Source of the DNA: a virus
Taxonomy: Duplodnaviria > Heunggongvirae > Uroviricota > Caudoviricetes
DNA length: 64,000 bases
IMG/VR virus record: IMGVR_UViG_3300032093_000003
Strand: one strand, 5' to 3'
The translations under genes and the position numbers were made by a program. The notes under the pieces are model-generated. The model did no database searches. It saw only the letters and a list, made by a program, of their open reading frames with translations, and was not told the DNA's origin. Positions 1 to 64,000 of the stretch are shown here, piece after piece. The number at the start of each line of letters is the position of its first letter. Position 1 is the stretch's first letter.

Positions 1-123
1 CAACAATATATTGTTAACGGTTTAACACAAGGACTACCTGGTGTAATAAAAGTAGAAGATTTTTTTAATGATTATTATTCAACAGTAGAATTACCTGATA
101 TTGAACAAATAATTAAAAACGCC

Positions 124-1269
124 ATGTATTTGAGTTTAGGTGGAGGTGGAGGTGACAACCCTTCTTTTCAAAAGGGAGTAGATTTTTTAAATAGACTTAT
201 AGCAAAATTATTTGCGGTTTGTGGATCACCAAAAGAAGGACAAAATCTAAAACAAAATGCGGTAGACATGTTTAATGAAAATGACGAAGATATTGAAAGT
301 TATTTTGATTTTACAAACACGGAAGGTATTGATTTAGATGATGAAAATAATAGATTTAGGAGAGTTCTTAAATTTACTGATTGTAATAATTTTGAAATAC
401 CTGTTGATGACAAAATATTAGAAGATTTTGTTTATTTAACAAATAGTAAATCGATAAATGATGTAATTAATGACGCATTAAATGATGCTGCCACAGCCGC
501 TTTTGATAGGTCGGATGGAACAATACCACAGATAAATTTTAATTTAAATTTAATGAATGATTTCATTATAAATTTACCAAAAGCTTTAATAATGTCGATA
601 TTAACACCTAAAGTATTTTTACCGATTTTAATAATATATAAATTATTTAAATCATTGTTAAATATTAGAATTGATGTTAAAGAAATAATGAAAAAATTAA
701 GTAAATTATTTAATGCTATTATTAAAGATTTATTTTGGCTTTTTATTAGAGAATTTTGGAGATTATTAAAAATAGATTTATTGGAATTCGTTTATCAAAT
801 TGCGGCTAAAATATTAAAAAACAAATATAAAAGATACTTAACAATTATTAGATCAATAATCTCAATACTACAACAAATAGTTGTTAATCCACCTGATAAT
901 TGTTTTGATATTTTTAATCTAATATTGACAACAATCACCAGTGCACTTAGGGGAGGTATTTCAAATGCAATTCCTGCAATTTTATTATCATTCGCAGATA
1001 AATTACCTGGTTATAGTCAGGATAGAGCATATATGAATATTGCCGAAAGATTAGAAGCGGCTGGTATCCCAATGGGACCACTGTATGGTGCATCAAATGA
1101 TTTACCGGCATTAGTTAAATCAATAATTGATGGCCACACTGAAGAAGAAGATAAAAACGGATTTATTGCCGGAGGAAATCAATTCTTTACTGTACCTATT
1201 CCACCTATGGGTGCAGGACCATTAATTGTTCCACCCGGTATGATAAGAGTTTTTGGTAAAAAACAATAA
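124..1269 (+). CDS. hypothetical protein, hydrophobic/membrane-associated central region (possible virion or membrane protein)
   Basis: Long ORF with multiple hydrophobic stretches; no recognisable catalytic motif. Confidence 0.3.
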   Translation: MYLSLGGGGGDNPSFQKGVDFLNRLIAKLFAVCGSPKEGQNLKQNAVDMFNENDEDIESYFDFTNTEGIDLDDENNRFRRVLKFTDCNNFEIPVDDKILEDFVYLTNSKSINDVINDALNDAATAAFDRSDGTIPQINFNLNLMNDFIINLPKALIMSILTPKVFLPILIIYKLFKSLLNIRIDVKEIMKKLSKLFNAIIKDLFWLFIREFWRLLKIDLLEFVYQIAAKILKNKYKRYLTIIRSIISILQQIVVNPPDNCFDIFNLILTTITSALRGGISNAIPAILLSFADKLPGYSQDRAYMNIAERLEAAGIPMGPLYGASNDLPALVKSIIDGHTEEEDKNGFIAGGNQFFTVPIPPMGAGPLIVPPGMIRVFGKKQ

Positions 1270-1471
1270 TATGGATATAAATAAAATAATTGAAATATCT
1301 GAAAATGCCGAAAATAAACCAAACAAAGATTTAATTTCTGCCAGAGATATTTTAATTGAAGAATTTGAAAAAACAAAAGATTTAATAATAAATCTAACAA
1401 AACATCTTGAAGGTGTTGAAGAAATGTACGACAAAGTAAATAACGAAATAAAGAAAAGAATTATTAACTAA
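1253..1471 (+). CDS. hypothetical small protein
   Basis: 72-aa ORF tightly packed between flanking + strand ORFs, K/E-rich. Confidence 0.25.
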   Translation: MVKNNNMDINKIIEISENAENKPNKDLISARDILIEEFEKTKDLIINLTKHLEGVEEMYDKVNNEIKKRIIN

Positions 1472-2979
1472 TGAAAATAATTGATATTGCGGTATGTGAC
1501 GATAATAAAGACCCTAAAGGTTTGGGTAGAATAAGATATAAATTACATAGTTCAGGTGGTGGTGCAAAAGAAAAGGCTGTTGATTATGAAAAATGGGGTG
1601 AAACAGATTTGTTTGTTGCTCAACCATTTTTACCATTAAATATAAATTTTATACCAGAGATTGGACAGGCGGTCAAAATAATAAGATATGATGTTAATAA
1701 AGAGAGTGTAAATCAGGAATACATTGCAGGACCATTTGGAAATCCCTATGATTTTAATAATACAGTGTTGTCGTCACAATTACAAAACACTACTTATGGT
1801 TCAATTGCCAAAAAATCACCAGACATATATAAAAACGGTGAAATAGATGAAAGATATAAGGCGGCATTTACTGAAATAAATCATTATGGAGTTTATGGTA
1901 AATATGGTTCGGATTTAATTTTTACTGACAATGGATTACAGTTAAGAGGAGGTAAACTTTTATCAAAAGAAGCTGCAAGTTCAAAAAATAGGGAAACACT
2001 TATCAATTTTCCGATAATGTCGAAAAAATCATCTAGAATTTATTTAAAAAAATTTCCTAAAGTAATGGAGTTAAAACCGGTGGAAGAAAAGACGGAAAAA
2101 GTACAATTTGCGGTTTTAAAGACAATAATTGAATATAGTTTAGATAGTCTAACAAATCCACAATTTGTAAACATATATATGTATGATGTTGAAAAACCAT
2201 ATGGGAATTTATACAATACAAATTCATTTAACGAACATACTGAATTAGATTTTAATTATTTAAAATTGTATACATTATCAGGTAATACACCAACACTAAC
2301 ATTACCAATACCTCCATCCCCACCATCATTAACACCAACTATTAATGATGCATATCTTTTTCTAAGAGACGGATTTAAAAAGATAATTGAAAATGGTCCC
2401 TTTTCTTTAAACCCATTGTATAGAAAAACCACAGATTTATACCCATTATATTTTAGACCAACTAAAGAATTTAGAGAAAGAGTGGGTAATAATACAGAAA
2501 AACTAAAATTTTTAGATAATGTTTTTATAAGAAATAAAAAAACATCTGGTTTAATATGGTCATTCACACAAGTCGATCCACAAGTGATCCCAAATGTTGA
2601 AATAAAATTAAAACCATTTGTAAATGAAAATTCATCAGAACAAACTTTTGGTTCTATTTTATCTGATAAAATATTTTTATTATCTACAGAATATTCTTTA
2701 GGAACACCTGGTGGATCACCAAATATTAATTTTGAGGGATTAAGTAAATATGATTTAACTCAAGAGGATTACATATCAAAAATAGAACCTAGTACCTATG
2801 CAACAGTAAGGGGTGAAAAATTATTGGAATTCCTATTTGCATTGAAGGAAGTTTTATATGGTCACGTGCATAATATTAATAAAACATATATTAAGGAATG
2901 GGACGAACATGAAAATTTAGATAGATTATATCAATCTTTAGCAAATGACTTATTAAATACCTCAATTAGAATAAACTAA
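1471..2979 (+). CDS. hypothetical protein (possible virion structural protein)
   Basis: 502-aa ORF co-oriented with neighbouring large ORFs; no motif recognised. Confidence 0.3.
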   Translation: MKIIDIAVCDDNKDPKGLGRIRYKLHSSGGGAKEKAVDYEKWGETDLFVAQPFLPLNINFIPEIGQAVKIIRYDVNKESVNQEYIAGPFGNPYDFNNTVLSSQLQNTTYGSIAKKSPDIYKNGEIDERYKAAFTEINHYGVYGKYGSDLIFTDNGLQLRGGKLLSKEAASSKNRETLINFPIMSKKSSRIYLKKFPKVMELKPVEEKTEKVQFAVLKTIIEYSLDSLTNPQFVNIYMYDVEKPYGNLYNTNSFNEHTELDFNYLKLYTLSGNTPTLTLPIPPSPPSLTPTINDAYLFLRDGFKKIIENGPFSLNPLYRKTTDLYPLYFRPTKEFRERVGNNTEKLKFLDNVFIRNKKTSGLIWSFTQVDPQVIPNVEIKLKPFVNENSSEQTFGSILSDKIFLLSTEYSLGTPGGSPNINFEGLSKYDLTQEDYISKIEPSTYATVRGEKLLEFLFALKEVLYGHVHNINKTYIKEWDEHENLDRLYQSLANDLLNTSIRIN

Positions 2980-3001
2980 TTGATATTTATAAAATAAAAA
3001 G

Positions 3002-4372
3002 ATGTCATATTTTCGTTCTTATTTTGAAAAAAATAATACTATACTTAAAAATTCTAGTATTAATACTGCCAAAAATCCGAATACCGAGATAATATACGGC
3101 ACCACATTCTCAAAATATCTGTTTAAGATAGATTTATCAACTTTACAACAAAAAATCGATTCCGGTGAGTATGTTATTGATGAAAACACAAAACACACTT
3201 TACATTTAACAAATACTATTTTTGGTGATGAGGCCCTATTGGGTGATGATAGGGGTAATAGTAATAGAAGAGCAACTTCTTTTGATTTGATATTATTTAG
3301 GGTTAATGAATTTTGGGACGAAGGTGTTGGTTTTGATTATGATAAAGTATATGATTTAGCAACTGGAGAACAGTTATTTGACGTTAGACCATCAAATTGG
3401 TTTAATAGAACAAGTGTTGATACATGGGGGGAAGAAGGTGTTTATTCAACTTCACCCGATATAATTGAAACAATACATTTTGATAATGGTAATGAAGATA
3501 TTAATATAGATCTAACAGATTATGTTAACGGTATTTTAGAAAATGGTGACGATAATTATGGTCTTGGTTTGGCGTTTTCTGTTATATATCAGGATGTAAC
3601 GACGGATGTTGGTCAAAGTGTTTCATTTTTTTCAAAGTATACACAGACGTTTTTCGAACCATATCTTGAGACTTATTTCCATGACGTAATAGAAGATGAT
3701 AGACAAAATTTTGTACATGGTGTTGAACAAAATCTATATCTGTATGTGACAAAGGGTACAAATTTTTATGATTTAGATTCATTACCATCTGTAGATATAT
3801 TAGATAGTACAAAAACACCGATAGCGGGATTAGAAAATCTAACACCAGTAAAAGTTAAAAAGGGTGTTTACAAGGTTACATTTGGTATTGAGGGTATTTT
3901 ATGTGATGGTAAAAAGTTTTTTTATGATAAATGGAAAAATATAGAAATTGATGGAGTATCAATTGATGATATACTACAAAAGTTCGTACCAAAACCATAT
4001 ACTTCACAATATACAATAGGTGAAAATCCAACAGAATTACAGAGATATGCAATACAATATTTTGGTATTAAACTTAATGAAAAAATAAATAGAGGAGAAA
4101 AAAGAAAAGTTGTGGTAACTTTCAGATCAATCGATTATCCAAAAACAGTTTTATTTGATGAGGTATATTATAGAATATATATAAGGGAAGGTAGAACACA
4201 AGTAAATGTATTTGATTGGACTAAATTAGATAGGACAAATGAGAATTCTTTTGTTTTTGACACATCCTACATGATACCGAGAGAATATTATTTGGAGATA
4301 AAAGGTAAAACACATTCTGAAGAAATTTTTTACAAAGAAAATATAAACTTTGAGATTGTGTCAGAAAAGTAA
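3002..4372 (+). CDS. hypothetical protein (possible structural/receptor-binding protein)
   Basis: 456-aa ORF, no recognisable motif. Confidence 0.3.
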   Translation: MSYFRSYFEKNNTILKNSSINTAKNPNTEIIYGTTFSKYLFKIDLSTLQQKIDSGEYVIDENTKHTLHLTNTIFGDEALLGDDRGNSNRRATSFDLILFRVNEFWDEGVGFDYDKVYDLATGEQLFDVRPSNWFNRTSVDTWGEEGVYSTSPDIIETIHFDNGNEDINIDLTDYVNGILENGDDNYGLGLAFSVIYQDVTTDVGQSVSFFSKYTQTFFEPYLETYFHDVIEDDRQNFVHGVEQNLYLYVTKGTNFYDLDSLPSVDILDSTKTPIAGLENLTPVKVKKGVYKVTFGIEGILCDGKKFFYDKWKNIEIDGVSIDDILQKFVPKPYTSQYTIGENPTELQRYAIQYFGIKLNEKINRGEKRKVVVTFRSIDYPKTVLFDEVYYRIYIREGRTQVNVFDWTKLDRTNENSFVFDTSYMIPREYYLEIKGKTHSEEIFYKENINFEIVSEK

Positions 4373-4841
4373 AATATTTATAAATATGAAAAATTTAAAT
4401 CAAATTATAAGAAAACACCTCAGAGTTATATCTGAAAATGATGGAAAACCTGAACAGGAAAATTATATGTTTTTTGGTAACATAGAACAAATGAAAAGAC
4501 AATGTGAACTATTAATGGGGGAAGATAAAAACCAAATAGATTCAATTTTAAAGGAACACGATTGGGCACAAGATCATATTTCTGAGGCAAAAAGTTTACT
4601 AGACCAAGTTTTTGATTTTTTAATGAATCAAACAAAAGGAGAACAATATGAAGATGAAATGATTAATGAAGAAAGTCAAATTGATGAGGGAAAAAACAAA
4701 CCAACAAATCCTAAATTATGGGCAAGAGCTAAATCTATGGCAAAATCCAAATTTAAGGTTTATCCAAGTGCATATGCAAATGGTTGGGCGGCAAAATGGT
4801 ATAAAAAACATGGTGGTGGTTGGAGAAAAACTAAAAAATAA
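4350..4841 (+). CDS. hypothetical protein with basic C-terminal YPSAYANGWAAKWYKKHGGGW motif
   Basis: 163-aa ORF; conserved-looking aromatic/basic C-terminal motif. Confidence 0.3.
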   Translation: MRLCQKSKIFINMKNLNQIIRKHLRVISENDGKPEQENYMFFGNIEQMKRQCELLMGEDKNQIDSILKEHDWAQDHISEAKSLLDQVFDFLMNQTKGEQYEDEMINEESQIDEGKNKPTNPKLWARAKSMAKSKFKVYPSAYANGWAAKWYKKHGGGWRKTKK

Positions 4842-4853
4842 ATTTTATTACAA

Positions 4854-6149
4854 ATGAATCAATTGGGTATAATAGTATCAAAAGAGGATAAAGAATACAT
4901 CGAAGAATGTATACAATCTGGCGAGGTACTAAAGGAGGATTTAAGAAGGTGGTTTAAGGAAAAGTGGGTTGATGTAAGTAGAAAAGTTGATGGTAAACAT
5001 CCACCATGTGGACGTAAAAAAGCAACAGGTAAAGGTTATCCAAAATGTCGACCAAAAAAGAAAGTATCAAAAGAAACACCTAAAACCGCGGGATCATATT
5101 CTAAAAAAGAAAAAAAGGCAATGACTTCTCAAAAAAGAAGAGCAGAAAAAAAAGACCCGAAACCCGGTAAAGGAAATAAACCAACATTTACGAGATATGT
5201 AAATGAGGCCTTCGATGTTGATCCGAATGAATATAAAAAAATACTACAAACTAAAGATTTTTTATTAGTTGTTCCATTTACACATAAAGCATCTTGTAAA
5301 TATGGTGCTAATACTAAATGGTGTACAACTAAAAGACATGACGATGAGGATTTTGAAGATCATGTTTCATCGGGTGTATTAGCGTATTTAATAGTAAGAA
5401 ACCCTGAATATAGAGATAAATTAAATAATTCAAAATTTGCATTATTTAGATATAAAGGAGAAGAGGGTGATGAAGATGGTTTGGTTTACACTGAATTAAA
5501 TAATGAATATCCAATAAAGTGGTTTAAAAACTTAATGGGTAAAAATGGTTTAACAGATGATTATTCTGAAATAATTGAAAAATATAATAATTTTTATAAA
5601 AAATATACAAACATGGCGTTAAATGAAAATATAGTTAAAAAATTAACTAATTTAGTTATGGAAGAATTAAGTAATGAGATAACTTTTGAAGATTTAGAAA
5701 CACTAAAAAAAATAAATAAGTTCGTTAAAAAACAAGAAGTAATTGATTGGTTTAATGAAAACGATATTGAGTATTTTGACATGAATGATATGGAAATGTA
5801 TATAATGTACATCGAAAAAAACATGGAGGATTCTGAAGATTTAGGATCAGTAGAAGAAACTGACTTTATTGCTGATGATTTATTAAATGAGGCAGAATAT
5901 CAAGGACGTAAAGTTCAATTAGGTAAGATCATGCAAGGTGATATTAAGAAATTTAAAGTATACGTTAAAAACGATAAAGGAAAAGTTGTTAAAGTTAATT
6001 TCGGTTTCGGTGGTAAATCTGCCAAGGGAAAAAGAATGGTTATTAAAAAGAATAACCCTGAAAGAAGAAAATCATTTAGAGCAAGACATAATTGTGACAA
6101 TCCAGGTCCTCGTTGGAAACCAAGATATTGGGCTTGTAGAACATGGTAA
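4854..6149 (+). CDS. hypothetical protein, member of 4-copy paralog family (PFTHKASCKYGANTKWCT motif) with lysine-rich basic N- and C-terminal regions
   Basis: Shares the motif block PLT..S..YG.NT.WCT with ORFs at 21896-22756, 54761-56320, 60188-62038. Confidence 0.4.
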   Translation: MNQLGIIVSKEDKEYIEECIQSGEVLKEDLRRWFKEKWVDVSRKVDGKHPPCGRKKATGKGYPKCRPKKKVSKETPKTAGSYSKKEKKAMTSQKRRAEKKDPKPGKGNKPTFTRYVNEAFDVDPNEYKKILQTKDFLLVVPFTHKASCKYGANTKWCTTKRHDDEDFEDHVSSGVLAYLIVRNPEYRDKLNNSKFALFRYKGEEGDEDGLVYTELNNEYPIKWFKNLMGKNGLTDDYSEIIEKYNNFYKKYTNMALNENIVKKLTNLVMEELSNEITFEDLETLKKINKFVKKQEVIDWFNENDIEYFDMNDMEMYIMYIEKNMEDSEDLGSVEETDFIADDLLNEAEYQGRKVQLGKIMQGDIKKFKVYVKNDKGKVVKVNFGFGGKSAKGKRMVIKKNNPERRKSFRARHNCDNPGPRWKPRYWACRTW

Positions 6150-6614
6150 TTAATAAAAGATAATTTTAATATCACATTCATTAAGGAGTTCTAAACTCCT
6201 TTTTTGTTGCTCTTCCCACATCTCTTTATTGTTTGTTGTACAAACCTCTTTACAATAAACTGTTTTTATACCCGAGTTAACAATACCCCTTGCACAATCC
6301 ATACAAGGTAAACCCGACGTAAGATATATTGTTGAATTTTTTAATGAAACACCTATTCTTGCTGCGTTATATATGGCATTACGTTCCGCATGTTCAAACC
6401 AGAAGTATTTTTCGGGTCTTTCCTGACGTTCTTCTTTTGAATCATATAAACCCCTTGGGAATGAATTATAACCTGTAGAAAGGATCTCATTATCCTCACC
6501 AACTATAACTGCACCTATTTGGGTGTATTTGTCTTTTGACTTTAACTTAACCTGTTCTGCGATCCCCAAAAAATAGTCTTTCCAATCCATCACATTAATT
6601 TTTGTGGAGACCAA
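6150..6614 (-). CDS. dCMP / cytidine deaminase family zinc enzyme
   Basis: HAERNAI and PCMDCA zinc-binding motifs (H-A-E ... P-C-x-x-C) characteristic of the CDA/dCMP deaminase fold. Confidence 0.8.
   Translation of the reverse strand: MVSTKINVMDWKDYFLGIAEQVKLKSKDKYTQIGAVIVGEDNEILSTGYNSFPRGLYDSKEERQERPEKYFWFEHAERNAIYNAARIGVSLKNSTIYLTSGLPCMDCARGIVNSGIKTVYCKEVCTTNNKEMWEEQQKRSLELLNECDIKIIFY
6181..6208. terminator. intrinsic terminator hairpin (bidirectional position)
   Basis: AAGGAGTTCTAAACTCCTTTTTTG. Confidence 0.5.
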
Positions 6615-6916
6615 TATTGTAATCTATTATCTGAATACCTATCCAATCTACGAGCCTCTTTTTTCTCGATAAGTTTATTAATTTCTGTCATGTGTTTTTT
6701 ATTTCTAATATCAACACCGACAATGTATCCTCCGTCCGATTTTTCATATGTTGTTTCAAATATGAATTTACCCTCATCATCTTTTTTTAATAGTTCAACA
6801 ATACCATTTTTGGTATCATTTTCTTTCTTATAAATTTTGTAGGGAATCGAACGTAATTCAATTAACTTTTGAAGAACGTCTAATCTTAGTTTTTCGTATT
6901 CATTTTCATCTGTCAT
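6590..6916 (-). CDS. hypothetical protein
   Basis: 108-aa ORF overlapping the deaminase start. Confidence 0.3.
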   Translation of the reverse strand: MTDENEYEKLRLDVLQKLIELRSIPYKIYKKENDTKNGIVELLKKDDEGKFIFETTYEKSDGGYIVGVDIRNKKHMTEINKLIEKKEARRLDRYSDNRLQYWSPQKLM

Positions 6917-7149
6917 TTAACAAATATAACGAATAAAACAATAAACACCAAAATTAATTCACTTTAAGTAACCAAAATTTTCTATCATTTATTTTTACAA
7001 AGGTGGTATTTGATGTCATCCTATCAACATAAGTTTCTTTAACTCCATTTGTAAATGTGAGAACAAATCCTGTTTTTGTTGAATTCCATTTAATTTTATT
7101 CATATAATGTATTTGAATTAATATAAGATTTTAACGGGATTATGTAAAC

Positions 7150-7182
7150 AAAAAACCCCCGATTTCTCGAGGGTTTTTATAT
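7150..7182. terminator. intrinsic terminator downstream of capsid gene
   Basis: AAAAAACCCCCGATTTCTCGAGGGTTTTTAT. Confidence 0.55.
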
Positions 7183-7197
7183 TGACATCAATTAAGA

Positions 7198-8937
7198 TTA
7201 TCTTAATGTATCCAAGCTAAATGTAGTTAAACCATTTACTGTGATAGTACCGAAGTAACGGTTGTTAACCATTTTCTTCGCGTATCTTGTCATGATACCT
7301 TTGATAGGTGTCATTGTGAATGGATTATACATTGTTGGAGTCAACTGTAAAGGTACGTATGGAGCGTAGATGTAACCAGCGTCCAATAAAGATTTACCTT
7401 TATGACCAATCAAGATCTTATTCGCAGGGAAGTAAGGATCACGATAAACTTGGTAACGACCAGCAAGTGAACCTACTTTTTCGATACCCATGTTATATTG
7501 ATCTTGCTCAGGAGCTGCGTTTGATACGTGGAAATACTCTAAATCATCGAATACTGCAGAAACTTCTGAAGAAACAACGATCCAGTTAGCACCACCTCTC
7601 AAAGTAGTCTTGTGGATTTGAGCAGAAATTTGGTTGATCTTGGTAACCAAAGTTTGGTTCCAGTCTTTCTGAGTGTAACCTTGAAGAGTTGCACCACCTG
7701 TTCCACCATATTTCCATTCGTTATAGTCCCATTTAGCCGTCCAAGCTGCACCTTTTCTAAGGTCACGTAAGATTTCACGATCAACCTCAGCTGCGATTTG
7801 CTCAGATAACAATGCTGTTAACTCAGCTTCAGCGTCGATGTTGTGGAATGCACTTACGTCTTGAGCCAATTCAGGAGACCAAGTAGCTCTCAACTTTCTT
7901 TCAGTAACAGAAACTGTTACAGATTGAAGATCGAAAGAAACTTCACCAATTTCATCTTCGAATTCTAATGTTTCATACACTCTGAAGTGTAAAACGAAGT
8001 CAGCAAGAGCGAATGTACTATTAAGTGTTGTGTTAGAGTAACCGGACACAGAAGAATAGTTTTGTAAATCTACTTGAACATAAATTGTTCCTGTTTCATC
8101 ACAAATGTCATTATACTTAGCAGTACCACCCATAGCACCTGGGAAAGTAGCTGTTGATTTTTGACCGTATTCAACAATACCTTTACCGTATTTTTGAGTT
8201 ACGATATTGAAGTTTTTAGAAACACCACTGAATTTAATTTCAGCAGATGCTAAAAATTCTTCAGTATCCATAATCTGACCGTTAGGTCCAATTAATTTAC
8301 CTTGACCGTCTTTAGCGAATCCGGTGAACGTAAGAATTAATGAAGGAACGCTTTGACTATTTAATGAACTTAATGGACTTACAGGTGTAGCCACACCGTT
8401 ACTGAAATTAACTACACTAGCAGCATTCATTGTGATAGCACTGAATCTACCTTTAGAATAATCGAAAAGTCCTGTGTCAGGTGCGTTACCGTCACCAGTC
8501 TCATAGAAACGATCATAAAGGTTTACTCCAGTATATCCATCATCAGCAGAACCTGTTCCACCAGGAATACCATATGGTGTGTAGTGTGATCCACTGTTTC
8601 TTTCCTGAATTTTAGGAATGAAGTAGAATAATTTACCGATAGGTAAGTTCATAGCTTGTACAGACACGATGTCATTAGCTAATAATTTAGAGAATACACG
8701 TCTGATGATTGGGAATACAACAGTTTCGAAAGAACCTGATGCATCCGCAACCGCAGCTTCGTTGATTAAGTATGAAGCTTGGTTTTCATACAATTGTGCA
8801 ATGTTATCTTTTTGGTGACCATCAAGACCTTCTAAAAAGCCTAAGTCATCCCATTTTTTAATGGTATCTTCTTTGATAACACGAAGGTGCTTAAGACCGA
8901 TGTTACCAACCATACCTGATTCTAATAATGCTCCCAT
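7198..8937 (-). CDS. major capsid protein (candidate)
   Basis: 579-aa ORF immediately downstream of the scaffold and protease genes; markedly higher GC and strong codon bias compared with flanks (high expression); followed by a terminator hairpin. Confidence 0.6.
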   Translation of the reverse strand: MGALLESGMVGNIGLKHLRVIKEDTIKKWDDLGFLEGLDGHQKDNIAQLYENQASYLINEAAVADASGSFETVVFPIIRRVFSKLLANDIVSVQAMNLPIGKLFYFIPKIQERNSGSHYTPYGIPGGTGSADDGYTGVNLYDRFYETGDGNAPDTGLFDYSKGRFSAITMNAASVVNFSNGVATPVSPLSSLNSQSVPSLILTFTGFAKDGQGKLIGPNGQIMDTEEFLASAEIKFSGVSKNFNIVTQKYGKGIVEYGQKSTATFPGAMGGTAKYNDICDETGTIYVQVDLQNYSSVSGYSNTTLNSTFALADFVLHFRVYETLEFEDEIGEVSFDLQSVTVSVTERKLRATWSPELAQDVSAFHNIDAEAELTALLSEQIAAEVDREILRDLRKGAAWTAKWDYNEWKYGGTGGATLQGYTQKDWNQTLVTKINQISAQIHKTTLRGGANWIVVSSEVSAVFDDLEYFHVSNAAPEQDQYNMGIEKVGSLAGRYQVYRDPYFPANKILIGHKGKSLLDAGYIYAPYVPLQLTPTMYNPFTMTPIKGIMTRYAKKMVNNRYFGTITVNGLTTFSLDTLR

Positions 8938-8965
8938 TTTAGTTTGTTTTTATTTTTTTGGTTTA

Positions 8966-10252
8966 TTATTTTATTTTACTCATCAAATCTTTCATTCTCT
9001 TGAACTGTGGATTTTCGTATGCTTTTGATTCCGACAATACATTTGAAGAAGATGTTGATGGAGTTGAAGTGATTTTTTCTGAAACTGTTTCGGTTACTGG
9101 TTTTTTAGTTCCCAATTCAGATTTTATTGTGTTAAATAAGTTTTTAGACTCATTCATAGTAGAAATCGAATCAAATCTCTTCATAATATTCAATTTCTCC
9201 TGTTTTGTTGTTGAATGTTCAGTGAACAAACGAGTAGCGTAAGCCAAATTAGCATTGAATACCGCAACTTCATTTAATTTTTCCTTAAAAAGAACTAAAG
9301 CCTTTTTGTATTCTGCGTTTTGTTTTCTTAATTTAGAAACTTCTTCATTAATACCAAAAACACCTGAACCTGCTTTATATTTTTTCTTACTTGGTAATCC
9401 GGATCTGTCTAAACCACCTTTATTACCATGAGGATTTGATTTAGTTCTTGCGGCTTCAGTCGCCTCAATTGGTGTCCCATCTTCAGAACCTTCTGGTTCT
9501 TCGTATGTGAATGGTTCCTCTTCAGAAATATCTAATGTTGGATCTTCTTCATCAAGTGTTATTTCATAAACATTTTCTTCACCTAATTCAGGATCCATGT
9601 CCATTTCTTCTTCCAATTCAGGTTCCATACCCATTTCTTCTTCCAATTCAGGTTCCATACCCATTTCTTCTTCCAATTCAGGATCCATGTCCATTTCTTC
9701 AGAAAGATCTTCTGTGTATGGTGATTCTTCTTCTAGATCTTCGTCACCTTCACCATCTAATTTAATGATATATTCATCACCGTCGATTTCAAGATCAAGT
9801 TCATCATCATCTTTTTTAACAATAATACCATCTTCAGGTTTCATTGCTTTAAAAACTTTAAGAACTTCATCGTGAGAAGCGCCTGTCATGTCCATAACAC
9901 CACTATCGTCAGATGGTTCGTCTTCATATGATGTTTCGTCTTCATCATCAGAAGGTAATTCTTCATCATCAGAAGTCTCATCATCAGAAGGTAACTCTTC
10001 ATCATCAGAAGTTTCATCTTCATCGGAGGTTGTGTCATCACCAGCATCATCGGCTGTTACATCATCTTCCTCTTCTTCAGGATTGGGTTGTTCTTCAACA
10101 TCCTTTTCCTCTTCTTCCAAACTTTCTTTAAGCAATTCGTTTAGTTCTTGTTTCATTGTTGAAGCAAGTATACCTTTTGCATTTGCTTTTACTGCTTCTT
10201 CAAGATTTTGTACTTGAAGTAACGCTTGTTCTAAAACTGATTTTTCGGTCAT
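8966..10252 (-). CDS. prohead scaffolding protein (acidic, tandem-repeat)
   Basis: Extremely D/E-rich, repeats EEMGMEPELEEEM and TSDDEELPSDDE encoded by 30-bp and 27-bp tandem DNA repeats; position between protease and capsid genes. Confidence 0.55.
   Translation of the reverse strand: MTEKSVLEQALLQVQNLEEAVKANAKGILASTMKQELNELLKESLEEEEKDVEEQPNPEEEEDDVTADDAGDDTTSDEDETSDDEELPSDDETSDDEELPSDDEDETSYEDEPSDDSGVMDMTGASHDEVLKVFKAMKPEDGIIVKKDDDELDLEIDGDEYIIKLDGEGDEDLEEESPYTEDLSEEMDMDPELEEEMGMEPELEEEMGMEPELEEEMDMDPELGEENVYEITLDEEDPTLDISEEEPFTYEEPEGSEDGTPIEATEAARTKSNPHGNKGGLDRSGLPSKKKYKAGSGVFGINEEVSKLRKQNAEYKKALVLFKEKLNEVAVFNANLAYATRLFTEHSTTKQEKLNIMKRFDSISTMNESKNLFNTIKSELGTKKPVTETVSEKITSTPSTSSSNVLSESKAYENPQFKRMKDLMSKIK
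9581..9710. repeat. 30-bp in-frame tandem repeats (x4) inside scaffold gene
   Basis: CCATTTCTTCTTCCAATTCAGGTTCCATAC repeated head-to-tail. Confidence 0.6.
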
Positions 10253-10332
10253 TTGCGAATTTTATTTTTATATAAATACTTTGATTATATAGAAAATTTA
10301 CTTTTAAGATATTAATATCAATAAAAAATTTA

Positions 10333-11016
10333 CTATTTTGATAAAAATGTATCTAGTCTACCCATTAATTTTTTCATTCTATCATCAACAACAGGTTTTC
10401 TCTCAATTGTTTCTTGATATTGTTCTCTGTCTTTTAAATCACTAAACACATATGCTCCGGGAGTCGATGGTGAGGAGACTAAGTCAAAACACACTAATTC
10501 AAAATCATCTTGTACTATGTTTTGTCCTTTTATATTTTTCAATGATCCTACACCTCTTGATGAAATACCTAAAGTGGCACCATTCATAATTAACATTGCC
10601 GCTTGATCACCTCTTGTACTTACGATACCCATTTTTTTCCAACCTGGTGATGTAAATAATTTAATTTTACCCATTAACATTTTACCATCCCACCATGTTT
10701 CAATGATTGAATGTGATACTCTATCTAAATCAATTAATGAAGATGAGGGGTGATTTAATTCATTTAAAGCACCACCTTTTTTTATTAAAGATTGATATTT
10801 TTCATTTTCTCTTTTTAATAAAACTTCAGGATAAATTCTACCATTTTTGTTTGGGGTATCGTATTTCTGTAAAACAGCAAAAAGGATAAGGTCTTGCGAA
10901 AAGTCCATATCCTTCATTTCTGAAATTATTTTTTTATTATCTTCTGGTGAGATATGGCCGGCATCATATTCTATTAATATACCATGTCCGGTTTCTTTTG
11001 GTCCTAATATCTTCAT
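10333..11016 (-). CDS. prohead core protease (T4 gp21-like)
   Basis: NGRIYP, ELNHP and GISSRGVGS motifs resembling the T4 gp21 prohead protease family; position after portal. Confidence 0.65.
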   Translation of the reverse strand: MKILGPKETGHGILIEYDAGHISPEDNKKIISEMKDMDFSQDLILFAVLQKYDTPNKNGRIYPEVLLKRENEKYQSLIKKGGALNELNHPSSSLIDLDRVSHSIIETWWDGKMLMGKIKLFTSPGWKKMGIVSTRGDQAAMLIMNGATLGISSRGVGSLKNIKGQNIVQDDFELVCFDLVSSPSTPGAYVFSDLKDREQYQETIERKPVVDDRMKKLMGRLDTFLSK

Positions 11017-11052
11017 TTATAGTTTTTATACTATAAATACATCGATATCGTA

Positions 11053-11478
11053 CTATTTTTTTGTTTTATAAAAATTAAACAAGTTTTTATCTACCAATGA
11101 TTCGTTAATTATTGTTTTTATAATATCCGTAATTATTCTTTTTGTGTCTTTAGATTTAACATCAAATTTATTTTCAACATATAATGTTATTTCTAAATTC
11201 ATAAAAGATCTTTTTTCTTTTTTTATTCCTTTGGTTCTTATGTCTAAATCTACAATAGATTGTGGTTTAAAATTTTGATGATTTAAATCGTATATTAATC
11301 TTTTTATATCTCTCCTTGTTTTAAAAATCACACTATCAAAGTCATCATTTTCATTATTTGGTTGTAACCAAGAATTTAATTTTAAATAAATTGTTTTTAG
11401 ATTTTTAAAATCTACGGTTCCATATCCGATCTTAACATCATCGTATGTTCCCAAAGGAATAAACTTTCCTGTCTTCAT
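11053..11478 (-). CDS. hypothetical protein (head morphogenesis region)
   Basis: 141-aa ORF in head module. Confidence 0.3.
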   Translation of the reverse strand: MKTGKFIPLGTYDDVKIGYGTVDFKNLKTIYLKLNSWLQPNNENDDFDSVIFKTRRDIKRLIYDLNHQNFKPQSIVDLDIRTKGIKKEKRSFMNLEITLYVENKFDVKSKDTKRIITDIIKTIINESLVDKNLFNFYKTKK

Positions 11479-11768
11479 TATTTTTTACATATTAAAAATA
11501 TTTTATGGTGTAAATAAAAAATATGAAAAATTATCCACAAAACCAAATTTTTTTTGTATATATGGGTATAATTATAAAATATGATTATTATTGATTTAAC
11601 TAAAGAAAAAAATTTGGAGTCTGCGTTAAGAACCTATAAACATAAAGTTCAAAAAACAAAATTGATCCAAGAACTTAGAAAAAGAAAGGAGTTTGTAAAA
11701 CCTTCGGTAGAAAAAAGAGATTTGAAATTAAAAGCAATCCACACCAGTAAAATTAAAAATGGTCTCGA

Positions 11769-12521
11769 TTAATCAAGACCATTTTTTAATTCTTTAAGTT
11801 TATAGTAACCGTACTTTGTGGTTTCCGTTTTCATCACTTCAGTTTTCACATTATTTAATTTAGTTACTAATTCAACATCATCTTTTGATTCAAGAATAGT
11901 TGAATCTATTTTAGATACTATGGATTCTTTTAAATTTTTAACTTTATCTTTAAGTTCATTTTCATTTAAAGAAACAATTTCTTTTAATTCTTTCTTTTCG
12001 TTTTCATTTAAAGAATTGTCAAATATAGTGTTAAAATTATTTGTCAATACGGCGTGTAGTAAATTTTGATTTTTAATAAAAATGGAAGATTTATTTTCAT
12101 TTACTGTTTTGTTTTTTTTTCCAGTTAAAAAATCAATTAATTTTTTCTTTGCGGATATTTTTTTGTCTATGTTTAATAGATTATCATTCTCAGACAATAG
12201 ATCTAACATTTTATAAATCTCATTATTATCCTCAACTTGAACATCTTTTAATTCGACATCCAATTCTTCCATTATTTTATTTAGACTTTTTAAATTTTTT
12301 GATTTAAGTAATGAACTTATTTGATCTACATATTCTTTAGCAACATCAAGATCTTCAATGTCTTTATTTTCGATGTCTTCATACAACAAATACAATTCCT
12401 TAAAATCTTTATTTTCTTTAATTGTACCTAATATGTCCTTTAATTCACCCTTGTTATTTTTAATATAAGAGTCTGTTATTTTTTTTAACAACTTCATCTT
12501 TAATGATCCAAAATTTTTCAT
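11769..12521 (-). CDS. hypothetical coiled-coil protein (possible prohead core/scaffold-associated)
   Basis: 250-aa K/E/L/N-rich ORF between portal and protease genes. Confidence 0.3.
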   Translation of the reverse strand: MKNFGSLKMKLLKKITDSYIKNNKGELKDILGTIKENKDFKELYLLYEDIENKDIEDLDVAKEYVDQISSLLKSKNLKSLNKIMEELDVELKDVQVEDNNEIYKMLDLLSENDNLLNIDKKISAKKKLIDFLTGKKNKTVNENKSSIFIKNQNLLHAVLTNNFNTIFDNSLNENEKKELKEIVSLNENELKDKVKNLKESIVSKIDSTILESKDDVELVTKLNNVKTEVMKTETTKYGYYKLKELKNGLD

Positions 12522-12525
12522 TTTT

Positions 12526-14367
12526 TTAATCGTTTAATATATCTTTTATTTTATTTTCTATTTCATAAATATTCTCTTGTGCCTTATTAAAATTAAATAA
12601 ATCATTTAAATCTTTTTTTTCATCACCTAACATACTTAAAATTTTACTTTTTTTACTTTTGTTTTCACCTTCGGATAGTGTCTCTCCTCCACCTCCACCG
12701 GCTGGTGGCGGCGGTGCTGCTGATGCTCCTCCACCCATATCCATTCCACCACCTCCAGGTGATTCACTACCCGCTGATCCAGACGCCTCTAATTTCTTCC
12801 TCTCTTCTTCCGGTATACCGTATTTTCTATCAACTTCATCAAACACACCCGAACGTTTTATTATGTTCTGTGTATTTGTTAATTCAAATCCGATCGCTCT
12901 TTCAAGACGTTGTTGTTCTAAGTCTAATATAACTTCATTATCACTAAAACCTAAAATATTTTTCTTAGCCCAAGTATGTGAAACAGGTAAAATACCTATT
13001 TGTGATTGGTCGGATGTTGCATCTTTATAAAGAGTTATTTTTTCTTTCCATTGTTCTATTTTTAACAAATCAGACTGAGAGGAAGGATTTGTTAAAGATA
13101 ATTGGAAATTATGTAGTTCATCCTCCAAACCCACAAGTGATAGGTGTATTAATGCAATTTTATTTAATTCTTGAATTAATGATTTCTGTATTTTATTAAT
13201 TGTTCTGGCAAATCTAATATCCATTAATGCCAAATTCTTACCATCCCCAACAACTTCCTCAAAACCTAAAAACGCCTTAGGAATTCTAAGTGCCGCCAAC
13301 ATTTTCTTTTGAATATATTCAATATCGGCAATTTCACCTAAGTTCTGTGCTCCTGCCAATGTTTCAATTGGATTTGCGGCTGAAGGGTCACGAACGGGAA
13401 TAAAATAATCTTGATCAACGGCCATTTGATTATATCTCATATCGACTTGACCGTTTTTAGGATCAGGTACCGCTTGTCTTTTAAATTTATTTGCAACTCT
13501 TTGTACATATGGTTCGATATCCTTATCATCCATATTACCAACAAATATTTTAAATACACGTCTCTCAGGTGCTCTTGATGTTCTATAAATTAACATTGCG
13601 TCTTCCGCTAATAGAAGTTGTTTCCAAATTCTTCTAATTTTATCTAACATAGAGGTACCATATGGTAATTTTCTATCGTCACCCAATAACCTAAAATGAG
13701 CAATTTCCCAGGCTTGGAATTCCATGTCTTTATTTTTCCACTGAAATCTTAACTCTCTTGTTGGTATTTTAATATCTCTTTGATTTGGTGTTTTAGAAGA
13801 CGCGCCTTCAATTCTTTCTATCTCTATGTTTGGTAATTGTTGACAACCAACAATACCATCTTTAGGGTCTATTTTAAGGTATACAAAATCATCACCATAT
13901 TTACAAAGACCTCTCGTCCACATTTGTAGATTTGTTGCTATGTCTAACTTATTATTGAATAGATCTTGTAGTATGGATTTAACTCTATCTGATTCTGAAT
14001 ATATTGTTAAAATTTCACCTTTTTCTGATGGTGTCGTACTTTCTTCTGCGTATATATCCAATGCCGCGGAAATTTCGGGTGTGAATTCCATTGATTCATA
14101 ATCATAATATGCGGCCAATCTATTTGGTTCATAATAAACAGATTGATTATATAATGATTGATCTAATTTAGCCCACTTATCTGCAATATATTGACTTTGT
14201 TGGGATTGTAATAAAGCCGAATCATATTCTTCTTTACTACTTGTTTTTAATAATTCTTCTTTAGAGAAATTAAATGACGGATTTTCTGGTTGAGTAGGTT
14301 TATTTTGACCAACAAAACCAAACATCTTGGTTAATTTCTGAAATACTGTAATATTTTGATCTGCCAT
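12526..14367 (-). CDS. portal protein (candidate)
   Basis: 613-aa ORF immediately downstream of terminase large subunit on same strand; glycine-rich C-terminus. Confidence 0.55.
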   Translation of the reverse strand: MADQNITVFQKLTKMFGFVGQNKPTQPENPSFNFSKEELLKTSSKEEYDSALLQSQQSQYIADKWAKLDQSLYNQSVYYEPNRLAAYYDYESMEFTPEISAALDIYAEESTTPSEKGEILTIYSESDRVKSILQDLFNNKLDIATNLQMWTRGLCKYGDDFVYLKIDPKDGIVGCQQLPNIEIERIEGASSKTPNQRDIKIPTRELRFQWKNKDMEFQAWEIAHFRLLGDDRKLPYGTSMLDKIRRIWKQLLLAEDAMLIYRTSRAPERRVFKIFVGNMDDKDIEPYVQRVANKFKRQAVPDPKNGQVDMRYNQMAVDQDYFIPVRDPSAANPIETLAGAQNLGEIADIEYIQKKMLAALRIPKAFLGFEEVVGDGKNLALMDIRFARTINKIQKSLIQELNKIALIHLSLVGLEDELHNFQLSLTNPSSQSDLLKIEQWKEKITLYKDATSDQSQIGILPVSHTWAKKNILGFSDNEVILDLEQQRLERAIGFELTNTQNIIKRSGVFDEVDRKYGIPEEERKKLEASGSAGSESPGGGGMDMGGGASAAPPPPAGGGGGETLSEGENKSKKSKILSMLGDEKKDLNDLFNFNKAQENIYEIENKIKDILND

Positions 14368-14419
14368 GTTTATAAATAGTCTTTTTATAAGATACGTGTT
14401 TTTTTTATCACTTTAAAGT

Positions 14420-16195
14420 TTATTTACGTTTAGTAAATAACCAAGAATATTCTTTATATATGTCTTTTCCAACATTCATTGTGTTATCTTTGTGATAAAA
14501 ACTATTATCCATTGCTAATGCACCTATTGGGTCTAAAGTTGTTCCATATGAATAAAAAGTTTTATTGGCTTCATATGTTCTTTCGGATGATACCCAAGAT
14601 TCTAACATTGCTTTATTAGTTGAATCGGCTCTTTGTAATTGATTAAAACAAATTTCACCAGCATATAATGCCATGGATAGACTCATAATAGAATCATCGT
14701 GAGATCCCTTCATATGGTCTGGTCTACCGTTTATGTAAACAAATGTGTTTAATTCATTTAGTAATCTATTTGATCTAACAATAAAACCTTTTCTTAGTTG
14801 TTCTTCAAATGATGCGACTATCTGGGTTCTTTTATTGTTAAAATTAATACCGGGAATTTTTTCCATCGCTTTCTTATTGTATTCCCAAATATTTTGTGTA
14901 TTAATACCGTCAATATAAATGTTTTTATAATTTAATTCTTGTAATTTTCTTGATGTTGCAACACCCATACCACCAGTTATATCCACAACCACAAAGGCGT
15001 TTCCATAAAGGATACCCCATTTATAAACAATTGACGCTAAATCATCTGGTGGTATTTTACCAATATATTCTAACACCTGTTCTCTATCATCAAAATCAAT
15101 AATATTGATCGAAGAAAAATCTTCACTATCACCTCTACTCACATCAACACCCATAATATAACGATGACCCTCAACTGGTTCTTTCCATTGCCAAAGTGTA
15201 CCTTGCATGTACTTTTCCATTGGTTGTCTGATCATATTTTTTGCAATATTTTCTTGGGTTTCACTTGGAATAACACCATCACCTGAACCTAAAAAGTCAC
15301 ACTCCAATTCCTGTGCAATTTTACGTCTATCATATTTGAATTTTTTAGACATTGATTCAAACCAAGATGAAAATGGTTTATATCCTTGTTCTTCATATTC
15401 TCTATATTTTTCAACATCAAAATCATACATTACCACTTCATCATCATTATATTGTTCTCTATTCAACATATAATGACATATGTCAGCACATTTAACCCAA
15501 CGTAAGTCTTTAGTGTAACGAGGGTCTTTAAACCATCTTAAATCTGTTATATGGAAATCATTTATACCACGTAACGCTTGGTCATAAACACCATAATAAA
15601 TCGGATCATAACCATTTGGTGTTGATATAAGAATAATCTTACCACCCGTAGATAGTGACGCCATAGATGCCGCCCAAAAGTCTTCTCCCGCTTCAATATA
15701 TGCCGCCTCATCAAATACAAGTATCGTTGGTGTGTAACCACGTAATGCATCCGCAGATGTCGCAACCGCTTTAACTTCACATCCATTATTTAATCTAAAT
15801 CTACTTTCTGAGTTTTTATCAGGGTGAAAACCCACATTAATCCATTCTGGCCATTGATCCAAGAAATGTCTAACTTTATTGGCCATTTCAATCGCGGTAT
15901 CTCTCTTATTCGCAATAATCAGAACCCTTTCAGGATTTTCGGGTTTTGCGGTTTGGAGTTTTTTTGAAATCCAAGCGGCTGTTACTGTAGATACACCCGC
16001 CTGTCTATATTTTCTTGTTATATTTTCATTATAAGTTTCATAATCCTTAATCAATTGAACTTGATCAGGAAACAATTCTAAGGGTACGAATTTCTTTTGT
16101 GTATTATCATAAGTTGTTAAGTATGTTTTTAAGGCATACGGAGCATCTTTGATAATCTTAGCGTATTCTTTTAACTGTTCAATCTTTGTGTTCAT
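14420..16195 (-). CDS. terminase large subunit
   Basis: Walker A-like RQAGVST, Walker B LVFDEAAYI, C-terminal RNaseH-like nuclease region (MGVDVSRGDSEDFS); size 591 aa. Confidence 0.8.
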   Translation of the reverse strand: MNTKIEQLKEYAKIIKDAPYALKTYLTTYDNTQKKFVPLELFPDQVQLIKDYETYNENITRKYRQAGVSTVTAAWISKKLQTAKPENPERVLIIANKRDTAIEMANKVRHFLDQWPEWINVGFHPDKNSESRFRLNNGCEVKAVATSADALRGYTPTILVFDEAAYIEAGEDFWAASMASLSTGGKIILISTPNGYDPIYYGVYDQALRGINDFHITDLRWFKDPRYTKDLRWVKCADICHYMLNREQYNDDEVVMYDFDVEKYREYEEQGYKPFSSWFESMSKKFKYDRRKIAQELECDFLGSGDGVIPSETQENIAKNMIRQPMEKYMQGTLWQWKEPVEGHRYIMGVDVSRGDSEDFSSINIIDFDDREQVLEYIGKIPPDDLASIVYKWGILYGNAFVVVDITGGMGVATSRKLQELNYKNIYIDGINTQNIWEYNKKAMEKIPGINFNNKRTQIVASFEEQLRKGFIVRSNRLLNELNTFVYINGRPDHMKGSHDDSIMSLSMALYAGEICFNQLQRADSTNKAMLESWVSSERTYEANKTFYSYGTTLDPIGALAMDNSFYHKDNTMNVGKDIYKEYSWLFTKRK

Positions 16196-16209
16196 ATACC
16201 TATAAATAC

Positions 16210-16240
16210 AAAAAAGGGAGGTAAAACCTCCCTTTTTATT
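16210..16240. terminator. intrinsic terminator
   Basis: AAAAAGGGAGGTAAAACCTCCCTTTTTATT. Confidence 0.55.
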
Positions 16241-16252
16241 ATCTTTACTTGA

Positions 16253-17572
16253 TTATGATAGATCAATACCTAAGCCACCAAGGAAATCTTTTAAATCATC
16301 ATCATCAGTTTCATCTGAGATATCTGTAAGTTTATCGTCAAATTCACTCATCGATTCTTCATAATCATAATTTCTTATTTCCGCCTCTATAGAATCAACA
16401 ATAATTTTCATTAAATTTCTACCATTTTCTGATCCTGAAATAACTTCTTTCATGAATACTAAAAATTCTTTAGCTGGCTTTTTAACTATATGTGAAAATA
16501 ACATTAATTGTATATTCTTCTTATTTTCATCAGTTAACACATCTTCTGGTATTTGACTTCTAATTCTATCCCATATCGCTGGACCCAATCTTAAATCCCA
16601 AATTTCTTTTTCCATTGTGTTTTCACTACTAATTACTCTTTGAGCAATTTCAGGATTACGCGATTGTCCTTTAATTGCAGCAATCACTTCAAAAGTACCT
16701 TTTATTAGTTCATGAACCAATATTGGGAAATTCAATCCTTGTGCCATTACTTTTGGTGGATTTGAATTAGGGTCAATACTTTCTTTACCTCCAACCATAT
16801 TACCACCACCTCCACCACCCATGGAAGCTTTCATTTGTTGATCACTGACTTGCCAATATAATGTATCATTAATTGACATTAAAATACCATATTGATTAAT
16901 TAATGATTCTGAACCGGTAATTTCTCTAATTTTATCTGTAACATAATGATACATATAATGACCTCTTTTCGATGCACCTTGTATCATACTACCAATTAGT
17001 CTTGCTTTAGCTTTTTCTAAATTTAATGTTTGTAAATCATCAAATAATTCCTGTTCAATTTCGACCTCTTCCATTTCAGGTTGTTGTTGACCCGGTTGAT
17101 CTCTATTAAAGTCCTGAGTATCAATTTCACCCATACCAACAATTTTTGCCTCAAACTCAATGTCACCTTCCTCAATTCCAAATTCTTTCATGACCAAATC
17201 AATTGCCAATCTTTCTAATTCTTCTCTATGTTCTCTTTCGGTTTGAACAATTTCATTATGTGCCATCATCATGGTTTGCATTAATGGCATCATATTTTGC
17301 ATACCAACCATTGGTGTTTGAATGTTAGTATATTGTCTAACTTTCTGAACAACTTGTTTATATCTCTCTGAAGCCAAAAGTTCCTGGAAATTTTGATTTG
17401 GTTCATTACCTGTTTTAGGTAAGGGAATTTTTTTCAAAGGAGTTTCACCTTGACTAAGTTTAGACTGTACACCAGAATCGGGCCTATCGGCAGAATCAAA
17501 ATCCATTGCCATTTCTTCAATATTTTCTTTAACTAAAGATAGTAAATTTTTTTTGCTTATAACAATTTTCAT
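16253..17572 (-). CDS. hypothetical protein
   Basis: 439-aa ORF upstream of terminase, followed by terminator hairpin. Confidence 0.3.
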   Translation of the reverse strand: MKIVISKKNLLSLVKENIEEMAMDFDSADRPDSGVQSKLSQGETPLKKIPLPKTGNEPNQNFQELLASERYKQVVQKVRQYTNIQTPMVGMQNMMPLMQTMMMAHNEIVQTEREHREELERLAIDLVMKEFGIEEGDIEFEAKIVGMGEIDTQDFNRDQPGQQQPEMEEVEIEQELFDDLQTLNLEKAKARLIGSMIQGASKRGHYMYHYVTDKIREITGSESLINQYGILMSINDTLYWQVSDQQMKASMGGGGGGNMVGGKESIDPNSNPPKVMAQGLNFPILVHELIKGTFEVIAAIKGQSRNPEIAQRVISSENTMEKEIWDLRLGPAIWDRIRSQIPEDVLTDENKKNIQLMLFSHIVKKPAKEFLVFMKEVISGSENGRNLMKIIVDSIEAEIRNYDYEESMSEFDDKLTDISDETDDDDLKDFLGGLGIDLS

Positions 17573-17573
17573 T

Positions 17574-18491
17574 TTATTTTTTCTTTTTCCCTTCTTTTAT
17601 TGTTGATCCTGCTCTTGGACCGGGATTCGGAATCGGATTTGGGTCATCTTTTCTGAATGGATCTTTTCTTGGATCTTTTCTTGGTGGGGTTTTTTCACCC
17701 GGATCTTTTGTTGGTGTGGGTTTTGTTGAAGGTTCTTTTGTCGGTGCTGTTTCAGTTGATGTTATTGAATCATAAGTCATAAACTCAGGAATACCATTAT
17801 GACCTTTATGACCTTTTTTAGCTTTTTTGGGCATAGGTATCATTGTTTCAGTTTCATTAAGTTTTCTTTGTAAAAGTTCCATGATTTCTCCTTTTGATGT
17901 GAATGGATGATAATTTGTTTCTGCTAAGTTATTAACCCATTCTGATATTTCATGATTTTCTTTTAACTTTTTTAAAGTCATAGCCAATTTTGCTCTTTGA
18001 CCTAATTTACGACCTTCCTTAACTTCAGATTTTTTTGATCCTAACTTTTTAAAATCGGCAGAAGTTAATTTACCTTTAGGTTCAGCAACATCTAATTTTT
18101 TCTGATTACCTTTTAACTCTTCTTTAACATCTTTTTTATTTCTCAATAATTTGAAATCTTCTTTATCTATTCTCTTATTTTTATTTTTATCTAAAGCAGA
18201 TAATTGTTTTTGAGTAGGTTTCTTTTTCCCTTCTTTCATTTCTGTTTCCTTTGTTACTTGTATGTGACCTTGTTTAGAAATATCGGTAACTTTTTTAGGA
18301 TCATTAATAATTGTATTAATTTCTGCGGCGTCACTTGGATTACTCATACTGTAAACTTTAACTTGTTTAACAAGTGCTTCATTTAACATTCTATCACATA
18401 GTGATCTAAGTTGATTATCACTAAAATTAACCAATGTTTTTGTGGAAAGACCCTCATTTACAAGTCTTTTAACCATTTCTGATCTTGTCAT
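17574..18491 (-). CDS. hypothetical lysine-rich protein
   Basis: 305-aa K/E-rich ORF with P-rich C-terminus. Confidence 0.3.
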   Translation of the reverse strand: MTRSEMVKRLVNEGLSTKTLVNFSDNQLRSLCDRMLNEALVKQVKVYSMSNPSDAAEINTIINDPKKVTDISKQGHIQVTKETEMKEGKKKPTQKQLSALDKNKNKRIDKEDFKLLRNKKDVKEELKGNQKKLDVAEPKGKLTSADFKKLGSKKSEVKEGRKLGQRAKLAMTLKKLKENHEISEWVNNLAETNYHPFTSKGEIMELLQRKLNETETMIPMPKKAKKGHKGHNGIPEFMTYDSITSTETAPTKEPSTKPTPTKDPGEKTPPRKDPRKDPFRKDDPNPIPNPGPRAGSTIKEGKKKK

Positions 18492-18889
18492 ATTATTTTA
18501 ATTTTTATTTCTTCATTTATTAGGTGATAACCTCTTTCTTTTATTTTTTTTGTTACACTTTCTAATGTTTCTCCAAACTTAAATGTCAATCTTTCATCTT
18601 GACTTTCAGGATTGAATTTTTCCCAACCTAATGCAACTACACCATCCACAGCATCAATAACTCCGAAATAATCGGAGTTTTGAACAAGTTCTAATTCTAT
18701 GTCTGAATTTTTTAAAAGACCAACTAAGTCAATATATTCAACATCGGGAGACTTAGATTGTGTTGAAATTGATGCCGGTATAACAAACCATTCCTCTATG
18801 TCAAGTTCTGTAGATTTACTGAAGATAAATTCATACTGTTTTTGACCTTTATAATCTGCACCAATTTCATTAACATAGATAAGTCTCAT
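18488..18889 (-). CDS. hypothetical protein
   Basis: 133-aa ORF, start/stop overlap with neighbours (operon-like). Confidence 0.3.
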   Translation of the reverse strand: MRLIYVNEIGADYKGQKQYEFIFSKSTELDIEEWFVIPASISTQSKSPDVEYIDLVGLLKNSDIELELVQNSDYFGVIDAVDGVVALGWEKFNPESQDERLTFKFGETLESVTKKIKERGYHLINEEIKIKII

Positions 18890-18892
18890 ATT

Positions 18893-19987
18893 TTATTTAA
18901 AATATTTACTCAACGTCTCACCAATACTTTTGCTTATGTCAGCTTTTATTTCATCCATATCAATTTCAACCTCTAAAAGATCATCACTTTCAGAAACACC
19001 TAAATCATTGTAATCATCTAAATTAACTTCATCTATTTCTTCATCAGTTGCGATCGGTGTATTTATGAAATTTTCTAATTTATCCATTGTTTCACCCAAT
19101 TCTTCTTCCCCACTTTCCGGTGCTTGTGGAATTTCTTCCCCACCTTCTGGTGTTTGTGGAATTTCTTCCTCACCTTCTGGTGTTTGTGGAATTTCTTCCT
19201 CACGATCGAATTTTTTAGATATTTCCTCGATATCTTCATCCTCTAATTTATCTAAATCAACTGCCGATATTATCATGTTTAAAACATATTTAATATCGTC
19301 ACTTTCCATTTTTTGTTTTTGATCTCTTAATTCTTGACCAAGTTTCCCTGAAAATTTTTGTACTTCAGCCATGTAATCTGAAGGTTTTCCTGATTCTCCA
19401 CCTTCAGGTGCGAATGGAACTTCTTCTCCACCTTCTGGTGCCATTGGAACTTCTTCTCCACCTTCTGGCGCCATTGGAACTTCTTCTCCGCCAGGAGTAG
19501 GTGCCCCACCTTCTGGTGCCATTGGTGCTTCAGGTGCCCCACCTTCTGGTGCCATTGGTGCTTCAGGTGCCCCACCTTCTGGTGCCGCTGGTGCGGGTGC
19601 CATTGGTGCTTCAGGTGCAGGTGCCCCACCTTCTGGTTTTTGTTTTAAAACGTATTTTGTTGCTTCTTGTAAATTTTCTTGACCAACAAGTAAATCCATT
19701 CTTTTCAACGCCTCAGCATATGAAGAAAATCTATTTTTGTTTTTCATGAACATTCCACCAATATAATCTAGTGAATTTTCATTTAAACCTTTTTTTACAT
19801 AGTAACCGTCTCTTTCTTTTACGATACCATATACTCCATTACCAATAGATTCTTTAATCATTTCGGCTTTAGTGTTATTATTTGTTGATTTTTTGGGTGT
19901 ACTATTATAGTAGGTTAATTCGAGAATTCTTTTTAATTTGTCATCTCCATTTAACTTTTCACTACCCAATGGTTTTAAATCTCCCAT
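18893..19987 (-). CDS. hypothetical tandem-repeat protein (APEGG/EEIPQTPEGG decapeptide repeats)
   Basis: Two blocks of 30-bp in-frame tandem DNA repeats. Confidence 0.35.
   Translation of the reverse strand: MGDLKPLGSEKLNGDDKLKRILELTYYNSTPKKSTNNNTKAEMIKESIGNGVYGIVKERDGYYVKKGLNENSLDYIGGMFMKNKNRFSSYAEALKRMDLLVGQENLQEATKYVLKQKPEGGAPAPEAPMAPAPAAPEGGAPEAPMAPEGGAPEAPMAPEGGAPTPGGEEVPMAPEGGEEVPMAPEGGEEVPFAPEGGESGKPSDYMAEVQKFSGKLGQELRDQKQKMESDDIKYVLNMIISAVDLDKLEDEDIEEISKKFDREEEIPQTPEGEEEIPQTPEGGEEIPQAPESGEEELGETMDKLENFINTPIATDEEIDEVNLDDYNDLGVSESDDLLEVEIDMDEIKADISKSIGETLSKYFK
19108..19640. repeat. two blocks of 30-bp in-frame tandem repeats inside gene 18893-19987
   Basis: CACCTTCTGGTGTTTGTGGAATTTCTTCCT x3 and CCACCTTCTGGTGCCATTGG... 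x6-8. Confidence 0.6.
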
Positions 19988-20055
19988 GTTTTTTGTTTAA
20001 TAAATATAATTATTCTTATCCTATAAATACAAGGATATATTAAAAAAATTGTTGT

Positions 20056-21159
20056 TTATTGATTTGATAGAGATAATTTTTTATCGATTATCTTACTTTT
20101 TAAATCTAATATTTTTTCTATATACCCATTTCTTCTAAGTAACTTGAATGTTAAGTTTTCATATGAGTACTCACCACCAGATTCTAAACCACTCTGTCTA
20201 AAGTTTTTTATCTTCTTATATAAGTCTTTAGTTTCTTTTGTTATATCATCACCACTTTCCATTTTAGATAATAAATCATCTATTTGCTTTCCATATTCTT
20301 CACCCTTTTGTAATATTTTTTTATCATCTATTTTTGGATTTGTCTTTTCAGGTGTGACAACCCATTTGTTATTTAATATAGAGTAAACACCAGATGATAC
20401 ATGTTCTTGATGAATATCTTGAACGTATATTTCAAGATCAAAACCTTTTATTTTAATGTCGTGTTTCGATTTCCAAACTTTTTCTTTTGAATCAAAAAAA
20501 TCTTGAACTATTTTATGTAAGATAGTGGAATCTTCTTTTTCTTTATTATCAAATTCATCCATGTCAACTAATATGTGTAAATCAACATCTGAAAATTCCG
20601 ACCAATTATAGTTTGCCAAAGATCCGGTAAGAACTATATCGTGAATAAAAAATTCAACATCAATAAAATCTAAATATTCATTGGTGATTTCCAATAGTTT
20701 TTTTCTAATGTCGTCTTTAATAACATATTCTTTCCCAACTCTACGAAATATGTTTGGACATAATGTATCTTTACTTCTAAAAGATTTAATTATCTTTTTA
20801 TCAACTTCCTTGTCTTCAATTAGTTCTTCAAATAAAGATTTTTTTGGTTTTTTATTTAAAATATAATTAATCAAGTTAATCATATTTTCAGATGTAAAGC
20901 CCTGAGTACCTATCGTACCATTTGGTCTTCTAAGTAATTCTATTGGAACCAATTTAAATTCACCATCAATAATTGATGGAATATTATCAACTTTTAAAAG
21001 ATTAAGTAAATTCGACCTGTGATTACCATCTGATATGATATATGTATCGTCTGGCATTTTTGATAAAGTAACAGGATCTGTTTTTACGTATTCGTAAATT
21101 TTTTCAATTTTATCGGGATCCTCTCTTAATTTAAAAATTAGTTCTTTAAATTCACTCAT
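20056..21159 (-). CDS. ParB-like N-terminal domain / nucleotidyltransferase-fold protein
   Basis: DGNHR motif near N-terminus; GS-x(n)-DxD (TGSLANYNWSEFSDVDLHILVD) Pol-beta-type NTase signature. Confidence 0.4.
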   Translation of the reverse strand: MSEFKELIFKLREDPDKIEKIYEYVKTDPVTLSKMPDDTYIISDGNHRSNLLNLLKVDNIPSIIDGEFKLVPIELLRRPNGTIGTQGFTSENMINLINYILNKKPKKSLFEELIEDKEVDKKIIKSFRSKDTLCPNIFRRVGKEYVIKDDIRKKLLEITNEYLDFIDVEFFIHDIVLTGSLANYNWSEFSDVDLHILVDMDEFDNKEKEDSTILHKIVQDFFDSKEKVWKSKHDIKIKGFDLEIYVQDIHQEHVSSGVYSILNNKWVVTPEKTNPKIDDKKILQKGEEYGKQIDDLLSKMESGDDITKETKDLYKKIKNFRQSGLESGGEYSYENLTFKLLRRNGYIEKILDLKSKIIDKKLSLSNQ

Positions 21160-21401
21160 TTTACCTTTTTGTACTTATAAGTTTTCGCAATATTTGCGTT
21201 AAAAAACTTCCCTTGAGATTCCGCTAATCTTAATTTAGCAAAAATATCCCACGGTACTTTATTATACTCATAAATACCACCATTATTGAAAGTAATCGTC
21301 AAATCTTGACTTTCAGTATCATACAATGCTGATTTTAGATTTGATGAATTGATTTCAACTGTAATAAGTTTTCCTTCGATTTTTTCTGAAATGATTCCCA
21401 T
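21156..21401 (-). CDS. hypothetical small protein
   Basis: 81-aa ORF with start overlapping upstream gene. Confidence 0.3.
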   Translation of the reverse strand: MGIISEKIEGKLITVEINSSNLKSALYDTESQDLTITFNNGGIYEYNKVPWDIFAKLRLAESQGKFFNANIAKTYKYKKVK

Positions 21402-21441
21402 AATATAGTTTTTACTATAATATACGAAATATATGGGAAAT

Positions 21442-21470
21442 AAAAAACCCCGAAAATTTCGGGGTTTTAA
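21442..21470. terminator. intrinsic terminator
   Basis: AAAAAACCCCGAAAATTTCGGGGTTTT. Confidence 0.55.
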
Positions 21471-21471
21471 T

Positions 21472-21831
21472 TTAATTAAGAGAAATTAGTTTTTCCAAAG
21501 TTTTTTTCTTTGAAATTGGTAATGTTAATTCTAACACACCATTTTCGACCTTACCTTCAATTTGATTTTCATTTACCTCATCAGGTAAAGTGTAGGTTTT
21601 TGTGAAGTTTGGTACAAATGTCGAACCACCTTCTTTTTCAAAAGTGATTTTCAAAATACCATCTTTTGTGGTGATCTTGAGATCACTCTTGGTTAGTCCC
21701 GGTACAGGAATAGTTACAACATAACCTGTTTCATCTTTATTAACTTTGGTTTTCGGAACATTAAGTTCTCTTTCAAATTCAAACATTTTATCAAATGCCT
21801 GAAAAAATGGGTCTTTAAATAATGTAATCAT
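21472..21831 (-). CDS. Hsp20/alpha-crystallin family small heat-shock protein
   Basis: ACD-like pattern DETGYVVTIPVPGLTKSDLKITTKDGILKITFEKE. Confidence 0.6.
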   Translation of the reverse strand: MITLFKDPFFQAFDKMFEFERELNVPKTKVNKDETGYVVTIPVPGLTKSDLKITTKDGILKITFEKEGGSTFVPNFTKTYTLPDEVNENQIEGKVENGVLELTLPISKKKTLEKLISLN

Positions 21832-21895
21832 AATTATTAATTTTAGTAACCCATTTTCAATTTTTATACCATAAAGATACTGATGACATTTTGTC

Positions 21896-22756
21896 TTATC
21901 TTTTTATTTTGATCGGACTATTTGTCATATCAGTATGGTCATTATTTCTAAATTTAATTCTCTTACGAACTGTAGATTGATGATTGACAGTAGTTTTTTT
22001 ATTTAATAATGAATTATTACTTATATTTTCTTTTAATGATTTCTGTAGAACATTTATAATATGGAATGGGAGATTCGTTTCAGATTGTTCTATTTTTTTA
22101 TCTAACTGACTCCAATATGTTACCGAGTTATTCCTTAATAATTTATGTACTGCGGTCTTTTTACCTGTTTTCATATTAATAATGTAAATCAACATACCAT
22201 TTCTACTGTAATCCTCAAAATATTGTGGAGCATCTTCCGATGCGGTACACCATTTTGTATTTGATCCATATTTTTTTGATGATTGATGTGTTAATGGTTT
22301 TAATATTAACCATTCTTCGTCTTTAAATAACACAACTATCTGACCCTCAAGTTCTTTTTCGTATTCTTTTATTTCTGCTAATGATATTGACGATTTAATC
22401 TGTGAAAAATTTTTATATGTACTTAAATCGTTTTTTGGTATTAGATTTTTTTCATTATATTCACAAAACCTTTGAAATGATTTTAAGTCATCGATACCAA
22501 TCATATTTTCCATAAACGTATGATAAAACAATAAGTGATCTTCTGGAATATTTTTTATATCCTCTTCCGATATATTCAATTCATCATTTAAAAATTTTTT
22601 TATTTCTTTTATATGTTGTTTATGTTTTTTTTCATTTTTAATGATCCTCATCAACGTCTCAACATATTTTGTTTTTTTAACACAAAGAATAGATAAAAGA
22701 TCAATAATATTTATAATATTTTTTTCATCATTTTTTAATTCTTTTATTCTTGACAT
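21896..22756 (-). CDS. hypothetical protein, paralog family member (PLTHQSSKKYGSNTKWCT motif)
   Basis: Shared motif with 4854-6149, 54761-56320, 60188-62038. Confidence 0.4.
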   Translation of the reverse strand: MSRIKELKNDEKNIINIIDLLSILCVKKTKYVETLMRIIKNEKKHKQHIKEIKKFLNDELNISEEDIKNIPEDHLLFYHTFMENMIGIDDLKSFQRFCEYNEKNLIPKNDLSTYKNFSQIKSSISLAEIKEYEKELEGQIVVLFKDEEWLILKPLTHQSSKKYGSNTKWCTASEDAPQYFEDYSRNGMLIYIINMKTGKKTAVHKLLRNNSVTYWSQLDKKIEQSETNLPFHIINVLQKSLKENISNNSLLNKKTTVNHQSTVRKRIKFRNNDHTDMTNSPIKIKR

Positions 22757-22846
22757 ACGTTGTTTACTATAATTATCAATTTTTGTTAATAATTGATTTT
22801 TTTTTTAATTTAAAATAACGTATGTTTGTAGTAAAATAATTAAAAT

Positions 22847-24862
22847 ATGTCAGTAGATTTCATTGATGATGGGCAACCAACAAACCAAAATAAGAAAGGT
22901 AAGAGAAATTCTAATACACCTATATTAGATAATTTCTCAAGAGATTTGATAAAATTAGCACAAGAAGGTAAAATAGACCCTATTGTTGGTAGAGATAAAG
23001 AAGTAAAAAGAATTGCACAAATTCTTTCAAGAAAGAAGAAAAATAATGTTGTTATTGTGGGTGATGCCGGTGTGGGTAAATCGGCATTGGTTGAAAAATT
23101 GGCGCTATTGATTAATAAAGGTAACTGTCCTTCAAATCTTTTAGATAAAAGAATAATGTCATTGGATTTGACATCTTTAGTTGCGGGTACCAAGTATAGG
23201 GGTCAATTTGAAGAAAGGATTAAAGCGATATTAAATGAATTACAAGAAGCACCGAATGTAATTGTTTTTATTGATGAATTACACACAATGGTCGGTGCAG
23301 GTAATGCCAGCGGATCAATGGATGCAGCCAACATATTAAAACCCGCACTTGCTCGTGGTGAAATTCAATGTATTGGTGCAACAACTTTTGATGAATACAA
23401 AAAGAACATCGAAAAAGATTCTGCGTTAGTTAGAAGATTCCAAAAAATAATCTTACCGGAACCAACAGAAAAAGAAACTGTTGAAATTTTGGAAAATCTT
23501 AAAACATCATATGAGAATTTTCATAAAGTAAAATATGAAGATGGTGTTATTGATACTATTGTTAAAGTATCAAAAAGATTTATGACTGACAGACAATTTC
23601 CTGATAAGGCAATTGATATTATGGATGAATTAGGTTCAGAAAAGAAAATATCTAATAAAATACCTGAAAGTGTTGAAAAATTAAAACAAGAAGTTGAGGA
23701 AATAAAACAAAAAAAATTAGATGTCGTTAAAACACAGAATTATGAATTGGCAGCTAAATTAAGAGATACAGAAAAAACTGTTCTATCAAAATTAGAACAA
23801 GAAAAAGAAAAATGGTTGATAAACCAACAAAATAATAAAACACCAATTAGTATTGAAGATGTTTACCAGATAATTTCAAATATTACTGGTGTACCAATTA
23901 CAAAATTGGATTCAAAAGAAACAGAAAAACTTTTGAATTTAGATAAAATTTTAACATCTAAGGTTATTGGACAGAATGAGGCGATATCAATCATATCTAA
24001 ATGTATCAGAAGAAATAGAGTTGGTATTAAAGATACAAATAAACCAATCGGATCATTTATATTCTTAGGATCAACTGGTGTCGGTAAAACATATCTTGCA
24101 AAATCATTGGCTGAAATATTATTTGGTGATCCCGAAAAAATGATTCGTGTGGATATGAGTGAATTTATGGAGAAACACAATGTATCTAAATTAATTGGTT
24201 CACCTCCCGGTTACGTTGGATATGATGAAGGTGGTCAATTAACAGAAAAGGTAAAAAACAATCCATTTTCAGTTATATTGTTTGATGAAATTGAAAAGGC
24301 ACATAAAGATGTTTTCAATTTGTTGTTACAAATTTTAGATGAAGGACACTTAACCGATTCTTTTGGTAGAAAAGTTAACTTCACCAATACTTTGATTATT
24401 ATGACATCAAATGTTGGGGCTAAAAAAGTTTCTGAATTTGGTGGGGGAGTTGGTTTTGAAACATCTTCAACAAATAAACAAAAAGAAGAAGTTAAAAAAA
24501 CAATGATACAAAAATCATTGAAACAACAATTCAATCCTGAATTTTTAAATAGAATTGATGATGTAATCCTTTTCAATTCTTTAGACGAAAATGCACTAAA
24601 ACAAATTATTGGTGTTGAATTAAATAAATTAAAAAATAGATTAACTGAAAAAGGATACAAAGTTAATTTTGACGAATCAGTATCACAAAAGATATATGAA
24701 TTAAATCAACAAGAAGAATATGGAGCGAGACCCATAAAAAGAATAATACAAAATCTTTGTGAGGATTTCTTAAGTGAAGAAATTCTAAAAGGTACTATAA
24801 AAGAAAATGTTTTAGCAAATTTGAAAATTAAAGACGGAGAATTGGTAATTAGAAAAAAATAA
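22847..24862 (+). CDS. Hsp100/Clp ATPase (ClpB/ClpC-like, two AAA+ modules, no N-domain)
   Basis: NBD1 GDAGVGKSA / VIVFIDELHTMVGAG; NBD2 GSTGVGKT / SVILFDEIEKAHKDVFNLLLQILDEG; GSPPGYVGYDEGGQLTE signature; coiled-coil middle segment. Confidence 0.85.
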   Translation: MSVDFIDDGQPTNQNKKGKRNSNTPILDNFSRDLIKLAQEGKIDPIVGRDKEVKRIAQILSRKKKNNVVIVGDAGVGKSALVEKLALLINKGNCPSNLLDKRIMSLDLTSLVAGTKYRGQFEERIKAILNELQEAPNVIVFIDELHTMVGAGNASGSMDAANILKPALARGEIQCIGATTFDEYKKNIEKDSALVRRFQKIILPEPTEKETVEILENLKTSYENFHKVKYEDGVIDTIVKVSKRFMTDRQFPDKAIDIMDELGSEKKISNKIPESVEKLKQEVEEIKQKKLDVVKTQNYELAAKLRDTEKTVLSKLEQEKEKWLINQQNNKTPISIEDVYQIISNITGVPITKLDSKETEKLLNLDKILTSKVIGQNEAISIISKCIRRNRVGIKDTNKPIGSFIFLGSTGVGKTYLAKSLAEILFGDPEKMIRVDMSEFMEKHNVSKLIGSPPGYVGYDEGGQLTEKVKNNPFSVILFDEIEKAHKDVFNLLLQILDEGHLTDSFGRKVNFTNTLIIMTSNVGAKKVSEFGGGVGFETSSTNKQKEEVKKTMIQKSLKQQFNPEFLNRIDDVILFNSLDENALKQIIGVELNKLKNRLTEKGYKVNFDESVSQKIYELNQQEEYGARPIKRIIQNLCEDFLSEEILKGTIKENVLANLKIKDGELVIRKK

Positions 24863-24983
24863 TTTATAAATATCTTGACTTTTTGTAAAATTATATATAT
24901 TTATATTCTCGGAGGTTCTCTTTGTCGATTACCTTTTCGTTTTTTTTCATAAGTAAATGGGGTTGAACCCATTGAAAGACCTT

Positions 24984-25013
24984 AGTCCCGACATATCGTT
25001 GGGACTTTTTTTT
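24984..25013 (+). terminator. intrinsic terminator after Clp ATPase gene
   Basis: AGTCCCGACATATCGTTGGGACTTTTTTTT. Confidence 0.5.
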
Positions 25014-25056
25014 ATTATATTTTGTTATTAAATTTATTTTTCGTATATTTACAGGT

Positions 25057-25236
25057 ATGAAAAAATATATGTTTATTTTGATTGTTAGTGCGATTTTCGC
25101 GTTAACATCATGTGGATCTGAGTCAACCACAACAATCGAAACTACTGACTCTACAGAAGTTTCTGTTGATACTTTAGTACCAACAGGACAAGACACTACA
25201 GTAGAAGTAAAAACTGATAGTGCTGATGTAAAATAA
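25057..25236 (+). CDS. small lipoprotein (59 aa)
   Basis: MKKYMFILIVSAIFALTSC signal peptide with lipobox L-T-S-C followed by S/T-rich region; below the ORF-track size cut-off. Confidence 0.4.
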   Translation: MKKYMFILIVSAIFALTSCGSESTTTIETTDSTEVSVDTLVPTGQDTTVEVKTDSADVK

Positions 25237-25291
25237 AATTTGGGGGGAATATAAATTCCCCCTAATTTTGTTAAACTAAAATTCCCAATTT

Positions 25292-25717
25292 ATGGAAGAA
25301 AAAAAATATGTCGGAGATTTAATTCTTTTAAGAGGAGTACCAGGTAGTGGTAAATCTACATTAGGTAAAACAATTTTAAGATGTTTAGCTTCAGATGATC
25401 CTGACGTTATTTCTGCGGATGATTTTTTTCTTGACGAAAAGGGTAATTATATTTTTGATTCCACAAAATTAAAAGAGGCACATGCACAATCACAACAAAG
25501 ATGTGCAACAAAAATGAAAAATGAATTTTCAAGAATTGTTGTCGCGAATACCTTTACACAGAAATGGGAAATGGACGCATATTACGAAATGGCGGAAAGA
25601 TACAATTACAGGGTTTTTAGTGTGATTGTTGAAAATAGACACGGAAATTTAAATATTCACGATGTTCCCGAAGAAAAAGTTGAACAAATGAAAAATAGAT
25701 TTGATGTTTCTCTTTAA
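25292..25717 (+). CDS. P-loop kinase (polynucleotide kinase-like, AAA_33-type)
   Basis: Walker A GVPGSGKST at N-terminus, small size, immediately upstream of RNA ligase. Confidence 0.55.
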   Translation: MEEKKYVGDLILLRGVPGSGKSTLGKTILRCLASDDPDVISADDFFLDEKGNYIFDSTKLKEAHAQSQQRCATKMKNEFSRIVVANTFTQKWEMDAYYEMAERYNYRVFSVIVENRHGNLNIHDVPEEKVEQMKNRFDVSL

Positions 25718-26787
25718 TGTTAGATATATTAGAAAAATATCACAATGATGGTCTGTTATTAAAACAGACACACCCAACATTACCTTTAACAATTTGGAAT
25801 TACTCACCAAAAGTTCAATATGATAACTTATGGGATGATGTTATTATTCAATGTAGAGGATTAGTTACCGATGTTGATGGTAATATTGTTGCTCGACCTT
25901 TTCCAAAATTTTTTAATTACGAAGAATTAAAACCCGAACAGATACCAAACGAACCATTTGATGTTTTTGAAAAATTAGATGGGTCTTTAGGTATATTATT
26001 TAATTATGAAGGTCAATGGGTATTTGCAACTCGTGGATCATTTACATCCGATCAAGCAAAAAGAGGATGGGAACTTCTTCAAAAATATGACTACCAAAGA
26101 TTAATTGAGGATAAAACATATCTATTTGAAATAATTTATAAAGAAAATCGTATTGTTGTTGATTATGATTATGAAGATCTAATAATGCTCGGTGTAATTG
26201 ACAATATCGATGGTTACGAATATAAAATATTTGACGAAAGAATCCATCTTGAAGGTGTTAGGTTCGTTAATATGTATAGAAATCTTGGATTTAAATTTGT
26301 TAAAAAATATGATGGTATAAAAGACTATTCAACCCTAAAAGAAATAATCAAAGATAATGAAGAGGGATTCGTTATTAGATTTCAAAATGGGTTTAGAATG
26401 AAAATAAAAGGTGTAGAATATTGTCGTCTCCATAAAATCCTAACAAACATCTCAAATAGAGATATTTGGGAATCTTTAAAAAATGGAGAATCATTAGATA
26501 AAATTATTGAAAAGGTACCCGATGAATTTTATAATTGGGTAAAAGAAACAAAAAATAAATTTGAGTCAGAATTTGATAAAATAAAAAAAGAATATGAATG
26601 GATATTCAAAGTTATTATGAGATCGGAAAATTCAAATGAAAGAAAAGTATTCGCACAATTTGCAATAAAATACAAATATTCTTCAATTCTATTTTCTATG
26701 TATGATAATAAACCATATAATCAAACAATATGGAAAATCCTATATCCTGAGTATTCGAAACCTTTTAAAAAAAATGATAATGAGTAA
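25717..26787 (+). CDS. RNA ligase (T4 Rnl1-like nucleotidyltransferase)
   Basis: Motif I lysine in FEKLDGSLG (compare T4 RnlA TKEDGSL); start overlaps kinase stop. Confidence 0.6.
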   Translation: MLDILEKYHNDGLLLKQTHPTLPLTIWNYSPKVQYDNLWDDVIIQCRGLVTDVDGNIVARPFPKFFNYEELKPEQIPNEPFDVFEKLDGSLGILFNYEGQWVFATRGSFTSDQAKRGWELLQKYDYQRLIEDKTYLFEIIYKENRIVVDYDYEDLIMLGVIDNIDGYEYKIFDERIHLEGVRFVNMYRNLGFKFVKKYDGIKDYSTLKEIIKDNEEGFVIRFQNGFRMKIKGVEYCRLHKILTNISNRDIWESLKNGESLDKIIEKVPDEFYNWVKETKNKFESEFDKIKKEYEWIFKVIMRSENSNERKVFAQFAIKYKYSSILFSMYDNKPYNQTIWKILYPEYSKPFKKNDNE

Positions 26788-27208
26788 ATTAAAATTGTAT
26801 TTAGACGATGTTCGTGTTCCAAAAGACAATAGTTGGATTCTTGTAAAAGACTATGGTGAATTTGTAAGTACCATATTAAAACATGGTTTAGAAAGTTTTG
26901 ATACCATTTCTTTGGATCACGATTTGGGTGAGACTGCAATGGCTGAATATTTTAACAATGTTTACCCAAACTATGAACTGAACTACGATAACATAAAAGA
27001 AAAAACTGGATTGGATTGTGCGAAATGGTTGGTGAATCATTATTTGGAAAAACCAAAAGAAAATTTTACCTTTCCACTTGTTTATACTCATTCCGCAAAC
27101 CCGATAGGTTCCGCAAATATTATGGGTTATATAAACAATTTTTTAAAAAACATGAGACAACCCCAAACATGTATTAGGGTACGTATTGATCACACAATAA
27201 ACGAATAA
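26774..27208 (+). CDS. receiver-like (Rossmannoid) domain protein, possibly RNA-repair associated
   Basis: LYLDDVR ... ISLDHDLGE pattern reminiscent of CheY-like/cyclic-phosphate-processing receiver domains; start chosen at internal ATG 26774. Confidence 0.3.
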   Translation: MIMSKLKLYLDDVRVPKDNSWILVKDYGEFVSTILKHGLESFDTISLDHDLGETAMAEYFNNVYPNYELNYDNIKEKTGLDCAKWLVNHYLEKPKENFTFPLVYTHSANPIGSANIMGYINNFLKNMRQPQTCIRVRIDHTINE

Positions 27209-27672
27209 TGAATATATTTTTTTTAGATAAAGATCCAAAAAAATGTGCAGAATACCATTGTGATAAACATGTTGTTAAAATGATATTGGAAACCGCACAA
27301 TTATTATGTTCCGCACATTGGGTAACAGGTTCACAAGCACAATACAAATTATCTCACAAAAATCACCCATGTTCAATATGGGTCAGGGAATCACTATCAA
27401 ACTATTTGTACCTTTGCGAAATTGGATTGGAATTATGTTACGAATACACATATCGTTATGGTAAAAAACATAAATCACAAGAAGTAATTGAATGGTGTGT
27501 AATAAATAAAGTAAAAATTTCTGACAAAGGTATTACAGAATTACCTAAAGCAATGCCAGATAAATACAAAGTTAGTTGTCCAATACAATCATATAGAAAT
27601 TATTATATTGGTGACAAAATAAATTTTGCATCTTGGAAAAATAGAGAGACACCTTTTTGGTTTTCCAATTAA
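27208..27672 (+). CDS. hypothetical protein (conserved FFLDKDPKKCAEYHCDKHVVKMILETAQLL N-terminus)
   Basis: ORF with Cys/His-rich N-terminal block; family not assigned. Confidence 0.3.
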   Translation: MNIFFLDKDPKKCAEYHCDKHVVKMILETAQLLCSAHWVTGSQAQYKLSHKNHPCSIWVRESLSNYLYLCEIGLELCYEYTYRYGKKHKSQEVIEWCVINKVKISDKGITELPKAMPDKYKVSCPIQSYRNYYIGDKINFASWKNRETPFWFSN

Positions 27673-27684
27673 TTTTAAATATCT

Positions 27685-28020
27685 TTGAAAAAAAATTTAA
27701 TGAAAACATACAGCAATGACATCGTGGTTGATTTGACTAAAAATTATCAAGATTTTCGCCATTTCTATGATGAAAATAAAAGTATAATTTATAAATCAAT
27801 TATTGAGATTTTCGAAAAATTTAAAACAACCAAGAAAAAAAATCTAAAACTTCTTGTTAAAGCAACAATCATGGATTTGGAATTTGAAACCGAATTCTGT
27901 TATCGTAAAAATGAGAATTTTGTATTAATGAGGGATCTAATGCCGTATTTTGAACAAATAGAAGATTTCGAGACTTGCACGAGAATAAGAGATTTAAGTA
28001 AAGAATTAAACACCATATAA
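27685..28020 (+). CDS. hypothetical protein
   Basis: 111-aa ORF. Confidence 0.3.
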   Translation: MKKNLMKTYSNDIVVDLTKNYQDFRHFYDENKSIIYKSIIEIFEKFKTTKKKNLKLLVKATIMDLEFETEFCYRKNENFVLMRDLMPYFEQIEDFETCTRIRDLSKELNTI

Positions 28021-28370
28021 TGAAAATAATCGTTGCGGGTGGTCGTGATTTTAGTGATTACGAACTACTAAAAGAAAAATTAGACGAATTGATTGGTGAA
28101 AATAAAGAGGATCTCGAAATAGTTTCAGGAATGGCTAGAGGGGCTGATACTTTAGGGGTACAATACGCGAATGAGAGAGGTTACAAAATTAAGAAGTTTC
28201 CAGCACAATGGGATAAGTACGGAAAGAGTGCGGGTTATAAAAGAAATGAAGAAATGGCGAATTATGGTAATACTTGTATTTGTTTTTGGGATGGTAATAG
28301 TAAGGGCACGAAACATATGATCGATCTATCAAATAAATATAAATTAAACACTATTGTTATTAGATATTGA
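28020..28370 (+). CDS. SLOG / DUF2493-family protein (DprA/LOG-like Rossmann fold)
   Basis: IVAGGRDF ... GMARGADTLGVQYA ... FPAQWDKYGKSAGYKRNEEMA ... FWDGNSKGTKHMI pattern typical of phage DUF2493 proteins. Confidence 0.5.
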   Translation: MKIIVAGGRDFSDYELLKEKLDELIGENKEDLEIVSGMARGADTLGVQYANERGYKIKKFPAQWDKYGKSAGYKRNEEMANYGNTCICFWDGNSKGTKHMIDLSNKYKLNTIVIRY

Positions 28371-28399
28371 TCTATATTTAACAAAAAAATATTACATAA

Positions 28400-28434
28400 A
28401 TGTCAACTAAAAAAAAGTTGACATTTTTTTTTTA
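28400..28434 (+). terminator. intrinsic terminator
   Basis: ATGTCAACTAAAAAAAAGTTGACATTTTTTTTT. Confidence 0.5.
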
Positions 28435-28479
28435 ATTATAAAACTTTTCAAGTATTTATTGTTGATTCCATTTTAATAT

Positions 28480-29538
28480 ATGAATAAAAATAAAGTACTT
28501 TTCATCTTAAAAAGAAAAAATAATTATGATGGAATAAAGGATTCACATGTCGGTATGAGTACCGGATTGTACAATTCGGCATCTTTTATGAACGATATGT
28601 TAAATGATTCAGGTATTGAGTCCCATATTTCAGTCGTGATTGATAATAATTGTATTGATAGGGAAGTTACAAAATACAAACCAACACATGTTATTATTGA
28701 GGCACTTTGGGTTGTACCGTCTAAATTTTATGTTCTATGTAAACTACACCCAAAGGTAAAATGGATAATTAGATTACATAGTGAAATACCATTTTTAGCA
28801 AATGAAGGTATGGCATTAGATTGGTTGGGTGATTATATATTTTATGAAAATGTTTATATTGGGACAAATGCACCCAGAGCAACGAGAGAATTGAGAGATT
28901 TCATAAAACATAAAGTGAATTGGTCAAGTAAACAGATAAATGAAAAGATAATTTATCTTCCAAATTTTTATCCTCAAGAATATAAAATAAAAAAATACGA
29001 TAGAAATAAAGATACCATCGATATAGGTTGTTTTGGTGCAATTAGACCAATGAAAAACCATTTAATGCAAGCAATTGCGGCAGTTAAATTTGCTGAAAGT
29101 ATAGGTAAAAAATTAAGATTTCATATAAATTCAGGTAGAGTTGAACAAAAAGGAGATGCAGTATATAATAATTTAAAAAGTTTTTTTGCACATTTATCCG
29201 ATTCAGAACATCAATTAATTAACCACTCTTGGGCACCGAGAGAAGATTTTTTGGAAATATGTGGTAAAATGGATATAGGTATGCAGGTTTCATTTTCAGA
29301 AACATTTAATATTGTTGCCGCGGATTTAGTTAGTCAGGGTGTCCCTGTAATTTCCTCGGATGAACTTCCTTGGATCAACCGTATTTTTACCGCAAAACCA
29401 ACAGAAACAAGAGATATATATTTAAAATTATTGTTAACACATTTATTACCAAAGGTAAATTTGATAACAAACCAATATTTATTAAGGGGTTATACCAATA
29501 AGACACGTAAAATTTGGGTAAATTATTTTAAAAAATGA
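28480..29538 (+). CDS. hypothetical protein
   Basis: 352-aa ORF. Confidence 0.3.
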   Translation: MNKNKVLFILKRKNNYDGIKDSHVGMSTGLYNSASFMNDMLNDSGIESHISVVIDNNCIDREVTKYKPTHVIIEALWVVPSKFYVLCKLHPKVKWIIRLHSEIPFLANEGMALDWLGDYIFYENVYIGTNAPRATRELRDFIKHKVNWSSKQINEKIIYLPNFYPQEYKIKKYDRNKDTIDIGCFGAIRPMKNHLMQAIAAVKFAESIGKKLRFHINSGRVEQKGDAVYNNLKSFFAHLSDSEHQLINHSWAPREDFLEICGKMDIGMQVSFSETFNIVAADLVSQGVPVISSDELPWINRIFTAKPTETRDIYLKLLLTHLLPKVNLITNQYLLRGYTNKTRKIWVNYFKK

Positions 29539-29843
29539 CAAATAAAAAAGAAAAAAACAATAAAATGAAAAACTATTCAGGAAAAAAGAAAAAAGAAATT
29601 ATAGAACACAAAACAAAAGAAAAAAATAAAGATTATTCTGTTATTATTTTTGATTGGGTTGATGGTGTTTTAGTAAAAACAGAAACATTTTTTAAAACAA
29701 TAGAAGAAGCAAAAGAATTTGTTGAAACTAAAACAGGAGACATAAAAATATATAACATAGACAAACAAGTAATACATTCTGAAAAAAAAGAAAAGAAATA
29801 TGCTAAAATAAAAAATAAAGAAGATGACGATACTTACGCATAA
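29535..29843 (+). CDS. hypothetical lysine-rich protein
   Basis: 102-aa ORF overlapping previous stop. Confidence 0.3.
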   Translation: MTNKKEKNNKMKNYSGKKKKEIIEHKTKEKNKDYSVIIFDWVDGVLVKTETFFKTIEEAKEFVETKTGDIKIYNIDKQVIHSEKKEKKYAKIKNKEDDDTYA

Positions 29844-29920
29844 TTTTAATAATTAAATGTAACGTAAAAAAAAATCTCTTAAAATTTTAAGAGATTTTTT
29901 GTTTTAAGGAATATATTGTT

Positions 29921-29928
29921 TATCTTTG
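29921..29928 (+). promoter_or_regulatory. Bacteroidota-type -7 promoter box TAtcTTTG upstream of tRNA-Leu
   Basis: Matches TAnnTTTG consensus, ~30 nt upstream of tRNA 5' end. Confidence 0.45.
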
Positions 29929-29958
29929 TTTTGTTCTTTGACATTTTTGGAAATAGTT

Positions 29959-30047
29959 GCCCCGGTGGTGGAACAGGTAGACACGCAGGACTTAAAATCC
30001 TGTGGACCGAAACGTCCGTGCGGGTTCGATTCCCGCCTGGGGCACCA
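29959..30047 (+). tRNA. tRNA-Leu (anticodon TAA), type II with long variable arm, CCA encoded
   Basis: Acceptor GCCCCGG/CTGGGGC, anticodon loop CTTAAAA, T-loop GGTTCGATTCC, 3' CCA. Confidence 0.7.
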
Positions 30048-30084
30048 ATACTATCGTTCTTTGACATATAAGGAGAAACAAATT

Positions 30085-30450
30085 ATGGAAATACTTTTCT
30101 TTATTTTAGGAATTACTTCCGTGGTGGTTATTGCGACCGCAATAGTTGCTGTGGTAAGTATTGTTAAGGTAACAAAGTTACAAACAAAAGTTAAAGATGG
30201 TTTTGATGGTGTTTATCATTCAATTGATAATACACATACTTCCATCGATAACACAAAAAGAGATACTCACGATAACATCGGAAGATTAAATGAAGAAGTT
30301 AATCGTAGAGTTGATAACCTCGAAAGAGAAACCTTCTCACAGTTAGATTCTCGATTAGATAAGTTGGAAACGAAGTTAAAAACTTACGTTCACACTAATG
30401 CAACCATGATGAAACTTGCATTAGATACACATAAAGCAACATCAAAATAA
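30085..30450 (+). CDS. membrane-anchored coiled-coil protein
   Basis: N-terminal TM helix (ILFFILGITSVVVIATAIVAVV) then heptad-like region; start placed at ATG 30085 because the ORF-track N-terminal extension overlaps tRNA-Leu. Confidence 0.4.
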   Translation: MEILFFILGITSVVVIATAIVAVVSIVKVTKLQTKVKDGFDGVYHSIDNTHTSIDNTKRDTHDNIGRLNEEVNRRVDNLERETFSQLDSRLDKLETKLKTYVHTNATMMKLALDTHKATSK

Positions 30451-30479
30451 AATAAAAGTCAAAAGAACGATAGTATTAA

Positions 30480-30898
30480 GGTTGAACGGGGAATGAAGAT
30501 TAAGACACCTGTTGGTGGTTGGTGATTATCTTCGGAGTTGGAACCAACATAGTAATGCCGTTCGTAAAAGAGGATGTCCACTCGACCATCTTCCTCTTTC
30601 CTTCTTGGTCTCATAGTTTAAGGGAAAAACGGTAGCCTTCTAAGCTTCTGATCCTAGTTCGAGTCTAGGTGAGACTACAAAGTTCCTGTAGGCCGCGGGA
30701 TCGTAGTTCCTCTATTCCACTGACAAAAGTCAAGAAAAGAGCCAGATCGTAAGCTGGATGGGTTGACAACTTTCCCACTGACTCGGAAAAAAGTTGTAAA
30801 TTTTAAGCGGGTCCTCGCTTCCCACGGTTTAATAGTACAAGGATAATGAAGGGAATAATACGACCCCTAAGACCTGCTTTTATTAAAAAAAATAAAAT
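30480..30898 (+). other. GC-rich structured noncoding region (~420 nt) with embedded tRNA-Arg-like gene
   Basis: No ORF, GC far above local background, multiple hairpins (e.g. TGTTGG...CCAACA, GAGGA...TCCTC). Confidence 0.3.
30607..30677 (+). tRNA. tRNA-Arg (anticodon TCT), candidate
   Basis: Acceptor GGTCTCA/TGAGACT, D-stem GTTT/AAAC, anticodon loop CTTCTAA (one stem mismatch), T-arm CCTAG-TTCGAGT-CTAGG. Confidence 0.45.
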
Positions 30899-37354: not shown

Positions 37355-38277
37355 GGAAACGATAAAGTTCTTTGAAAATATTGGGCGGTCTATAGTCCAT
37401 AAAATAAACCATGAAAGTGGTATAAAGTGGAATACCTTGGTTTTGGTATTCTGCGGCTTGGGTAACCGAGCTCGAGTAGACAAACGAGATATCGTCTGAC
37501 CTTTAGTACTGAGGGTAACACTGTAGGGAAAGTGGTTGGGCGATCAAGCGATGTGGGTCGTTTGGTTGAGGTGGGAACACCAATAAGAATAACTCGTAGA
37601 ATTATTGCAAGAAATGTTGTTATCCGACTTCATAATTGCGTTTTTCAATATTATGGTTGTCTTAAAACCGAAAGGTATGTTAGTGTACAGGTGGTGCTGT
37701 TATTAACCTTAACCTTAGCCTACCAAGGCATGAGTTATGAAGATGAGCAAAAATATGGAGGTGGGGACATCTCAGAGGGTAGTTTAGTATTTAGCCGTTC
37801 AAAAGATGGCTGAGCTGGTGACGAACCACTACCTTCACAATCCACAAACCAATAACTTGCATCCATTTAATTGCAAAATTAATAAATCAAGGAAAAGTGT
37901 TCGTCAGTTGTGGATGACAGGTCACTACATAGTCATGAGTTGTTCATGGCCATGAAGGGTCCCAAGCCCAACATGATTTTCACCAAAGTTCTCTAATCTC
38001 GCAAGGATTAATTGGGGTGGCAACCTCGAAGAGTGATGAGTAATGAGAGAGTGATTCACAACTTAAGGATTGGTTAATCTAATTGACCGTGACTGATTAT
38101 TACTACTCAAAAGGTAGTGGATAAGGGAAGAATCAATAATGTCCCAAAGATAATCACCCGAACGTGTAATCTCAGCGTTTTATTTTCCTGATTTTTATAA
38201 AATCATGGTGGTGGAGTAATAAAAAGATTTCATGCCGCAAGGCCCCAAAGGTTAGATTTTTCTAACCTTTTTTTGTT
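37355..38277 (+). ncRNA. candidate large structured ncRNA (~920 nt; GOLLD/ROOL-like class or novel)
   Basis: Promoter-to-terminator unit without credible ORF (only a 93-aa low-complexity ORF), GC well above flanking coding DNA, directly adjacent to tRNA array, ends in a strong intrinsic terminator. Confidence 0.4.
38247..38277 (+). terminator. intrinsic terminator ending the long ncRNA unit
   Basis: AAAGGTTAGATTTTTCTAACCTTTTTTTG. Confidence 0.55.
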
Positions 38278-38306
38278 TTTATATTTTTTTTATTTATATT
38301 ATACCT

Positions 38307-39059
38307 ATGAGATTAATTTGTATATCAGACACACATTCTTTACATGAAAGAATGACACATAAAGTTGAAAAATATATCGATCCTGATCAAGACAATATAC
38401 TCATCCATGCGGGGGATTGTACTAATATGGGTAGAGAACCTGAAATTATTGAATTTGTTTATTGGTATCAAAATTTAAAAGGATTTGATACCAAGATCTT
38501 TATTGCGGGTAATCATGATTTTGGTTTTGAACATTATAATGGTCTTCGTCATAGTAATGAGGCACCTTGGTTACATCATATAATAAATGAGGAGAATTTA
38601 TCTCAATCAGATGTCGTTTATCTTCATGATTCTGAATTTGTAATTGAACATCCGAAATTTTCAAGACCAATTAAATTTTATGGAAGTCCTTGGCAACCTG
38701 AATTTTATAATTGGGCATTTAATCTTCCAAGAAATGGTTGGGAGTTAGAACTTAAATGGAAAGAAATACCAGATGATACTGATATATTGATCACACACGG
38801 ACCTCCACATGGTTGTAGAGATTTTACACCACAAAATTTACAAGTTGGTTGTGAATTGTTGAGATATAGATTAGATACATTAAAACCACTTGTCCATGTG
38901 TTTGGACATATTCATCATGCATATGGTGGTGCATATATTGATGATGTTTTATACATTAACGCATCAACATGTACAGAAAGATATGTCCCACGTAATAGAC
39001 CTATTGTTGTTGATTTAAAAGAAGAAGATGGTAAAATAGTTACTACCTATATTGATTAA
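38307..39059 (+). CDS. calcineurin-like metallophosphoesterase
   Basis: Motifs GDCTNMG, AGNHDF, HGPP, GHIHHAYGG matching MPP superfamily signatures. Confidence 0.7.
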   Translation: MRLICISDTHSLHERMTHKVEKYIDPDQDNILIHAGDCTNMGREPEIIEFVYWYQNLKGFDTKIFIAGNHDFGFEHYNGLRHSNEAPWLHHIINEENLSQSDVVYLHDSEFVIEHPKFSRPIKFYGSPWQPEFYNWAFNLPRNGWELELKWKEIPDDTDILITHGPPHGCRDFTPQNLQVGCELLRYRLDTLKPLVHVFGHIHHAYGGAYIDDVLYINASTCTERYVPRNRPIVVDLKEEDGKIVTTYID

Positions 39060-39100
39060 GTTTTTCATTTTTATATGATATTTATATATAAACAATATCT

Positions 39101-39301
39101 ATGAAAAATATAATTGATTTTTTAAAAAACCTATTAACAAAAAAATCTGAAGAAGTTATTTCAGAAATAAAACAAAAGGTTGTATCTGAAATAAAGGGTG
39201 AACCTGAGAAAGTAGAAGAACCTGTTAAGGTTGAGGAACCAAAAGAAGAAATCGTCGAAGAAAAACCCAAAAAAAGAGGTAGAAAGAAAAAGGTAGATTA
39301 A
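39101..39301 (+). CDS. hypothetical K/E-rich small protein
   Basis: 66-aa ORF with KVEEP repeats. Confidence 0.25.
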   Translation: MKNIIDFLKNLLTKKSEEVISEIKQKVVSEIKGEPEKVEEPVKVEEPKEEIVEEKPKKRGRKKKVD

Positions 39302-39355
39302 TAAAAAAAATAAAAGATAAATTGGGTTAAATTTTTATTTAACCCTTTTTTTGTC

Positions 39356-39363
39356 TATATTTG
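39356..39363 (+). promoter_or_regulatory. -7 box TAtaTTTG upstream of tmRNA
   Basis: TAnnTTTG, followed by AAGTTCTTTAAAA box 12 nt before tmRNA 5' end. Confidence 0.45.
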
Positions 39364-39382
39364 TGAAAGTTCTTTAAAATAT

Positions 39383-39775
39383 GGGGGTGTCCAGGTATTG
39401 ATTGGCGTTTATATGGTAAATGGGCACGTAGTCAGATGTCATCTATGACTTAAATCTACGGTGGTAAAAATCAAACGGCAACGTTTACAACAACATGGAA
39501 ATTGCAGGTATCCTTGCAACTTCTAAAGTAGCTGCTTAATAAGTACCTACTGTCGGGTCGGTTAGGACATATAACCCAGGAACAGAAGTCCGTTATACGG
39601 GTCACAGGTCAGAGCTCGTTTAAAATAATTCTGAGACCAAGTTGTTTGTAGGTAGGTTTCTCACATATATCAAACCTAATATTTTGGAACATTGAGAACC
39701 AATGTTATACTAAACGTGTAGTCCATCTATTGTATGGCGAACAAGACAAGGGTTCGATTCCCTTCACCTCCACCA
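39383..39775 (+). ncRNA. ssrA: tmRNA (ssrA), phage-encoded
   Basis: 5' GGGGGTG pairs with 3' CACCTCC-A-CCA (G3:U70), T-arm AAGGG-TTCGATT-CCCTT, ~390 nt ORF-less, internal tag frame ...GILATSKVAA followed by TAA at 39537-39539, flanked by promoter and terminator. Confidence 0.7.
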
Positions 39776-39781
39776 AAAATT

Positions 39782-39810
39782 AAACCCATCGAATTCGATG
39801 GGTTTTTTAT
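39782..39810 (+). terminator. intrinsic terminator after tmRNA
   Basis: AAACCCATCGAATTCGATGGGTTTTTTAT. Confidence 0.55.
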
Positions 39811-39948
39811 TTATAATAACTGAGGTTTATAAACGAACAAAGAGGTCTTTAGGACCCCTTTGTCGAGATTTGGAATACCCCCTTTCGTTTTTTTCGAGTT
39901 ATCATCTAATGGCGACCAAACCATTAAACTCTAATATAAATATCTAAT

Positions 39949-40899
39949 TTAATAGTTTTGTGCTATTGTTTTCAAAAAATTTAATCCAAATTGACTATTC
40001 ATATCCATTAAACCACCACCCTGTTGTTGTAGATTCTCTTGTCCATTAATCCCTAATCTATCAATTTGGACCAAATCTTCTTGACTTGTTGATTGATTAA
40101 CAACTTGTGAAAATCTTGGATCGTTTGCCAATTTTTCTCTAAATTGTTCATCTTCATTGAATTTCTTTTCAAACGCATCAAAACTCGGTAATCCAAACAT
40201 GGCTAAAACACCATTAGCGATTATAAATTGTTTTACCATATTTCTTCTACCACGTCTTGCAGGCATAACTACGTTCCACCAATTAGATAACCAAGTACTT
40301 GGTGCTTTTCCTGTTTTTGCAATATATTCTGCCAATTTTTCTCCTTGAAAGAAATTTTTAAAACCTGTACTAAATTTTCCACCAGCAGAGATCGTAGATC
40401 CAATCTGTTTACCTAATCCAACAGGTCTTTGTAATATTTTACCAATCGCGGTTGTGTGTTCCGCCATTGCATGTCTTAATCCACCAGCGGCTTTGGTACC
40501 AATAATTGGTACTTTTTCTAAACTTCTAATTGTGTTGGTAACAGGTGCGGAATTTATGTATTTACCTAACTCAACATATTTTTTTGCGAACGTTGGATTT
40601 TTAGCCGCAAAGGCAACTAAGTTATCTGTATTTTTCAACGCACCTCTCGCAATAGGACTTTTAAGTAGTCTAATTATTGGTTTAGCGAAAAAATCACCCA
40701 CTGTCGGTATTAGTGCAATTAACATTAAACCAGCGTAAAGATATTCCTTTTTGTATATGTAACGAATAATCAATATAATGTCAGCAACCTCACCTATCAC
40801 AGGTATAAAACCTGCGATCATTAATGCATTTTCTAAACCATCTTCTTTTAGTAGTTGTTTAGATTCTAAGATTTCCTTTTTTGTATAAATTCTAGACAT
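39949..40899 (-). CDS. hypothetical membrane protein
   Basis: 316-aa ORF with N-terminal TM helices. Confidence 0.3.
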   Translation of the reverse strand: MSRIYTKKEILESKQLLKEDGLENALMIAGFIPVIGEVADIILIIRYIYKKEYLYAGLMLIALIPTVGDFFAKPIIRLLKSPIARGALKNTDNLVAFAAKNPTFAKKYVELGKYINSAPVTNTIRSLEKVPIIGTKAAGGLRHAMAEHTTAIGKILQRPVGLGKQIGSTISAGGKFSTGFKNFFQGEKLAEYIAKTGKAPSTWLSNWWNVVMPARRGRRNMVKQFIIANGVLAMFGLPSFDAFEKKFNEDEQFREKLANDPRFSQVVNQSTSQEDLVQIDRLGINGQENLQQQGGGLMDMNSQFGLNFLKTIAQNY

Positions 40900-40906
40900 T
40901 TCAATT

Positions 40907-41527
40907 TTATTTATGGATTAATTTACAAAAGGGTTGACTAATCGCCTCACCTAAACCAGTATTTCTTATCATTTCACCTGAAAGGTTACCTAATATTGAT
41001 CCAGGTATACCTGAAAATCCATCATTATTTCTATTTAGACCAAATAATGTAGACACACCTGCTCTAAGTGATACCTCAACAACAGCATCCATAATATGTG
41101 GAGCATGTTTTAAACAAGTGGGACTATCTTTAAAAATTCTAATAAAATCAATTGGACTTAAATCAGCAAATGCCTGAGATAAAGTTGTTGACCAACCAGG
41201 ACTAACACCCATGTATCTTAAAACCCAATTTATTGCCAATTCCTTTAAAAATGAAATACCACCTTCTTTTGCTAAATCACCAAAATCAAGTTTATCTAAA
41301 CCAAGAGATGTTGGTAATGAAAATTCTTTTAATAATTGATCATTTACTTCTTTTTCAGTATATCCTTCATTTATCAATTTAATAGATGTATTAAAACATT
41401 CTTTTAAATAAATGTTAGGATCATCAATATCTCTCAAATGTGAAAAAGATTCATTAAGATTAGATTTTCTTTTTTCATTTAATTTTTTACTAACTATACT
41501 CTTAGTATCTATTACTATTTTTTTCAT
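40907..41527 (-). CDS. hypothetical protein
   Basis: 206-aa ORF. Confidence 0.3.
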   Translation of the reverse strand: MKKIVIDTKSIVSKKLNEKRKSNLNESFSHLRDIDDPNIYLKECFNTSIKLINEGYTEKEVNDQLLKEFSLPTSLGLDKLDFGDLAKEGGISFLKELAINWVLRYMGVSPGWSTTLSQAFADLSPIDFIRIFKDSPTCLKHAPHIMDAVVEVSLRAGVSTLFGLNRNNDGFSGIPGSILGNLSGEMIRNTGLGEAISQPFCKLIHK

Positions 41528-41528
41528 T

Positions 41529-43562
41529 TTAGAATTCTGCGTTTGAGTTAATCCATTTATATTTCATATCACCATCCCCTTTATCGACTTGTTTTGTTTC
41601 TACATATCCCTTATCTTCTAAATATTTGTTTAATATGTAGTAATCATTACCCGATAATTGTTTTCCTCTCCATACTGCGGCCAATCCTTTTTTAGGCCAT
41701 CTTTTTCTTTTAATTAATTTATTACTAGCCAATAATTCCTGTAATCTGTTTTCATCATATACAGGTTTAATTGGTGTTGGAGGAGGAGGTGCAGGTGTTG
41801 GTGCAACTGTAGGTGCTGGTGTTGCAGTAGGTCCTGGTACTGGTGTGCCGGTTGGACTTGGGTTTTTACCACAAATCTCTTTTTTAACATAATCGTAAAC
41901 TTCTTTAGTTATAGGATTAATTGGCATCTTCACACCTCTTTTTTCAATGATTTCCTCTCTAAGTTTCGCCATCGTTTTAGGTCCAAAATAACCTTTTTGA
42001 CTTGGTAAATCTAAACATGCTTGTATTTCGGCTATTTTTTCATTTCTACATCCGAATTCAAACGGGAAATCTTTACATTCTTTATATGGTACCGGTTCTT
42101 TTGTTGGTCTAGGTTCTTTTGTTGGACCAGGTACAGGAGGTACAGGACCATCTGTTGGTTTTGGTTGACCATCCCAAGTAATTTCAACACCACCTAAATC
42201 ACCGGTATTGGTACCACCTCCACCGCCTTTACCACTTTCAATTTGGTTTATTAATGAATACATCTCTTGTTTGGCTCTAACAGATGATGCGTTTACTGTG
42301 TAGATATAATCTAATGATTTTTTTAGACTACCACCACCTAAACCTGATGCTTGGTATAGTTTCAAGAATTCTTTACCATTAGCACTTCCAGCATATTTTT
42401 TAAGTAATGCTAATGCACTTTGTAAATCACTACCTGAAACAGGGAAATCCAATAAATCAATCATTGTTTCAACATCATTATCTATTGATGAAGTTGCTGC
42501 CTCATTTATATCTTCATCTATAGTTTGGATGTTACCACCTTTACATTTCCAACTACCCATGGCCCCCGTCTCTGTATTCATTACTCTACCATTTGTGAAA
42601 AATTGTACTCCTTTAGGATATTCACTTGATTTAACAATAACCCAAACTTGGCCAGTTGAACTTGTCTCTACTTTACCTTGTTGTTTATTTATTAAATCTT
42701 GAATACATGGTGCCCATTGTCCATCATTTGGTGGTGGTGTTGGTGGGAAATCTTCTGGAACAGTTTCTCCACTATCTGCCATCATCCACCATAAGGCCGC
42801 TGCAGTTAAACCACCGGCTAGACCCCATTTTAATATATCTTTCCAACTCTTTCCTTGTTTTATCCAAATAATTATTTTAATATACCAAGGTCTTGGAATT
42901 GGTGGTGGCGGTACCGGTGGTGGTTTTGGTAAAGTTATCTCTCCACCGCCAGTTTTTTTAATTCTTCTATTTATGGCTTTATCAACTGCTTTAGTTGATA
43001 CCCCGCCTCCCGATTTCATTTCTCTCGCACCTTTTTGAAGTAATGCCTCCGCTTCTTTAGCGGACATTCCATATGTTTTTTGTAATGTTTCAGATGCCAA
43101 TTTAAAGTTTTCAGGATTTGCTGGCATTGCACCTCCTTTAGGATAAACCTTTTTTAGAATTTCTTTAAATGTTGGTGATTCACCAATAAGACCTTTTAAT
43201 TTTAGTGCAATTTCAGGAACTTTATTTGCTTGTTTAATTACAAGAAATTTCTCAGCAGTACTGAGAGCCCCTGCTTCACCCGGTGCCTTTTTCATTGCGA
43301 TTAATAACTCGTCAGCGGTTTTAAATCTAGAAAGTGCGGGTATTTCATTTTTTAATGTGGAAAATAAACCTTTTTCTGATTTTAAAATACTACCGATTGC
43401 TTCAATACCTTGTTGAGCAACTTTTGTTACTTGTTCTTCAATATTTTCAGGATTTTCTTCTTCTGATACCTCGATATTGGGATCTTCATTTTCTAATTTA
43501 TCATTAACTGATTCAACTAATGATATCATTTTTCTAATTAATAATGCGTCTCTATTTTCCAT
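41529..43562 (-). CDS. large hypothetical protein with TM segment, P/T-rich linkers and a peptidoglycan-binding-like motif (possible virion ejection/tail protein)
   Basis: 677 aa; KGYFGPKTMAKLREEI resembles PG_binding_1 core; PTGTPVPGPTATPAPT linker. Confidence 0.3.
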   Translation of the reverse strand: MENRDALLIRKMISLVESVNDKLENEDPNIEVSEEENPENIEEQVTKVAQQGIEAIGSILKSEKGLFSTLKNEIPALSRFKTADELLIAMKKAPGEAGALSTAEKFLVIKQANKVPEIALKLKGLIGESPTFKEILKKVYPKGGAMPANPENFKLASETLQKTYGMSAKEAEALLQKGAREMKSGGGVSTKAVDKAINRRIKKTGGGEITLPKPPPVPPPPIPRPWYIKIIIWIKQGKSWKDILKWGLAGGLTAAALWWMMADSGETVPEDFPPTPPPNDGQWAPCIQDLINKQQGKVETSSTGQVWVIVKSSEYPKGVQFFTNGRVMNTETGAMGSWKCKGGNIQTIDEDINEAATSSIDNDVETMIDLLDFPVSGSDLQSALALLKKYAGSANGKEFLKLYQASGLGGGSLKKSLDYIYTVNASSVRAKQEMYSLINQIESGKGGGGGTNTGDLGGVEITWDGQPKPTDGPVPPVPGPTKEPRPTKEPVPYKECKDFPFEFGCRNEKIAEIQACLDLPSQKGYFGPKTMAKLREEIIEKRGVKMPINPITKEVYDYVKKEICGKNPSPTGTPVPGPTATPAPTVAPTPAPPPPTPIKPVYDENRLQELLASNKLIKRKRWPKKGLAAVWRGKQLSGNDYYILNKYLEDKGYVETKQVDKGDGDMKYKWINSNAEF

Positions 43563-43579
43563 TTTTTTATTTTTTATTT

Positions 43580-44863
43580 TTATTGCATTTTATTTAATAA
43601 ATTTGCCATATCATCCTCCACACCTTGTTTTATTTGTTCATCGGGTATTGCACTTGCGATTTTTGTTAAGTCTTCCTGTGATGCTACCGATCCATCTTCT
43701 CCTTTATTTTTACCGGCAAAATATTGTGCTCCCTTTTCCATACCCTTCATCGCCACAGCGGTACCCCCACCCCATGTTAAACCTTTTCTTACTGCCGTTG
43801 CGGTACTAACAGGACCTTTACCCTTTAGTGCGGCGTTTATTGGTTTTGTAAAATCTTTTTGAATGAATTTTTTACCAAGTGAGGTTAAAGTCTCGGCACC
43901 TTGAACTCCCGCCTTTTGTGCTGCAGGTGCAAAAACATTTTTCATATTTTCTAAAACTTTACCAACACCTGATTTAAATGAAGAAATCATACCTGCTGCT
44001 TTTGGTCCGAAAGCCTTAGCGATCCATTCTAATGGTTTTATTAATATATTCATTATACCACCAAGACCTTTACTTAAAACAGTAATGATTGGTTGTAAAA
44101 TTTTTCCACCAACTTTCATAACACTACCACCCGCAGCTTTAAAGGCCGCTTTAAGACCTTTGGCAGCACCAGAAAAAAGAACACCCGCTAAACATACTGC
44201 GAGATCAATATAAGTCCATACACTTTTTGAATCAGTTTTACCACTTAATAATTGATAAACTTTCCAAACAAATAGAATACCCCAAACTATACCTGTGGCT
44301 AATTTACCAATACCTAATGCGGTTAATGCCACGTCCAAACCGATACCAACAGGACTCATCATGAAATGTTCTATTTTTTCCATTATCCATGGTAATCCTT
44401 TATTTAACACCCATGCACCCGCATCTTTTATACCTTGCCAAGCTTTTCCCGCAACTTCTTTTGTTTTATCCCAAAGATCACCAAAAAAACCCTCAGCAAG
44501 TGTTGGATATTTTTGAGATATTTTATTTTTTACAAATTCCCAAGAATCAGTTATAACTTGTTCAGTTGATAATGAATTGATTGATTCTATGATTAAATTT
44601 CTACCAAATTTTATTTCATATTCCATTATTATATTCATATCCGATTCCATCAAACGATATAATAATTTTCTTATATTACTAAATAACTGTGTAGATTCCA
44701 TTATTGAATGTCTATAAATGAATATACTTTGATTTTTAAACATTTCACAAATAAAAAATGGATTTGGGTTATTAATATCAGTATATAACCCTGTTTCTAC
44801 ATCAATAATTCGATTTAAACCCGAAACATACCTACCATCTCTTGTGAATAATAAATCTTCCAT
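43580..44863 (-). CDS. hypothetical membrane protein (A/G/K-rich with TM helices)
   Basis: 427-aa ORF. Confidence 0.3.
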   Translation of the reverse strand: MEDLLFTRDGRYVSGLNRIIDVETGLYTDINNPNPFFICEMFKNQSIFIYRHSIMESTQLFSNIRKLLYRLMESDMNIIMEYEIKFGRNLIIESINSLSTEQVITDSWEFVKNKISQKYPTLAEGFFGDLWDKTKEVAGKAWQGIKDAGAWVLNKGLPWIMEKIEHFMMSPVGIGLDVALTALGIGKLATGIVWGILFVWKVYQLLSGKTDSKSVWTYIDLAVCLAGVLFSGAAKGLKAAFKAAGGSVMKVGGKILQPIITVLSKGLGGIMNILIKPLEWIAKAFGPKAAGMISSFKSGVGKVLENMKNVFAPAAQKAGVQGAETLTSLGKKFIQKDFTKPINAALKGKGPVSTATAVRKGLTWGGGTAVAMKGMEKGAQYFAGKNKGEDGSVASQEDLTKIASAIPDEQIKQGVEDDMANLLNKMQ

Positions 44864-44883
44864 GTTATATAAATATATTGATT

Positions 44884-45141
44884 TTACTTAAGTGGATTTC
44901 CTTTACCTCTTTTTAATATAGATCCAACAACATCACTCCATTTAGTTACACCAACTTGATTTGATGGTCCTCTAGTTACACCACTTTCCCATTTACCAAC
45001 TTGTGGATATCCCGAACCCCCACCACTTGATGATGTACCCGCACTAGGTGCTGCTGCCGCATCTTGTTCACTTATCTCTTCTTCCTCCAAATCTTTAGAG
45101 AGAATTAGTTTAAGTTGTTTTTCATTTATTAAAACTTTCAT
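44884..45141 (-). CDS. hypothetical protein
   Basis: 85-aa ORF. Confidence 0.25.
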   Translation of the reverse strand: MKVLINEKQLKLILSKDLEEEEISEQDAAAAPSAGTSSSGGGSGYPQVGKWESGVTRGPSNQVGVTKWSDVVGSILKRGKGNPLK

Positions 45142-45191
45142 CTACTATAAATACTTAAATTTTCTTGTTTTTTATACCATAAACTAAAAAA

Positions 45192-45575
45192 TTATTCATC
45201 ATATATTGTCTCATCAATTTTTGAAAACATTTTAACAAACTGTCCCGCTTTTGCATTAGCTTCATCTTCAATCTCACCACCAATATCTGGCGGCTTAACT
45301 TTTAAACGACCTTGTTCGTATTGTTTATGATGGACAAGTTCATGTGCTAAACTTCTCATTACATCAACAAGTGCCCTATTTTTAGCATTAACTTTAATTA
45401 TTTTATTTTTTTTAGTGTAGTCATAGCTAGCAGTAGTCTTTAATTCTTTTCTACCATTTTGAATAGAAATAGTTGGCACTGTTTTTAAATCCAATTCCTT
45501 TTTAACGAATTTTACAAATTCTTGTAATTTCTTCTTTTTTTCGTCAGATAAAAATTCCATAAATATAAATATCAC
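45192..45575 (-). CDS. small zinc metallopeptidase-like protein (HExxH)
   Basis: SLAHELVHHKQYEQG motif. Confidence 0.4.
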   Translation of the reverse strand: MIFIFMEFLSDEKKKKLQEFVKFVKKELDLKTVPTISIQNGRKELKTTASYDYTKKNKIIKVNAKNRALVDVMRSLAHELVHHKQYEQGRLKVKPPDIGGEIEDEANAKAGQFVKMFSKIDETIYDE

Positions 45576-45811
45576 AAACTTACCCGTTCGGGTAAATCGT
45601 TTTCTTTTAAATATTCAGATAATAATTCAATTACAAATTCTTCATCAATATCTAATATATCGTGTTCAGATATTATCGTTGGACTATAATATTCTATGGA
45701 ATCAAATTCAATGTCTAATACTCTATAAAAATTATCACCGTCTTCTTCGGTTGAGAATTCAACATGTAGAGTACTTTTTTCTTCTGTGTAGTAATACTCG
45801 TGTATAACCAT
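45572..45811 (-). CDS. hypothetical acidic protein
   Basis: 79-aa ORF. Confidence 0.25.
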   Translation of the reverse strand: MVIHEYYYTEEKSTLHVEFSTEEDGDNFYRVLDIEFDSIEYYSPTIISEHDILDIDEEFVIELLSEYLKENDLPERVSL

Positions 45812-45908
45812 TCTAAATATGTGGATTACGTAAACTTAATTAAAAAATAATTATGTTGATTTTTATCAAAAACCATAAATAATTGAATTATTCTAAATAA
45901 TTACTAGT

Positions 45909-46238
45909 ATGATGGATTGGTATATTATAGAATATTTGTATCCTGAATCATTTAAAAGATTCATTGACGTAACATTCCCAAATATTGGTATTGTAAGTAC
46001 TAATTCTTTATCGTTTTATAAAACAAAAAATTTATACAATTTTTTTGACAAAGAAGGTTTATATTTTAATGTCGAACAATGTTGTCCAAAAAGATGGATT
46101 TATACAATATCAATAAAAAATATAATAGTGCTCGGACCAATTAATTTAAAAGAAAATACCAAAGAGGATATCGAAATAGAGGGATTTACGGAGTGTTTTA
46201 AAATACTAGATAAAATTCTAATAACCCATCAATTATAA
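45909..46238 (+). CDS. hypothetical protein
   Basis: 109-aa ORF. Confidence 0.25.
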   Translation: MMDWYIIEYLYPESFKRFIDVTFPNIGIVSTNSLSFYKTKNLYNFFDKEGLYFNVEQCCPKRWIYTISIKNIIVLGPINLKENTKEDIEIEGFTECFKILDKILITHQL

Positions 46239-46251
46239 ATGTATTTATAAT

Positions 46252-46545
46252 ATGGAAATATCTATAAAATTTCTATTACAGTCTGTAAAAGTTATAACAG
46301 AAAAAAAATATCATTTAGAGGATCTATATCTTATATATGACTTTTTAATTTCTGTTAAAAAAGATGAATTAATTAAATACCTAAAATCTAATACAGTTTT
46401 GTCCTATAAGAACGATTTAGAATTATATAAGGACACAATCATTCATTTAATGAAAATTTTTGAGGATTTAGAAAACTATGAGGAATGTTTTGTATTAAAA
46501 CAAAAGTATGATGAATGTGAATTTTTAATAAATGAAAAAACCTAA
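46252..46545 (+). CDS. hypothetical protein
   Basis: 97-aa ORF. Confidence 0.25.
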   Translation: MEISIKFLLQSVKVITEKKYHLEDLYLIYDFLISVKKDELIKYLKSNTVLSYKNDLELYKDTIIHLMKIFEDLENYEECFVLKQKYDECEFLINEKT

Positions 46546-46571
46546 TCAATAACGATTAGGTTTTGTATAAA

Positions 46572-46799
46572 TTATTTACTTACACGTTTTCGCAATAAAA
46601 AATAAAAAATAAAAAATAGACCCGATATAAAATACATAATAATATTGGCTCTCCAAATGTTTCCGGTTATAGACATTAACGTATATTGTACAACATCGAA
46701 CCCAAATGGGAGAAAGAACATCGCTAACATTAGAGACGTATCTTTGTATAACACCAATCTTTTTTCCTTGTTTTTTATTGTTTTTAGTCGATTCACCAT
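46572..46799 (-). CDS. small membrane protein (possibly glycan-pathway associated)
   Basis: 75 aa, two TM helices, immediately downstream of glf. Confidence 0.25.
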   Translation of the reverse strand: MVNRLKTIKNKEKRLVLYKDTSLMLAMFFLPFGFDVVQYTLMSITGNIWRANIIMYFISGLFFIFYFLLRKRVSK

Positions 46800-46849
46800 C
46801 GGTATCCATGTATGAATAATTTATCTAATTATGTCTTAATGACTTTTAA

Positions 46850-47950
46850 CTATAAATATGTCTCTATTTCTGTTTTAACTTTTTTTAACGCGGAGGCGAT
46901 TACTTGGTGCATATCATAATACTTATATTCCGCCAACCTACCACCAAAAATGACATTATTTTCCATTTTTGTTAAATCTTGGTACTTGTTAAATATATTT
47001 TGATTTATTAAATCATTTATTGGGTAATATGGTTCTTCATTTTTATTCCATTCAATTGGATATTCTTTTGTTATTATTGTTTTAGAAGAAATATCATTAT
47101 TAAAATGTTTGTGTTCAATAATTCTCGTAAAAGGTATTTCAATGTCTGTAAAATTTATAACTGAATGACCTTGATAATTTTCTTTGTCGAGTATTTCAGT
47201 TTCAAATCTCAATGGTCGATACTCTAAATCACCATAACAATAATTATAAAATTTGTCTACCGGTCCTGTATAAATTATTTTTCTAGATAATGAATTGAAA
47301 TATTCTCTATTTTCAAAATAGTCAACATTTTTTCGTACTTCAATATTTTCTAATAATTTTTCAAATAATTCTGTATAACCGTTTTTTGGAATTCCTTGGT
47401 ATGTGTCAAAAAAATAATTATTATCGTATGTGAATCTTACAGGTAATCTTTTTATGATAAAAGGTGGTAATTCTTTTGGGTTTTTCATCCATTGTTTTTC
47501 AGTGTAACCCTTAATTAATTTATCATATACATCTCTACCTACTAATGATAATGCTTGTTCTTCTAAATTATTGGGTACACCTCCATATCTTTGACTTTCT
47601 ATTATTTTTATCGCTTCTTCCGGATTATTGACCCCCCACAGTTTATTAAACGTAAACATATTGAAGGGTAAAGAGTATAGTTGATCTTTATGTGACGCCA
47701 AAACATGATGTCTATAATTGTTAAACTCAACAAATTTATTTACATAATCCCAAACTTCTTTATCTGAAGTATGAAATATATGTGCACCATACTTATGTAC
47801 ATTAATTTCTAAATTTTTTTCAGTATAACAATTACCACCAATATGATCTCTTTTTTCTATAACCAATACTTTTTTTCCGACATTGGTTAATTCTCTGGCA
47901 AAAATAGATCCAAAGAGACCCGATCCAACTATTAAATAATCATACATCAT
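46850..47950 (-). CDS. glf: UDP-galactopyranose mutase
   Basis: N-terminal FAD-binding YDYLIVGSGLFGSIFARELT ... KVLVIEKRDHIGGNCYTE typical of Glf. Confidence 0.85.
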   Translation of the reverse strand: MMYDYLIVGSGLFGSIFARELTNVGKKVLVIEKRDHIGGNCYTEKNLEINVHKYGAHIFHTSDKEVWDYVNKFVEFNNYRHHVLASHKDQLYSLPFNMFTFNKLWGVNNPEEAIKIIESQRYGGVPNNLEEQALSLVGRDVYDKLIKGYTEKQWMKNPKELPPFIIKRLPVRFTYDNNYFFDTYQGIPKNGYTELFEKLLENIEVRKNVDYFENREYFNSLSRKIIYTGPVDKFYNYCYGDLEYRPLRFETEILDKENYQGHSVINFTDIEIPFTRIIEHKHFNNDISSKTIITKEYPIEWNKNEEPYYPINDLINQNIFNKYQDLTKMENNVIFGGRLAEYKYYDMHQVIASALKKVKTEIETYL

Positions 47951-48584
47951 TAATTCTTTTTACCGGCCTGTTGTATGCATTTACGAATATATTATCATAA
48001 CCAAGAAATCCACCAATATTATCACTAACACTATCTATTTGAGAAATTAACAATGGATATCCACCATATTTAATAAAATTATTTTGATAAATCCACGCGT
48101 CTATTGGGACATCAACTTCTGGGTCGTATTTTAACATTTTTTCATATGCCTGTTTATTGACAGCATATGCGTGAACACAATAACATCCATGGATATACAT
48201 TAAATTATCATCAATTAAGTTTATTGGGTTATCAAAAATATTTGCACTAAAATAATAAACATCCCAATTATCTATTTTCGAAAGACTATCTAATGATTTT
48301 TCTATAAGTTCCTCCGCACCTTCTTTGAAAAAAACATCATCCTCAAAAATTAAAATATTTTCTAAATCATTATTGTAGGCATATTCAATAATATTTCTGT
48401 GTGATTTACCGCTGGCAATTACACAATTTTGAGGTGTTTTAATATCCGCCTTTATTGCTGAATATCTTTTTACAAATTTATCTAAATCAACTCTCGATAG
48501 TTCTCGTTTCATGTGATCTTGTCTATCAACTCTATCGTCTAAATTTATATAAAAAGCGTCTTTAAAAAATTCTTGTATTTTCAT
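47940..48584 (-). CDS. glycosyltransferase (family 25-like)
   Basis: N-terminal FYINLDDRVDRQDHMKRELSRV pattern resembling GT25 LPS glycosyltransferases; operon with glf. Confidence 0.4.
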   Translation of the reverse strand: MKIQEFFKDAFYINLDDRVDRQDHMKRELSRVDLDKFVKRYSAIKADIKTPQNCVIASGKSHRNIIEYAYNNDLENILIFEDDVFFKEGAEELIEKSLDSLSKIDNWDVYYFSANIFDNPINLIDDNLMYIHGCYCVHAYAVNKQAYEKMLKYDPEVDVPIDAWIYQNNFIKYGGYPLLISQIDSVSDNIGGFLGYDNIFVNAYNRPVKRINDV

Positions 48585-48590
48585 TTTTTT

Positions 48591-49820
48591 TTAAATTTTA
48601 AAATATGATGGTCTTTTCCATTCTAAATCTTCAGAGTATGGCCAAATTAATAGTTGTGTTGGTATTTGCCTATTTTTGGATCTATAAAATTTAAATGTAC
48701 GAGAATTTATTTTACCATCGATTATATCTTTATTTTCGTTATAAGTTAAATCTTCTCTATGTATTGCAATACCCCCCTGATCTAACACAATCATCGCCCA
48801 AAATCTAACATTATTTATTTTTTCAATTTTATCATAATCCCAAGAAATTGTGTCATTGAAATAAACTTGTTCATTGTCCCAACCTTCTTCAGAATTTGAA
48901 CATGGAGGTTCGATACCCTTCTCAGTATCTTTATGTACAATACATTTAACAAAATCGATTCCAGAATAATCGGTATACTCTTGTAATGTTCTTTCTTTAC
49001 CTAAACCATACATACCTAAACCAAACAAATCATTTCTACCAAGTAAACAATCTAATCTATCATGTGCAACTTTATTTAAATTCCCCCAATTATTATGGTC
49101 ACCCCAATGTTTAGGGTTATCTAACCTTTGATAAAAATGATGTACAATTGTTCTATGAGAATTATATATATTATAACCGTGTGTGAAATACCTAATCGCC
49201 ATGGCCGCTTCCTCACCCGAAAAATAAAAATCAGGATCGTATGGTACTTCTCTGTTTATTTGACCAGGACCAAAGATAAAACCTGCAGATATATAAACAC
49301 CTTTGACAGGAAAATTCTTAGATTGCCAATCTTCCATATTCATTGGTCTACTCATCGGATACTTATGATCGAACCTATAAACATTACATATTTGTGGTAC
49401 GTTATACCATTTACTTTCATCCATTTCTGGATTATAGTTTGGGGGGTATCCAGTAATGATTGCTTTTTCGTCATTTAGTGACTCCCAAATGTTTATCAAC
49501 TTTTCATCCCAATTTTCAACAAATCTCATATGTGAATCTATCTGAAGTGAAAATTTCTCATCTTTCCACAACATTTGTGTTATATTTCTGGCCCAACACG
49601 CTCCTTTTGATTCTTTGTAATCAAAATCAATTATTTCTATATTTTCATTATTTTTTATTTCATCTAAATTATCCCATATATCATCTTTTGAATGTTGCCA
49701 ACATATAACAAACCTCAAATTCTCGGGAAATTTAGATCTACTAATCGCATGTTTTATTGTTGGCAATAACTCTTTATCTCTATACGATGCGATTTGAACA
49801 AAAATTTTATTATTACTCAT
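48591..49820 (-). CDS. putative glycosyltransferase (GT-A-like; candidate galactofuranosyl- or hexosaminyl-transferase)
   Basis: 409-aa ORF in operon with glf and GT25-like gene. Confidence 0.3.
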   Translation of the reverse strand: MSNNKIFVQIASYRDKELLPTIKHAISRSKFPENLRFVICWQHSKDDIWDNLDEIKNNENIEIIDFDYKESKGACWARNITQMLWKDEKFSLQIDSHMRFVENWDEKLINIWESLNDEKAIITGYPPNYNPEMDESKWYNVPQICNVYRFDHKYPMSRPMNMEDWQSKNFPVKGVYISAGFIFGPGQINREVPYDPDFYFSGEEAAMAIRYFTHGYNIYNSHRTIVHHFYQRLDNPKHWGDHNNWGNLNKVAHDRLDCLLGRNDLFGLGMYGLGKERTLQEYTDYSGIDFVKCIVHKDTEKGIEPPCSNSEEGWDNEQVYFNDTISWDYDKIEKINNVRFWAMIVLDQGGIAIHREDLTYNENKDIIDGKINSRTFKFYRSKNRQIPTQLLIWPYSEDLEWKRPSYFKI

Positions 49821-49914
49821 ATGTCTTAAACATAAATAAAAATTGTTAAAAAGTAAAACACTATTATTTTTTTTTTCTATTTAATTTTTTTATTTTTATC
49901 TAAAATAATTACAA

Positions 49915-50283
49915 ATGAATAAAGTTTATCAACCAGTCGTATTAGAAAGATCAAATGAAATTGTTCAAAGTTTGGTCGAATCTGGATTTTTTAAAGATTA
50001 TGAATTACCAAGTACCGATTTTGCTAAAGAATATCTGTGTGAAAAATTGACAGAAAAGTTCATAGAAAATGGTTCAGATATAAATGATACGATTTTCACT
50101 GAAAACGAATTTGAGAATATTTTAAGAGTAATTGTAACTGGATCAATTTTAGGTGAATTAAAGAGAAAAGGATATATAAATTCTTATGAAGATGAAAATA
50201 CGGAAGAAACTTTTTTTCTAACCGAAGATGGTAAAGAAATGTTAAAAAACCTAAAAAGTACAGATGATAAAACTAAAGAATAG
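49915..50283 (+). CDS. hypothetical protein
   Basis: 122-aa ORF. Confidence 0.3.
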   Translation: MNKVYQPVVLERSNEIVQSLVESGFFKDYELPSTDFAKEYLCEKLTEKFIENGSDINDTIFTENEFENILRVIVTGSILGELKRKGYINSYEDENTEETFFLTEDGKEMLKNLKSTDDKTKE

Positions 50284-50613
50284 TTATTTCTTTTTTTCAT
50301 CAACTTGTTGACTAAGACTGTTCTTTTTATGTTGTCTTATTTTTTCTTTTAATTGCGATAAAATTTTTTGTGTGTTAGATAAATTTGTGGAAATAGTTGA
50401 AACTCTACCATTAGATAATGTTTTTAAACCTTCAGGAATACTATCCTCTAATTTTCTAAATTCCTTTATTGTTTCAGATAATGAGTTTTGTAACTCCTCA
50501 ATTTTATATTGCACTCTATTATATTCCTGTCTATTAACTTTGGACGTTTCCTCATTTAATAGGTCATTTAACACTTTTTTTACCGTTTCTTCTGATATTA
50601 ATCTACCTTCCAT
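50284..50613 (-). CDS. hypothetical coiled-coil protein
   Basis: 109-aa ORF. Confidence 0.3.
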   Translation of the reverse strand: MEGRLISEETVKKVLNDLLNEETSKVNRQEYNRVQYKIEELQNSLSETIKEFRKLEDSIPEGLKTLSNGRVSTISTNLSNTQKILSQLKEKIRQHKKNSLSQQVDEKKK

Positions 50614-50693
50614 AATATTATAAATACTTTTTAATCACCAATTTTTTTTATTAAAGAAAATTTCTTAAATTTAAAATACAAAAATAAATACAA

Positions 50694-51773
50694 ATGAGAA
50701 ATGTTGAATTTACATTATTTGATTTTGATGATCTACTAATTGAACCTGCACATATTTCACCAATCAGGTCCAGAAAAGAAATTAACCCAAAGTATGATAA
50801 TGGTTACTATCCATTGATGACCGCTCCGATGGATACGGTCATTTCCAAAGATAATCACAAACTTTTTGGTAATTTGGGTATTAGATCTGTAGTCCCAAGA
50901 GGTGAGGGTTATTATGATCAAAATTATAATGACACACACTTTAATTCATATGGATTAGATGAATTTAATGAAATTTTCATAAATGGTGATGTGGAAATTC
51001 TAACAGATTCCAAAATTTATGTGTTAATTGATATTGCAAATGGCCATATGAGGGCGTTATACGATTCCGCTAAGACCGCAAAGGAAAAATATGGTGATAA
51101 AATGGTCTTAATGATTGGGAATGTTGCAAACCCCAAGACTTTTGCGGAATATTGTTCAATAGGTGTCGATTATATTAGAATTGGTATAGGTAATGGTGGT
51201 GGTTGTTTAACAACTGTTCAGACTGGTGTTGGATTCCCAATGGCATCACTAATTGAAGAGTGTTATGATGTTAAAAAATATATGGAATTTCCAAATATTA
51301 AGATAGTTGCGGATGGAGGATTCAAATCATATTCTGACATCATAAAGGCACTCGCGTTAGGTGCGGATTATGTTATGTTAGGATCAATATTAAACAAATC
51401 TCTCGAAAGTTCGGGTGAAACAACTAGATTACGACAATCACATAAACCACATTTTGATCAACACATAGTGATAGACCAATATTCCGAAGAAGCTAAAAAA
51501 ATGTTTGAGGCAGGTACACCATTATTCAAAACATTTAGAGGAATGAGCACAAAAGAAGTACAAAAATCGTGGGGAAAAGAAGAATTAAAGACATCTGAAG
51601 GTGTTGTTAGAACACATAAGGTTGAATACACATTAGAAGGGTGGATTAATAATTTTGATTCATATTTGAGATCTGCGATGAGTTATACAGGAAAAAAAGA
51701 ACTCCACGAATTTATCGGTGGAGTTCAGTTGAATTTCATAAGTCAAAATTCCTATAAGAGATTTAGTAAATAA
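50694..51773 (+). CDS. IMP dehydrogenase/GMP reductase-family enzyme (GMP reductase-like)
   Basis: Catalytic loop GIGNGGGCLTTVQTGVGFP and phosphate-binding ADGGFKSYSDIIKALALGADYVMLGS. Confidence 0.7.
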   Translation: MRNVEFTLFDFDDLLIEPAHISPIRSRKEINPKYDNGYYPLMTAPMDTVISKDNHKLFGNLGIRSVVPRGEGYYDQNYNDTHFNSYGLDEFNEIFINGDVEILTDSKIYVLIDIANGHMRALYDSAKTAKEKYGDKMVLMIGNVANPKTFAEYCSIGVDYIRIGIGNGGGCLTTVQTGVGFPMASLIEECYDVKKYMEFPNIKIVADGGFKSYSDIIKALALGADYVMLGSILNKSLESSGETTRLRQSHKPHFDQHIVIDQYSEEAKKMFEAGTPLFKTFRGMSTKEVQKSWGKEELKTSEGVVRTHKVEYTLEGWINNFDSYLRSAMSYTGKKELHEFIGGVQLNFISQNSYKRFSK

Positions 51774-52010
51774 TTATACTCTGAATTCTCTATCTTCAGA
51801 ACTTGATAATTCTTTATCTCTCTTCATACCTTCTTTGATATAACTTCTAATAAGTCTTGAAACGGTTACCTTTTTCTTATCCGCAACTTTTTCAATCTCC
51901 TTATAATAAGCGGGAACAACTCTAAATGACAACATTTGAATGAGTTGTTTGTGCTTTGGTAAACTAGAACCTTCAGGTTGTTTTTCTTCTTTTGATGCTT
52001 TTGATGCCAT
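51774..52010 (-). CDS. hypothetical small protein (possible ribbon-helix-helix DNA-binding)
   Basis: 78-aa ORF. Confidence 0.25.
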   Translation of the reverse strand: MASKASKEEKQPEGSSLPKHKQLIQMLSFRVVPAYYKEIEKVADKKKVTVSRLIRSYIKEGMKRDKELSSSEDREFRV

Positions 52011-52079
52011 TATACACTTTTTTTATAAATATTTGGTTTTTCGGTAATTTTTAATTATTTTAATAAAAACAACATATAT

Positions 52080-52439
52080 ATGTCAGAAGAAAAATCTACA
52101 GTAAATCCCGCAATTAAGGAAATCGAGGAAAAATACCCCGAAATGACTAAAGAATTCAAAAGAATTATGAGAGAACAATATGAAATGTTCTGTAAAAAAC
52201 AATTAACTTACGGTACAGGAAATATTTCCGTGGGAACGAGGTTGGAAACACCCGAAGAAGTTAAATTATCCCAAACAGGTCTTTGGTTTAGAAAAATGGA
52301 CAAAATAAACAGATTAAAACAGTTAGTTTTGTTGAATAAAGAGGATGTAGTTAGTGAAACCGTAGAAGATACGTATTCAGACCTATCGGTTTACTCAATT
52401 ATCTCACAAATCGTTAGTAGGGGTAAATGGGGAAAATAA
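52080..52439 (+). CDS. hypothetical protein
   Basis: 119-aa ORF followed by terminator. Confidence 0.3.
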   Translation: MSEEKSTVNPAIKEIEEKYPEMTKEFKRIMREQYEMFCKKQLTYGTGNISVGTRLETPEEVKLSQTGLWFRKMDKINRLKQLVLLNKEDVVSETVEDTYSDLSVYSIISQIVSRGKWGK

Positions 52440-52496
52440 AAGGGATATATATATCCCTTTTTTTTATTTAAAAATATTTATAATAAACGAAAAGAT

Positions 52497-52847
52497 ATGA
52501 CAGTCAATGTGAATCACCCAACTTTTATTGCATTTTTAGAACAAGTAACTAATAAGATCCTATCTTCCACACAGGTTGAAAATTACTTTAAATTAACACC
52601 AGAAAAAAAATTACGTGTTCAATATATGGTGTTTAAATTAATGAAAAATTCAACAAAAATGAGAGGAAAATTTAATGATTCTGAATTAAAAAGTTTTGTA
52701 ATGATTTTATGTAAAAAAAATGAAGATGATGAGAATTATGAATTTTCTGCAATATTGAATGACATACATAATAATTTTGATAAGATAAATGATGTTACAA
52801 AAATAAAAACTAAAACCAATAAACCAATAAAAGTAGAAACAAAGTAA
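52497..52847 (+). CDS. hypothetical protein
   Basis: 116-aa ORF. Confidence 0.3.
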   Translation: MTVNVNHPTFIAFLEQVTNKILSSTQVENYFKLTPEKKLRVQYMVFKLMKNSTKMRGKFNDSELKSFVMILCKKNEDDENYEFSAILNDIHNNFDKINDVTKIKTKTNKPIKVETK

Positions 52848-52849
52848 CT

Positions 52850-53245
52850 ATGAAAAACAAAACTGCGGATTTTGATGCAAAGAAAAAGTGTGCGGTTTTA
52901 GCAATGAAATGGTGTAAAACAAATTTGGGTGTCAATAAAAAGAAAAAAAATAAAATAAAGATATCTATTAGAGTTAGACCCAAAAAAGAAGGAAATTATT
53001 TCTTCTATGGTGACTTTAATTCAAAAGAGAATAAAATTATAGTATATGGTGCAAACGAACAAAGCTTAGACGATATTGTTTCAACCGTTATACACGAATA
53101 TACACATTATCTACAGTCAACTAAAAAATATTGGGAATATTTTGAAACACATTATTACTCAACACACCCTTACGAAAGACAGGCAAAAAGGAATGAAATA
53201 AAGTATACATCAGAATGTTTAAAAGAGATAAAGAAATTAATTTAA
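52850..53245 (+). CDS. hypothetical protein with HExxH motif (VIHEYTHYLQ)
   Basis: 131-aa ORF. Confidence 0.3.
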   Translation: MKNKTADFDAKKKCAVLAMKWCKTNLGVNKKKKNKIKISIRVRPKKEGNYFFYGDFNSKENKIIVYGANEQSLDDIVSTVIHEYTHYLQSTKKYWEYFETHYYSTHPYERQAKRNEIKYTSECLKEIKKLI

Positions 53246-53437
53246 TATCTCTAGTTCGGGTATTTCTCTTAAAAACAATAAAAGATCATCCTCATTATGT
53301 CTGTGTTTTACCACTAAATCACAATTCCAATAATTTTTAATATCTTGGACAAATCCTTCCTTAATTCTATCATTTTTTACCTTTCTATAGATCCAATATA
53401 ATCTATTTTGGTAATTTACAAATTCTTTAGGATACAT
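53237..53437 (-). CDS. hypothetical small protein
   Basis: 66-aa ORF. Confidence 0.25.
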   Translation of the reverse strand: MYPKEFVNYQNRLYWIYRKVKNDRIKEGFVQDIKNYWNCDLVVKHRHNEDDLLLFLREIPELEILN

Positions 53438-54008
53438 TGTTATTAATTATATAATTAAAAATATCCACATGTGTCGTATCATTGACTTCAAATTCAACAA
53501 ATGGGATATTATAGGTTATTAGTTTATTTTTGATGTCCCCATCAATTTCTTTTGCCTCTTCTAATTTTTGAAATCTACCATTTTCATCATACGAACTATC
53601 GTTTCTCGTTAGTAATATATTAAAATTCCTATATTTTTTAAATAATTGTAATATAAAAAAATCAAAAGAATTATCATAAAACATTGCAGGATATTCTGGT
53701 TCAGTGTTATATCTTTCTTTGTAGACCATACCCAAAATTATTGGAGAATCTACTATAATATATTTGACTTTATTATATAACCTACTTATGTTTCTATGTT
53801 GATTTGCGGTAATGTAGAATTGATCTTTAATTGCCGAATAATTCTCTTCCCAAGAGACTATTTTAGGAAATTCATAAGTTAACTCAACATCCATGTGTTG
53901 TTTTTTCATTTCAGTAAATAAACCTGCCGATTGTGTTGATTTACCTATACCAGGACCACCAAAAAAATTTATTATTAAACTCATAAGATAATATAACAAA
54001 TTAGACAC
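53427..54008 (-). CDS. P-loop (d)NMP kinase-like protein
   Basis: FGGPGIGKSTQ Walker A resembling adenylate/thymidylate kinase P-loops. Confidence 0.45.
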   Translation of the reverse strand: MSNLLYYLMSLIINFFGGPGIGKSTQSAGLFTEMKKQHMDVELTYEFPKIVSWEENYSAIKDQFYITANQHRNISRLYNKVKYIIVDSPIILGMVYKERYNTEPEYPAMFYDNSFDFFILQLFKKYRNFNILLTRNDSSYDENGRFQKLEEAKEIDGDIKNKLITYNIPFVEFEVNDTTHVDIFNYIINNNVS

Positions 54009-54092
54009 AAATTACCAAATGAAAATTAGACATTTATATATTTGTTTATATTTATTGGAATAAATGTTAATCACACCCTGAAATAAAGAAAT

Positions 54093-54713
54093 ATGGACAC
54101 AAATATTAGTATGTTAGGTGCAATAATAGTTGCGGTAATTTCAACAATAATAGGACCAACTATTATGGAATATGTTAAACAAAAGTTTAGAAAGAAAAAA
54201 GGTGATTTAATAAAAAAAGATTTAGAAAAAAATGTAATTGTTGATCAAGAATTGAGATCCATATCTGAGGTATTAGATGCCGATAGAGTTTGGATAACAC
54301 AATTCCATAACGGAGGTCATTTTTTACTTTCAAATAAATCTATTCAAAAATTTTCAATAACATATGAAATAACAAAAATTGGTGTTAGTCCAGCGAGTCA
54401 AGTTTTTAAAGATATTCCCATATCTTTATATTCAAGAGCAATGAATAAAATTTTAGAAGATGGTTACATTTATGTTTCCGATTTTGATAATCCTTGTATA
54501 GAATCATATTGTTTAAAAAGTGCGGCATATGCCACCGGAACTAAGTCCAGTTATATTGTGGCATTAAATGATATTGTGACCGACAGGTGTATCGGTACAA
54601 TTGGTGTTGAATATTGTAATAAAAAAGAGTTGCACCAAGACGAAATTGAATTTATAACAGAAAAAAGTAATAGAATTGCGGGATATCTATCAGTATTTTT
54701 AAAAGAGAAATAA
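54093..54713 (+). CDS. hypothetical membrane-anchored protein
   Basis: N-terminal TM helix. Confidence 0.3.
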   Translation: MDTNISMLGAIIVAVISTIIGPTIMEYVKQKFRKKKGDLIKKDLEKNVIVDQELRSISEVLDADRVWITQFHNGGHFLLSNKSIQKFSITYEITKIGVSPASQVFKDIPISLYSRAMNKILEDGYIYVSDFDNPCIESYCLKSAAYATGTKSSYIVALNDIVTDRCIGTIGVEYCNKKELHQDEIEFITEKSNRIAGYLSVFLKEK

Positions 54714-54760
54714 ATATCTTTTTAATTTAAAAAGATATTTATCAATATATTTATGTTTTT

Positions 54761-56320
54761 ATGAAAATAAAAAATTTGATTTATGATTTATTGTTAGAGG
54801 AAGTTAAAAACAAAAAACTTCTTGACTATCTCTCAAACAAATGGTTTGGTGAAAATCCAACACAGGAACAAAGAATAGAATCTGAAAAACTATATACTGA
54901 ATTCCAAAAAATACAAAACGGTCTGTCAACAAAAAGACCTCAAGTAATTTCATTTTTAACTCGTTTTGATGGTAATCACGGTTTTAGTGTGTTTGATCCA
55001 AATAATCTTAGAGATATTACAAAATATACGTTACAACAAATAAGATCATTAGTTGACGAATATAGAGATGATGATTTGGATCTTGGAGGAGATGTTTTTT
55101 CTGGTAAAGACACAAAACCAACGACCGAAAGATTAGATGCTTCTAAATCACTATGGGAAGGAGATCAAAATTTAATAATAAATGAAGGCGGTCTTAGGGT
55201 TTATGACATTAAAGATCAAAAAATGTCAGTTAAGTATGGTTATTATGTTGAAAATGTAAATAAAGACCAAGGTGGTACCATGCCGTGGTGTGTGACATGG
55301 AGACCTGATCAACCAAATAGAACAAATATGTGGGGTCATTACAGAAGTCAAGGAAGAAGTTTTTATTTTGTTATTGATACCAACAAAAACCCTAAAAAAG
55401 ACAGATATTATTTAGGTGCATTACAAAGAGTAAAAAGTAACACAACTGGTTTTATTTTAACATCTGTTTTAAATGATGGTGATAATACAATGTCTTGGGA
55501 TCAAATAATTGGAATATATCCACAATTAAAAAATTATAAAGAATTATTCATAGAAAAACCATATAGTCAAGATGAATTGGAGGAAAAAAATATTGTAGGT
55601 CAAATTACAGAAAGACCAGGTAGTCAATATGAATTTAGAAGAATGGATAGACAACTTAAAAAGGCATATATCAATAATCTAGGTACTTTAACTTTACCTG
55701 AATCTTGGCAATCAATGGACGAAAAACTAAGAGCACTTTATATTACAACAACTAGAGAAAATGATATAACCAATAAATTTAGTAATTTATCATTTGTAAA
55801 TGAAATAAAAAAAGTTGGTAACGAATACACTTTACTTAAAAATAGATTAATTGCCCTTAAAAAGAGTCCCGGTTTCATTATTGAACATTTAATGAAAAAT
55901 GAATTTGATATCGTTATGAGAAATGTTGCTAATGATAATATCAAATTATTACAAAGTAAAAACACAAGAAAATATGGTTTATTCGATTCGTTAAAAAACG
56001 ATTGGGTAAAATTAAATGGTGTTGAATATTTTGTTAATTATCAAAAAATAGATCATAAAATAGTTGAGGACGATAATGGAACCGAATATTTCCTTCATGT
56101 ATTTTCAACATCACCAGAACCAAATCAACAATCATTTTATTGTTTATATGATTCAAATAGTGAAGTATCTAGTGGACAAATACAAGATTCTTATTTTGTA
56201 TCTAAAAATAAATGGGACGATTTAATCAAATCAGAGAAAATAATCGATGATGAAATGATGGCAACATCTAAAGATGTTGATTTGGGTACAGATTCCGACA
56301 TAAAAGAAATGTTTAAATAA
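54761..56320 (+). CDS. hypothetical protein, divergent paralog family member (GGTMPWCVTW motif)
   Basis: Motif block related to NT.WCT family. Confidence 0.35.
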   Translation: MKIKNLIYDLLLEEVKNKKLLDYLSNKWFGENPTQEQRIESEKLYTEFQKIQNGLSTKRPQVISFLTRFDGNHGFSVFDPNNLRDITKYTLQQIRSLVDEYRDDDLDLGGDVFSGKDTKPTTERLDASKSLWEGDQNLIINEGGLRVYDIKDQKMSVKYGYYVENVNKDQGGTMPWCVTWRPDQPNRTNMWGHYRSQGRSFYFVIDTNKNPKKDRYYLGALQRVKSNTTGFILTSVLNDGDNTMSWDQIIGIYPQLKNYKELFIEKPYSQDELEEKNIVGQITERPGSQYEFRRMDRQLKKAYINNLGTLTLPESWQSMDEKLRALYITTTRENDITNKFSNLSFVNEIKKVGNEYTLLKNRLIALKKSPGFIIEHLMKNEFDIVMRNVANDNIKLLQSKNTRKYGLFDSLKNDWVKLNGVEYFVNYQKIDHKIVEDDNGTEYFLHVFSTSPEPNQQSFYCLYDSNSEVSSGQIQDSYFVSKNKWDDLIKSEKIIDDEMMATSKDVDLGTDSDIKEMFK

Positions 56321-56321
56321 T

Positions 56322-56351
56322 AAAAAAGGGAGGTTAACCTCCCTTTTTTAT
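56322..56351. terminator. bidirectional intrinsic terminator between convergent genes
   Basis: AAAAAAGGGAGGTTAACCTCCCTTTTTTAT. Confidence 0.55.
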
Positions 56352-56947
56352 TTAAGTAAACTATAGTACTCTTTAAAGTGTTTAATTCTATCAGGTAATC
56401 CAATAGTTCCACCATTTACTCTTTTCGTAATTGAAGTAACATCAACATCAGTAGCACCTTTATCGGCTAATGTGTTTAATCCATTTTTACCCCAAAACCA
56501 AGCCGCAGATAGTAATGGATATTTTGTCGCAACTAAATCAGGATTTTCTAAAATGTTTTCAGTAACAACTTTATCAAATTCAGTATAATTTGCTTTACCG
56601 GTTAATTGGATATAACCTCTGCCGCGAAATTTATAACCTTCTTTTGTTGGTTCAGCACCATTACCCATTCTTCCACCATAAACTCTCGATGCAATTAGTT
56701 CAGGTTTTCTTTCATACTGTTCTGCAAGTGCCTGAGTTGGGAAATACTTTTTAAACGTAGTTAATAAACCTTTTGCCCCGTAATTAAGGTTCTCGTTTAC
56801 AAACTTAAATCCACCACTTTCATGTCCACACTGAGCAAGAAAATGAGATAATCTCAAGGGTGTGTTTATGTTAAATTTAGCCATAACATCGGGAATTTGT
56901 CCGATCACTGTGTCAGGAACATGTCCTTTTAATTTGTTTAAATCCAT
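56348..56947 (-). CDS. endolysin, glycoside hydrolase family 19-like
   Basis: FLAQCGHESGGF motif characteristic of phage GH19 lysins; adjacent holin/spanin-like genes. Confidence 0.75.
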   Translation of the reverse strand: MDLNKLKGHVPDTVIGQIPDVMAKFNINTPLRLSHFLAQCGHESGGFKFVNENLNYGAKGLLTTFKKYFPTQALAEQYERKPELIASRVYGGRMGNGAEPTKEGYKFRGRGYIQLTGKANYTEFDKVVTENILENPDLVATKYPLLSAAWFWGKNGLNTLADKGATDVDVTSITKRVNGGTIGLPDRIKHFKEYYSLLK

Positions 56948-56973
56948 TGTTTTTTGTTTTTATTTATTGTTTA

Positions 56974-57246
56974 TTATTCTACTGTTTCTTCATTTGTTTC
57001 TTCTGCCGGTTTACCATGTTTCATAACGATAAATTTATCAACTGAGGCAATACCAAATGACCCCAATGTCATAATTAGGAACGAATTAAAGATGAAGTCT
57101 GTAACTAATAATTCTTTACCTAAAGAACCTGTTACGATGTCTGCAACGGCAAATATTACCATTACAACAAAAGATGCAAAACCAACAACCGATTTTTCAT
57201 TTATATCGTTGTTGTCACTAAATAAATTTTTAAAAAATTTTTTCAT
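56974..57246 (-). CDS. holin candidate (2 TM)
   Basis: 90 aa with two hydrophobic helices, immediately upstream of endolysin. Confidence 0.4.
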   Translation of the reverse strand: MKKFFKNLFSDNNDINEKSVVGFASFVVMVIFAVADIVTGSLGKELLVTDFIFNSFLIMTLGSFGIASVDKFIVMKHGKPAEETNEETVE

Positions 57247-57267
57247 AGGATACGGATTTTATTTTTA

Positions 57268-64000: not shown

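Follow-up and report, generated by a model that had tools for sequence, protein, structure and literature searches.

The cluster of six co-directional genes at positions 25292-28370 of this giant freshwater phage, which precedes a large tRNA gene island, raises the question of whether the phage encodes its own RNA repair system. The analyzed stretch (the window) covers 64 kb of a contig of approximately 287 kb. Bacteria widely use attack on tRNA as a last line of defense, and the T4 Pnkp/Rnl1 pair is, to our knowledge, the sole phage repair response with biochemistry worked out so far. Judging from its sequence, the cluster most likely mends tRNAs cut by bacterial defenses.

All six genes lie on the plus strand, and their verified ORF coordinates coincide with the boundaries of the metagenome gene calls, which were made independently. 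A preliminary description of this DNA had listed five consecutive co-directional genes here; all of these exist, and a sixth, a 106-amino-acid gene at 27700-28020, had been omitted. Successive starts and stops overlap or lie no more than 27 nt apart. The ligase start overlaps the kinase stop, and between the cREC ORF and the ligase stop codon there is a 14-nt overlap. Both flanks of the block are terminator-like hairpins on the plus strand, each with an 11-pair stem followed by a T-run, and the same strand contains none between them. The upstream hairpin (25240-25265) directly follows a 59-amino-acid lipoprotein-like ORF and ends 27 nt before the kinase start, and the downstream hairpin (28398-28426) begins 28 nt past the stop of the last gene, encoding a SLOG protein. 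Nine such sites were found in the scanned stretch, versus 1.7 expected. The kinase, ligase and cREC genes are thus overlapping genes within one hairpin-bracketed unit.

The first gene (25292-25717, plus strand) encodes a stand-alone P-loop kinase of 141 amino acids (GVPGSGKST). It matches Pfam AAA_33 (E value, 9.8e-14) as well as PHROG 2071 and PHROG 505, both annotated as polynucleotide kinase. The best function-named PDB matches of its family profile are likewise polynucleotide kinases, with T4 Pnk (1ly1/1ltq; E value, 1.3e-5 to 2.4e-5) followed by Pnkp1 (4xrp) and the kinase domain of C. thermocellum Pnkp (4gp7). Asp43, invariant in the family, aligns with the catalytic Asp35 of T4 Pnk. The profile match and the D43/D35 alignment agree with the polynucleotide kinase type first read from the sequence. 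The chain stops after the kinase lid, and no C-terminal HAD (DxDxT) 3'-phosphatase domain is present in its 141 residues. The protein is therefore a Pnk-clade kinase rather than a T4-type bifunctional Pnkp, so that of the Pnk architecture against which the preliminary description proposed to check it, the kinase domain was found and the phosphatase domain was absent. We predict that it acts as an RNA 5'-OH kinase.

The second gene (25717-26787, plus strand) encodes an ATP-dependent RNA ligase of the Rnl1 family (356 amino acids), with matches to Pfam RNA_lig_T4_1 (E value, 1.9e-20; 74.1 bits versus a cut-off of 28.3) and PHROG 562 (E value, 4.8e-71). The Pfam match and the EKLDGSL motif bear out the earlier reading of an RNA ligase with the T4 Rnl1 motif I lysine. 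The NCBIfam model TIGR02308 (T4 RnlA family) spans positions 49 to 357 of 373, reaching the C-terminal region, and gives 70.5 bits, which is below its equivalog cut-off of 242. Scoring above the Pfam but below the TIGR02308 cut-off, the protein is a family member and not a T4 RnlA equivalog. Its PDB sequence matches are T4 Rnl1 structures only (2c5u, 5tt6, and 9do4; E value, ~3e-11), with none to Trl1 ligase domains, and it is nearer to Streptomyces phage ligases (36 to 40% identity) than to T4 Rnl1. HMMER alignment to 2c5u/9do4 pairs EKLDGSL with TKEDGSL (motif I), LFEII with NFEFV (motif III), EGFVIRF with EGYVAVM (motif IV), and MKIKG with FKIKS (motif V). The absence of motifs III to V had been named beforehand as grounds for rejecting the repair proposal; all three align with T4 Rnl1. 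Rnl1-specific N-terminal elements are also retained, CRGLV aligning with CRGIM and PKFFN with EKFFN. In T4 Rnl1, mutagenesis marks the Arg of CRG and the Lys and Phe of KFF as essential ATP-binding residues. The lysine of the T4 Rnl1 SKGS sequence is replaced by arginine (TRGS). The protein is the predicted sealing enzyme of the cluster.

Kinase and ligase also travel together. Across related viral contigs, which come mostly from one phage lineage so that shared descent inflates the counts, 34 of 47 distinct layouts place the kinase gene no more than 10 kb from the ligase gene. The two genes share a strand in every case and directly adjoin in 18. Moreover, the kinase matches the N terminus and the ligase the C terminus of PHROG 8238, a 737-position profile, which indicates that fused kinase-ligase proteins exist. 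The pair is thus strongly syntenic, as the proposal of a repair cluster had required. cREC is tied less closely to the ligase, being found within 10 kb of it in 14 of the 47 layouts and missing from its neighborhood in 33.

This conservation bears on another account, in which early or auxiliary genes are juxtaposed by chance, the kinase being a generic nucleotide kinase and the ligase serving mainly as a gp63-like tail fiber attachment factor. T4 Rnl1 (gp63) has such a second role in tail fiber attachment. PHROG 562 is annotated as "RNA ligase and tail fiber protein attachment catalyst," the phage carries T4-like structural genes (Gp23 and Portal_T4), and the DenV-like, SLOG and glycosyltransferase-like neighbors agree with the mosaic nature of phage auxiliary regions. 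However, kinase-ligase adjacency persists in the 18 layouts though all else reshuffles, and the fused proteins, the retained positions of the T4 Rnl1 nucleotidyl transfer motifs and the polynucleotide kinase matches of the kinase profile also argue against chance. We consider this account very doubtful.

The third gene (26774-27208, plus strand) encodes a 144-amino-acid protein with a cREC (cyclic-phosphate processing receiver) domain. Pfam cREC_REC (PF20274) matches it over profile positions 2 to 88 of 88 (E value, 8.7e-20; 71.6 bits versus a cut-off of 27). The preliminary description had called the product receiver-like and proposed a structure prediction; the resulting model indeed has a receiver (CheY-like) fold, in which the acidic DD / D / S pocket is retained. 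The protein comes without a histidine kinase partner or an output domain. cREC domains have been predicted to resolve 2',3'-cyclic phosphates beside RNA ligases (PMC7824862, sections 3.4.8 and 3.4.9; PMC9503650, section 3.7.3). Up to 18% of jumbo phages carry them, and they have been called experimentally uncharacterized (PMC9503650); our literature search found no paper with an experimental test. The protein is accordingly best described as a predicted end-healing enzyme for 2',3'-cyclic phosphate or 3'-phosphate ends. In four diverse GenBank phages, cREC adjoins genes of NAD+ salvage, a DNA polymerase gene, a tRNA nucleotidyltransferase gene or another Pnk, suggesting that its role may be ligase independent. 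Among cultured relatives, a Flavobacterium phage is the closest (cREC identity, 58%), which makes a Bacteroidota host lineage plausible without being proof of the host.

The product of the fourth gene (27208-27672, plus strand; 154 amino acids), previously described as a Cys/His-rich unknown, is recognizable as a T4 endonuclease V (DenV)-fold protein, matching Pfam Pyr_excise (PF03013; 28.7 bits versus a cut-off of 23) and PHROG 624 (E value, 1.6e-57) and adopting the all-helical endonuclease V fold. Its invariant E28 matches E23 of the T4 enzyme when the D-x-H-x6-E register is aligned without gaps. At residue 2, an invariant Asn stands in place of the T4 Thr, and I3, L27, and Q31 stand at the positions of R3, R22, and R26. 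In T4 endonuclease V, Glu23 is catalytic, the N-terminal amine of Thr2 is the nucleophile, and Arg3, Arg22, and Arg26 are DNA binding. A profile-profile comparison was not significant. The protein is co-transcribed with the cluster and probably has a separate nucleic acid glycosylase-type function. The fifth gene (27700-28020, plus strand; alternative TTG start at 27685) encodes a conserved orphan of 106 amino acids. Its family comprises 131 cluster representatives, all of approximately 100 to 120 amino acids, with the C-terminal motif LPYFE..EDYE.C..I, and neither Pfam nor PHROG matches it even at an E value of ≤10; in some relatives the gene comes straight after cREC. The sixth gene (28020-28370, plus strand; 116 amino acids) encodes, as anticipated, a SLOG/DUF2493 protein, which belongs to the YAcAr family (PF10686; E value, 1.1e-17; 64.1 bits versus a cut-off of 28.2; PHROG 289; E value, 2e-34). 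These three genes are found with the cluster in close relatives only, and a role for them as repair components is not supported. We regard them as co-transcribed and do not count them among the repair components.

They could instead point to two modules, in which kinase and ligase mend RNA while cREC, the DenV-fold protein, the 106-amino-acid protein and SLOG degrade immune messengers derived from NAD+/ADP-ribose or cyclic nucleotides, such as cyclic ADP-ribose isomers. ADPr derivatives have been predicted as substrates of cREC and viral YAcAr/SLOG proteins (PMC7824862, section 3.4.8; PMC9503650, sections 3.1 and 3.4.5). Other phages have cREC fused to Nudix, or beside NAMPT/PRPP synthetase or NMNAT/PnuC; most layouts have cREC without a nearby ligase; and the DenV fold is an N-glycosylase fold. 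Against this division stand the 14-nt overlap of cREC with the ligase stop codon, the strong linkage of cREC to tRNA arrays described below, and the lack of any Pfam hit in the window for NAD+-using or ADPr-processing domains. The proposed partners are also infrequent, with SLOG near cREC in only 5 of 45 layouts and a DenV-like gene in only 8. We therefore judge such a counter-signaling module unlikely.

Downstream of the cluster, ARAGORN identifies 23 tRNA genes for 19 amino acids (no Ala) at 29959-37205 on the plus strand, 21 of them at 33.8 to 37.2 kb and the others at 29.96 and 30.6 kb. Rfam counts 22, and the initial estimate of about 30 at 33.8 to 37.2 kb was too high. It is likely that these tRNAs serve the repair genes as clients or complements. 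The island also bears a GOLLD RNA, a tmRNA and, inside the tRNA array, a PF04308 RNase H-like gene. The calcineurin-like phosphoesterase noted at 38307 is confirmed as an MPPED2-like binuclear metallophosphoesterase (38307-39059, plus strand; Metallophos E value, 6e-17; PDB 3rl4 [MPPED2] E value, 1.7e-44). In 13 of the 45 layouts, an MPPED2-like gene lies no more than 3 kb from cREC, and in Flavobacterium phage immuto the distance is approximately 850 nt. This esterase is a candidate second 3'-end-healing enzyme.

A new observation is that cREC lies far nearer to tRNA arrays than ligase genes do: of 60 distinct cREC loci, 24 have a tRNA gene no more than 1 kb away, compared with 0 of 45 ligase loci. 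Nearly all tRNAs in cREC loci (442 of 457) share the strand of cREC, a GOLLD-like RNA lies downstream of cREC in 21 of 79 loci, and the PF04308 RNase H-like gene adjoins it in 6 layouts. All of these associations would also suit a housekeeping function, in which the phage matures or quality-controls its own tRNAs, tmRNA and GOLLD RNA by trimming and rejoining intermediates, with no host nuclease involved. However, ARAGORN reports no intron-containing tRNA, ligase genes show no tRNA linkage at this distance, and bacterial tRNA maturation, as far as we know, normally proceeds without a kinase-ligase step, making this function rather improbable.

The far tighter linkage of cREC than of the ligase to tRNA arrays, tmRNA and the giant GOLLD RNA, seen in this phage lineage, also prompts a bolder and quite speculative reading, to which we give little credence. 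Here, cREC would be a dedicated tRNA island enzyme, more than an accessory to the ligase, and the region from 25 to 40 kb would be one translation protection supermodule, with the GOLLD nanocage scaffolding or sheltering tRNA repair and with the DenV-fold and SLOG proteins acting on RNA or nucleotides rather than DNA. Its parts would be the kinase, ligase, cREC, DenV-fold and SLOG proteins, the 23 tRNAs, the PF04308 nuclease, GOLLD, the MPPED2-like esterase and the tmRNA.

On balance, we lean toward an RNA repair pathway of a split "heal and seal" type as the core of the cluster, analogous to T4 Pnkp plus Rnl1. From the homology, the folds, the conservation of catalytic residues, the packing of the genes and the kinase-ligase synteny observed here, we infer its enzymatic activities, substrates and counter-defense role as follows. 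A host ribonuclease, e.g., an anticodon nuclease, would cut a tRNA to leave ends bearing 5'-OH and 2',3'-cyclic phosphate. The stand-alone kinase would phosphorylate the 5'-OH, and cREC would open and/or remove the cyclic or 3'-phosphate, probably by way of an aspartyl-phosphate formed as an intermediate in its acidic, receiver-type pocket. The MPPED2-like esterase may assist cREC, and the Rnl1-family ligase would then seal the 3'-OH and 5'-phosphate ends. Together with the 23 tRNAs and the tmRNA, the repair genes would keep translation going under tRNA attack. As the kinase carries no HAD domain, 3'-end healing must fall to cREC and/or the MPPED2-like esterase, although elsewhere on the ~287-kb contig there could be a healing enzyme of the conventional HAD or 2H type. 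Sirtuin, KptA, Macro, Nudix and 2H domains are absent from the precomputed Pfam hits of the 64-kb window, which favors direct end healing over an NAD+-dependent route. The earlier idea of extra components that process 2',3'-cyclic phosphate ends fits cREC and the MPPED2-like esterase but gains no support for the DenV-like, SLOG and 106-amino-acid proteins.

The expanded counter-defense idea is not new, as neighborhoods with a kinase, Rnl1 and cREC have been described computationally before (Iyer et al. 2021, 2022; PMC7824862, PMC9503650). In one example, from enterobacterial phages V5 and Mydo, a sirtuin, a T4-like tRNA ligase, cREC, a nucleotide kinase and MazG occur together, with or without a calcineurin-like protein. 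The present locus shares the T4-like ligase, cREC and nucleotide kinase side by side, as well as a calcineurin-like phosphoesterase in the island, and cREC has been proposed there, too, as the cyclic-phosphate resolving enzyme. However, only the ligase-cREC-kinase (plus calcineurin-like) part of the sirtuin-centered type 2 arrangement (Iyer et al. 2022) is found here, and the called genes of the 64-kb window show neither a SIR2 nor a MazG match in Pfam. Its neighbors are instead the DenV-fold, orphan and YAcAr SLOG genes, and the phage is kin to Flavobacterium phages. The value of the cluster lies less in conceptual surprise than in offering a clean minimal test case and in showing that cREC tracks tRNA arrays. 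If cREC does heal 2',3'-cyclic phosphate ends, it would represent a new enzyme class for RNA repair, with the two-component receiver fold serving as an RNA end phosphoesterase; if it acts otherwise, the published prediction falls.

Among characterized systems, the anti-PrrC pair T4 Pnkp and Rnl1 resembles the cluster in its Pnk-clade 5' kinase and Rnl1-family ligase with the same catalytic motifs, in the presumed heal-then-seal logic for ends with 5'-OH and 2',3'-cyclic phosphate groups, and in coming from a phage with T4-like structural genes. It differs in that T4 Pnkp includes a HAD phosphatase domain, whereas the kinase here stands alone, and the ligase is a distant relative of T4 Rnl1, below the equivalog cut-off. 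C. thermocellum Pnkp/Hen1 and Capnocytophaga Pnkp1-Rnl-Hen1 likewise combine a Pnk-clade kinase, a calcineurin-type metallophosphoesterase that removes 2',3'-cyclic phosphate or 3'-phosphate, and an ATP-dependent ligase. However, they fuse the three activities in one polypeptide paired with the Hen1 methyltransferase, whereas the phage uses separate genes with an MPPED2-like esterase 10 kb away and no Hen1 seen in the window. Fungal and plant Trl1 (ligase, kinase and 2H cyclic phosphodiesterase, followed by Tpt1), of which stand-alone modules are known from Mucorales and lancelet (PMC10946426), shares the three-activity heal-and-seal scheme, the P-loop polynucleotide kinase and the Rnl1-superfamily ligase, but relies on a 2H domain and Tpt1/KptA, neither of which is seen in the phage window. 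The cluster itself is a compact case that lacks the T4 phosphatase domain, with a receiver-fold cREC, translationally coupled to the ligase, standing in its stead.

The six ORFs of the block span positions 25292-28370 on the + strand. The kinase stop and ligase start overlap at 25717, the ligase and the receiver-like cREC gene overlap by 14 nt, position 27208 is common to cREC and the DenV-like (T4 endonuclease V-fold) gene, a 27-nt gap separates the latter from the 106-aa gene, and position 28020 is shared by the 106-aa and SLOG genes (all +). Independent metagenome gene calls place these boundaries identically on four further contigs of this phage. Terminator-like hairpins flank the block at 25240-25265 and 28398-28426, and no such + strand hairpin lies between 25265 and 28398. 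Given this packing and the flanking hairpins, the block appears to be transcribed as a single unit.

The source is a jumbo phage (contig of ~287 kb) with T4-like capsid, portal and prohead protease genes. A ribosomal protein S21 gene (PF01165; PHROG 21469) sits at 11581-11772 (+), on the opposite strand within the T4-like structural module (portal, protease, Gp23). The closest cultured relative is Flavobacterium phage vB_FspM_immuto (58% identity in cREC); no gene is annotated as an RNA ligase in the first 50 kb of its genome. When queried against GenBank phages at the DNA level, the block matched only short patches of 64 to 71% identity, and there is no close sequenced relative among them. 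Upstream of the block lie genes for a 367-aa protein (20056-21159, -), a KTSC-domain protein (21156-21401, -), HSP20 (21472-21831, -) and a ClpB/ClpC-like double AAA+ ATPase (22847-24862, +). The 367-aa protein carries a GS...DxD motif and shows sub-threshold matches to Pol-beta-type nucleotidyltransferases (NTP_transf_2, E 0.0012; MTPAP-like, 0.002), which make it a possible RNA 3'-end-adding enzyme.

The first gene (25292-25717, +) encodes a 141-aa kinase that matches Pfam AAA_33 and PHROGs 2071, 505 (polynucleotide kinase) and 8238. A profile built from 21 family members from related contigs has as its top PDB matches 9d8a ("Rhizopus azygosporus Kinase") and 9drz, both of unstated function (E 7e-6 to 1e-5), followed by T4 polynucleotide kinase (1ly1 and 1ltq; E 1.3e-5 to 2.4e-5) and then Capnocytophaga Pnkp1, the kinase domain of C. 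thermocellum Pnkp and seryl-tRNA(Sec) kinase. The P-loop, the SNTF motif and the ENRH lid motif are nearly invariant in the family, and its invariant Asp43 aligns with T4 Asp35. These features uphold the polynucleotide-kinase-type P-loop kinase proposed in the preliminary description. The protein is of the Pnk clade but, with no phosphatase domain in its 141 residues, is not a T4-type bifunctional Pnkp.

The ligase (25717-26787, +; 356 aa) scores 74 bits against Pfam RNA_lig_T4_1 (cut-off, 28.3) and matches PHROG 562 (E 4.8e-71); its PDB sequence matches are T4 Rnl1 structures only (E ~3e-11). The assignment as a T4 Rnl1-type enzyme holds at the motif level: the alignment with T4 Rnl1 pairs CRG, KFF, the motif I lysine (EKLDGSL versus TKEDGSL) and motifs III, IV and V with their counterparts. 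The protein falls below the NCBIfam equivalog cut-off for T4 RnlA, and its nearest isolated-phage relatives, ligases of Streptomyces phages, share 36 to 40% identity, marking it as a divergent member of the Rnl1 family. Since the kinase matches one end and the ligase the other end of PHROG 8238 (737 positions), fused kinase-ligase versions exist. In the related phage locus L129 (9195-12191) and in L130 to L134, the Rnl1-like ligase gene is interrupted right after motif III (...YLFEIIY | ...NRIVVDY...) by ~1.1 kb; the insert bears a GIY-YIG-like homing-endonuclease ORF and may represent either an intron or a free-standing endonuclease. L129 also has a LAGLIDADG-like ORF between kinase and ligase.

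The third gene (26774-27208, +) encodes the cREC domain (PF20274, E 8.7e-20). Across 65 homologues, D11, D12, R14, P16, D48-H-D-L-G and H106-S-A-N-P-I-G are invariant. A confident AlphaFold model (pLDDT 92.7) places D11/D12 after strand 1, D48 at the end of strand 3 and S107 after strand 4. By strand position, these residues would correspond to the metal-binding aspartates, the phospho-acceptor and the conserved Thr/Ser of CheY-type receivers, respectively. Both the domain match and the acidic residues at receiver-type strand ends thus agree with its initial reading as a receiver-like protein.

cREC was named by the Aravind group and is proposed in PMC7824862 to resolve 2',3'-cyclic phosphates; the same paper ties it operonically to RNA ligases. 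PMC9503650 describes a phage neighbourhood of a T4-like ligase, cREC and a nucleotide kinase, with sirtuin and MazG, and both papers term cREC experimentally uncharacterized. Our literature search found no later experimental test. Searched with the cREC alignment, 185,579 species genomes yielded no more than six MAG fragments (one a Runella MAG), which supplied neither independent cellular operons nor a firm host. A less favoured rival to RNA end healing is that cREC would process NAD+/ADP-ribose-derived messengers. In four distant GenBank phages, its neighbours are NAD+ salvage genes, a different Pnk, a DNA polymerase or a tRNA nucleotidyltransferase. In the window (64 kb of ~287 kb), no sirtuin, KptA, Macro, Nudix or 2H domain was found, which argues against an NAD+-dependent route in this phage.

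To place the block in a wider context, 79 cREC-centred and 61 ligase-centred viral loci were fetched, and relatives of each window gene were located in them by tblastn and profile HMMs. Most of these loci come from a single phage lineage, and the layout counts therefore overstate independence. Among 47 distinct ligase layouts, the kinase lies within 10 kb in 34 and is adjacent in 18, always co-directional, and 14 layouts have cREC. In the 45 cREC layouts, the ligase occurs in 17 (adjacent in 7), an MPPED2-like esterase in 14 (13 of them within 3 kb), the kinase in 10, the DenV-like gene in 8, a PF04308 RNase H-like gene in 7, SLOG in 5 and the 106-aa gene in 4. Only the nearest relatives, L002 and L003, repeat the full order of all six genes (46 to 88% identity per gene). 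By these counts, kinase and ligase are a robust pair, cREC is a recurrent but mobile partner, and the DenV-like, 106-aa and SLOG genes are lineage-local passengers. The expected synteny in related phages therefore stands for kinase and ligase but, for the last three genes, holds in close relatives only. The DenV-like and SLOG genes (8/45 and 5/45 cREC layouts) are accordingly rejected as integral repair parts, contrary to their initial casting as extra components.

The DenV-like protein (27208-27672, +), previously labelled a Cys/His-rich unknown, scores above the cut-off of Pfam Pyr_excise. In ungapped register, its invariant E28 falls at the place of the catalytic Glu23 of T4 endonuclease V. 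The protein has Asn at position 2 and lacks the three DNA-binding arginines of the T4 enzyme, so its substrate may differ. Conservation in this family is unusually high for a phage protein: there are 7468 database hits, and across 40 clusters (90% identity) the mean column identity is 72%, with 58 of 154 positions invariant, including the Met-Asn start. Its 628 GenBank phage records come chiefly from cyanophages and from phages of Vibrio and Acinetobacter, a host spread unlike that of the cREC matches. The 106-aa product represents a real, unannotated family of small proteins; a suspected UVR-like motif (EDYE.C..I) was dropped because no Pfam or PHROG match was obtained even at E ≤10. The last gene, ending at 28370 (+), encodes a YAcAr SLOG protein.

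Downstream, 23 tRNA genes (29959-37205, +) cover 19 amino acids, all but alanine. Protein genes break the array in two places: at 30.1-33.3 kb, where one of them encodes a Band_7/SPFH protein (31548-32492), and at 35.4-35.9 kb. In related cREC loci, 442 of 457 tRNAs are on the same strand as cREC, and 24/60 distinct cREC loci, versus 0/45 ligase loci, have a tRNA gene within 1 kb (17/40 cREC loci under stricter dereplication). This linkage, a useful lead, goes unmentioned in the text of the two Aravind-group papers (PMC7824862 and PMC9503650). The PF04308 "RNaseH_like" (DUF458-type) gene lies mid-array here (35403-35864, +) and directly 3' of cREC in another sub-lineage (6 to 7 layouts), which suggests that this gene also encodes an enzyme of the tRNA island.

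GOLLD RNA (Rfam RF02032) is matched over its full length at 37775-38178 (+; 338.5 bits, E 2e-96), immediately past the last tRNA and ahead of the MPPED2-like gene. The entire 1.1-kb "intergenic" region (~37206-38306) is kept in relatives, so the 93-aa ORF called at 37532-37813 is probably spurious. GOLLD-like sequence is found in 21/79 cREC loci versus only 1/61 ligase loci, and lies 1.3 to 6.7 kb downstream of cREC in 14 distinct layouts. The calcineurin-like phosphoesterase noted at 38307 proved to be MPPED2-like (38307-39059, +; PDB 3rl4, E 1.7e-44, nearly full length). This close sequence relationship to mammalian MPPED2 is an unexpectedly strong phage-to-animal match. A tmRNA follows at 39383-39775 (+; Rfam RF00023, 86.8 bits, E 2.7e-32); it was not reported by ARAGORN run on the window, and tmRNA is present in 23/79 cREC loci.

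The best reading of the block core is a split heal-and-seal RNA repair pathway. The kinase would make the 5'-phosphate, cREC, possibly with the metallophosphoesterase, would take off the 2',3'-cyclic or 3'-phosphate, and the ligase would seal the break as the last step. Because its receiver pocket is intact, phospho-aspartate chemistry is favoured for cREC, which would then do the work of the HAD domain in T4 Pnkp. The block would be a clean system in which to test cREC experimentally for the first time.

Judged from its genes, the block is predicted to work like T4 Pnkp/Rnl1. However, it lacks a bifunctional Pnkp and is therefore not a member of that exact system. With the published sirtuin/MazG neighbourhood type, it shares the ligase-cREC-kinase core but not the sirtuin and MazG. 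This type of neighbourhood has already been published from comparative genomics, and the concept is not surprising.

Follow-up and report, generated by a model that had tools for sequence, protein, structure and literature searches.

A GOLLD RNA gene behind a boxA-like leader in a tRNA- and tmRNA-rich phage with a probable Bacteroidota host

Described cage RNAs and the present locus

GOLLD RNAs have been known since 2009, and their cage structure since 2025. The main point of reference for the present work is env-38, a GOLLD from a marine metagenome which was resolved by cryo-EM as a 14-mer nanocage with D7 symmetry (PDB 9MEE; Kretsch et al. 2025, PMC12286853). In this structure the cap is built from the 5′ domain, and the linker is disordered and points into the cage (PMC12286853), while the self-complementary loops L21a and L21b provide the cage-closing kissing contacts between the half-shells (PMC12286853; PMC12990946). 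The env-38 gene was described downstream of a tRNA-Met (PMC12286853). The Rfam family RF02032 further comprises mycobacterial and Lactobacillales prophage GOLLDs as well as that of Streptococcus agalactiae, a 12-mer (PDB 9L0R; PMC12990946); in a Lactobacillus prophage, expression of GOLLD is reported to rise in phage lytic growth (cited in PMC12286853).

The locus described here lies in a stretch of 64,000 nucleotides (the window) that carries phage genes for the major head protein, portal and large terminase, together with a total of 23 tRNAs and a tmRNA. Its ORF-less unit of about 0.9 kb is a GOLLD RNA, a new example of this known class of giant non-coding RNA. With high confidence, the whole is read as the GOLLD gene of an uncultured T4-like tailed phage, most likely of a Bacteroidota host, which encodes a probably cage-forming RNA behind a promoter and a boxA-like leader. 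The features are:

37133-37205, plus strand: tRNA-Met (CAT), 73 nt, called by ARAGORN and Rfam, preceded by a separate promoter (37084-37114) and a boxA-like leader (37119-37131)
37313-37344, plus strand: Bacteroidota-type promoter, −33 TTTG at 37313-37316 and −7 TATCTTTG at 37337-37344, 20 nt apart
37352-37363, plus strand: weakly predicted leader hairpin ATCG-GAAA-CGAT, from the fold of 37345-37383 (−3.3 kcal/mol, z −0.7)
37366-37383, plus strand: boxA-like rRNA-leader element AGTTCTTTGAAAATATTG, core GTTCTTTGAAA at 37367-37377
37384-37774, plus strand: GOLLD 5′ domain of the env-38 type, 391 nt (nhmmer, 55 loci), ~75% identical to env-38 residues 1-420 (approximate numbering)
37775-38178, plus strand: universally conserved GOLLD 3′ domain (RF02032, cmscan), ~72% identical to env-38 residues 421-833 (approximate numbering)
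37844-37900, plus strand: A/U-rich variable linker, 57 nt, 74% A+T, aligned to a stretch left unpaired in the Rfam model and to the env-38 linker region
37996-38008, plus strand: hairpin P21a, loop CGCAA with GC at 38001-38002
38012-38029, plus strand: hairpin P21b, loop GGCA with GC at 38020-38021
38186-38246, plus strand: sub-clade-specific 3′ tail (predicted fold), with an A/T hairpin at 38189-38205, TGGTGGTGGAG at 38206-38216 and a GNRA hairpin GCCGCAAGGC at 38234-38243
38247-38277, plus strand: intrinsic terminator (terminator scan), 10-bp stem at 38247-38270, 4-nt loop and T-run

The conserved core comprises ~795-802 nt, from 37384 to 38178-38185; homology with the relatives begins at 37383/37384 and stops at ~38180-38185. 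The interval 37355-38277, which a preliminary description of this DNA had given for the unit, corresponds to the likely primary transcript, consisting of leader, RNA, 60-nt tail and terminator, but not to the conserved core. The same description had placed a promoter box at 37337 and a strong intrinsic terminator at 38247-38277; both were found again, the former now with its −33 TTTG and the latter with its 10-bp stem and T-run.

Identity, architecture and fold of the RNA

The cmscan match to RF02032 at 37775-38178 on the plus strand covers model positions 1-416 of 416 with 338.5 bits (E 2.3e-96), more than twice the GOLLD gathering score of 150 bits in Rfam, and zero non-canonical pairs are flagged in its alignment. 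RF02032 models the 3′ half only, such that the 5′ 390 nt fall outside every Rfam model. This part is, on the other hand, homologous to 55 viral-contig GOLLD loci, with full-length nhmmer matches (best E 5.5e-75), and in these 55 it runs on into a GOLLD 3′ domain; in the window, too, the two domains adjoin, the 5′ one with a length of 391 nt, as expected of GOLLD RNAs with their ~700-830 nt or more in total. A search of viral contigs with the pattern GAGTAATGANAGAGT...GTGTAATCTCAG was too strict and gave zero matches, and looser patterns recovered the relatives. An artefactual origin of the Rfam match and of the env-38 homology is effectively excluded.

The window RNA and env-38 are homologous end to end, the identities listed above referring to aligned positions of an env-38 sequence that was taken from PDF text and comprises 816 of the 833 nt. 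Both RNAs show the same order of 5′ domain, 3′ domain and A/U-rich linker inside the 3′ half, both carry P21a and P21b with self-complementary GC loops, both have a tRNA-Met as neighbour, and their lengths are similar (~800 versus 833 nt). They differ in that env-38, like a few of the relatives, carries a longer insertion at the site of a short GAAA-capped hairpin (37667-37676) of the window RNA, and in that the window RNA has an extra 60-nt 3′ tail before the terminator. With the RF02032 members it shares the full-length 3′ domain and the location in a phage next to tRNA genes. In contrast to the window RNA, whose 5′ domain is of the env-38 type, the S. agalactiae GOLLD is reduced and lacks P9, P11a-c and P21b (PMC12990946). 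Mycobacterial GOLLDs hold a tRNA in the linker (PMC12990946), whereas a tRNA search found none embedded in the linker at 37844-37900, the length of which varies from 44 to 68 nt among relatives.

The consensus fold obtained with RNAalifold from 46 sequences contains 194 pairs, 145 of them with compensatory changes. Covariation support for the helices is overwhelming: 155 of 221 pairs are altered on both sides, paired cells amount to 95.6%, as opposed to 78.3% in shuffles and ~40% in slid controls, and none of 500 shuffles reaches any of the measures. In the 5′ domain, nearly all of helices 1-20 show compensatory changes; in the 3′ domain, helices 23-39 are 86-100% paired, with compensatory changes in most, in an independent 46-sequence alignment. 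The long-range helix enclosing P18-P22 (columns 645-654 with 796-813) has nine of ten pairs changed on both sides. A loop census of the 46 sequences revealed conserved GAAA loops in the 5′ domain and, in the hairpin at 37688-37699, a GTGGTG loop that is invariant (46/46). The loop L21a reads CGCAA in 34/46 and GTCGA in 7/46, which amounts to a GC-to-CG switch; the same switch has been published as evidence for bridge B8 (PMC12286853; PMC12990946). L21b is GGCA in 36/46, its GC being conserved.

By homology to the 14-mer of env-38 and the 12-mer of S. agalactiae, the window RNA would self-assemble, with no protein involved, into a closed nanocage of dihedral symmetry, whose two half-shells would be joined by the L21a and L21b loops that the RNA has kept. 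Homology thus renders cage formation likely. The stoichiometry could differ, with 12 and 14 both known in the family, because the window RNA is devoid of the env-38 insertion, and the S. agalactiae RNA, which lacks P11a-c and P21b, is a 12-mer; nor should the copy number be taken from env-38, since the identity is far from complete.

The preliminary description had proposed a giant structured non-coding RNA that might be GOLLD, ROOL or a new class. The full-length match bears out the first option, and the RNA fits both the GOLLD model and env-38, which leaves the notion of a new class unsupported. ROOL resembles GOLLD as a large, ornate, phage-associated and tRNA-adjacent RNA-only cage (PMC12286853) but is unrelated to the window RNA in sequence and fold. 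That the unit belongs to a large RNA class other than GOLLD, be it a new one, ROOL, a group I or II intron, RNase P or a riboswitch-like leader, is scarcely conceivable. The 5′ 390 nt, devoid of an Rfam model, could pass for a new element if taken alone; yet they are joined to a GOLLD 3′ domain in the 55 loci and match the 5′ domain of the solved env-38 structure. The Rfam comparison that had been recommended found no ROOL, group I/II intron or RNase P at gathering thresholds in the whole window, and a permissive scan of 35850-38320 (E ≤ 0.1) returned GOLLD alone, these three and all other families being absent. Equally negligible is the prospect that the region encodes a small protein and that its structure is incidental. 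The longest ORF of the unit does have a GTG start (37532-37813, 93 aa; the same frame had been picked out before as the best one), but the homologous segment is stop-free in any frame in only one of 45 relatives, its length modulo 3 is evenly spread (17, 15 and 13 relatives), with indels that are not multiples of three, and the column entropy by codon position (0.756, 0.684, 0.710) displays neither a third-position excess nor a three-base periodicity. A full-length GOLLD model match and covarying helices cover the region as well. The coding reading was rejected on these comparative data from the 46-sequence family. A conserved ORF with third-position variation, or helices without covariation, had been named beforehand as findings that would speak against a structured RNA, and the data point the other way on both counts.

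Very improbable, too, is a long untranslated leader of the metallophosphoesterase mRNA (38307-39059) that yields no stable RNA. The gene lies on the same strand as the GOLLD unit and begins 30 nt past the terminator, but it is precisely this strong intrinsic terminator that parts the two, which disposes of the mere mRNA leader considered in the preliminary description. The related GOLLDs are likewise followed by their own terminator (33/46) or by tRNA-Met, and then by unrelated sequence, and GOLLD RNAs are known as discrete, stable and self-assembling (PMC12286853). The GC content is in keeping with the earlier remark that it exceeds that of the surrounding coding DNA: it is 0.394 in 37355-38277 and rises to 0.405 in the RNA core, whereas the window as a whole has 0.307 and the coding sequences on either side have 0.315-0.322.

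Promoter and boxA-like leader

Judged by its sequence context, the Bacteroidota-type promoter at 37313-37344 would be the place where host RNA polymerase starts. The underlying pattern, TTTG-N18-22-TAnnTTTG, is enriched: the window has 15 copies where 5.46 ± 2.32 would be expected, and none of 100 shuffles reaches this count. The GOLLD promoter is part of a 62-nt cassette that is repeated four times around RNA genes, a TAnnTTTG box lies upstream of 41/46 related GOLLDs, and the top 10-mers ahead of Bacteroidota 16S genes include TA(C/T)CTTTGCA. E. coli-type sigma-70 promoters are not enriched in the window (9 versus 15.2 expected), as is to be anticipated with a Bacteroidota host, and the Bacteroidota pattern was preferred to a promoter of this type.

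Between the promoter and the GOLLD 5′ end sits GTTCTTTGAAAATATTG, the top motif of Bacteroidota 16S leaders, and at the place of the leader hairpin the related locus L046 carries a similar sequence, ATAGGAAACGAT. The motif AGTTCTTTRA is found four times in the window (0.89 expected), in three cases directly upstream of tRNA-Met, GOLLD and tmRNA. The 10-mer GTTCTTTRAA with one mismatch is not enriched window-wide (36 versus 32), only the exact, longer form being so, and the signal is carried by the placement of the motif. Among the related GOLLDs, 45/46 have it within 250 nt upstream, with one occurrence downstream and one on the reverse strand. A Bacteroidota boxA-like consensus was derived here from 16S leaders: the motif is the top 9-mer of 97 such leaders, present in 50/97 as opposed to 0/72 controls, and in 3/97 on the reverse strand. 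Some Bacteroidota 16S leaders are identical to the GOLLD leader element over 17 nt, and the motif recurs in the 16S-23S spacer of 14 loci, on the sense strand only, with zero occurrences inside 16S. The published boxA consensus GYTCTTTAANA is gamma-proteobacterial (PMC5725501). The GOLLD leader GTTCTTTGAAA agrees with it at 10 of 11 positions, having G at position 8 where this consensus has A; the tRNA-Met leader GTTCTTTAAAC likewise agrees at 10 of 11, and the tmRNA leader GTTCTTTAAAA at all 11. The motif also precedes the tRNA-Met, tmRNA and tRNA-Leu genes of the window. To judge from its position, the GOLLD copy, which begins 23 nt past the −7 box, is almost certainly transcribed; ahead of tRNA-Met and tmRNA it begins ~6 nt past the −7 box, such that it may overlap the transcription start or lie partly ahead of it. 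Many GOLLD relatives carry the motif 60-120 nt ahead of the RNA 5′ end and 25-45 nt past the −7 box. GOLLDs lacking it exist: in Acinetobacter phage AM24 the motif is absent within 1 kb upstream.

The GOLLD leader element is indistinguishable from that of Bacteroidota rRNA leaders, which suggests that the promoter and leader signal ahead of GOLLD may have been copied from the ribosomal RNA operons of a Bacteroidota host. As in the rRNA operons with their NusB/NusE-binding boxA, the same motif stands close to the promoter, within the leader of a long transcript that is not translated, and the identity extends to the 16S leaders and 16S-23S spacers of Bacteroidota. Known parallels are the boxA elements ahead of suhB (Baniulyte et al. 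2017, PMC5725501) and of CRISPR arrays (Stringer et al. 2020, PMC7665894). The arrays are long untranslated transcripts for which boxA has been documented in Bacteroidetes as well, and the rationale, protection of a non-coding RNA from Rho, would be common to them and GOLLD (PMC7665894). The difference from host boxA is that the candidate Nus site is here phage-encoded, ahead of GOLLD, tRNA and tmRNA genes. A boxA-like motif ahead of GOLLD appears undescribed; a literature search found no paper joining GOLLD with boxA, and one on the motif string gave unrelated primer matches only.

It can be envisaged that the ~33-nt leader carries the element at 37367-37377 in the nascent RNA, where it might recruit NusB and NusE (S10) and, with them, an rRNA-type antitermination complex, which would shield the long untranslated transcript from Rho and aid its co-transcriptional folding. 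One promoter-plus-boxA module might likewise drive tRNA-Met, tmRNA and tRNA-Leu, making GOLLD part of a stable-RNA set of the phage. The full proposal, that GOLLD mimics an rRNA operon in which a genuine boxA recruits the host Nus/chaperone complex for Rho escape and cage folding within a shared stable-RNA regulon, is tentative and stands slightly short of an even chance.

Somewhat unlikely, although to be taken seriously, is the alternative that GTTCTTTGAA is not a Nus boxA but directs processing by an RNase, belongs to the promoter or the initially transcribed region of strong stable-RNA promoters, or binds some other factor of host or phage. The short distance of ~6 nt from the −7 box in front of tRNA-Met and tmRNA is near enough for a start region, and in 16S and GOLLD leaders the motif is often followed by ATATTG and then by the mature 5′ end, which would fit a processing site. 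Moreover, the searchable literature holds neither an experimentally defined Bacteroidota boxA nor NusB/NusE binding to the motif in Bacteroidota, and the eLife paper on CRISPR boxA, with its supplements, gives no Bacteroidetes rRNA boxA consensus (PMC7665894). Against this, 10 or 11 of 11 positions agree with the published, gamma-proteobacterial consensus, the occurrence in rRNA leader and 16S-23S spacer on the sense strand only is the classical placement of boxA, the relatives with the motif 60-120 nt from the RNA 5′ end are unlike what a promoter element or a mature-end site would show, and boxA ahead of CRISPR arrays has its precedent in Bacteroidetes (PMC7665894). If the motif did not function as boxA, the GOLLD identification would stand and only the expression mechanism would differ.

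The locus as such is a further clean, full-length env-38-type GOLLD in a tRNA- and tmRNA-rich phage, useful rather than surprising. Potential importance attaches to the expression module, in which GOLLDs follow a promoter of the rRNA type and a boxA-like leader. If the element proved functional, the escape of a long untranslated phage RNA from Rho would be accounted for, and GOLLD expression would be tied to the transcription machinery of the host's ribosome synthesis; the likely primary transcript and point mutations in boxA would then offer a handle on GOLLD production. Furthermore, the motif points, from sequence alone, to Bacteroidota as hosts of these uncultured phages.

The 3′ end, the tRNA neighbourhood and the phage

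Transcription would end at the terminator at 38247-38277. A strong hairpin-plus-T terminator occurs within 200 nt downstream of 33/46 related GOLLDs, at a median of +50. The tail in front of it is shared by few relatives, a hairpin and TGGTGGA at +18 to +40 being present in L046, L105, L033 and L031 only. A contact of the tail sequence UGGUGGUGGAG with the CCA ends of tmRNA or tRNAs is speculative, and covariation was not found. Pairing with the tmRNA 3′ end in particular was rejected: the window has an 8-nt perfect complement, but L033 has TGGTGGAA opposite the same CTCCAC(C)A end, without covariation. Pairing with the GOLLD's own 5′ end was dropped as well, there being no consistent register across the window, L046, L033 and L031.

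With respect to the phage, distant T4-like relatives were found, Flavobacterium phages among them. No close cultured relative emerged: a megablast search of phages with 24 kb of the window gave tRNA-Ser matches only, and a 677-aa protein encoded at 41529-43562 had neither a tblastn match in phages nor a PHROG.

The array of 13 tRNAs given in the preliminary description is confirmed for ten (ARAGORN and Rfam, 36179-37205). The remaining three, tRNA-sized stretches at 36097-36178, 36896-36988 and 36989-37064, have cloverleaf-like folds and are plausible, but were not called; one of them shows a sub-threshold tRNA-Sec-like match (38 bits). The tRNA-Met lies 178 nt upstream of GOLLD, the same 73-nt tRNA-Met precedes GOLLD by 177-468 nt in six related loci, and in six others a tRNA-Met follows directly downstream. 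This conserved association with tRNA-Met, tRNA arrays and tmRNA suggests that the role of GOLLD may be related to translation.

Identity of the element and its transcription unit

The element next to the tRNA array encodes an env-38-type GOLLD RNA; its gene is carried by a phage and adjoins a tRNA-Met. An Rfam scan of the entire window gave a GOLLD match (RF02032) at 37775-38178 that spanned model positions 1-416 of 416 and scored 338.5 bits (E 2.3e-96) against a gathering score of 150, and a permissive scan of 35850-38320 returned nothing else at E <= 0.1 beyond tRNAs and chance-level matches. The Rfam model covers the universally conserved 3' domain only, so that the 5' 390 nt needed evidence of their own. 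In the phage collection, the closest entries come from two uncultured phages (635-642 kb) that lack annotation; the similarity begins exactly at 37383 and spans both halves, and both phages have full-length GOLLD matches adjoining tRNAs. Relatives were collected by two pattern scans of viral contigs and then nhmmer, which yielded full-length homologues of the 5' half in 55 viral loci (best E 5.5e-75), directly abutting the GOLLD 3' domain in all 55. The GOLLD env-38 forms a 14-mer nanocage known from cryo-EM; aligned with it from end to end, the window RNA is ~75% identical over the 5' domain and ~72% over the 3' domain. Residue numbers of env-38 are approximate, its sequence having been taken from the PDF text of the Kretsch et al. 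2025 supplement (816 nt vs 833 nt). Every GOLLD membership feature testable here was found in the window element. The preliminary description had considered GOLLD, ROOL or a new RNA class; the first is confirmed, and a new class is ruled out by the full-length RF02032 match and the env-38 homology.

Main features of the GOLLD unit
37313-37316, + strand: -33 TTTG, 20 nt upstream of TATCTTTG
37337-37344, + strand: -7 box TATCTTTG, from direct sequence reading
37366-37383, + strand: boxA-like leader AGTTCTTTGAAAATATTG, conserved across GOLLD upstream flanks
37844-37900, + strand: A/U-rich variable linker, 57 nt, 74% A+T
38247-38270, + strand: terminator, 10-bp hairpin followed by a T-run, from a terminator scan
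Hairpin P21a: loop CGCAA, tying the window RNA to the solved structure
Hairpin P21b: loop GGCA, likewise

The promoter-to-terminator unit proposed earlier was borne out by the -7 box and the terminator hairpin with its T-run, as was its elevated GC content (0.394 for 37355-38277 and 0.405 for the conserved core vs 0.307 for the window and 0.315-0.322 for flanking coding sequences). The window has 15 occurrences of TTTG-N18-22-TAnnTTTG vs 5.46 +/- 2.32 expected, and 0/100 shuffles reach 15; the GOLLD promoter lies inside a 62-nt cassette, four repeats of which surround RNA genes. A strong terminator follows within 200 nt in 33 of 46 related GOLLDs, and most of the others continue into a tRNA-Met. 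Two cassette copies besides that of GOLLD were observed on the + strand. An "orphan" copy (TTTG...TATATTTG, 37225-37255, within 37203-37297) has a hairpin (TTCGGTAATACACACCGAA) behind it and then, at 37286, the degenerate boxA-like motif GTTCTTAAAA, with no gene between this copy and the GOLLD promoter; the copy may have arisen by duplication and decayed, or it could give rise to a very short RNA. The copy at 35877-35907, just before the tRNA array, precedes a 34-aa ORF that begins at 35938, and the unit closes with a strong terminator (36060-36092). The sole Rfam match in this unit (35877-36092) was a chance-level His_leader (E 0.067), and the unit could be leader-peptide/attenuator-like or encode a small RNA.

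Covariation and putative cage features

The longest ORF in 37355-38277 comprises 93 aa (37532-37813). The homologous segment is open in only one of 45 relatives, its length modulo 3 is evenly spread, and no third-position excess was found among these 45; a protein-coding reading is thereby ruled out, in keeping with the earlier impression that the unit holds no convincing ORF. In an alignment of 46 full-length sequences (60-79% identity to the window RNA), the RNAalifold consensus contained 194 pairs, 145 of them with compensatory changes. For a slightly fuller structure, 95.6% of cells were paired vs 78.3% in column shuffles and ~40% in slid controls. The structure was built from the same alignment and is thereby favoured over the slid controls; the margin far exceeds this bias. 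Both-sided change was seen in 155 of 221 pairs, and 0/500 shuffles reached any of five measures. The fold is thus supported by covariation, and the RNA is not translated.

The L21a loop reads CGCAA in 34 sequences and GTCGA in seven, the same GC-to-CG switch of the self-complementary dinucleotide from which Kretsch et al. argued for an intermolecular kissing contact (PMC12286853, PMC12990946). In contrast to env-38, which has a longer insertion at this position, the window RNA carries a short GAAA-capped hairpin (37667-37676), and it further differs by a 60-nt 3' tail. By homology, the window GOLLD likely self-assembles into an RNA-only nanocage, the copy number of which may differ from that of env-38: both 12- and 14-mers are known in the family, depending on the peripheral helices carried (PMC12990946).

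Another hairpin of the 5' domain, CAG-GTGGTG-CTG (37688-37699, + strand), has a loop that is invariant in 46/46 sequences and a stem that covaries (CAG/CTG vs CGA/TCG); the hairpin is a candidate tertiary or intermolecular contact. The 3' tail contains TGGTGGTGGAG (38206-38216, + strand), the final 8 nt of which are perfectly complementary to CTCCACCA, the 3' end of the tmRNA (39768-39775, + strand), and TGGTGGA is kept in the tails of sub-clade relatives. This complementarity may be coincidence, since no compensating change was found between tail (TGGTGGAA) and tmRNA end in the related locus L033.

A boxA-like leader shared with rRNA operons

Comparison of upstream flanks revealed that a motif located between promoter and GOLLD 5' end is conserved, with near-identical copies after the promoters of tRNA-Met (37119) and tmRNA (39368). 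AGTTCTTTRA occurs four times in the window vs 0.89 expected, three of these at the GOLLD, tRNA-Met and tmRNA leaders, and the one-mismatch forms GTTCTTTGAC and GATCTTTGAA lie ahead of tRNA-Leu and the 11-tRNA array. Among the 46 GOLLDs, [GT]TTCTTT[GA]A was found on the same strand within 250 nt upstream in 45, downstream in one and on the reverse strand in one, and at 41 loci it is closely preceded by a TAnnTTTG box. Eight further GOLLDs, with 5' domains unmatched to the window by nhmmer, carry the motif at their 5' edge; it is absent upstream in Acinetobacter phage AM24 and a few other GOLLDs. In six loci (L228, L040, L004, L196, L186, L199) the motif stands 80-100 nt upstream of GOLLD, and the gap holds an extra conserved element (e.g. 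...TTATCCATTCAGG... or GTTGATGATGAGACCTTCGGGTTGATTCTGAGAC), absent from the window, that may be additional leader structure. GTTCTTTGAC, a form typical of Bacteroidota 16S-23S spacers, flanks tRNA-Leu (29959-30047) on both sides (29933-29942 and 30056-30065, + strand), its second copy being followed by an ORF-containing stretch (to ~30450) before the tRNA-Arg at 30607.

For comparison, 120 genomic loci with a Bacteroidota-type 16S 5' end were fetched, of which 97 with 400 nt of upstream sequence were used. The commonest 9-mer in these leaders is GTTCTTTGA (43/97); the motif occurs in 50/97 leaders vs 0/72 control regions and 3/97 on the reverse strand, and in several the sequence is GTTCTTTGAAAATATTG, a 17-nt stretch of which is the same in the GOLLD leader. 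At 14 loci the motif recurs in the 16S-23S spacer, each time in sense orientation, and no boxA-like motif was found inside 16S in the Bacteroidota loci. In E. coli, boxA classically sits in both leader and spacer. The window copies agree at 10, 10 and 11 of 11 positions with GYTCTTTAANA, which is the gamma-proteobacterial consensus (Baniulyte et al. 2017, PMC5725501). Other long untranslated transcripts, namely CRISPR arrays, are shielded from Rho by boxA, Bacteroidetes included (Stringer et al. 2020, PMC7665894).

From these sequence comparisons it can be envisaged that the host polymerase would initiate at the Bacteroidota-type promoter, that the boxA-like leader would recruit NusB/S10 and an rRNA-type antitermination complex protecting the 0.8-kb untranslated transcript from Rho and aiding its co-transcriptional folding, and that transcription would end at 38247-38277; the chances that the leader functions in this way are about even. 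No literature tying GOLLD to boxA or antitermination was found, and the rRNA-style leader would, as far as searched, represent an undescribed facet of the expression of many GOLLDs. Because the promoter-plus-boxA module is shared, and because 17 nt of the leader are identical in Bacteroidota rRNA operons, we infer a Bacteroidota host for the window phage. Neither the RNA class nor the host group is new, since Flavobacteriia and Bacteroides assemblies are already represented in the published GOLLD alignment, as is Acinetobacter phage AM24. In the latter (KY000079.2, 2807-3175) an unannotated full-length GOLLD 3' domain (214.7 bits) lies inside the tRNA island; for the matching stretch of a related phage, Ab15, the annotation gives a hypothetical protein.

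The tRNA and tmRNA neighbourhood

In the window, 23 tRNAs and a tmRNA were called. The 13-tRNA array of the preliminary description holds for ten tRNAs, confirmed upstream of GOLLD at 36179-37205; three more are cloverleaf-like and uncalled, which leaves 13 plausible.

Neighbouring RNA features
36097-36178, 36896-36988 and 36989-37064, + strand: uncalled tRNA-sized gaps of the second tRNA array, with cloverleaf-like folds and T-arm-like sequences
39356-39363: tmRNA -7 box TATATTTG
39368-39380: boxA-like leader of the tmRNA
39383-39775, + strand: tmRNA (RF00023, 86.8 bits vs gathering score 47), uncalled by ARAGORN
39782-39805: tmRNA terminator

The three gaps, called neither by ARAGORN nor by the Rfam tRNA model, have apparent anticodon loops CUUGCAA, CUGCUAA and CUCAUAA, the middle one giving a sub-threshold tRNA-Sec-like match (38 bits), and may represent phage tRNAs of an unusual kind. 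Within and after the first tRNA array, three stretches reach a GC content of up to 0.49 (34956-35138, + strand; 34470-34623; 34778-34882). Neither tRNAs nor Rfam families were called there, and a convincing + strand ORF is lacking; they could hold further unusual tRNAs or small RNAs.

A 73-nt tRNA-Met lies 178 nt upstream of the window GOLLD, an arrangement common to the six closest relatives with enough flanking sequence and resembling that of env-38, also described downstream of a tRNA-Met (PMC12286853); in six other relatives a tRNA-Met follows directly downstream. A tmRNA is also found near GOLLD in three related loci (L033, L153, L222), and the window tag frame, (G)NVYNNMEIAGILATSKVAA followed by two stops, is close to the L033 tag given by ARAGORN (GNVYNNMEIAGLLATSKVAA). 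These conserved neighbours (tRNA-Met, tRNA arrays and tmRNA) suggest translation as the field of GOLLD action.

The phage itself is tailed, with a gp23-like major head protein, portal and large terminase, and its nearest relatives (<30-42% protein identity) include a Microcystis phage, Flavobacterium phages and huge phages that are uncultured. Its genome also has a large AAA+ protease-like gene (22847-24862, + strand), the 671-aa product of which matches PHROG 4871, "ATP-dependent protease", with 804 bits (E 3e-241).

Follow-up and report, generated by a model that had tools for sequence, protein, structure and literature searches.

The window analysed here, i.e. the whole 64-kb stretch, is DNA of a phage whose structural and packaging genes are T4-like. 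The major capsid protein, of T4 type, is encoded at 7198-8937; the portal gene lies at 12526-14367 and that of the large terminase at 14420-16195. The capsid protein shows only 28-42% identity to those of GenBank phages. The phage must be very large, since the exact ClpC-like protein of the window is also present on contigs of up to 287 kb. Its host is likely to belong to the Bacteroidota, because the window has a G+C content of approximately 30%, contains the promoter motif described below, and carries a tmRNA gene whose 5′ domain resembles that of GENNYALAA-type tmRNAs and not that of E. coli ssrA.

This tmRNA is the last gene of a plus-strand RNA island comprising 24 tRNAs and a GOLLD RNA. 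ARAGORN identifies 23 tRNAs in the window, with a tRNA span of 29959-37205. The remaining features of this part of the genome are as follows.

36898-36984, plus strand: extra tRNA-Ser(GCU), within the RNA island
37775-38178, plus strand: GOLLD RNA, within the RNA island
39324-39345: terminator of a 66-aa ORF
39356-39363, plus strand: probable −7 box TATATTTG, Bacteroidota type (TAnnTTTG)
39383-39775, plus strand: mature one-piece tmRNA (ssrA) of 393 nt, CCA encoded, matching RF00023 over the full model
39782-39812, plus strand: intrinsic terminator with a 10-bp stem (five G-C pairs), a 4-nt loop and a T run

Downstream of GOLLD the order is metallophosphoesterase, the 66-aa ORF, the tmRNA and the stem-loop of its terminator (39782-39805). 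PHROG families flank the tmRNA on both sides, and neither an integrase nor an att-type context was found around it. The gene is internal to the phage genome, and is not a host or att-site gene.

The Rfam tmRNA model RF00023 matches 39383-39775 on the plus strand from end to end (model positions 1-374 of 374) with a score of 86.8 bits (E 2.7e-32), the gathering score being 47 bits. A covariance-model search was one of the checks proposed in an initial annotation, which had recognized a tmRNA here from the letters of the sequence. ARAGORN, which had been named first among them, left the gene uncalled even at relaxed thresholds: no plus-strand tmRNA was reported in the window or in the excised region down to -ps80, and a permuted call on the complementary strand at -ps70 was spurious. 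Besides the window copy, 18 of the 37 members of the family described below go uncalled; since the program does call the other 19, the miss reflects the tool and not the gene. A two-piece (permuted) tmRNA of the Melnitz type was ruled out, as the standard 5′-to-3′ order fits RF00023 end to end. The nested-fold energy is only mildly below that of shuffled sequences (z = −1.85). The body of about 390 nt had been described as devoid of protein-coding potential, and indeed the sole ORF of at least 30 aa inside the gene is one of 44 aa on the minus strand. We consider it highly probable, judging from the sequence and its relatives, that this gene is a functional phage-encoded one-piece tmRNA. Its family membership, covarying structure, tag-frame conservation and phage context are directly supported, and every testable defining feature of a one-piece tmRNA is present with the exception of a demonstrable PK4, the support for PK2 and PK3 being modest.

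Homologues were sought by pattern scans of IMG/VR viral contigs followed by nhmmer, which resulted in 49 viral loci with full-length copies, representing 37 distinct sequences. The contigs that bear them are up to 318 kb in length, and in many of these a tRNA array adjoins the tmRNA. The RF00023 cut-off was passed by all 11 unsplit relatives tested, at 70-96 bits. In the closest relative (L202) the tag is identical and tRNAs, GOLLD and tmRNA follow one another as in the window, but a group I intron splits the T loop. The window copy encodes its own CCA; some relatives have ACAA, ACTA or ACTT instead and would need CCA addition. A profile search also revealed viral tmRNAs that are less closely related and have even longer tags, of 24-36 codons.

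Bacteroidota promoters are characterized by a −33 TTTG and a −7 TAnnTTTG element. Most family members possess TTTG, a spacer of about 19 nt and TAtcTTTG, followed by a conserved GTTCTTTgAAAtAT which extends up to the mature 5′ end. The bipartite motif occurs 15 times in the window versus 5.95 ± 2.4 times in shuffled sequences, a number not attained in any of 100 shuffles; several of these copies immediately precede tRNA genes, and others are situated in the interval from tRNA-Met to the GOLLD match. The window tmRNA has the −7 box and lacks the −33 TTTG element. The initial annotation had given the gene its own promoter, and the start chosen there, 39356, coincides with the −7 box, which is the probable promoter, with a predicted leader of about 14 nt. 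A sigma-70-type match (39351-39380; 9/12) is a poor substitute: only 2 nt separate its −10 hexamer from the mature 5′ end, which would place the transcription start inside the acceptor stem, and it is not credible for that reason. Such matches are also no commoner in the window than in shuffles. The terminator that had been claimed is there, as the 10-bp stem at 39782-39805 followed by its T run, and a G+C-rich hairpin with a T run stands directly 3′ of the tmRNA in most relatives. The terminator of the window tmRNA could also serve convergent minus-strand genes.

RNA structure and covariation

The full structural model combines the Rfam alignment with nested folding and with pseudoknots built by hand, and contains the following elements.

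39383-39389, plus strand: acceptor 5′ strand GGGGGUG; G3 pairs with U at 39769 (the G:U alanine identity pair)
39400-39429, plus strand: helix 2, 5′ strand; partner 39714-39746
39430-39466, plus strand: PK1; stem 1 39430-39434/39446-39450, stem 2 39437-39443/39460-39466
39477-39542, plus strand: tag frame; resume codon GGC, 20 codons (GNVYNNMEIAGILATSKVAA), then UAA UAA
39502-39519, plus strand: putative extra hairpin in the tag frame, UUGCAG/loop/UUGCAA
39528-39550, plus strand: helix 5; 8 pairs, one C·C mismatch, stop codons in the loop
39560-39591, plus strand: predicted PK2; 39560-39564/39572-39576 and 39565-39568/39588-39591
39595-39638, plus strand: predicted PK3; 39595-39601/39615-39621 and 39607-39614/39629-39638
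39649-39706, plus strand: two 3′-domain hairpins at the PK4 position; 39649-39656/39671-39678 and 39688-39694/39700-39706
39748-39775, plus strand: T arm, acceptor 3′ strand, discriminator A and CCA

For the wide family, 36 of the 37 distinct sequences were aligned, and the model was compared with controls in which the 3′ partners had been slid. In the alignable helices 82% of the cells are paired versus 41-52% in the slid controls, and the covariation score is 0.313 versus 0.07-0.11. Among the eight closest sequences 96% of the cells of the 100-pair model are paired versus 38-44% in the slid controls, and 27 pairs have changed on both sides. The window sequence was the source of the model, and the comparison with slid partners is tilted in favour of it for that reason; the double-sided changes are independent of that.

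The tRNA-like domain is as it had been read initially. GGGGGUG (39383-39389) pairs with CACCUCC (39765-39771), the third pair being G:U, and ACCA follows at 39772-39775; the canonical T-arm, AAGGG-UUCGAUU-CCCUU, is found at 39748-39764. The G:U pair at acceptor position 3 is present in 36 of 36 sequences. All seven acceptor pairs stay paired throughout, six of them being invariant and one changing from G-C to G-U in one sequence. The T stem is 100% paired with all five pairs changed on both sides, and the discriminator A is invariant across the family. Helix 2 begins with a tandem G·A/A·G followed by U-A, and consists of 30 pairs in five segments; in the central segment 12 of 12 pairs have changed on both sides, and the distal segment is 100% paired.

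Four pseudoknots, PK1-PK4, had been expected. PK1, which is located immediately 5′ of the resume codon, is supported by compensatory change: its two stems cross and both covary, stem 1 being 98.9% paired (4 of 5 pairs changed on both sides) and stem 2 79.5% paired (5 of 7). Support for PK2 and PK3 is modest. Family-wide, PK2 is 89-93% paired, and one pair of its second stem appears as G-C in 18 sequences, C-G in 10 and U-A in two. PK3 can be aligned only among close relatives, where its stem 2 is 100% paired; one pair has switched from C-G to G-C, a compensatory change, and there are two consistent single changes besides. The fourth pseudoknot was not established. No crossing stem was found for it in the close relatives or in the family alignment, the region from PK2 to PK4 not being alignable across the wider family. 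Two candidates were dropped because inspection by eye showed them broken in relatives: a kissing interaction of UUCUC (39658-39662) with a GAGAA loop (39694-39698), and a closing helix CCAAG/UUUGG. The two plain hairpins at this position do vary in a compensatory manner, the first with two pairs changed on both sides among close relatives and the second with four family-wide.

In the RF00023 alignment the hairpin within the tag frame represents a 27-nt insertion relative to the Rfam consensus. It is 88-91% paired in close relatives, with two pairs changed on both sides, and only 63% paired family-wide in a fixed register; the case for this extra hairpin, made from such comparisons, is moderate. 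Helix 5, the loop of which holds the stop codons, is 87-97% paired in close relatives with three pairs changed on both sides.

The tag reading frame

The window gene specifies the tag (A)GNVYNNMEIAGILATSKVAA. An internal frame ending in ATSKVAA-TAA had been noted, and this is confirmed: it runs from GGC at 39477 to GCU GCU UAA UAA, the stops occupying 39537-39542. In alignments this GGC falls on the resume codon, likewise GGC, of tmRNAs of the GENNYALAA type, and an in-frame UAA stands three codons upstream of it in the window. Conservation of the frame in related phages, on which the initial reading depended, is complete: it is intact in all 37 distinct sequences, is 20-25 codons long and has indels only in multiples of 3 nt. 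The resume codon is GGC, GGA or GAC across these 37, and for several relatives ARAGORN independently reports identical G-initial tags.

The group with 21-codon tags has the consensus G-[NKED]-[TV]-[FYI]-A-x-[ML]-x-x-[LV]-G-L-x-x-x-[ED]-x-V-x-x-A. Synonymous switches are seen in Leu (TTA/CTT), Arg (AGA/CGN) and Phe (TTT/TTC), and the final Ala uses all four of its codons. The pooled pN/pS of the frame is 0.64, which suggests only moderate constraint on the tag peptide. From the synonymous switching and this ratio it is very probable that the frame is translated and that the tag matters beyond its final residues. Part of the conservation falls on the hairpin at 39502-39519, and therefore constraint at the RNA level contributes. 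The tags end in VAA, VGA, VNA or AVA, the last residue always being Ala; these ends are atypical for ClpX-type degrons, which terminate in LAA. In a database of 97,179 tmRNA sequences the commonest tag length is 10 residues (PMC11915505); a tag of 20-25 codons is unusually long, yet inside the known range.

Proposed role in ribosome rescue and possible partner genes

We infer the expression and charging of the window tmRNA, its reliance on SmpB of the host and what becomes of the proteins that it tags along the following lines. The RNA would be transcribed from its own Bacteroidota-type promoter and ended by its own terminator, and its short leader would be cut off by host RNase P. Host AlaRS would load alanine by way of the G3:U70 pair and the A discriminator, and host SmpB would bring the molecule to ribosomes that have stalled on mRNAs which are broken or have no stop codon. 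Translation would then resume at GGC, (A)GNVYNNMEIAGILATSKVAA would be appended, and the ribosome would be freed at UAA, the hydrophobic VAA end marking the product for an AAA+ protease. Host nucleases directed against tRNA or mRNA might also generate stalled ribosomes. If the phage shuts down or outlives host RNA synthesis, it probably needs a tmRNA supply of its own. As the initial annotation proposed, the phage may in this way manipulate ribosome rescue during infection.

No SmpB, ClpP or ClpX was found in the 64-kb window below E 0.16 by tblastn, for which approximate E. coli queries were used. Host factors are therefore presumably employed, and the function of the tmRNA depends on host SmpB accepting the RNA. 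The Hsp100 Clp ATPase that had been noticed in the same genome is encoded at 22847-24862. The protein resembles ClpC in having two AAA modules and a middle motif of the UVR type, but the Clp_N domain is absent. It contains a VGF loop, at a position which we take to be that of the ClpP-docking loop of B. subtilis ClpC. Synteny with a 100%-identical locus places Hsp20 and a PNK-like kinase next to the ClpC-like gene, followed by a T4 Rnl1-type RNA ligase and a cyclic-phosphate-processing domain protein. The same phage has 24 tRNAs in addition to this RNA-ligase repair module.

The tmRNA might work as described while its long tag serves as a phage-specific handle, for example for the ClpC-like unfoldase docking on host ClpP, in a private rescue-degradation route; we regard this as unlikely. 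It would account for a tag of 20-25 residues in 37 of 37 sequences when 10 is typical (PMC11915505), and for a conserved core, namely the above consensus from its initial G to [ED]-x-V, which is retained through synonymous codon switching. An ATPase with two AAA modules and a VGF loop but no Clp_N domain, and an adjoining Hsp20 gene, would also suit such a route. On the other hand, the tmRNA and the ClpC-like gene are 16.5 kb apart, pN/pS is indicative of only moderate constraint, and part of the conservation of the "G-L" motif coincides with the loop of the RNA hairpin and may be at the RNA level. Relatives of the ATPase occur on no fewer than 281 viral contigs. When the best 80 of these 281 were compared with the tmRNA-bearing contigs found in a scan for the 5′ signature there was no overlap, and these 80 include eight contigs of 100-324 kb with a ClpC 76-80% identical to that of the window, though a contig need not be a complete genome. 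A strict association of ClpC with the tmRNA is thus unsupported. The unfoldase is widespread without this tmRNA, so that a dedicated partnership is not supported, and a functional link of the tmRNA to the ClpC-like unfoldase, which had been hinted at, or to the RNA-repair genes is unproven. Carried further, the tag would be the address for the phage's own N-domain-less ClpC-like unfoldase together with host ClpP, and with the tRNAs, the Rnl1/kinase module, Hsp20 and GOLLD would constitute a private translation-rescue and proteostasis system. To this larger proposal we assign a slightly lower probability again; if true, the system could sustain infection while host nucleases cut tRNAs and mRNAs.

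It is very improbable that the RNA is a decoy which titrates SmpB, AlaRS or ribosomes and blocks host trans-translation in the manner of mycobacteriophage DS6A. In favour of a decoy, the tRNA-like domain of the window tmRNA is complete, and a phage tmRNA-like RNA is reported to inhibit the endogenous tmRNA in E. coli (PMC11915505, citing its reference 5). As described there, the DS6A form is without a tag frame. The window gene and its relatives do have one, conserved together with the resume context, PK1 and the position of the stop codons in helix 5, and this frame is under constraint at the amino-acid level, all of which would be pointless in a pure decoy.

Hardly credible is a non-functional relic, be it a host ssrA captured when a prophage excised imprecisely or a host gene lying at the edge of a prophage or of an assembly. 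Integration often takes place at the 3′ end of ssrA (PMC9004378), many viral contigs hold only 3′ fragments of ssrA of approximately 30 nt, and the profile search turned up a single weak homologue on a contig of 1.7 kb that had been binned with a Rickettsiaceae MAG. Against a relic, the 37 distinct versions are of full length, with helices that covary and a frame that is unbroken; the window gene has phage genes on both sides with no integrase nearby, and its 5′ signature gave no homologue among the first 120 bacterial-genome matches listed (single-sequence nhmmer).

Comparison with known tmRNAs

With bacterial one-piece tmRNAs (RF00023) the window gene shares a tRNA-like domain with G3:U70, helix 2, PK1, a G-initial resume codon, stop codons in the loop of helix 5 and the T arm, and it has candidate pseudoknots further downstream. 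The GENNYALAA-type tag is typical of Bacteroidota tmRNAs. The 5′ third of the window gene is similar to GENNYALAA-type tmRNAs of viral and prophage contigs (nhmmer 22-30 bits, profile positions 1-116 to 1-185), with which it has in common the motifs GCAyGUAGUG...CACUUUAAUCU...UUUAACnGGCGAAA, while the match of the window family to E. coli ssrA is limited to the last 70 nt.

There are also differences. The acceptor strand is GGGGGUG instead of the bacterial GGGGCUG, the D-loop analogue is UUGAUUG instead of UUUGACAGC or UUCGAC, and U-A takes the place of the C-G with which Watson-Crick pairing in helix 2 begins in E. coli. Family tags of 20-25 codons with an in-frame hairpin compare with bacterial tags of about 9-10 codons, and end in V-A-A, V-G-A or A-V-A instead of A-L-A-A. 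Two plain hairpins occupy the PK4 position, unlike in bacterial tmRNA, and the gene is carried by a phage, unlike bacterial ssrA.

Cluster C mycobacteriophages encode tmRNAs. Phage tmRNAs as such are not new: an ARAGORN survey recorded them in 402 of 18,146 phage genomes, or about 2% (PMC9004378), and huge phages carry tmRNA, some of them also SmpB (PMC7162821), which was not seen in the 64-kb window. Like the window gene, those reported are complete ssrA genes inside phage genomes which are often large and have many tRNAs or translation genes, and the role proposed for them and for the window tmRNA alike is to sustain or redirect ribosome rescue in infection. The sequences are nevertheless distinct. 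When the region and one relative were compared by blastn with 50,697 GenBank phage records there was no match, or one of only 30-40 nt at the 3′ end, and no family member was found among these records. The tmRNAs of Melnitz-type marine phages are two-piece and riboswitch-associated (PMC9004378), whereas that of the window is one-piece. The RNA of DS6A resembles the window gene as a phage-borne tmRNA-type tRNA-like domain; it is reported to be tag-less and to inhibit host tmRNA (PMC11915505), unlike the window gene with its conserved frame and full body.

The window gene leaves the existing view of how tmRNA works unchanged. What is notable about it is the long conserved tag, the in-frame hairpin, a previously unannotated family, and the nearby ClpC-like unfoldase and RNA-repair genes. 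As ARAGORN misses half of the family, surveys based on this program under-count phage tmRNAs. The long tag and its hairpin provide handles on the purpose of tagging, be it rescue supply, selective proteolysis or something else. The gene represents a well-supported, hitherto unannotated lineage of phage tmRNA in uncultured large phages which probably infect Bacteroidota, and its occurrence together with a near-complete tRNA set, GOLLD, RNA repair, the ClpC-like protein and Hsp20 makes this phage a candidate for studying how large phages may protect translation.

RNA island upstream of the tmRNA

The tmRNA closes an array of plus-strand tRNA genes and a GOLLD RNA, with the following features:

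29959-37205, +, 23 tRNAs predicted by ARAGORN
36898-36984, +, tRNA-Ser(GCU) with a long variable arm, missed by ARAGORN
37775-38178, +, conserved 3′ domain of GOLLD RNA (full-length match, 338.5 bits, E 2.3e-96)
38247-38270, terminator downstream of GOLLD
29898-29928, 35877-35907, 37084-37114, 37225-37255 and 37313-37344, +, examples of the promoter pattern

In Rfam, the sole match to the tRNA-Ser(GCU) is a sub-threshold one to tRNA-Sec (38.1 bits). Together with the 23 ARAGORN predictions it serves 19 amino acids, and alanine is the single gap in the tRNA set of the window. The tmRNA is therefore the only alanine-accepting RNA seen there, though the remainder of the roughly 287-kb genome may encode a tRNA-Ala.

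The GOLLD RNA is located 3′ of tRNA-Met (37133-37205) and 1.2 kb 5′ of the tmRNA, its 5′ part probably reaching back to about 37206. This gene order is common to the window and to L202, the locus with the closest tmRNA relative, where GOLLD occupies L202:627-1037. No GOLLD match is found in the stretches of DNA available for three related loci (L001-L003), all of which carry the tmRNA. That GOLLD adjoins phage tRNA islands was known before (PMC12286853).

The Bacteroidota-type promoter pattern TTTG-N17-21-TAnnTTTG occurs 15 times in the window, against 5.95 expected. The matches cluster in the RNA island, directly 5′ of tRNA genes and in the interval from tRNA-Met to the GOLLD match. Such enrichment suggests a Bacteroidota host. 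The 14 nt abutting the mature 5′ end of the tmRNA (39369-39382, GTTCTTTaAAATAT) are kept in about 25 otherwise divergent relatives, which is unusual since RNase P should discard such a leader. These nucleotides may act in processing or as an element close to the promoter.

ClpC-like ATPase and RNA repair genes

The protein-coding genes considered here are:

about 21472-21831, -, Hsp20 small heat-shock protein
22847-24862, +, ClpC-like double-AAA ATPase lacking the N domain, with a VGF loop (...EFGGGVGFETSS...)
about 25292-25717, +, PNK-like kinase
25717-26787, +, RNA ligase of the T4 Rnl1 type (PF09511, E 1.9e-20)
26702-27208, +, cyclic-phosphate-processing receiver-domain protein (PF20274, E 1.4e-19)

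The ATPase, named ClpC by JGI, has relatives on at least 281 IMG/VR contigs, many of them 200-350 kb in length. Its two flanking genes, for Hsp20 and the kinase, were placed by synteny with L415, a 100%-identical locus. The kinase, the ligase downstream of it and the PF20274 protein that follows resemble a module for tRNA/RNA repair, of the type that counters host anticodon nucleases.

Intron and tag variation among tmRNA relatives

In L202 (IMGVR_UViG_3300008108_000663) the tmRNA gene is interrupted by a group I intron of 192 nt (L202:4874-5065; RF00028, 61.7 bits), inserted immediately 3′ of the T loop's first U (GAGGGU / intron / UCGAAUCCCUC). We read this site as loop position 2 in the numbering of PMC11915505, where introns at that position are reported from Anaerolineae and one Myxococcota only. 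Once spliced, the L202 RNA has the same tag as the window copy and is otherwise near-identical to it.

Even longer tag frames are present in the more distant tmRNAs found with the family profile (L148, L128, L136, L176, L206, L032, L216 and L100), encoding 36 residues in L148 (GNTNENAQVRANMTVVHNILNGEVSASREVELAVAA), 27 in L032 and 24 in L216, a 1.7-kb contig binned, probably wrongly, to a Rickettsiaceae MAG. Between the window and the 93%-identical L001-L003, divergence is by far greatest in the tag-coding stretch 39477-39536 (GNVYNNMEIAGILATSKVAA versus GNTFAKMATLGLTREAVVVGA), whereas the pseudoknot domains are almost unchanged. Within this subgroup, therefore, the tag evolves faster than the scaffold that carries it.

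Follow-up and report, generated by a model that had tools for sequence, protein, structure and literature searches.

We describe a four-gene operon in a ~287-kb (286,787-bp) T4-like jumbo phage of freshwater metagenomes that would encode a self-contained cytoplasmic pathway of glycan assembly, in which a HexNAc is added first and a galactose, possibly as galactofuranose (Galf), second. The acceptor is most likely a phage (virion) protein, a reading to which we assign a probability of about 45%. A variable sugar-building island occupies the same site in sister phages, indicating that the phage probably decorates a large molecule of its own. The analysis covered 64 kb of the genome, hereafter called the window.

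Operon organization and genomic setting

The operon spans positions 46572-49820 on the minus strand, and the four-gene cassette of the original prediction was confirmed with every ORF in its place. The tightly packed genes encode, in order, a soluble 409-aa PF11397/GT60-like glycosyltransferase (48591..49820), a soluble 214-aa GT25-family glycosyltransferase (47940..48584), a 366-aa UDP-galactopyranose mutase (Glf; 46850..47950), and a basic small membrane protein of 75 aa (46572..46799), all on the minus strand. They are spaced by a 6 bp gap, an 11-bp overlap between the GT25 gene and glf, and a 50 bp gap, and from this layout the four genes are probably co-transcribed. Directly past the end of the 75-aa ORF, a terminator-like hairpin with a 12-bp stem and a T-run (46537..46564, minus strand) sits between convergent genes. 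At the other end, the operon is faced by a 122-aa winged-helix-like gene in the opposite orientation across an AT-rich divergent intergenic region (49821..49914), presumed to be the promoter region. An exact TATTTATA motif is located ~50 nt upstream of the 75-aa gene, and the same motif is found just upstream of many genes of the phage, including those for the portal, terminase, and protease. On the minus strand, a TATTTATG motif occupies positions 49838-49831, 10 nt ahead of the start codon (ATG) of the 409-aa gene. It agrees with TATTTATA at 7 of 8 positions, in very AT-rich DNA. A sigma-70 promoter scan performed no better than on shuffled sequence.

The cassette is located outside the head and tail modules. 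Its neighbours are small unknown genes together with a DUF1599 gene ('nucleotide modification associated domain 1'), a GMP-reductase-like gene, and AAA_28. Beyond one window edge, only tail-fibre-like genes were seen. Recent foreign insertion of the cassette was not supported, its GC content (0.27-0.29) being that of the rest of the window. Near and distant DNA comparisons with cultured phages revealed no close cultured relative; the matches were to glf only, in unrelated Streptococcus, Lactobacillus, and Enterococcus phages. The phage is of lytic type with a T4-like architecture, no integrase was seen in the 64-kb window, and the host probably belongs to Bacteroidota.

Predicted activities of the encoded proteins

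The gene predicted to carry FAD-binding and Glf motifs turned out to be a genuine glf. Its product matched the NCBIfam equivalog TIGR00031 with 435 bits (cut-off 303.75) over residues 2-361, PF03275 with 266 bits, and PF13450 with 77 bits, and it contains the FAD-binding Rossmann motif GxGxxG (IVGSGLFG, residues 7-14). A full-length alignment with E. coli Glf 1I8T scored 503 bits (E 4e-150, residues 2-362 versus 1-364), and twelve more solved Glf sequences matched the protein with E-values of at most 1e-84. The sequence thus identifies the 366-aa protein as a true UDP-galactopyranose mutase, with which the phage is predicted to convert host UDP-Galp into UDP-Galf. Among the relatives, glf was only seen alongside transferases (loci L014 and L034/L035).

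The 409-aa protein matched the Pfam family PF11397, 'Glycosyltransferase (GlcNAc)', with 243 bits against a cut-off of 21, and this domain was carried by all 120 homologues among the matches listed. The catalytic domain (approximately residues 1-295) is followed by a Trp-rich C-terminal beta-domain (approximately 300-409). D95, S96, and H97 (DxH) as well as H228 are invariant across 40 sequences, and by analogy with GT27, D95, H97, and H228 would be the metal-binding residues. No PDB sequence matched the protein, whether searched as a single sequence or as a profile. The predicted model (pLDDT 94) has a GT-A fold, and the closest folds are those of the GT27 mucin-type polypeptide GalNAc-transferases. 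The original description as GT-A-like thus held for the fold, but a classification as a generic or GlfT-like GT2 enzyme does not apply. We propose that it is the initiating HexNAc transferase. Its Trp-rich domain gave no Pfam or PDB match. Elsewhere this domain is joined to different types of enzyme from this system, and it may be a docking module common to them. A literature search found nothing relevant on phage PF11397/GT60 enzymes, the one PF11397 paper being unrelated, and on capsid and phage glycosylation it likewise gave nothing about a PF11397-led system.

The 214-aa protein, predicted earlier to be a GT25-like glycosyltransferase, matched PF01755 with 41.1 bits (gathering threshold 24), and all 47 of its homologues carried this domain. 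Its GT-A fold is nearest to solved GT25 enzymes, it has the acidic DxD-type motif EDD (E81-D82-D83), and its best relative is a collagen hydroxylysine galactosyltransferase. Both transferases thus combine a GT-A fold with an intact putative metal-binding motif, EDD or DxH. The 214-aa protein is proposed to be an extending beta-galactosyl, possibly galactofuranosyl, transferase. Orthologues with 61-63% identity are present in islands without glf (L007, L009), so that consumption of UDP-Galf by this enzyme is not certain, and no GT25 enzyme with UDP-Galf as its donor is known to us.

The 75-aa protein has a pI of 10.4 and belongs to no Pfam, NCBIfam, or PHROG family. Two hydrophobic segments (~22-42 and ~50-70) were recognized in it, of which one is strong and the other weaker. 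Homologues with 61% and 51% identity end the islands L037 and L084/L090, and only occasional sister islands have a gene of this type at their 3' end.

The three enzymes have no TM segments, which bears on the suggestion that the host O-antigen or capsule could be the target. According to this explanation, an infected host would receive Galf-containing units on its LPS/LOS, its capsule, or some other glycan of its surface, which could, for example, prevent superinfection or alter grazer recognition. Both the exclusion of other phages and the evasion of host defences, as raised in the original prediction, are speculative. The small membrane protein as the last gene of the operon would fit such a role; the transferases themselves, however, are soluble and have no membrane anchor. 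GT25 enzymes are best known from LOS/LPS biosynthesis, and this family link also favours envelope modification, as does HtrL_YibB, a family from LPS core clusters that is common in sister islands. Yet the window contains no initiating phosphoglycosyl transferase, flippase, polymerase, ligase, bactoprenol-linked transferase, or Gtr-type component, and no lipid-carrier or export genes were found in the Pfam-annotated surroundings of the cassette. Although envelope remodelling is the usual reading of glycosyltransferase clusters in large cyanomyoviruses (PMC12801897), a lytic T4-like phage with no integrase seen is not a seroconverting prophage. Furthermore, the constant first enzyme is of a family and a fold that suggest direct glycosylation of polypeptides, and a docking-type common domain is better suited to a defined macromolecular acceptor. 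We therefore regard envelope modification as quite unlikely, and the host O-antigen or capsule as the least supported of the protein, DNA, and envelope options.

Variable glycan islands in related phages

In sister phages, conserved flanking genes enclose a variable co-directional operon of 4-10 kb at the same genome site, and the present cassette is the smallest version of this island. The GT60-like gene always comes first. The later genes encode GT2-, GT10-, GT17-, GT25-, or HtrL-type proteins, sugar O-methyltransferases, a DegT aminotransferase, or Glf, and the largest islands, with up to ~10 genes, include a fucosyltransferase-like gene and several sugar O-methyltransferases. Since the first gene is constant and the Trp-rich domain is common to the enzymes of the system, the GT60-like enzyme would take the committed first step, and since the island content is swapped, the glycan would differ between related phages. 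The GT60-like gene is paired with GT25 in L007, L009, and L014, and with a GT7 beta4GalT-like gene in L008; partners of the carbamoyltransferase type also occur. Members of the GT25 and GT7 families galactosylate GlcNAc, and enzymes of the GT25, GT7, and carbamoyltransferase types act on GlcNAc in other systems, which lends indirect support to a GT60-like enzyme that uses UDP-GlcNAc. Fused proteins were also found, some joining GT25 to PF11397 and others joining HtrL to the C-domain and GT25.

At least 588 matching stretches were present in IMG/VR, and the carriers of PF11397-type systems are hundreds of aquatic tailed phages, some giant viruses, and some bacteria. In XacN1 and Xoo-sp13, the GT60-like island adjoins replication genes. 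In Jiulongibacter, a module of GT60-like, carbamoyltransferase, and HtrL genes adjoins UDP-glucose dehydrogenase and epimerase genes, which is a further point in favour of the envelope as target. In Yersinia aldovae and Burkholderia dolosa, catalytic-only PF11397 homologues reside inside type VI secretion clusters, beside a fimbrial/MrkD-like protein, which indicates that the family is used for protein-related functions inside bacterial cells. These homologues, as well as the soluble cytoplasmic nature of the phage transferases, would be consistent with glycosylation of a host cytoplasmic protein or small molecule, in a takeover or toxin-like role and not for virion decoration. However, a single inactivating modification needs no exchanged multi-enzyme islands for methylated or carbamoylated oligosaccharides, and no candidate host target was found, which makes such a role very unlikely in our view.

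Candidate acceptors

In the mechanism that we favour, the GT60-like enzyme would place a HexNAc, by family analogy GlcNAc, directly on hydroxyls of a macromolecular acceptor, after which the GT25 enzyme would add a beta-linked galactose, here probably galactofuranose supplied by Glf. Family and fold suggest Ser/Thr (or Hyp) of phage proteins as the most likely acceptor, and the outcome would be a mucin-type-like decoration of virion proteins. That phage-encoded transferases glycosylate virions is established for mycobacteriophages (work cited in PMC12619734). Ser/Thr/Pro-rich segments are present in candidate acceptors, including head-module proteins, and prove nothing by themselves. The position of the cassette among nucleotide-related genes, and of the XacN1 and Xoo-sp13 islands beside replication genes, counts against a protein acceptor. 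It is possible, and we suggest it tentatively, that the operon represents an undescribed mucin-type-like O-glycosylation system, in which a GT60/GT27-like initiator with a Trp-rich docking domain and an exchangeable island give rise to a strain-specific virion glycan coat, here HexNAc-Galf.

DNA hypermodification is a real rival, although we consider it somewhat improbable. Here the transferases would glycosylate a hydroxylated or hydroxymethylated pyrimidine in the phage DNA, with Glf supplying Galf for the base-proximal sugar, and the modification would shield the genome against restriction and CRISPR nucleases. DNA glycosylation is classically known from T4-like phages, and the T4-like kinship of the phage fits such a role, as do the nucleotide-related neighbours (DUF1599, AAA_28, GMP-reductase-like) and a dCMP deaminase gene within the window. 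In contrast, the closest folds and families of the two transferases are protein-acting, and neither of them matches the TET-associated/JGT-like DNA GT-A family or T4 beta-GT. Both are also acidic (pI 5.6 and 4.8, versus 9.05 for T4 beta-GT), which is weak evidence only. A published precedent is provided by the Rhizobium phage RL38J1, which has its own Glf and carries galactose-glucose(-glucose) chains on 5-hydroxycytosine (PMC13326640). This documented use of a phage Glf was absent from the options of the original prediction. Many phage GT-A enzymes make mono- to trisaccharides on 5hmC (bioRxiv 10.1101/2023.12.21.572611); the sister islands, with their ~10 genes at most, exceed the DNA glycans described in two studies, for which trisaccharides are the maximum (PMC13326640; bioRxiv 10.1101/2023.12.21.572611). 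Diversifying selection on DNA modifications could likewise explain a variable island, and one HtrL protein gave a weak, sub-threshold TAGT match.

The enzymes that would prepare the base were searched for as well. With E. coli ThyA and T4 gp42 as queries, no ThyA-family gene was detected in the 64-kb window, nor in 93 loci of ~20 kb that extend ~10 kb to either side of a GT60-like gene, and no gp42, gp56, or beta-GT homologues were found in the window or the 93 related loci. This differs from the DNA-glycosyltransferase contigs of the Pyle preprint, ~35% of which have ThyS or 5mYOX nearby (bioRxiv 10.1101/2023.12.21.572611). Tet_JBP was also missing from all precomputed Pfam listings, which again speaks against DNA as the acceptor. 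As the window represents 64 kb of the ~287-kb genome, an enzyme that hydroxylates or hydroxymethylates the base could be encoded outside it.

Comparison with known systems

The 409-aa protein shares PF11397, the GT-A fold, and the DxH metal motif with the eukaryotic GT60/GT27 enzymes. The GT60 members are polypeptide alpha-GlcNAc transferases, namely Gnt1 of Dictyostelium and Toxoplasma, which acts on Skp1-Hyp, and the mucin pp-alphaGlcNAcT of Trypanosoma cruzi. The phage protein resembles the cytoplasmic Gnt1 in being soluble, and the ppGalNAc-Ts in having an extra C-terminal domain, theirs being a lectin and that of the phage a beta-domain. The mucin glycans of T. cruzi consist of GlcNAc extended by Galf or Galp, the very sugar pair that the phage operon would make. 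The phage protein is, however, distant in sequence from the eukaryotic enzymes, its Trp-rich C-domain is family-specific, and no prolyl hydroxylase was seen near the phage cassette. GT25 examples are the collagen Hyl beta-galactosyltransferase COLGALT1, the LgtB/Lic2A-type beta-1,4-Gal transferases of Neisseria and Haemophilus, and mimivirus R655. Unlike these, the phage enzyme is a minimal single domain of 214 aa and is paired with Glf, raising the possibility of a furanose donor, for which we know of no documented GT25 case. The cassette also differs from seroconverting Gtr-type modules in that it has no membrane-embedded transferase or flippase, its sole membrane protein being that of 75 aa.

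Among phages, the mycobacteriophage virion glycosylation operons similarly have a set of soluble glycosyltransferases acting on a phage macromolecule, O-methyltransferases (here in sister islands), and a content that varies between relatives (work cited in PMC12619734). These phages belong to another lineage and infect Actinobacteria, whereas our phage probably infects Bacteroidota, and glycans on the C-termini of capsid and tail-tube proteins were demonstrated there, while here they are putative. RL38J1 of the Pootjesviridae is a contractile-tailed phage that also has its own Glf and several glycosyltransferases, for which UDP-Galf was proposed to serve a phage-made glycoconjugate (PMC13326640). 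Its pathway depends on a nucleotide kinase and on a 5hodCMP synthase of the ThyA family. The matches of its glycosyltransferases were not to GT60 or GT25 but to a glucosyltransferase, a mannosyltransferase, and a fold like that of UDP-GlcNAc 2-epimerase (PMC13326640). The cyanophages S-SCSM1, S-SCSM2R, and P-SSM2 are large, T4-like, and aquatic, with glycosyltransferase-rich clusters for 'cell wall synthesis and modification' (PMC12801897). The moraphages, which have core glycosyltransferases, resemble our phage in their freshwater origin, chaperone genes, and predicted Bacteroidota hosts (PMC12619734). Both sets contain many glycosyltransferase genes (GT10, GT25, GT2) and nucleotide-sugar enzymes, but in the passages covered by our search these reports give gene lists and describe neither a PF11397 initiator that is conserved, nor a variable island at a fixed site, nor a common docking domain (PMC12801897, PMC12619734).

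Implications

If virion protein is the acceptor, it would be routine for large environmental phages to make variable glycan coats through a cytoplasmic mucin-type-like pathway of their own. Such a coat would bear on adsorption, particle stability, sticking to mucus and particles, and recognition by hosts and grazers, and prokaryotic viruses would constitute a large reservoir of GT60/GT27 relatives, possibly with a GT25 that uses a furanose donor. A true mucin-type-like system would mean that close relatives of the eukaryotic initiators of Skp1 and mucin O-glycosylation are present in bacterial viruses. Should the acceptor be DNA instead, the anti-restriction chemistries of phages would gain a modification that contains Galf, as well as two transferase families new to them. 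Whichever the acceptor, a fixed-position swap-in island with one constant transferase is a practical starting point from which the diversity of phage glycans can be mined and tested.

Organization of the glycan cassette

The original prediction placed a UDP-galactopyranose mutase gene (glf), two glycosyltransferase genes, and a small membrane-protein gene at 46572-49820, and this gene set was confirmed as four minus-strand ORFs encoding proteins of 409 (49820..48591), 214 (48584..47940), 366 (47950..46850), and 75 amino acids (46799..46572). The ORFs are joined, in order, by a gap of 6 bp, an 11-bp overlap, and a gap of 50 bp, with an AT-rich divergent intergenic region of 94 bp 5' of the operon and a terminator-like hairpin (46564-46537) 3' of the stop codon of the 75-aa gene. 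Judged from sequence, the four genes would form a single transcription unit. The 75-aa product is a basic protein with two hydrophobic segments, one strong and the other weaker, and matched no known family. Every sequence test identified the 366-aa protein as a UDP-galactopyranose mutase, as predicted: it scored 435 bits against TIGR00031 (cut-off 304), also matched PF03275 and PF13450, and gave an end-to-end alignment with E. coli Glf (1I8T; 503 bits). Of our account of the cassette, only the identities of the enzymes and the architecture of the genome are firmly shown.

Residues ~300-409 of the 409-aa PF11397-family protein (48591-48920) form a Trp-rich beta-domain with no match in Pfam or PDB. 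HtrL_YibB proteins carry the domain C-terminally, and it was also found within an HtrL/domain/GT25 fusion, in proteins that resemble methyltransferases or GT34 enzymes (in both cases by weak Pfam hits), and as a short free-standing ORF of ~100-160 aa, altogether in 111 cluster representatives at E <= 1e-3 (e.g., the related locus L064 at 14897-15184 and the protein representatives P0211, P0227, P0225, and P0218). That different enzymes of one pathway share this module suggests that they use it for docking or for recognizing a common acceptor.

The phage and its likely host

The source phage is uncultured, with a genome of ~287 kb; two contigs, of 286,787 and 286,645 bp, encode identical proteins, as do several metagenome records at JGI, ENA, and NCBI, of which some are presumably lake samples. 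It is T4-like, with a Gp23-type capsid protein, a T4-type portal, a large terminase, and an S77 prohead protease. The closest capsid protein of a cultured phage was that of Microcystis phage Mel-JY01 (41% identity over 58% of the query). The phage further encodes ribosomal protein S21 (11581-11772, plus strand, within the head-gene module), an HSP20 small heat-shock protein (21472-21831, minus), a 671-aa ClpB/ClpA-like AAA+ chaperone (22847-24862, plus), and 23 tRNAs. The tRNA array (29959-37205, plus) covers nearly every amino acid, with two genes each for Met, Leu, Arg, and Gly, and overlaps GC peaks at 34-37 kb. A T4-type RNA ligase 1 (25717-26787) and an AAA_33 kinase-like gene (25292-25717) near the array suggest a tRNA repair function.

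Shine-Dalgarno sequences are absent from the genes of this phage, which fits a Bacteroidota host, the kind predicted for the freshwater 'moraphages' (PMC12619734). The octamer TATTTATA (gene orientation) was seen 3-20 nt 5' of many start codons, including those of portal, terminase, prohead protease, and scaffold-like genes (e.g., 14371-14378, 16201-16208, 10271-10278, 44868-44875, and 45146-45153), and TATAAATA or its complement occurs 32 times versus 16 expected. The octamer may be a phage-specific, possibly late, promoter with very short leaders, a pattern that together with the absent Shine-Dalgarno sequences fits a Bacteroidota-type host. Across window 57268-63145 and, past its right edge, 1580-8742 of locus L094 runs a series of large genes with no assigned family, one of them with F5/8 type C (discoidin, carbohydrate-binding) domains; a GH19 endolysin-like gene (56348-56947) comes after them, and the run is probably the fibre/baseplate module.

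A variable island in sister phages

Viral contigs very commonly carry PF11397 homologues, with at least 588 confirmed stretches in IMG/VR, giant-virus bins among them; homologues also fall into 3,458 protein clusters and gave 420 matches among GTDB species genomes. Sister phages keep both flanks of the cassette: upstream, homologues of 49915-50283, 50284-50613, the GMP-reductase-like gene, and the DUF1599 gene; downstream, homologues of 45572-45811, 45192-45575, and 44884-45141. Between them lies an island of 4.1 to 10.5 kb with a co-directional operon, in which the PF11397 gene was first in every case and the remaining content varies. The window phage has the smallest island. The exchangeable genes encode GT25-like, GT2-like, GT17-like, GT10 fucosyltransferase-like, and HtrL_YibB-type proteins, methyltransferases (FkbM, CmcI, Methyltransf_24), a DegT aminotransferase, a second PF11397 paralogue, or Glf. 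Glf was limited to three island types (the window phage, L014, and L034/L035), all of which carry transferases, so that glf was not seen without them. The backbone flanks are 48-76% identical to those of the window phage, whereas the first island gene reaches only 37-39%, and L014 has the opposite pattern (transferase 71%, flank 35%); the island is therefore swapped independently of the backbone.

In L007, L009, and L014 the gene next to PF11397 is GT25-like, and P0023 and P0027 are fusions of the two. In L008, a different T4-like phage, the partner is a GT7 beta4GalT-like enzyme adjoining fibre-like genes. A large NodU-type carbamoyltransferase comes after the PF11397 gene in the cultured Xanthomonas jumbo phages XacN1 (L012, 7998-11715) and Xoo-sp13 (L013, 7998-11693), in 13 metagenomic phage loci, and on Bacteroidota chromosomes, followed by HtrL in Jiulongibacter (L117, 7971-13151); this pair predicts carbamoylated glycans. 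The GT25, GT7, and NodU families each have members that modify GlcNAc residues, which would suit a HexNAc attached first by the PF11397 enzyme. An HtrL_YibB-type protein is encoded alongside PF11397 in 62 of 85 viral loci; the window phage lacks one.

PF11397 homologues consisting of the catalytic domain only were also seen in type VI secretion clusters of Yersinia aldovae (L173, 2875-11656) and Burkholderia dolosa (L157, 5826-13067), in the order TssF, TssG, TssA, fimbrial/MrkD-like protein, transferase, and OmpA-domain or Rhs proteins, which embeds a glycosyltransferase of the family in a phage-tail-like secretion machine. In one viral contig group (L021, 12114-13025; L023, 17408-18148; ~12 further loci), the PF11397 gene is followed 4-5 kb downstream, on the other strand, by genes for subtilase (S8) and trypsin-like proteases.

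Acceptor and proposed mechanism

A protein acceptor is favoured because the known characterized PF11397/GT60-family members and the two best structural neighbours of the 409-aa protein glycosylate polypeptides, because the best GT25 relative of the 214-aa protein glycosylates collagen, and because the enzymes are soluble, with no transmembrane segment in any of the three, and no lipid-carrier machinery was seen in the Pfam-annotated surroundings. Virion glycosylation established in mycobacteriophages (cited in PMC12619734) also argues for it. The original prediction also offered host O-antigen or capsular polysaccharide as targets; its interpretation is partly supported overall, and a host-envelope target is the least supported, given the missing membrane components and the lytic T4-like type of the phage.

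Modification of phage DNA is a serious rival, since phage RL38J1 combines its own Glf with galactose-initiated glycans on 5-hydroxycytosine (PMC13326640) and GT-A enzymes of phages attach glycans as large as trisaccharides to 5hmC (bioRxiv 10.1101/2023.12.21.572611). However, neither transferase is a member of the TAGT/JGT-like or T4 glucosyltransferase families, all three enzymes are acidic, and Tet_JBP is absent from the precomputed annotations. Searches with E. coli ThyA and T4 gp42 found no homologue and no thymidylate-synthase-family gene in the 64-kb window (~22% of the ~287-kb genome), nor any homologue in 93 related loci. The window does encode a GMP-reductase/IMPDH-family protein (50694-51773), a DUF1599 ('nucleotide modification associated domain 1') protein (52080-52439), an AAA_28 protein (53427-54008), and a dCMP deaminase (6150-6614).

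Returning to the favoured protein acceptor, Ser/Thr/Pro-rich segments, suggestive only, mark as candidates a 677-aa protein (41529-43562, minus; S/T/P 73% over 30 residues), two head-module proteins (17574-18491 and 8966-10252), and the product of 58417-59214. Mucin-like linkers rich in proline and threonine (e.g., PSPTGTPVPGPTATPAPTVAPTPAPPPPTP) occur in the 677-aa protein, along with a segment that looks, by eye, like a peptidoglycan-binding motif. The neighbouring 427-aa protein (43580-44863, minus) is rich in glycine and contains hydrophobic segments; no Pfam or PHROG family matched either protein. These two genes, or glf, are split or truncated in some metagenome variants (L001, L003, and L004).

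As to donors, acceptor, and sequence of steps, we infer the following as the most likely mechanism: Glf would provide UDP-Galf, the PF11397 enzyme would attach the first sugar, a HexNAc, to a macromolecule, probably a phage protein, and the GT25 enzyme would add galactose, probably as Galf. Phage glycosyltransferase clusters are already known. In the literature searched we found no account of an exchangeable glycan island at a fixed site that joins a constant GT60/GT27-like first gene to a shared putative docking domain and, in the window phage, to a predicted supply of Galf.
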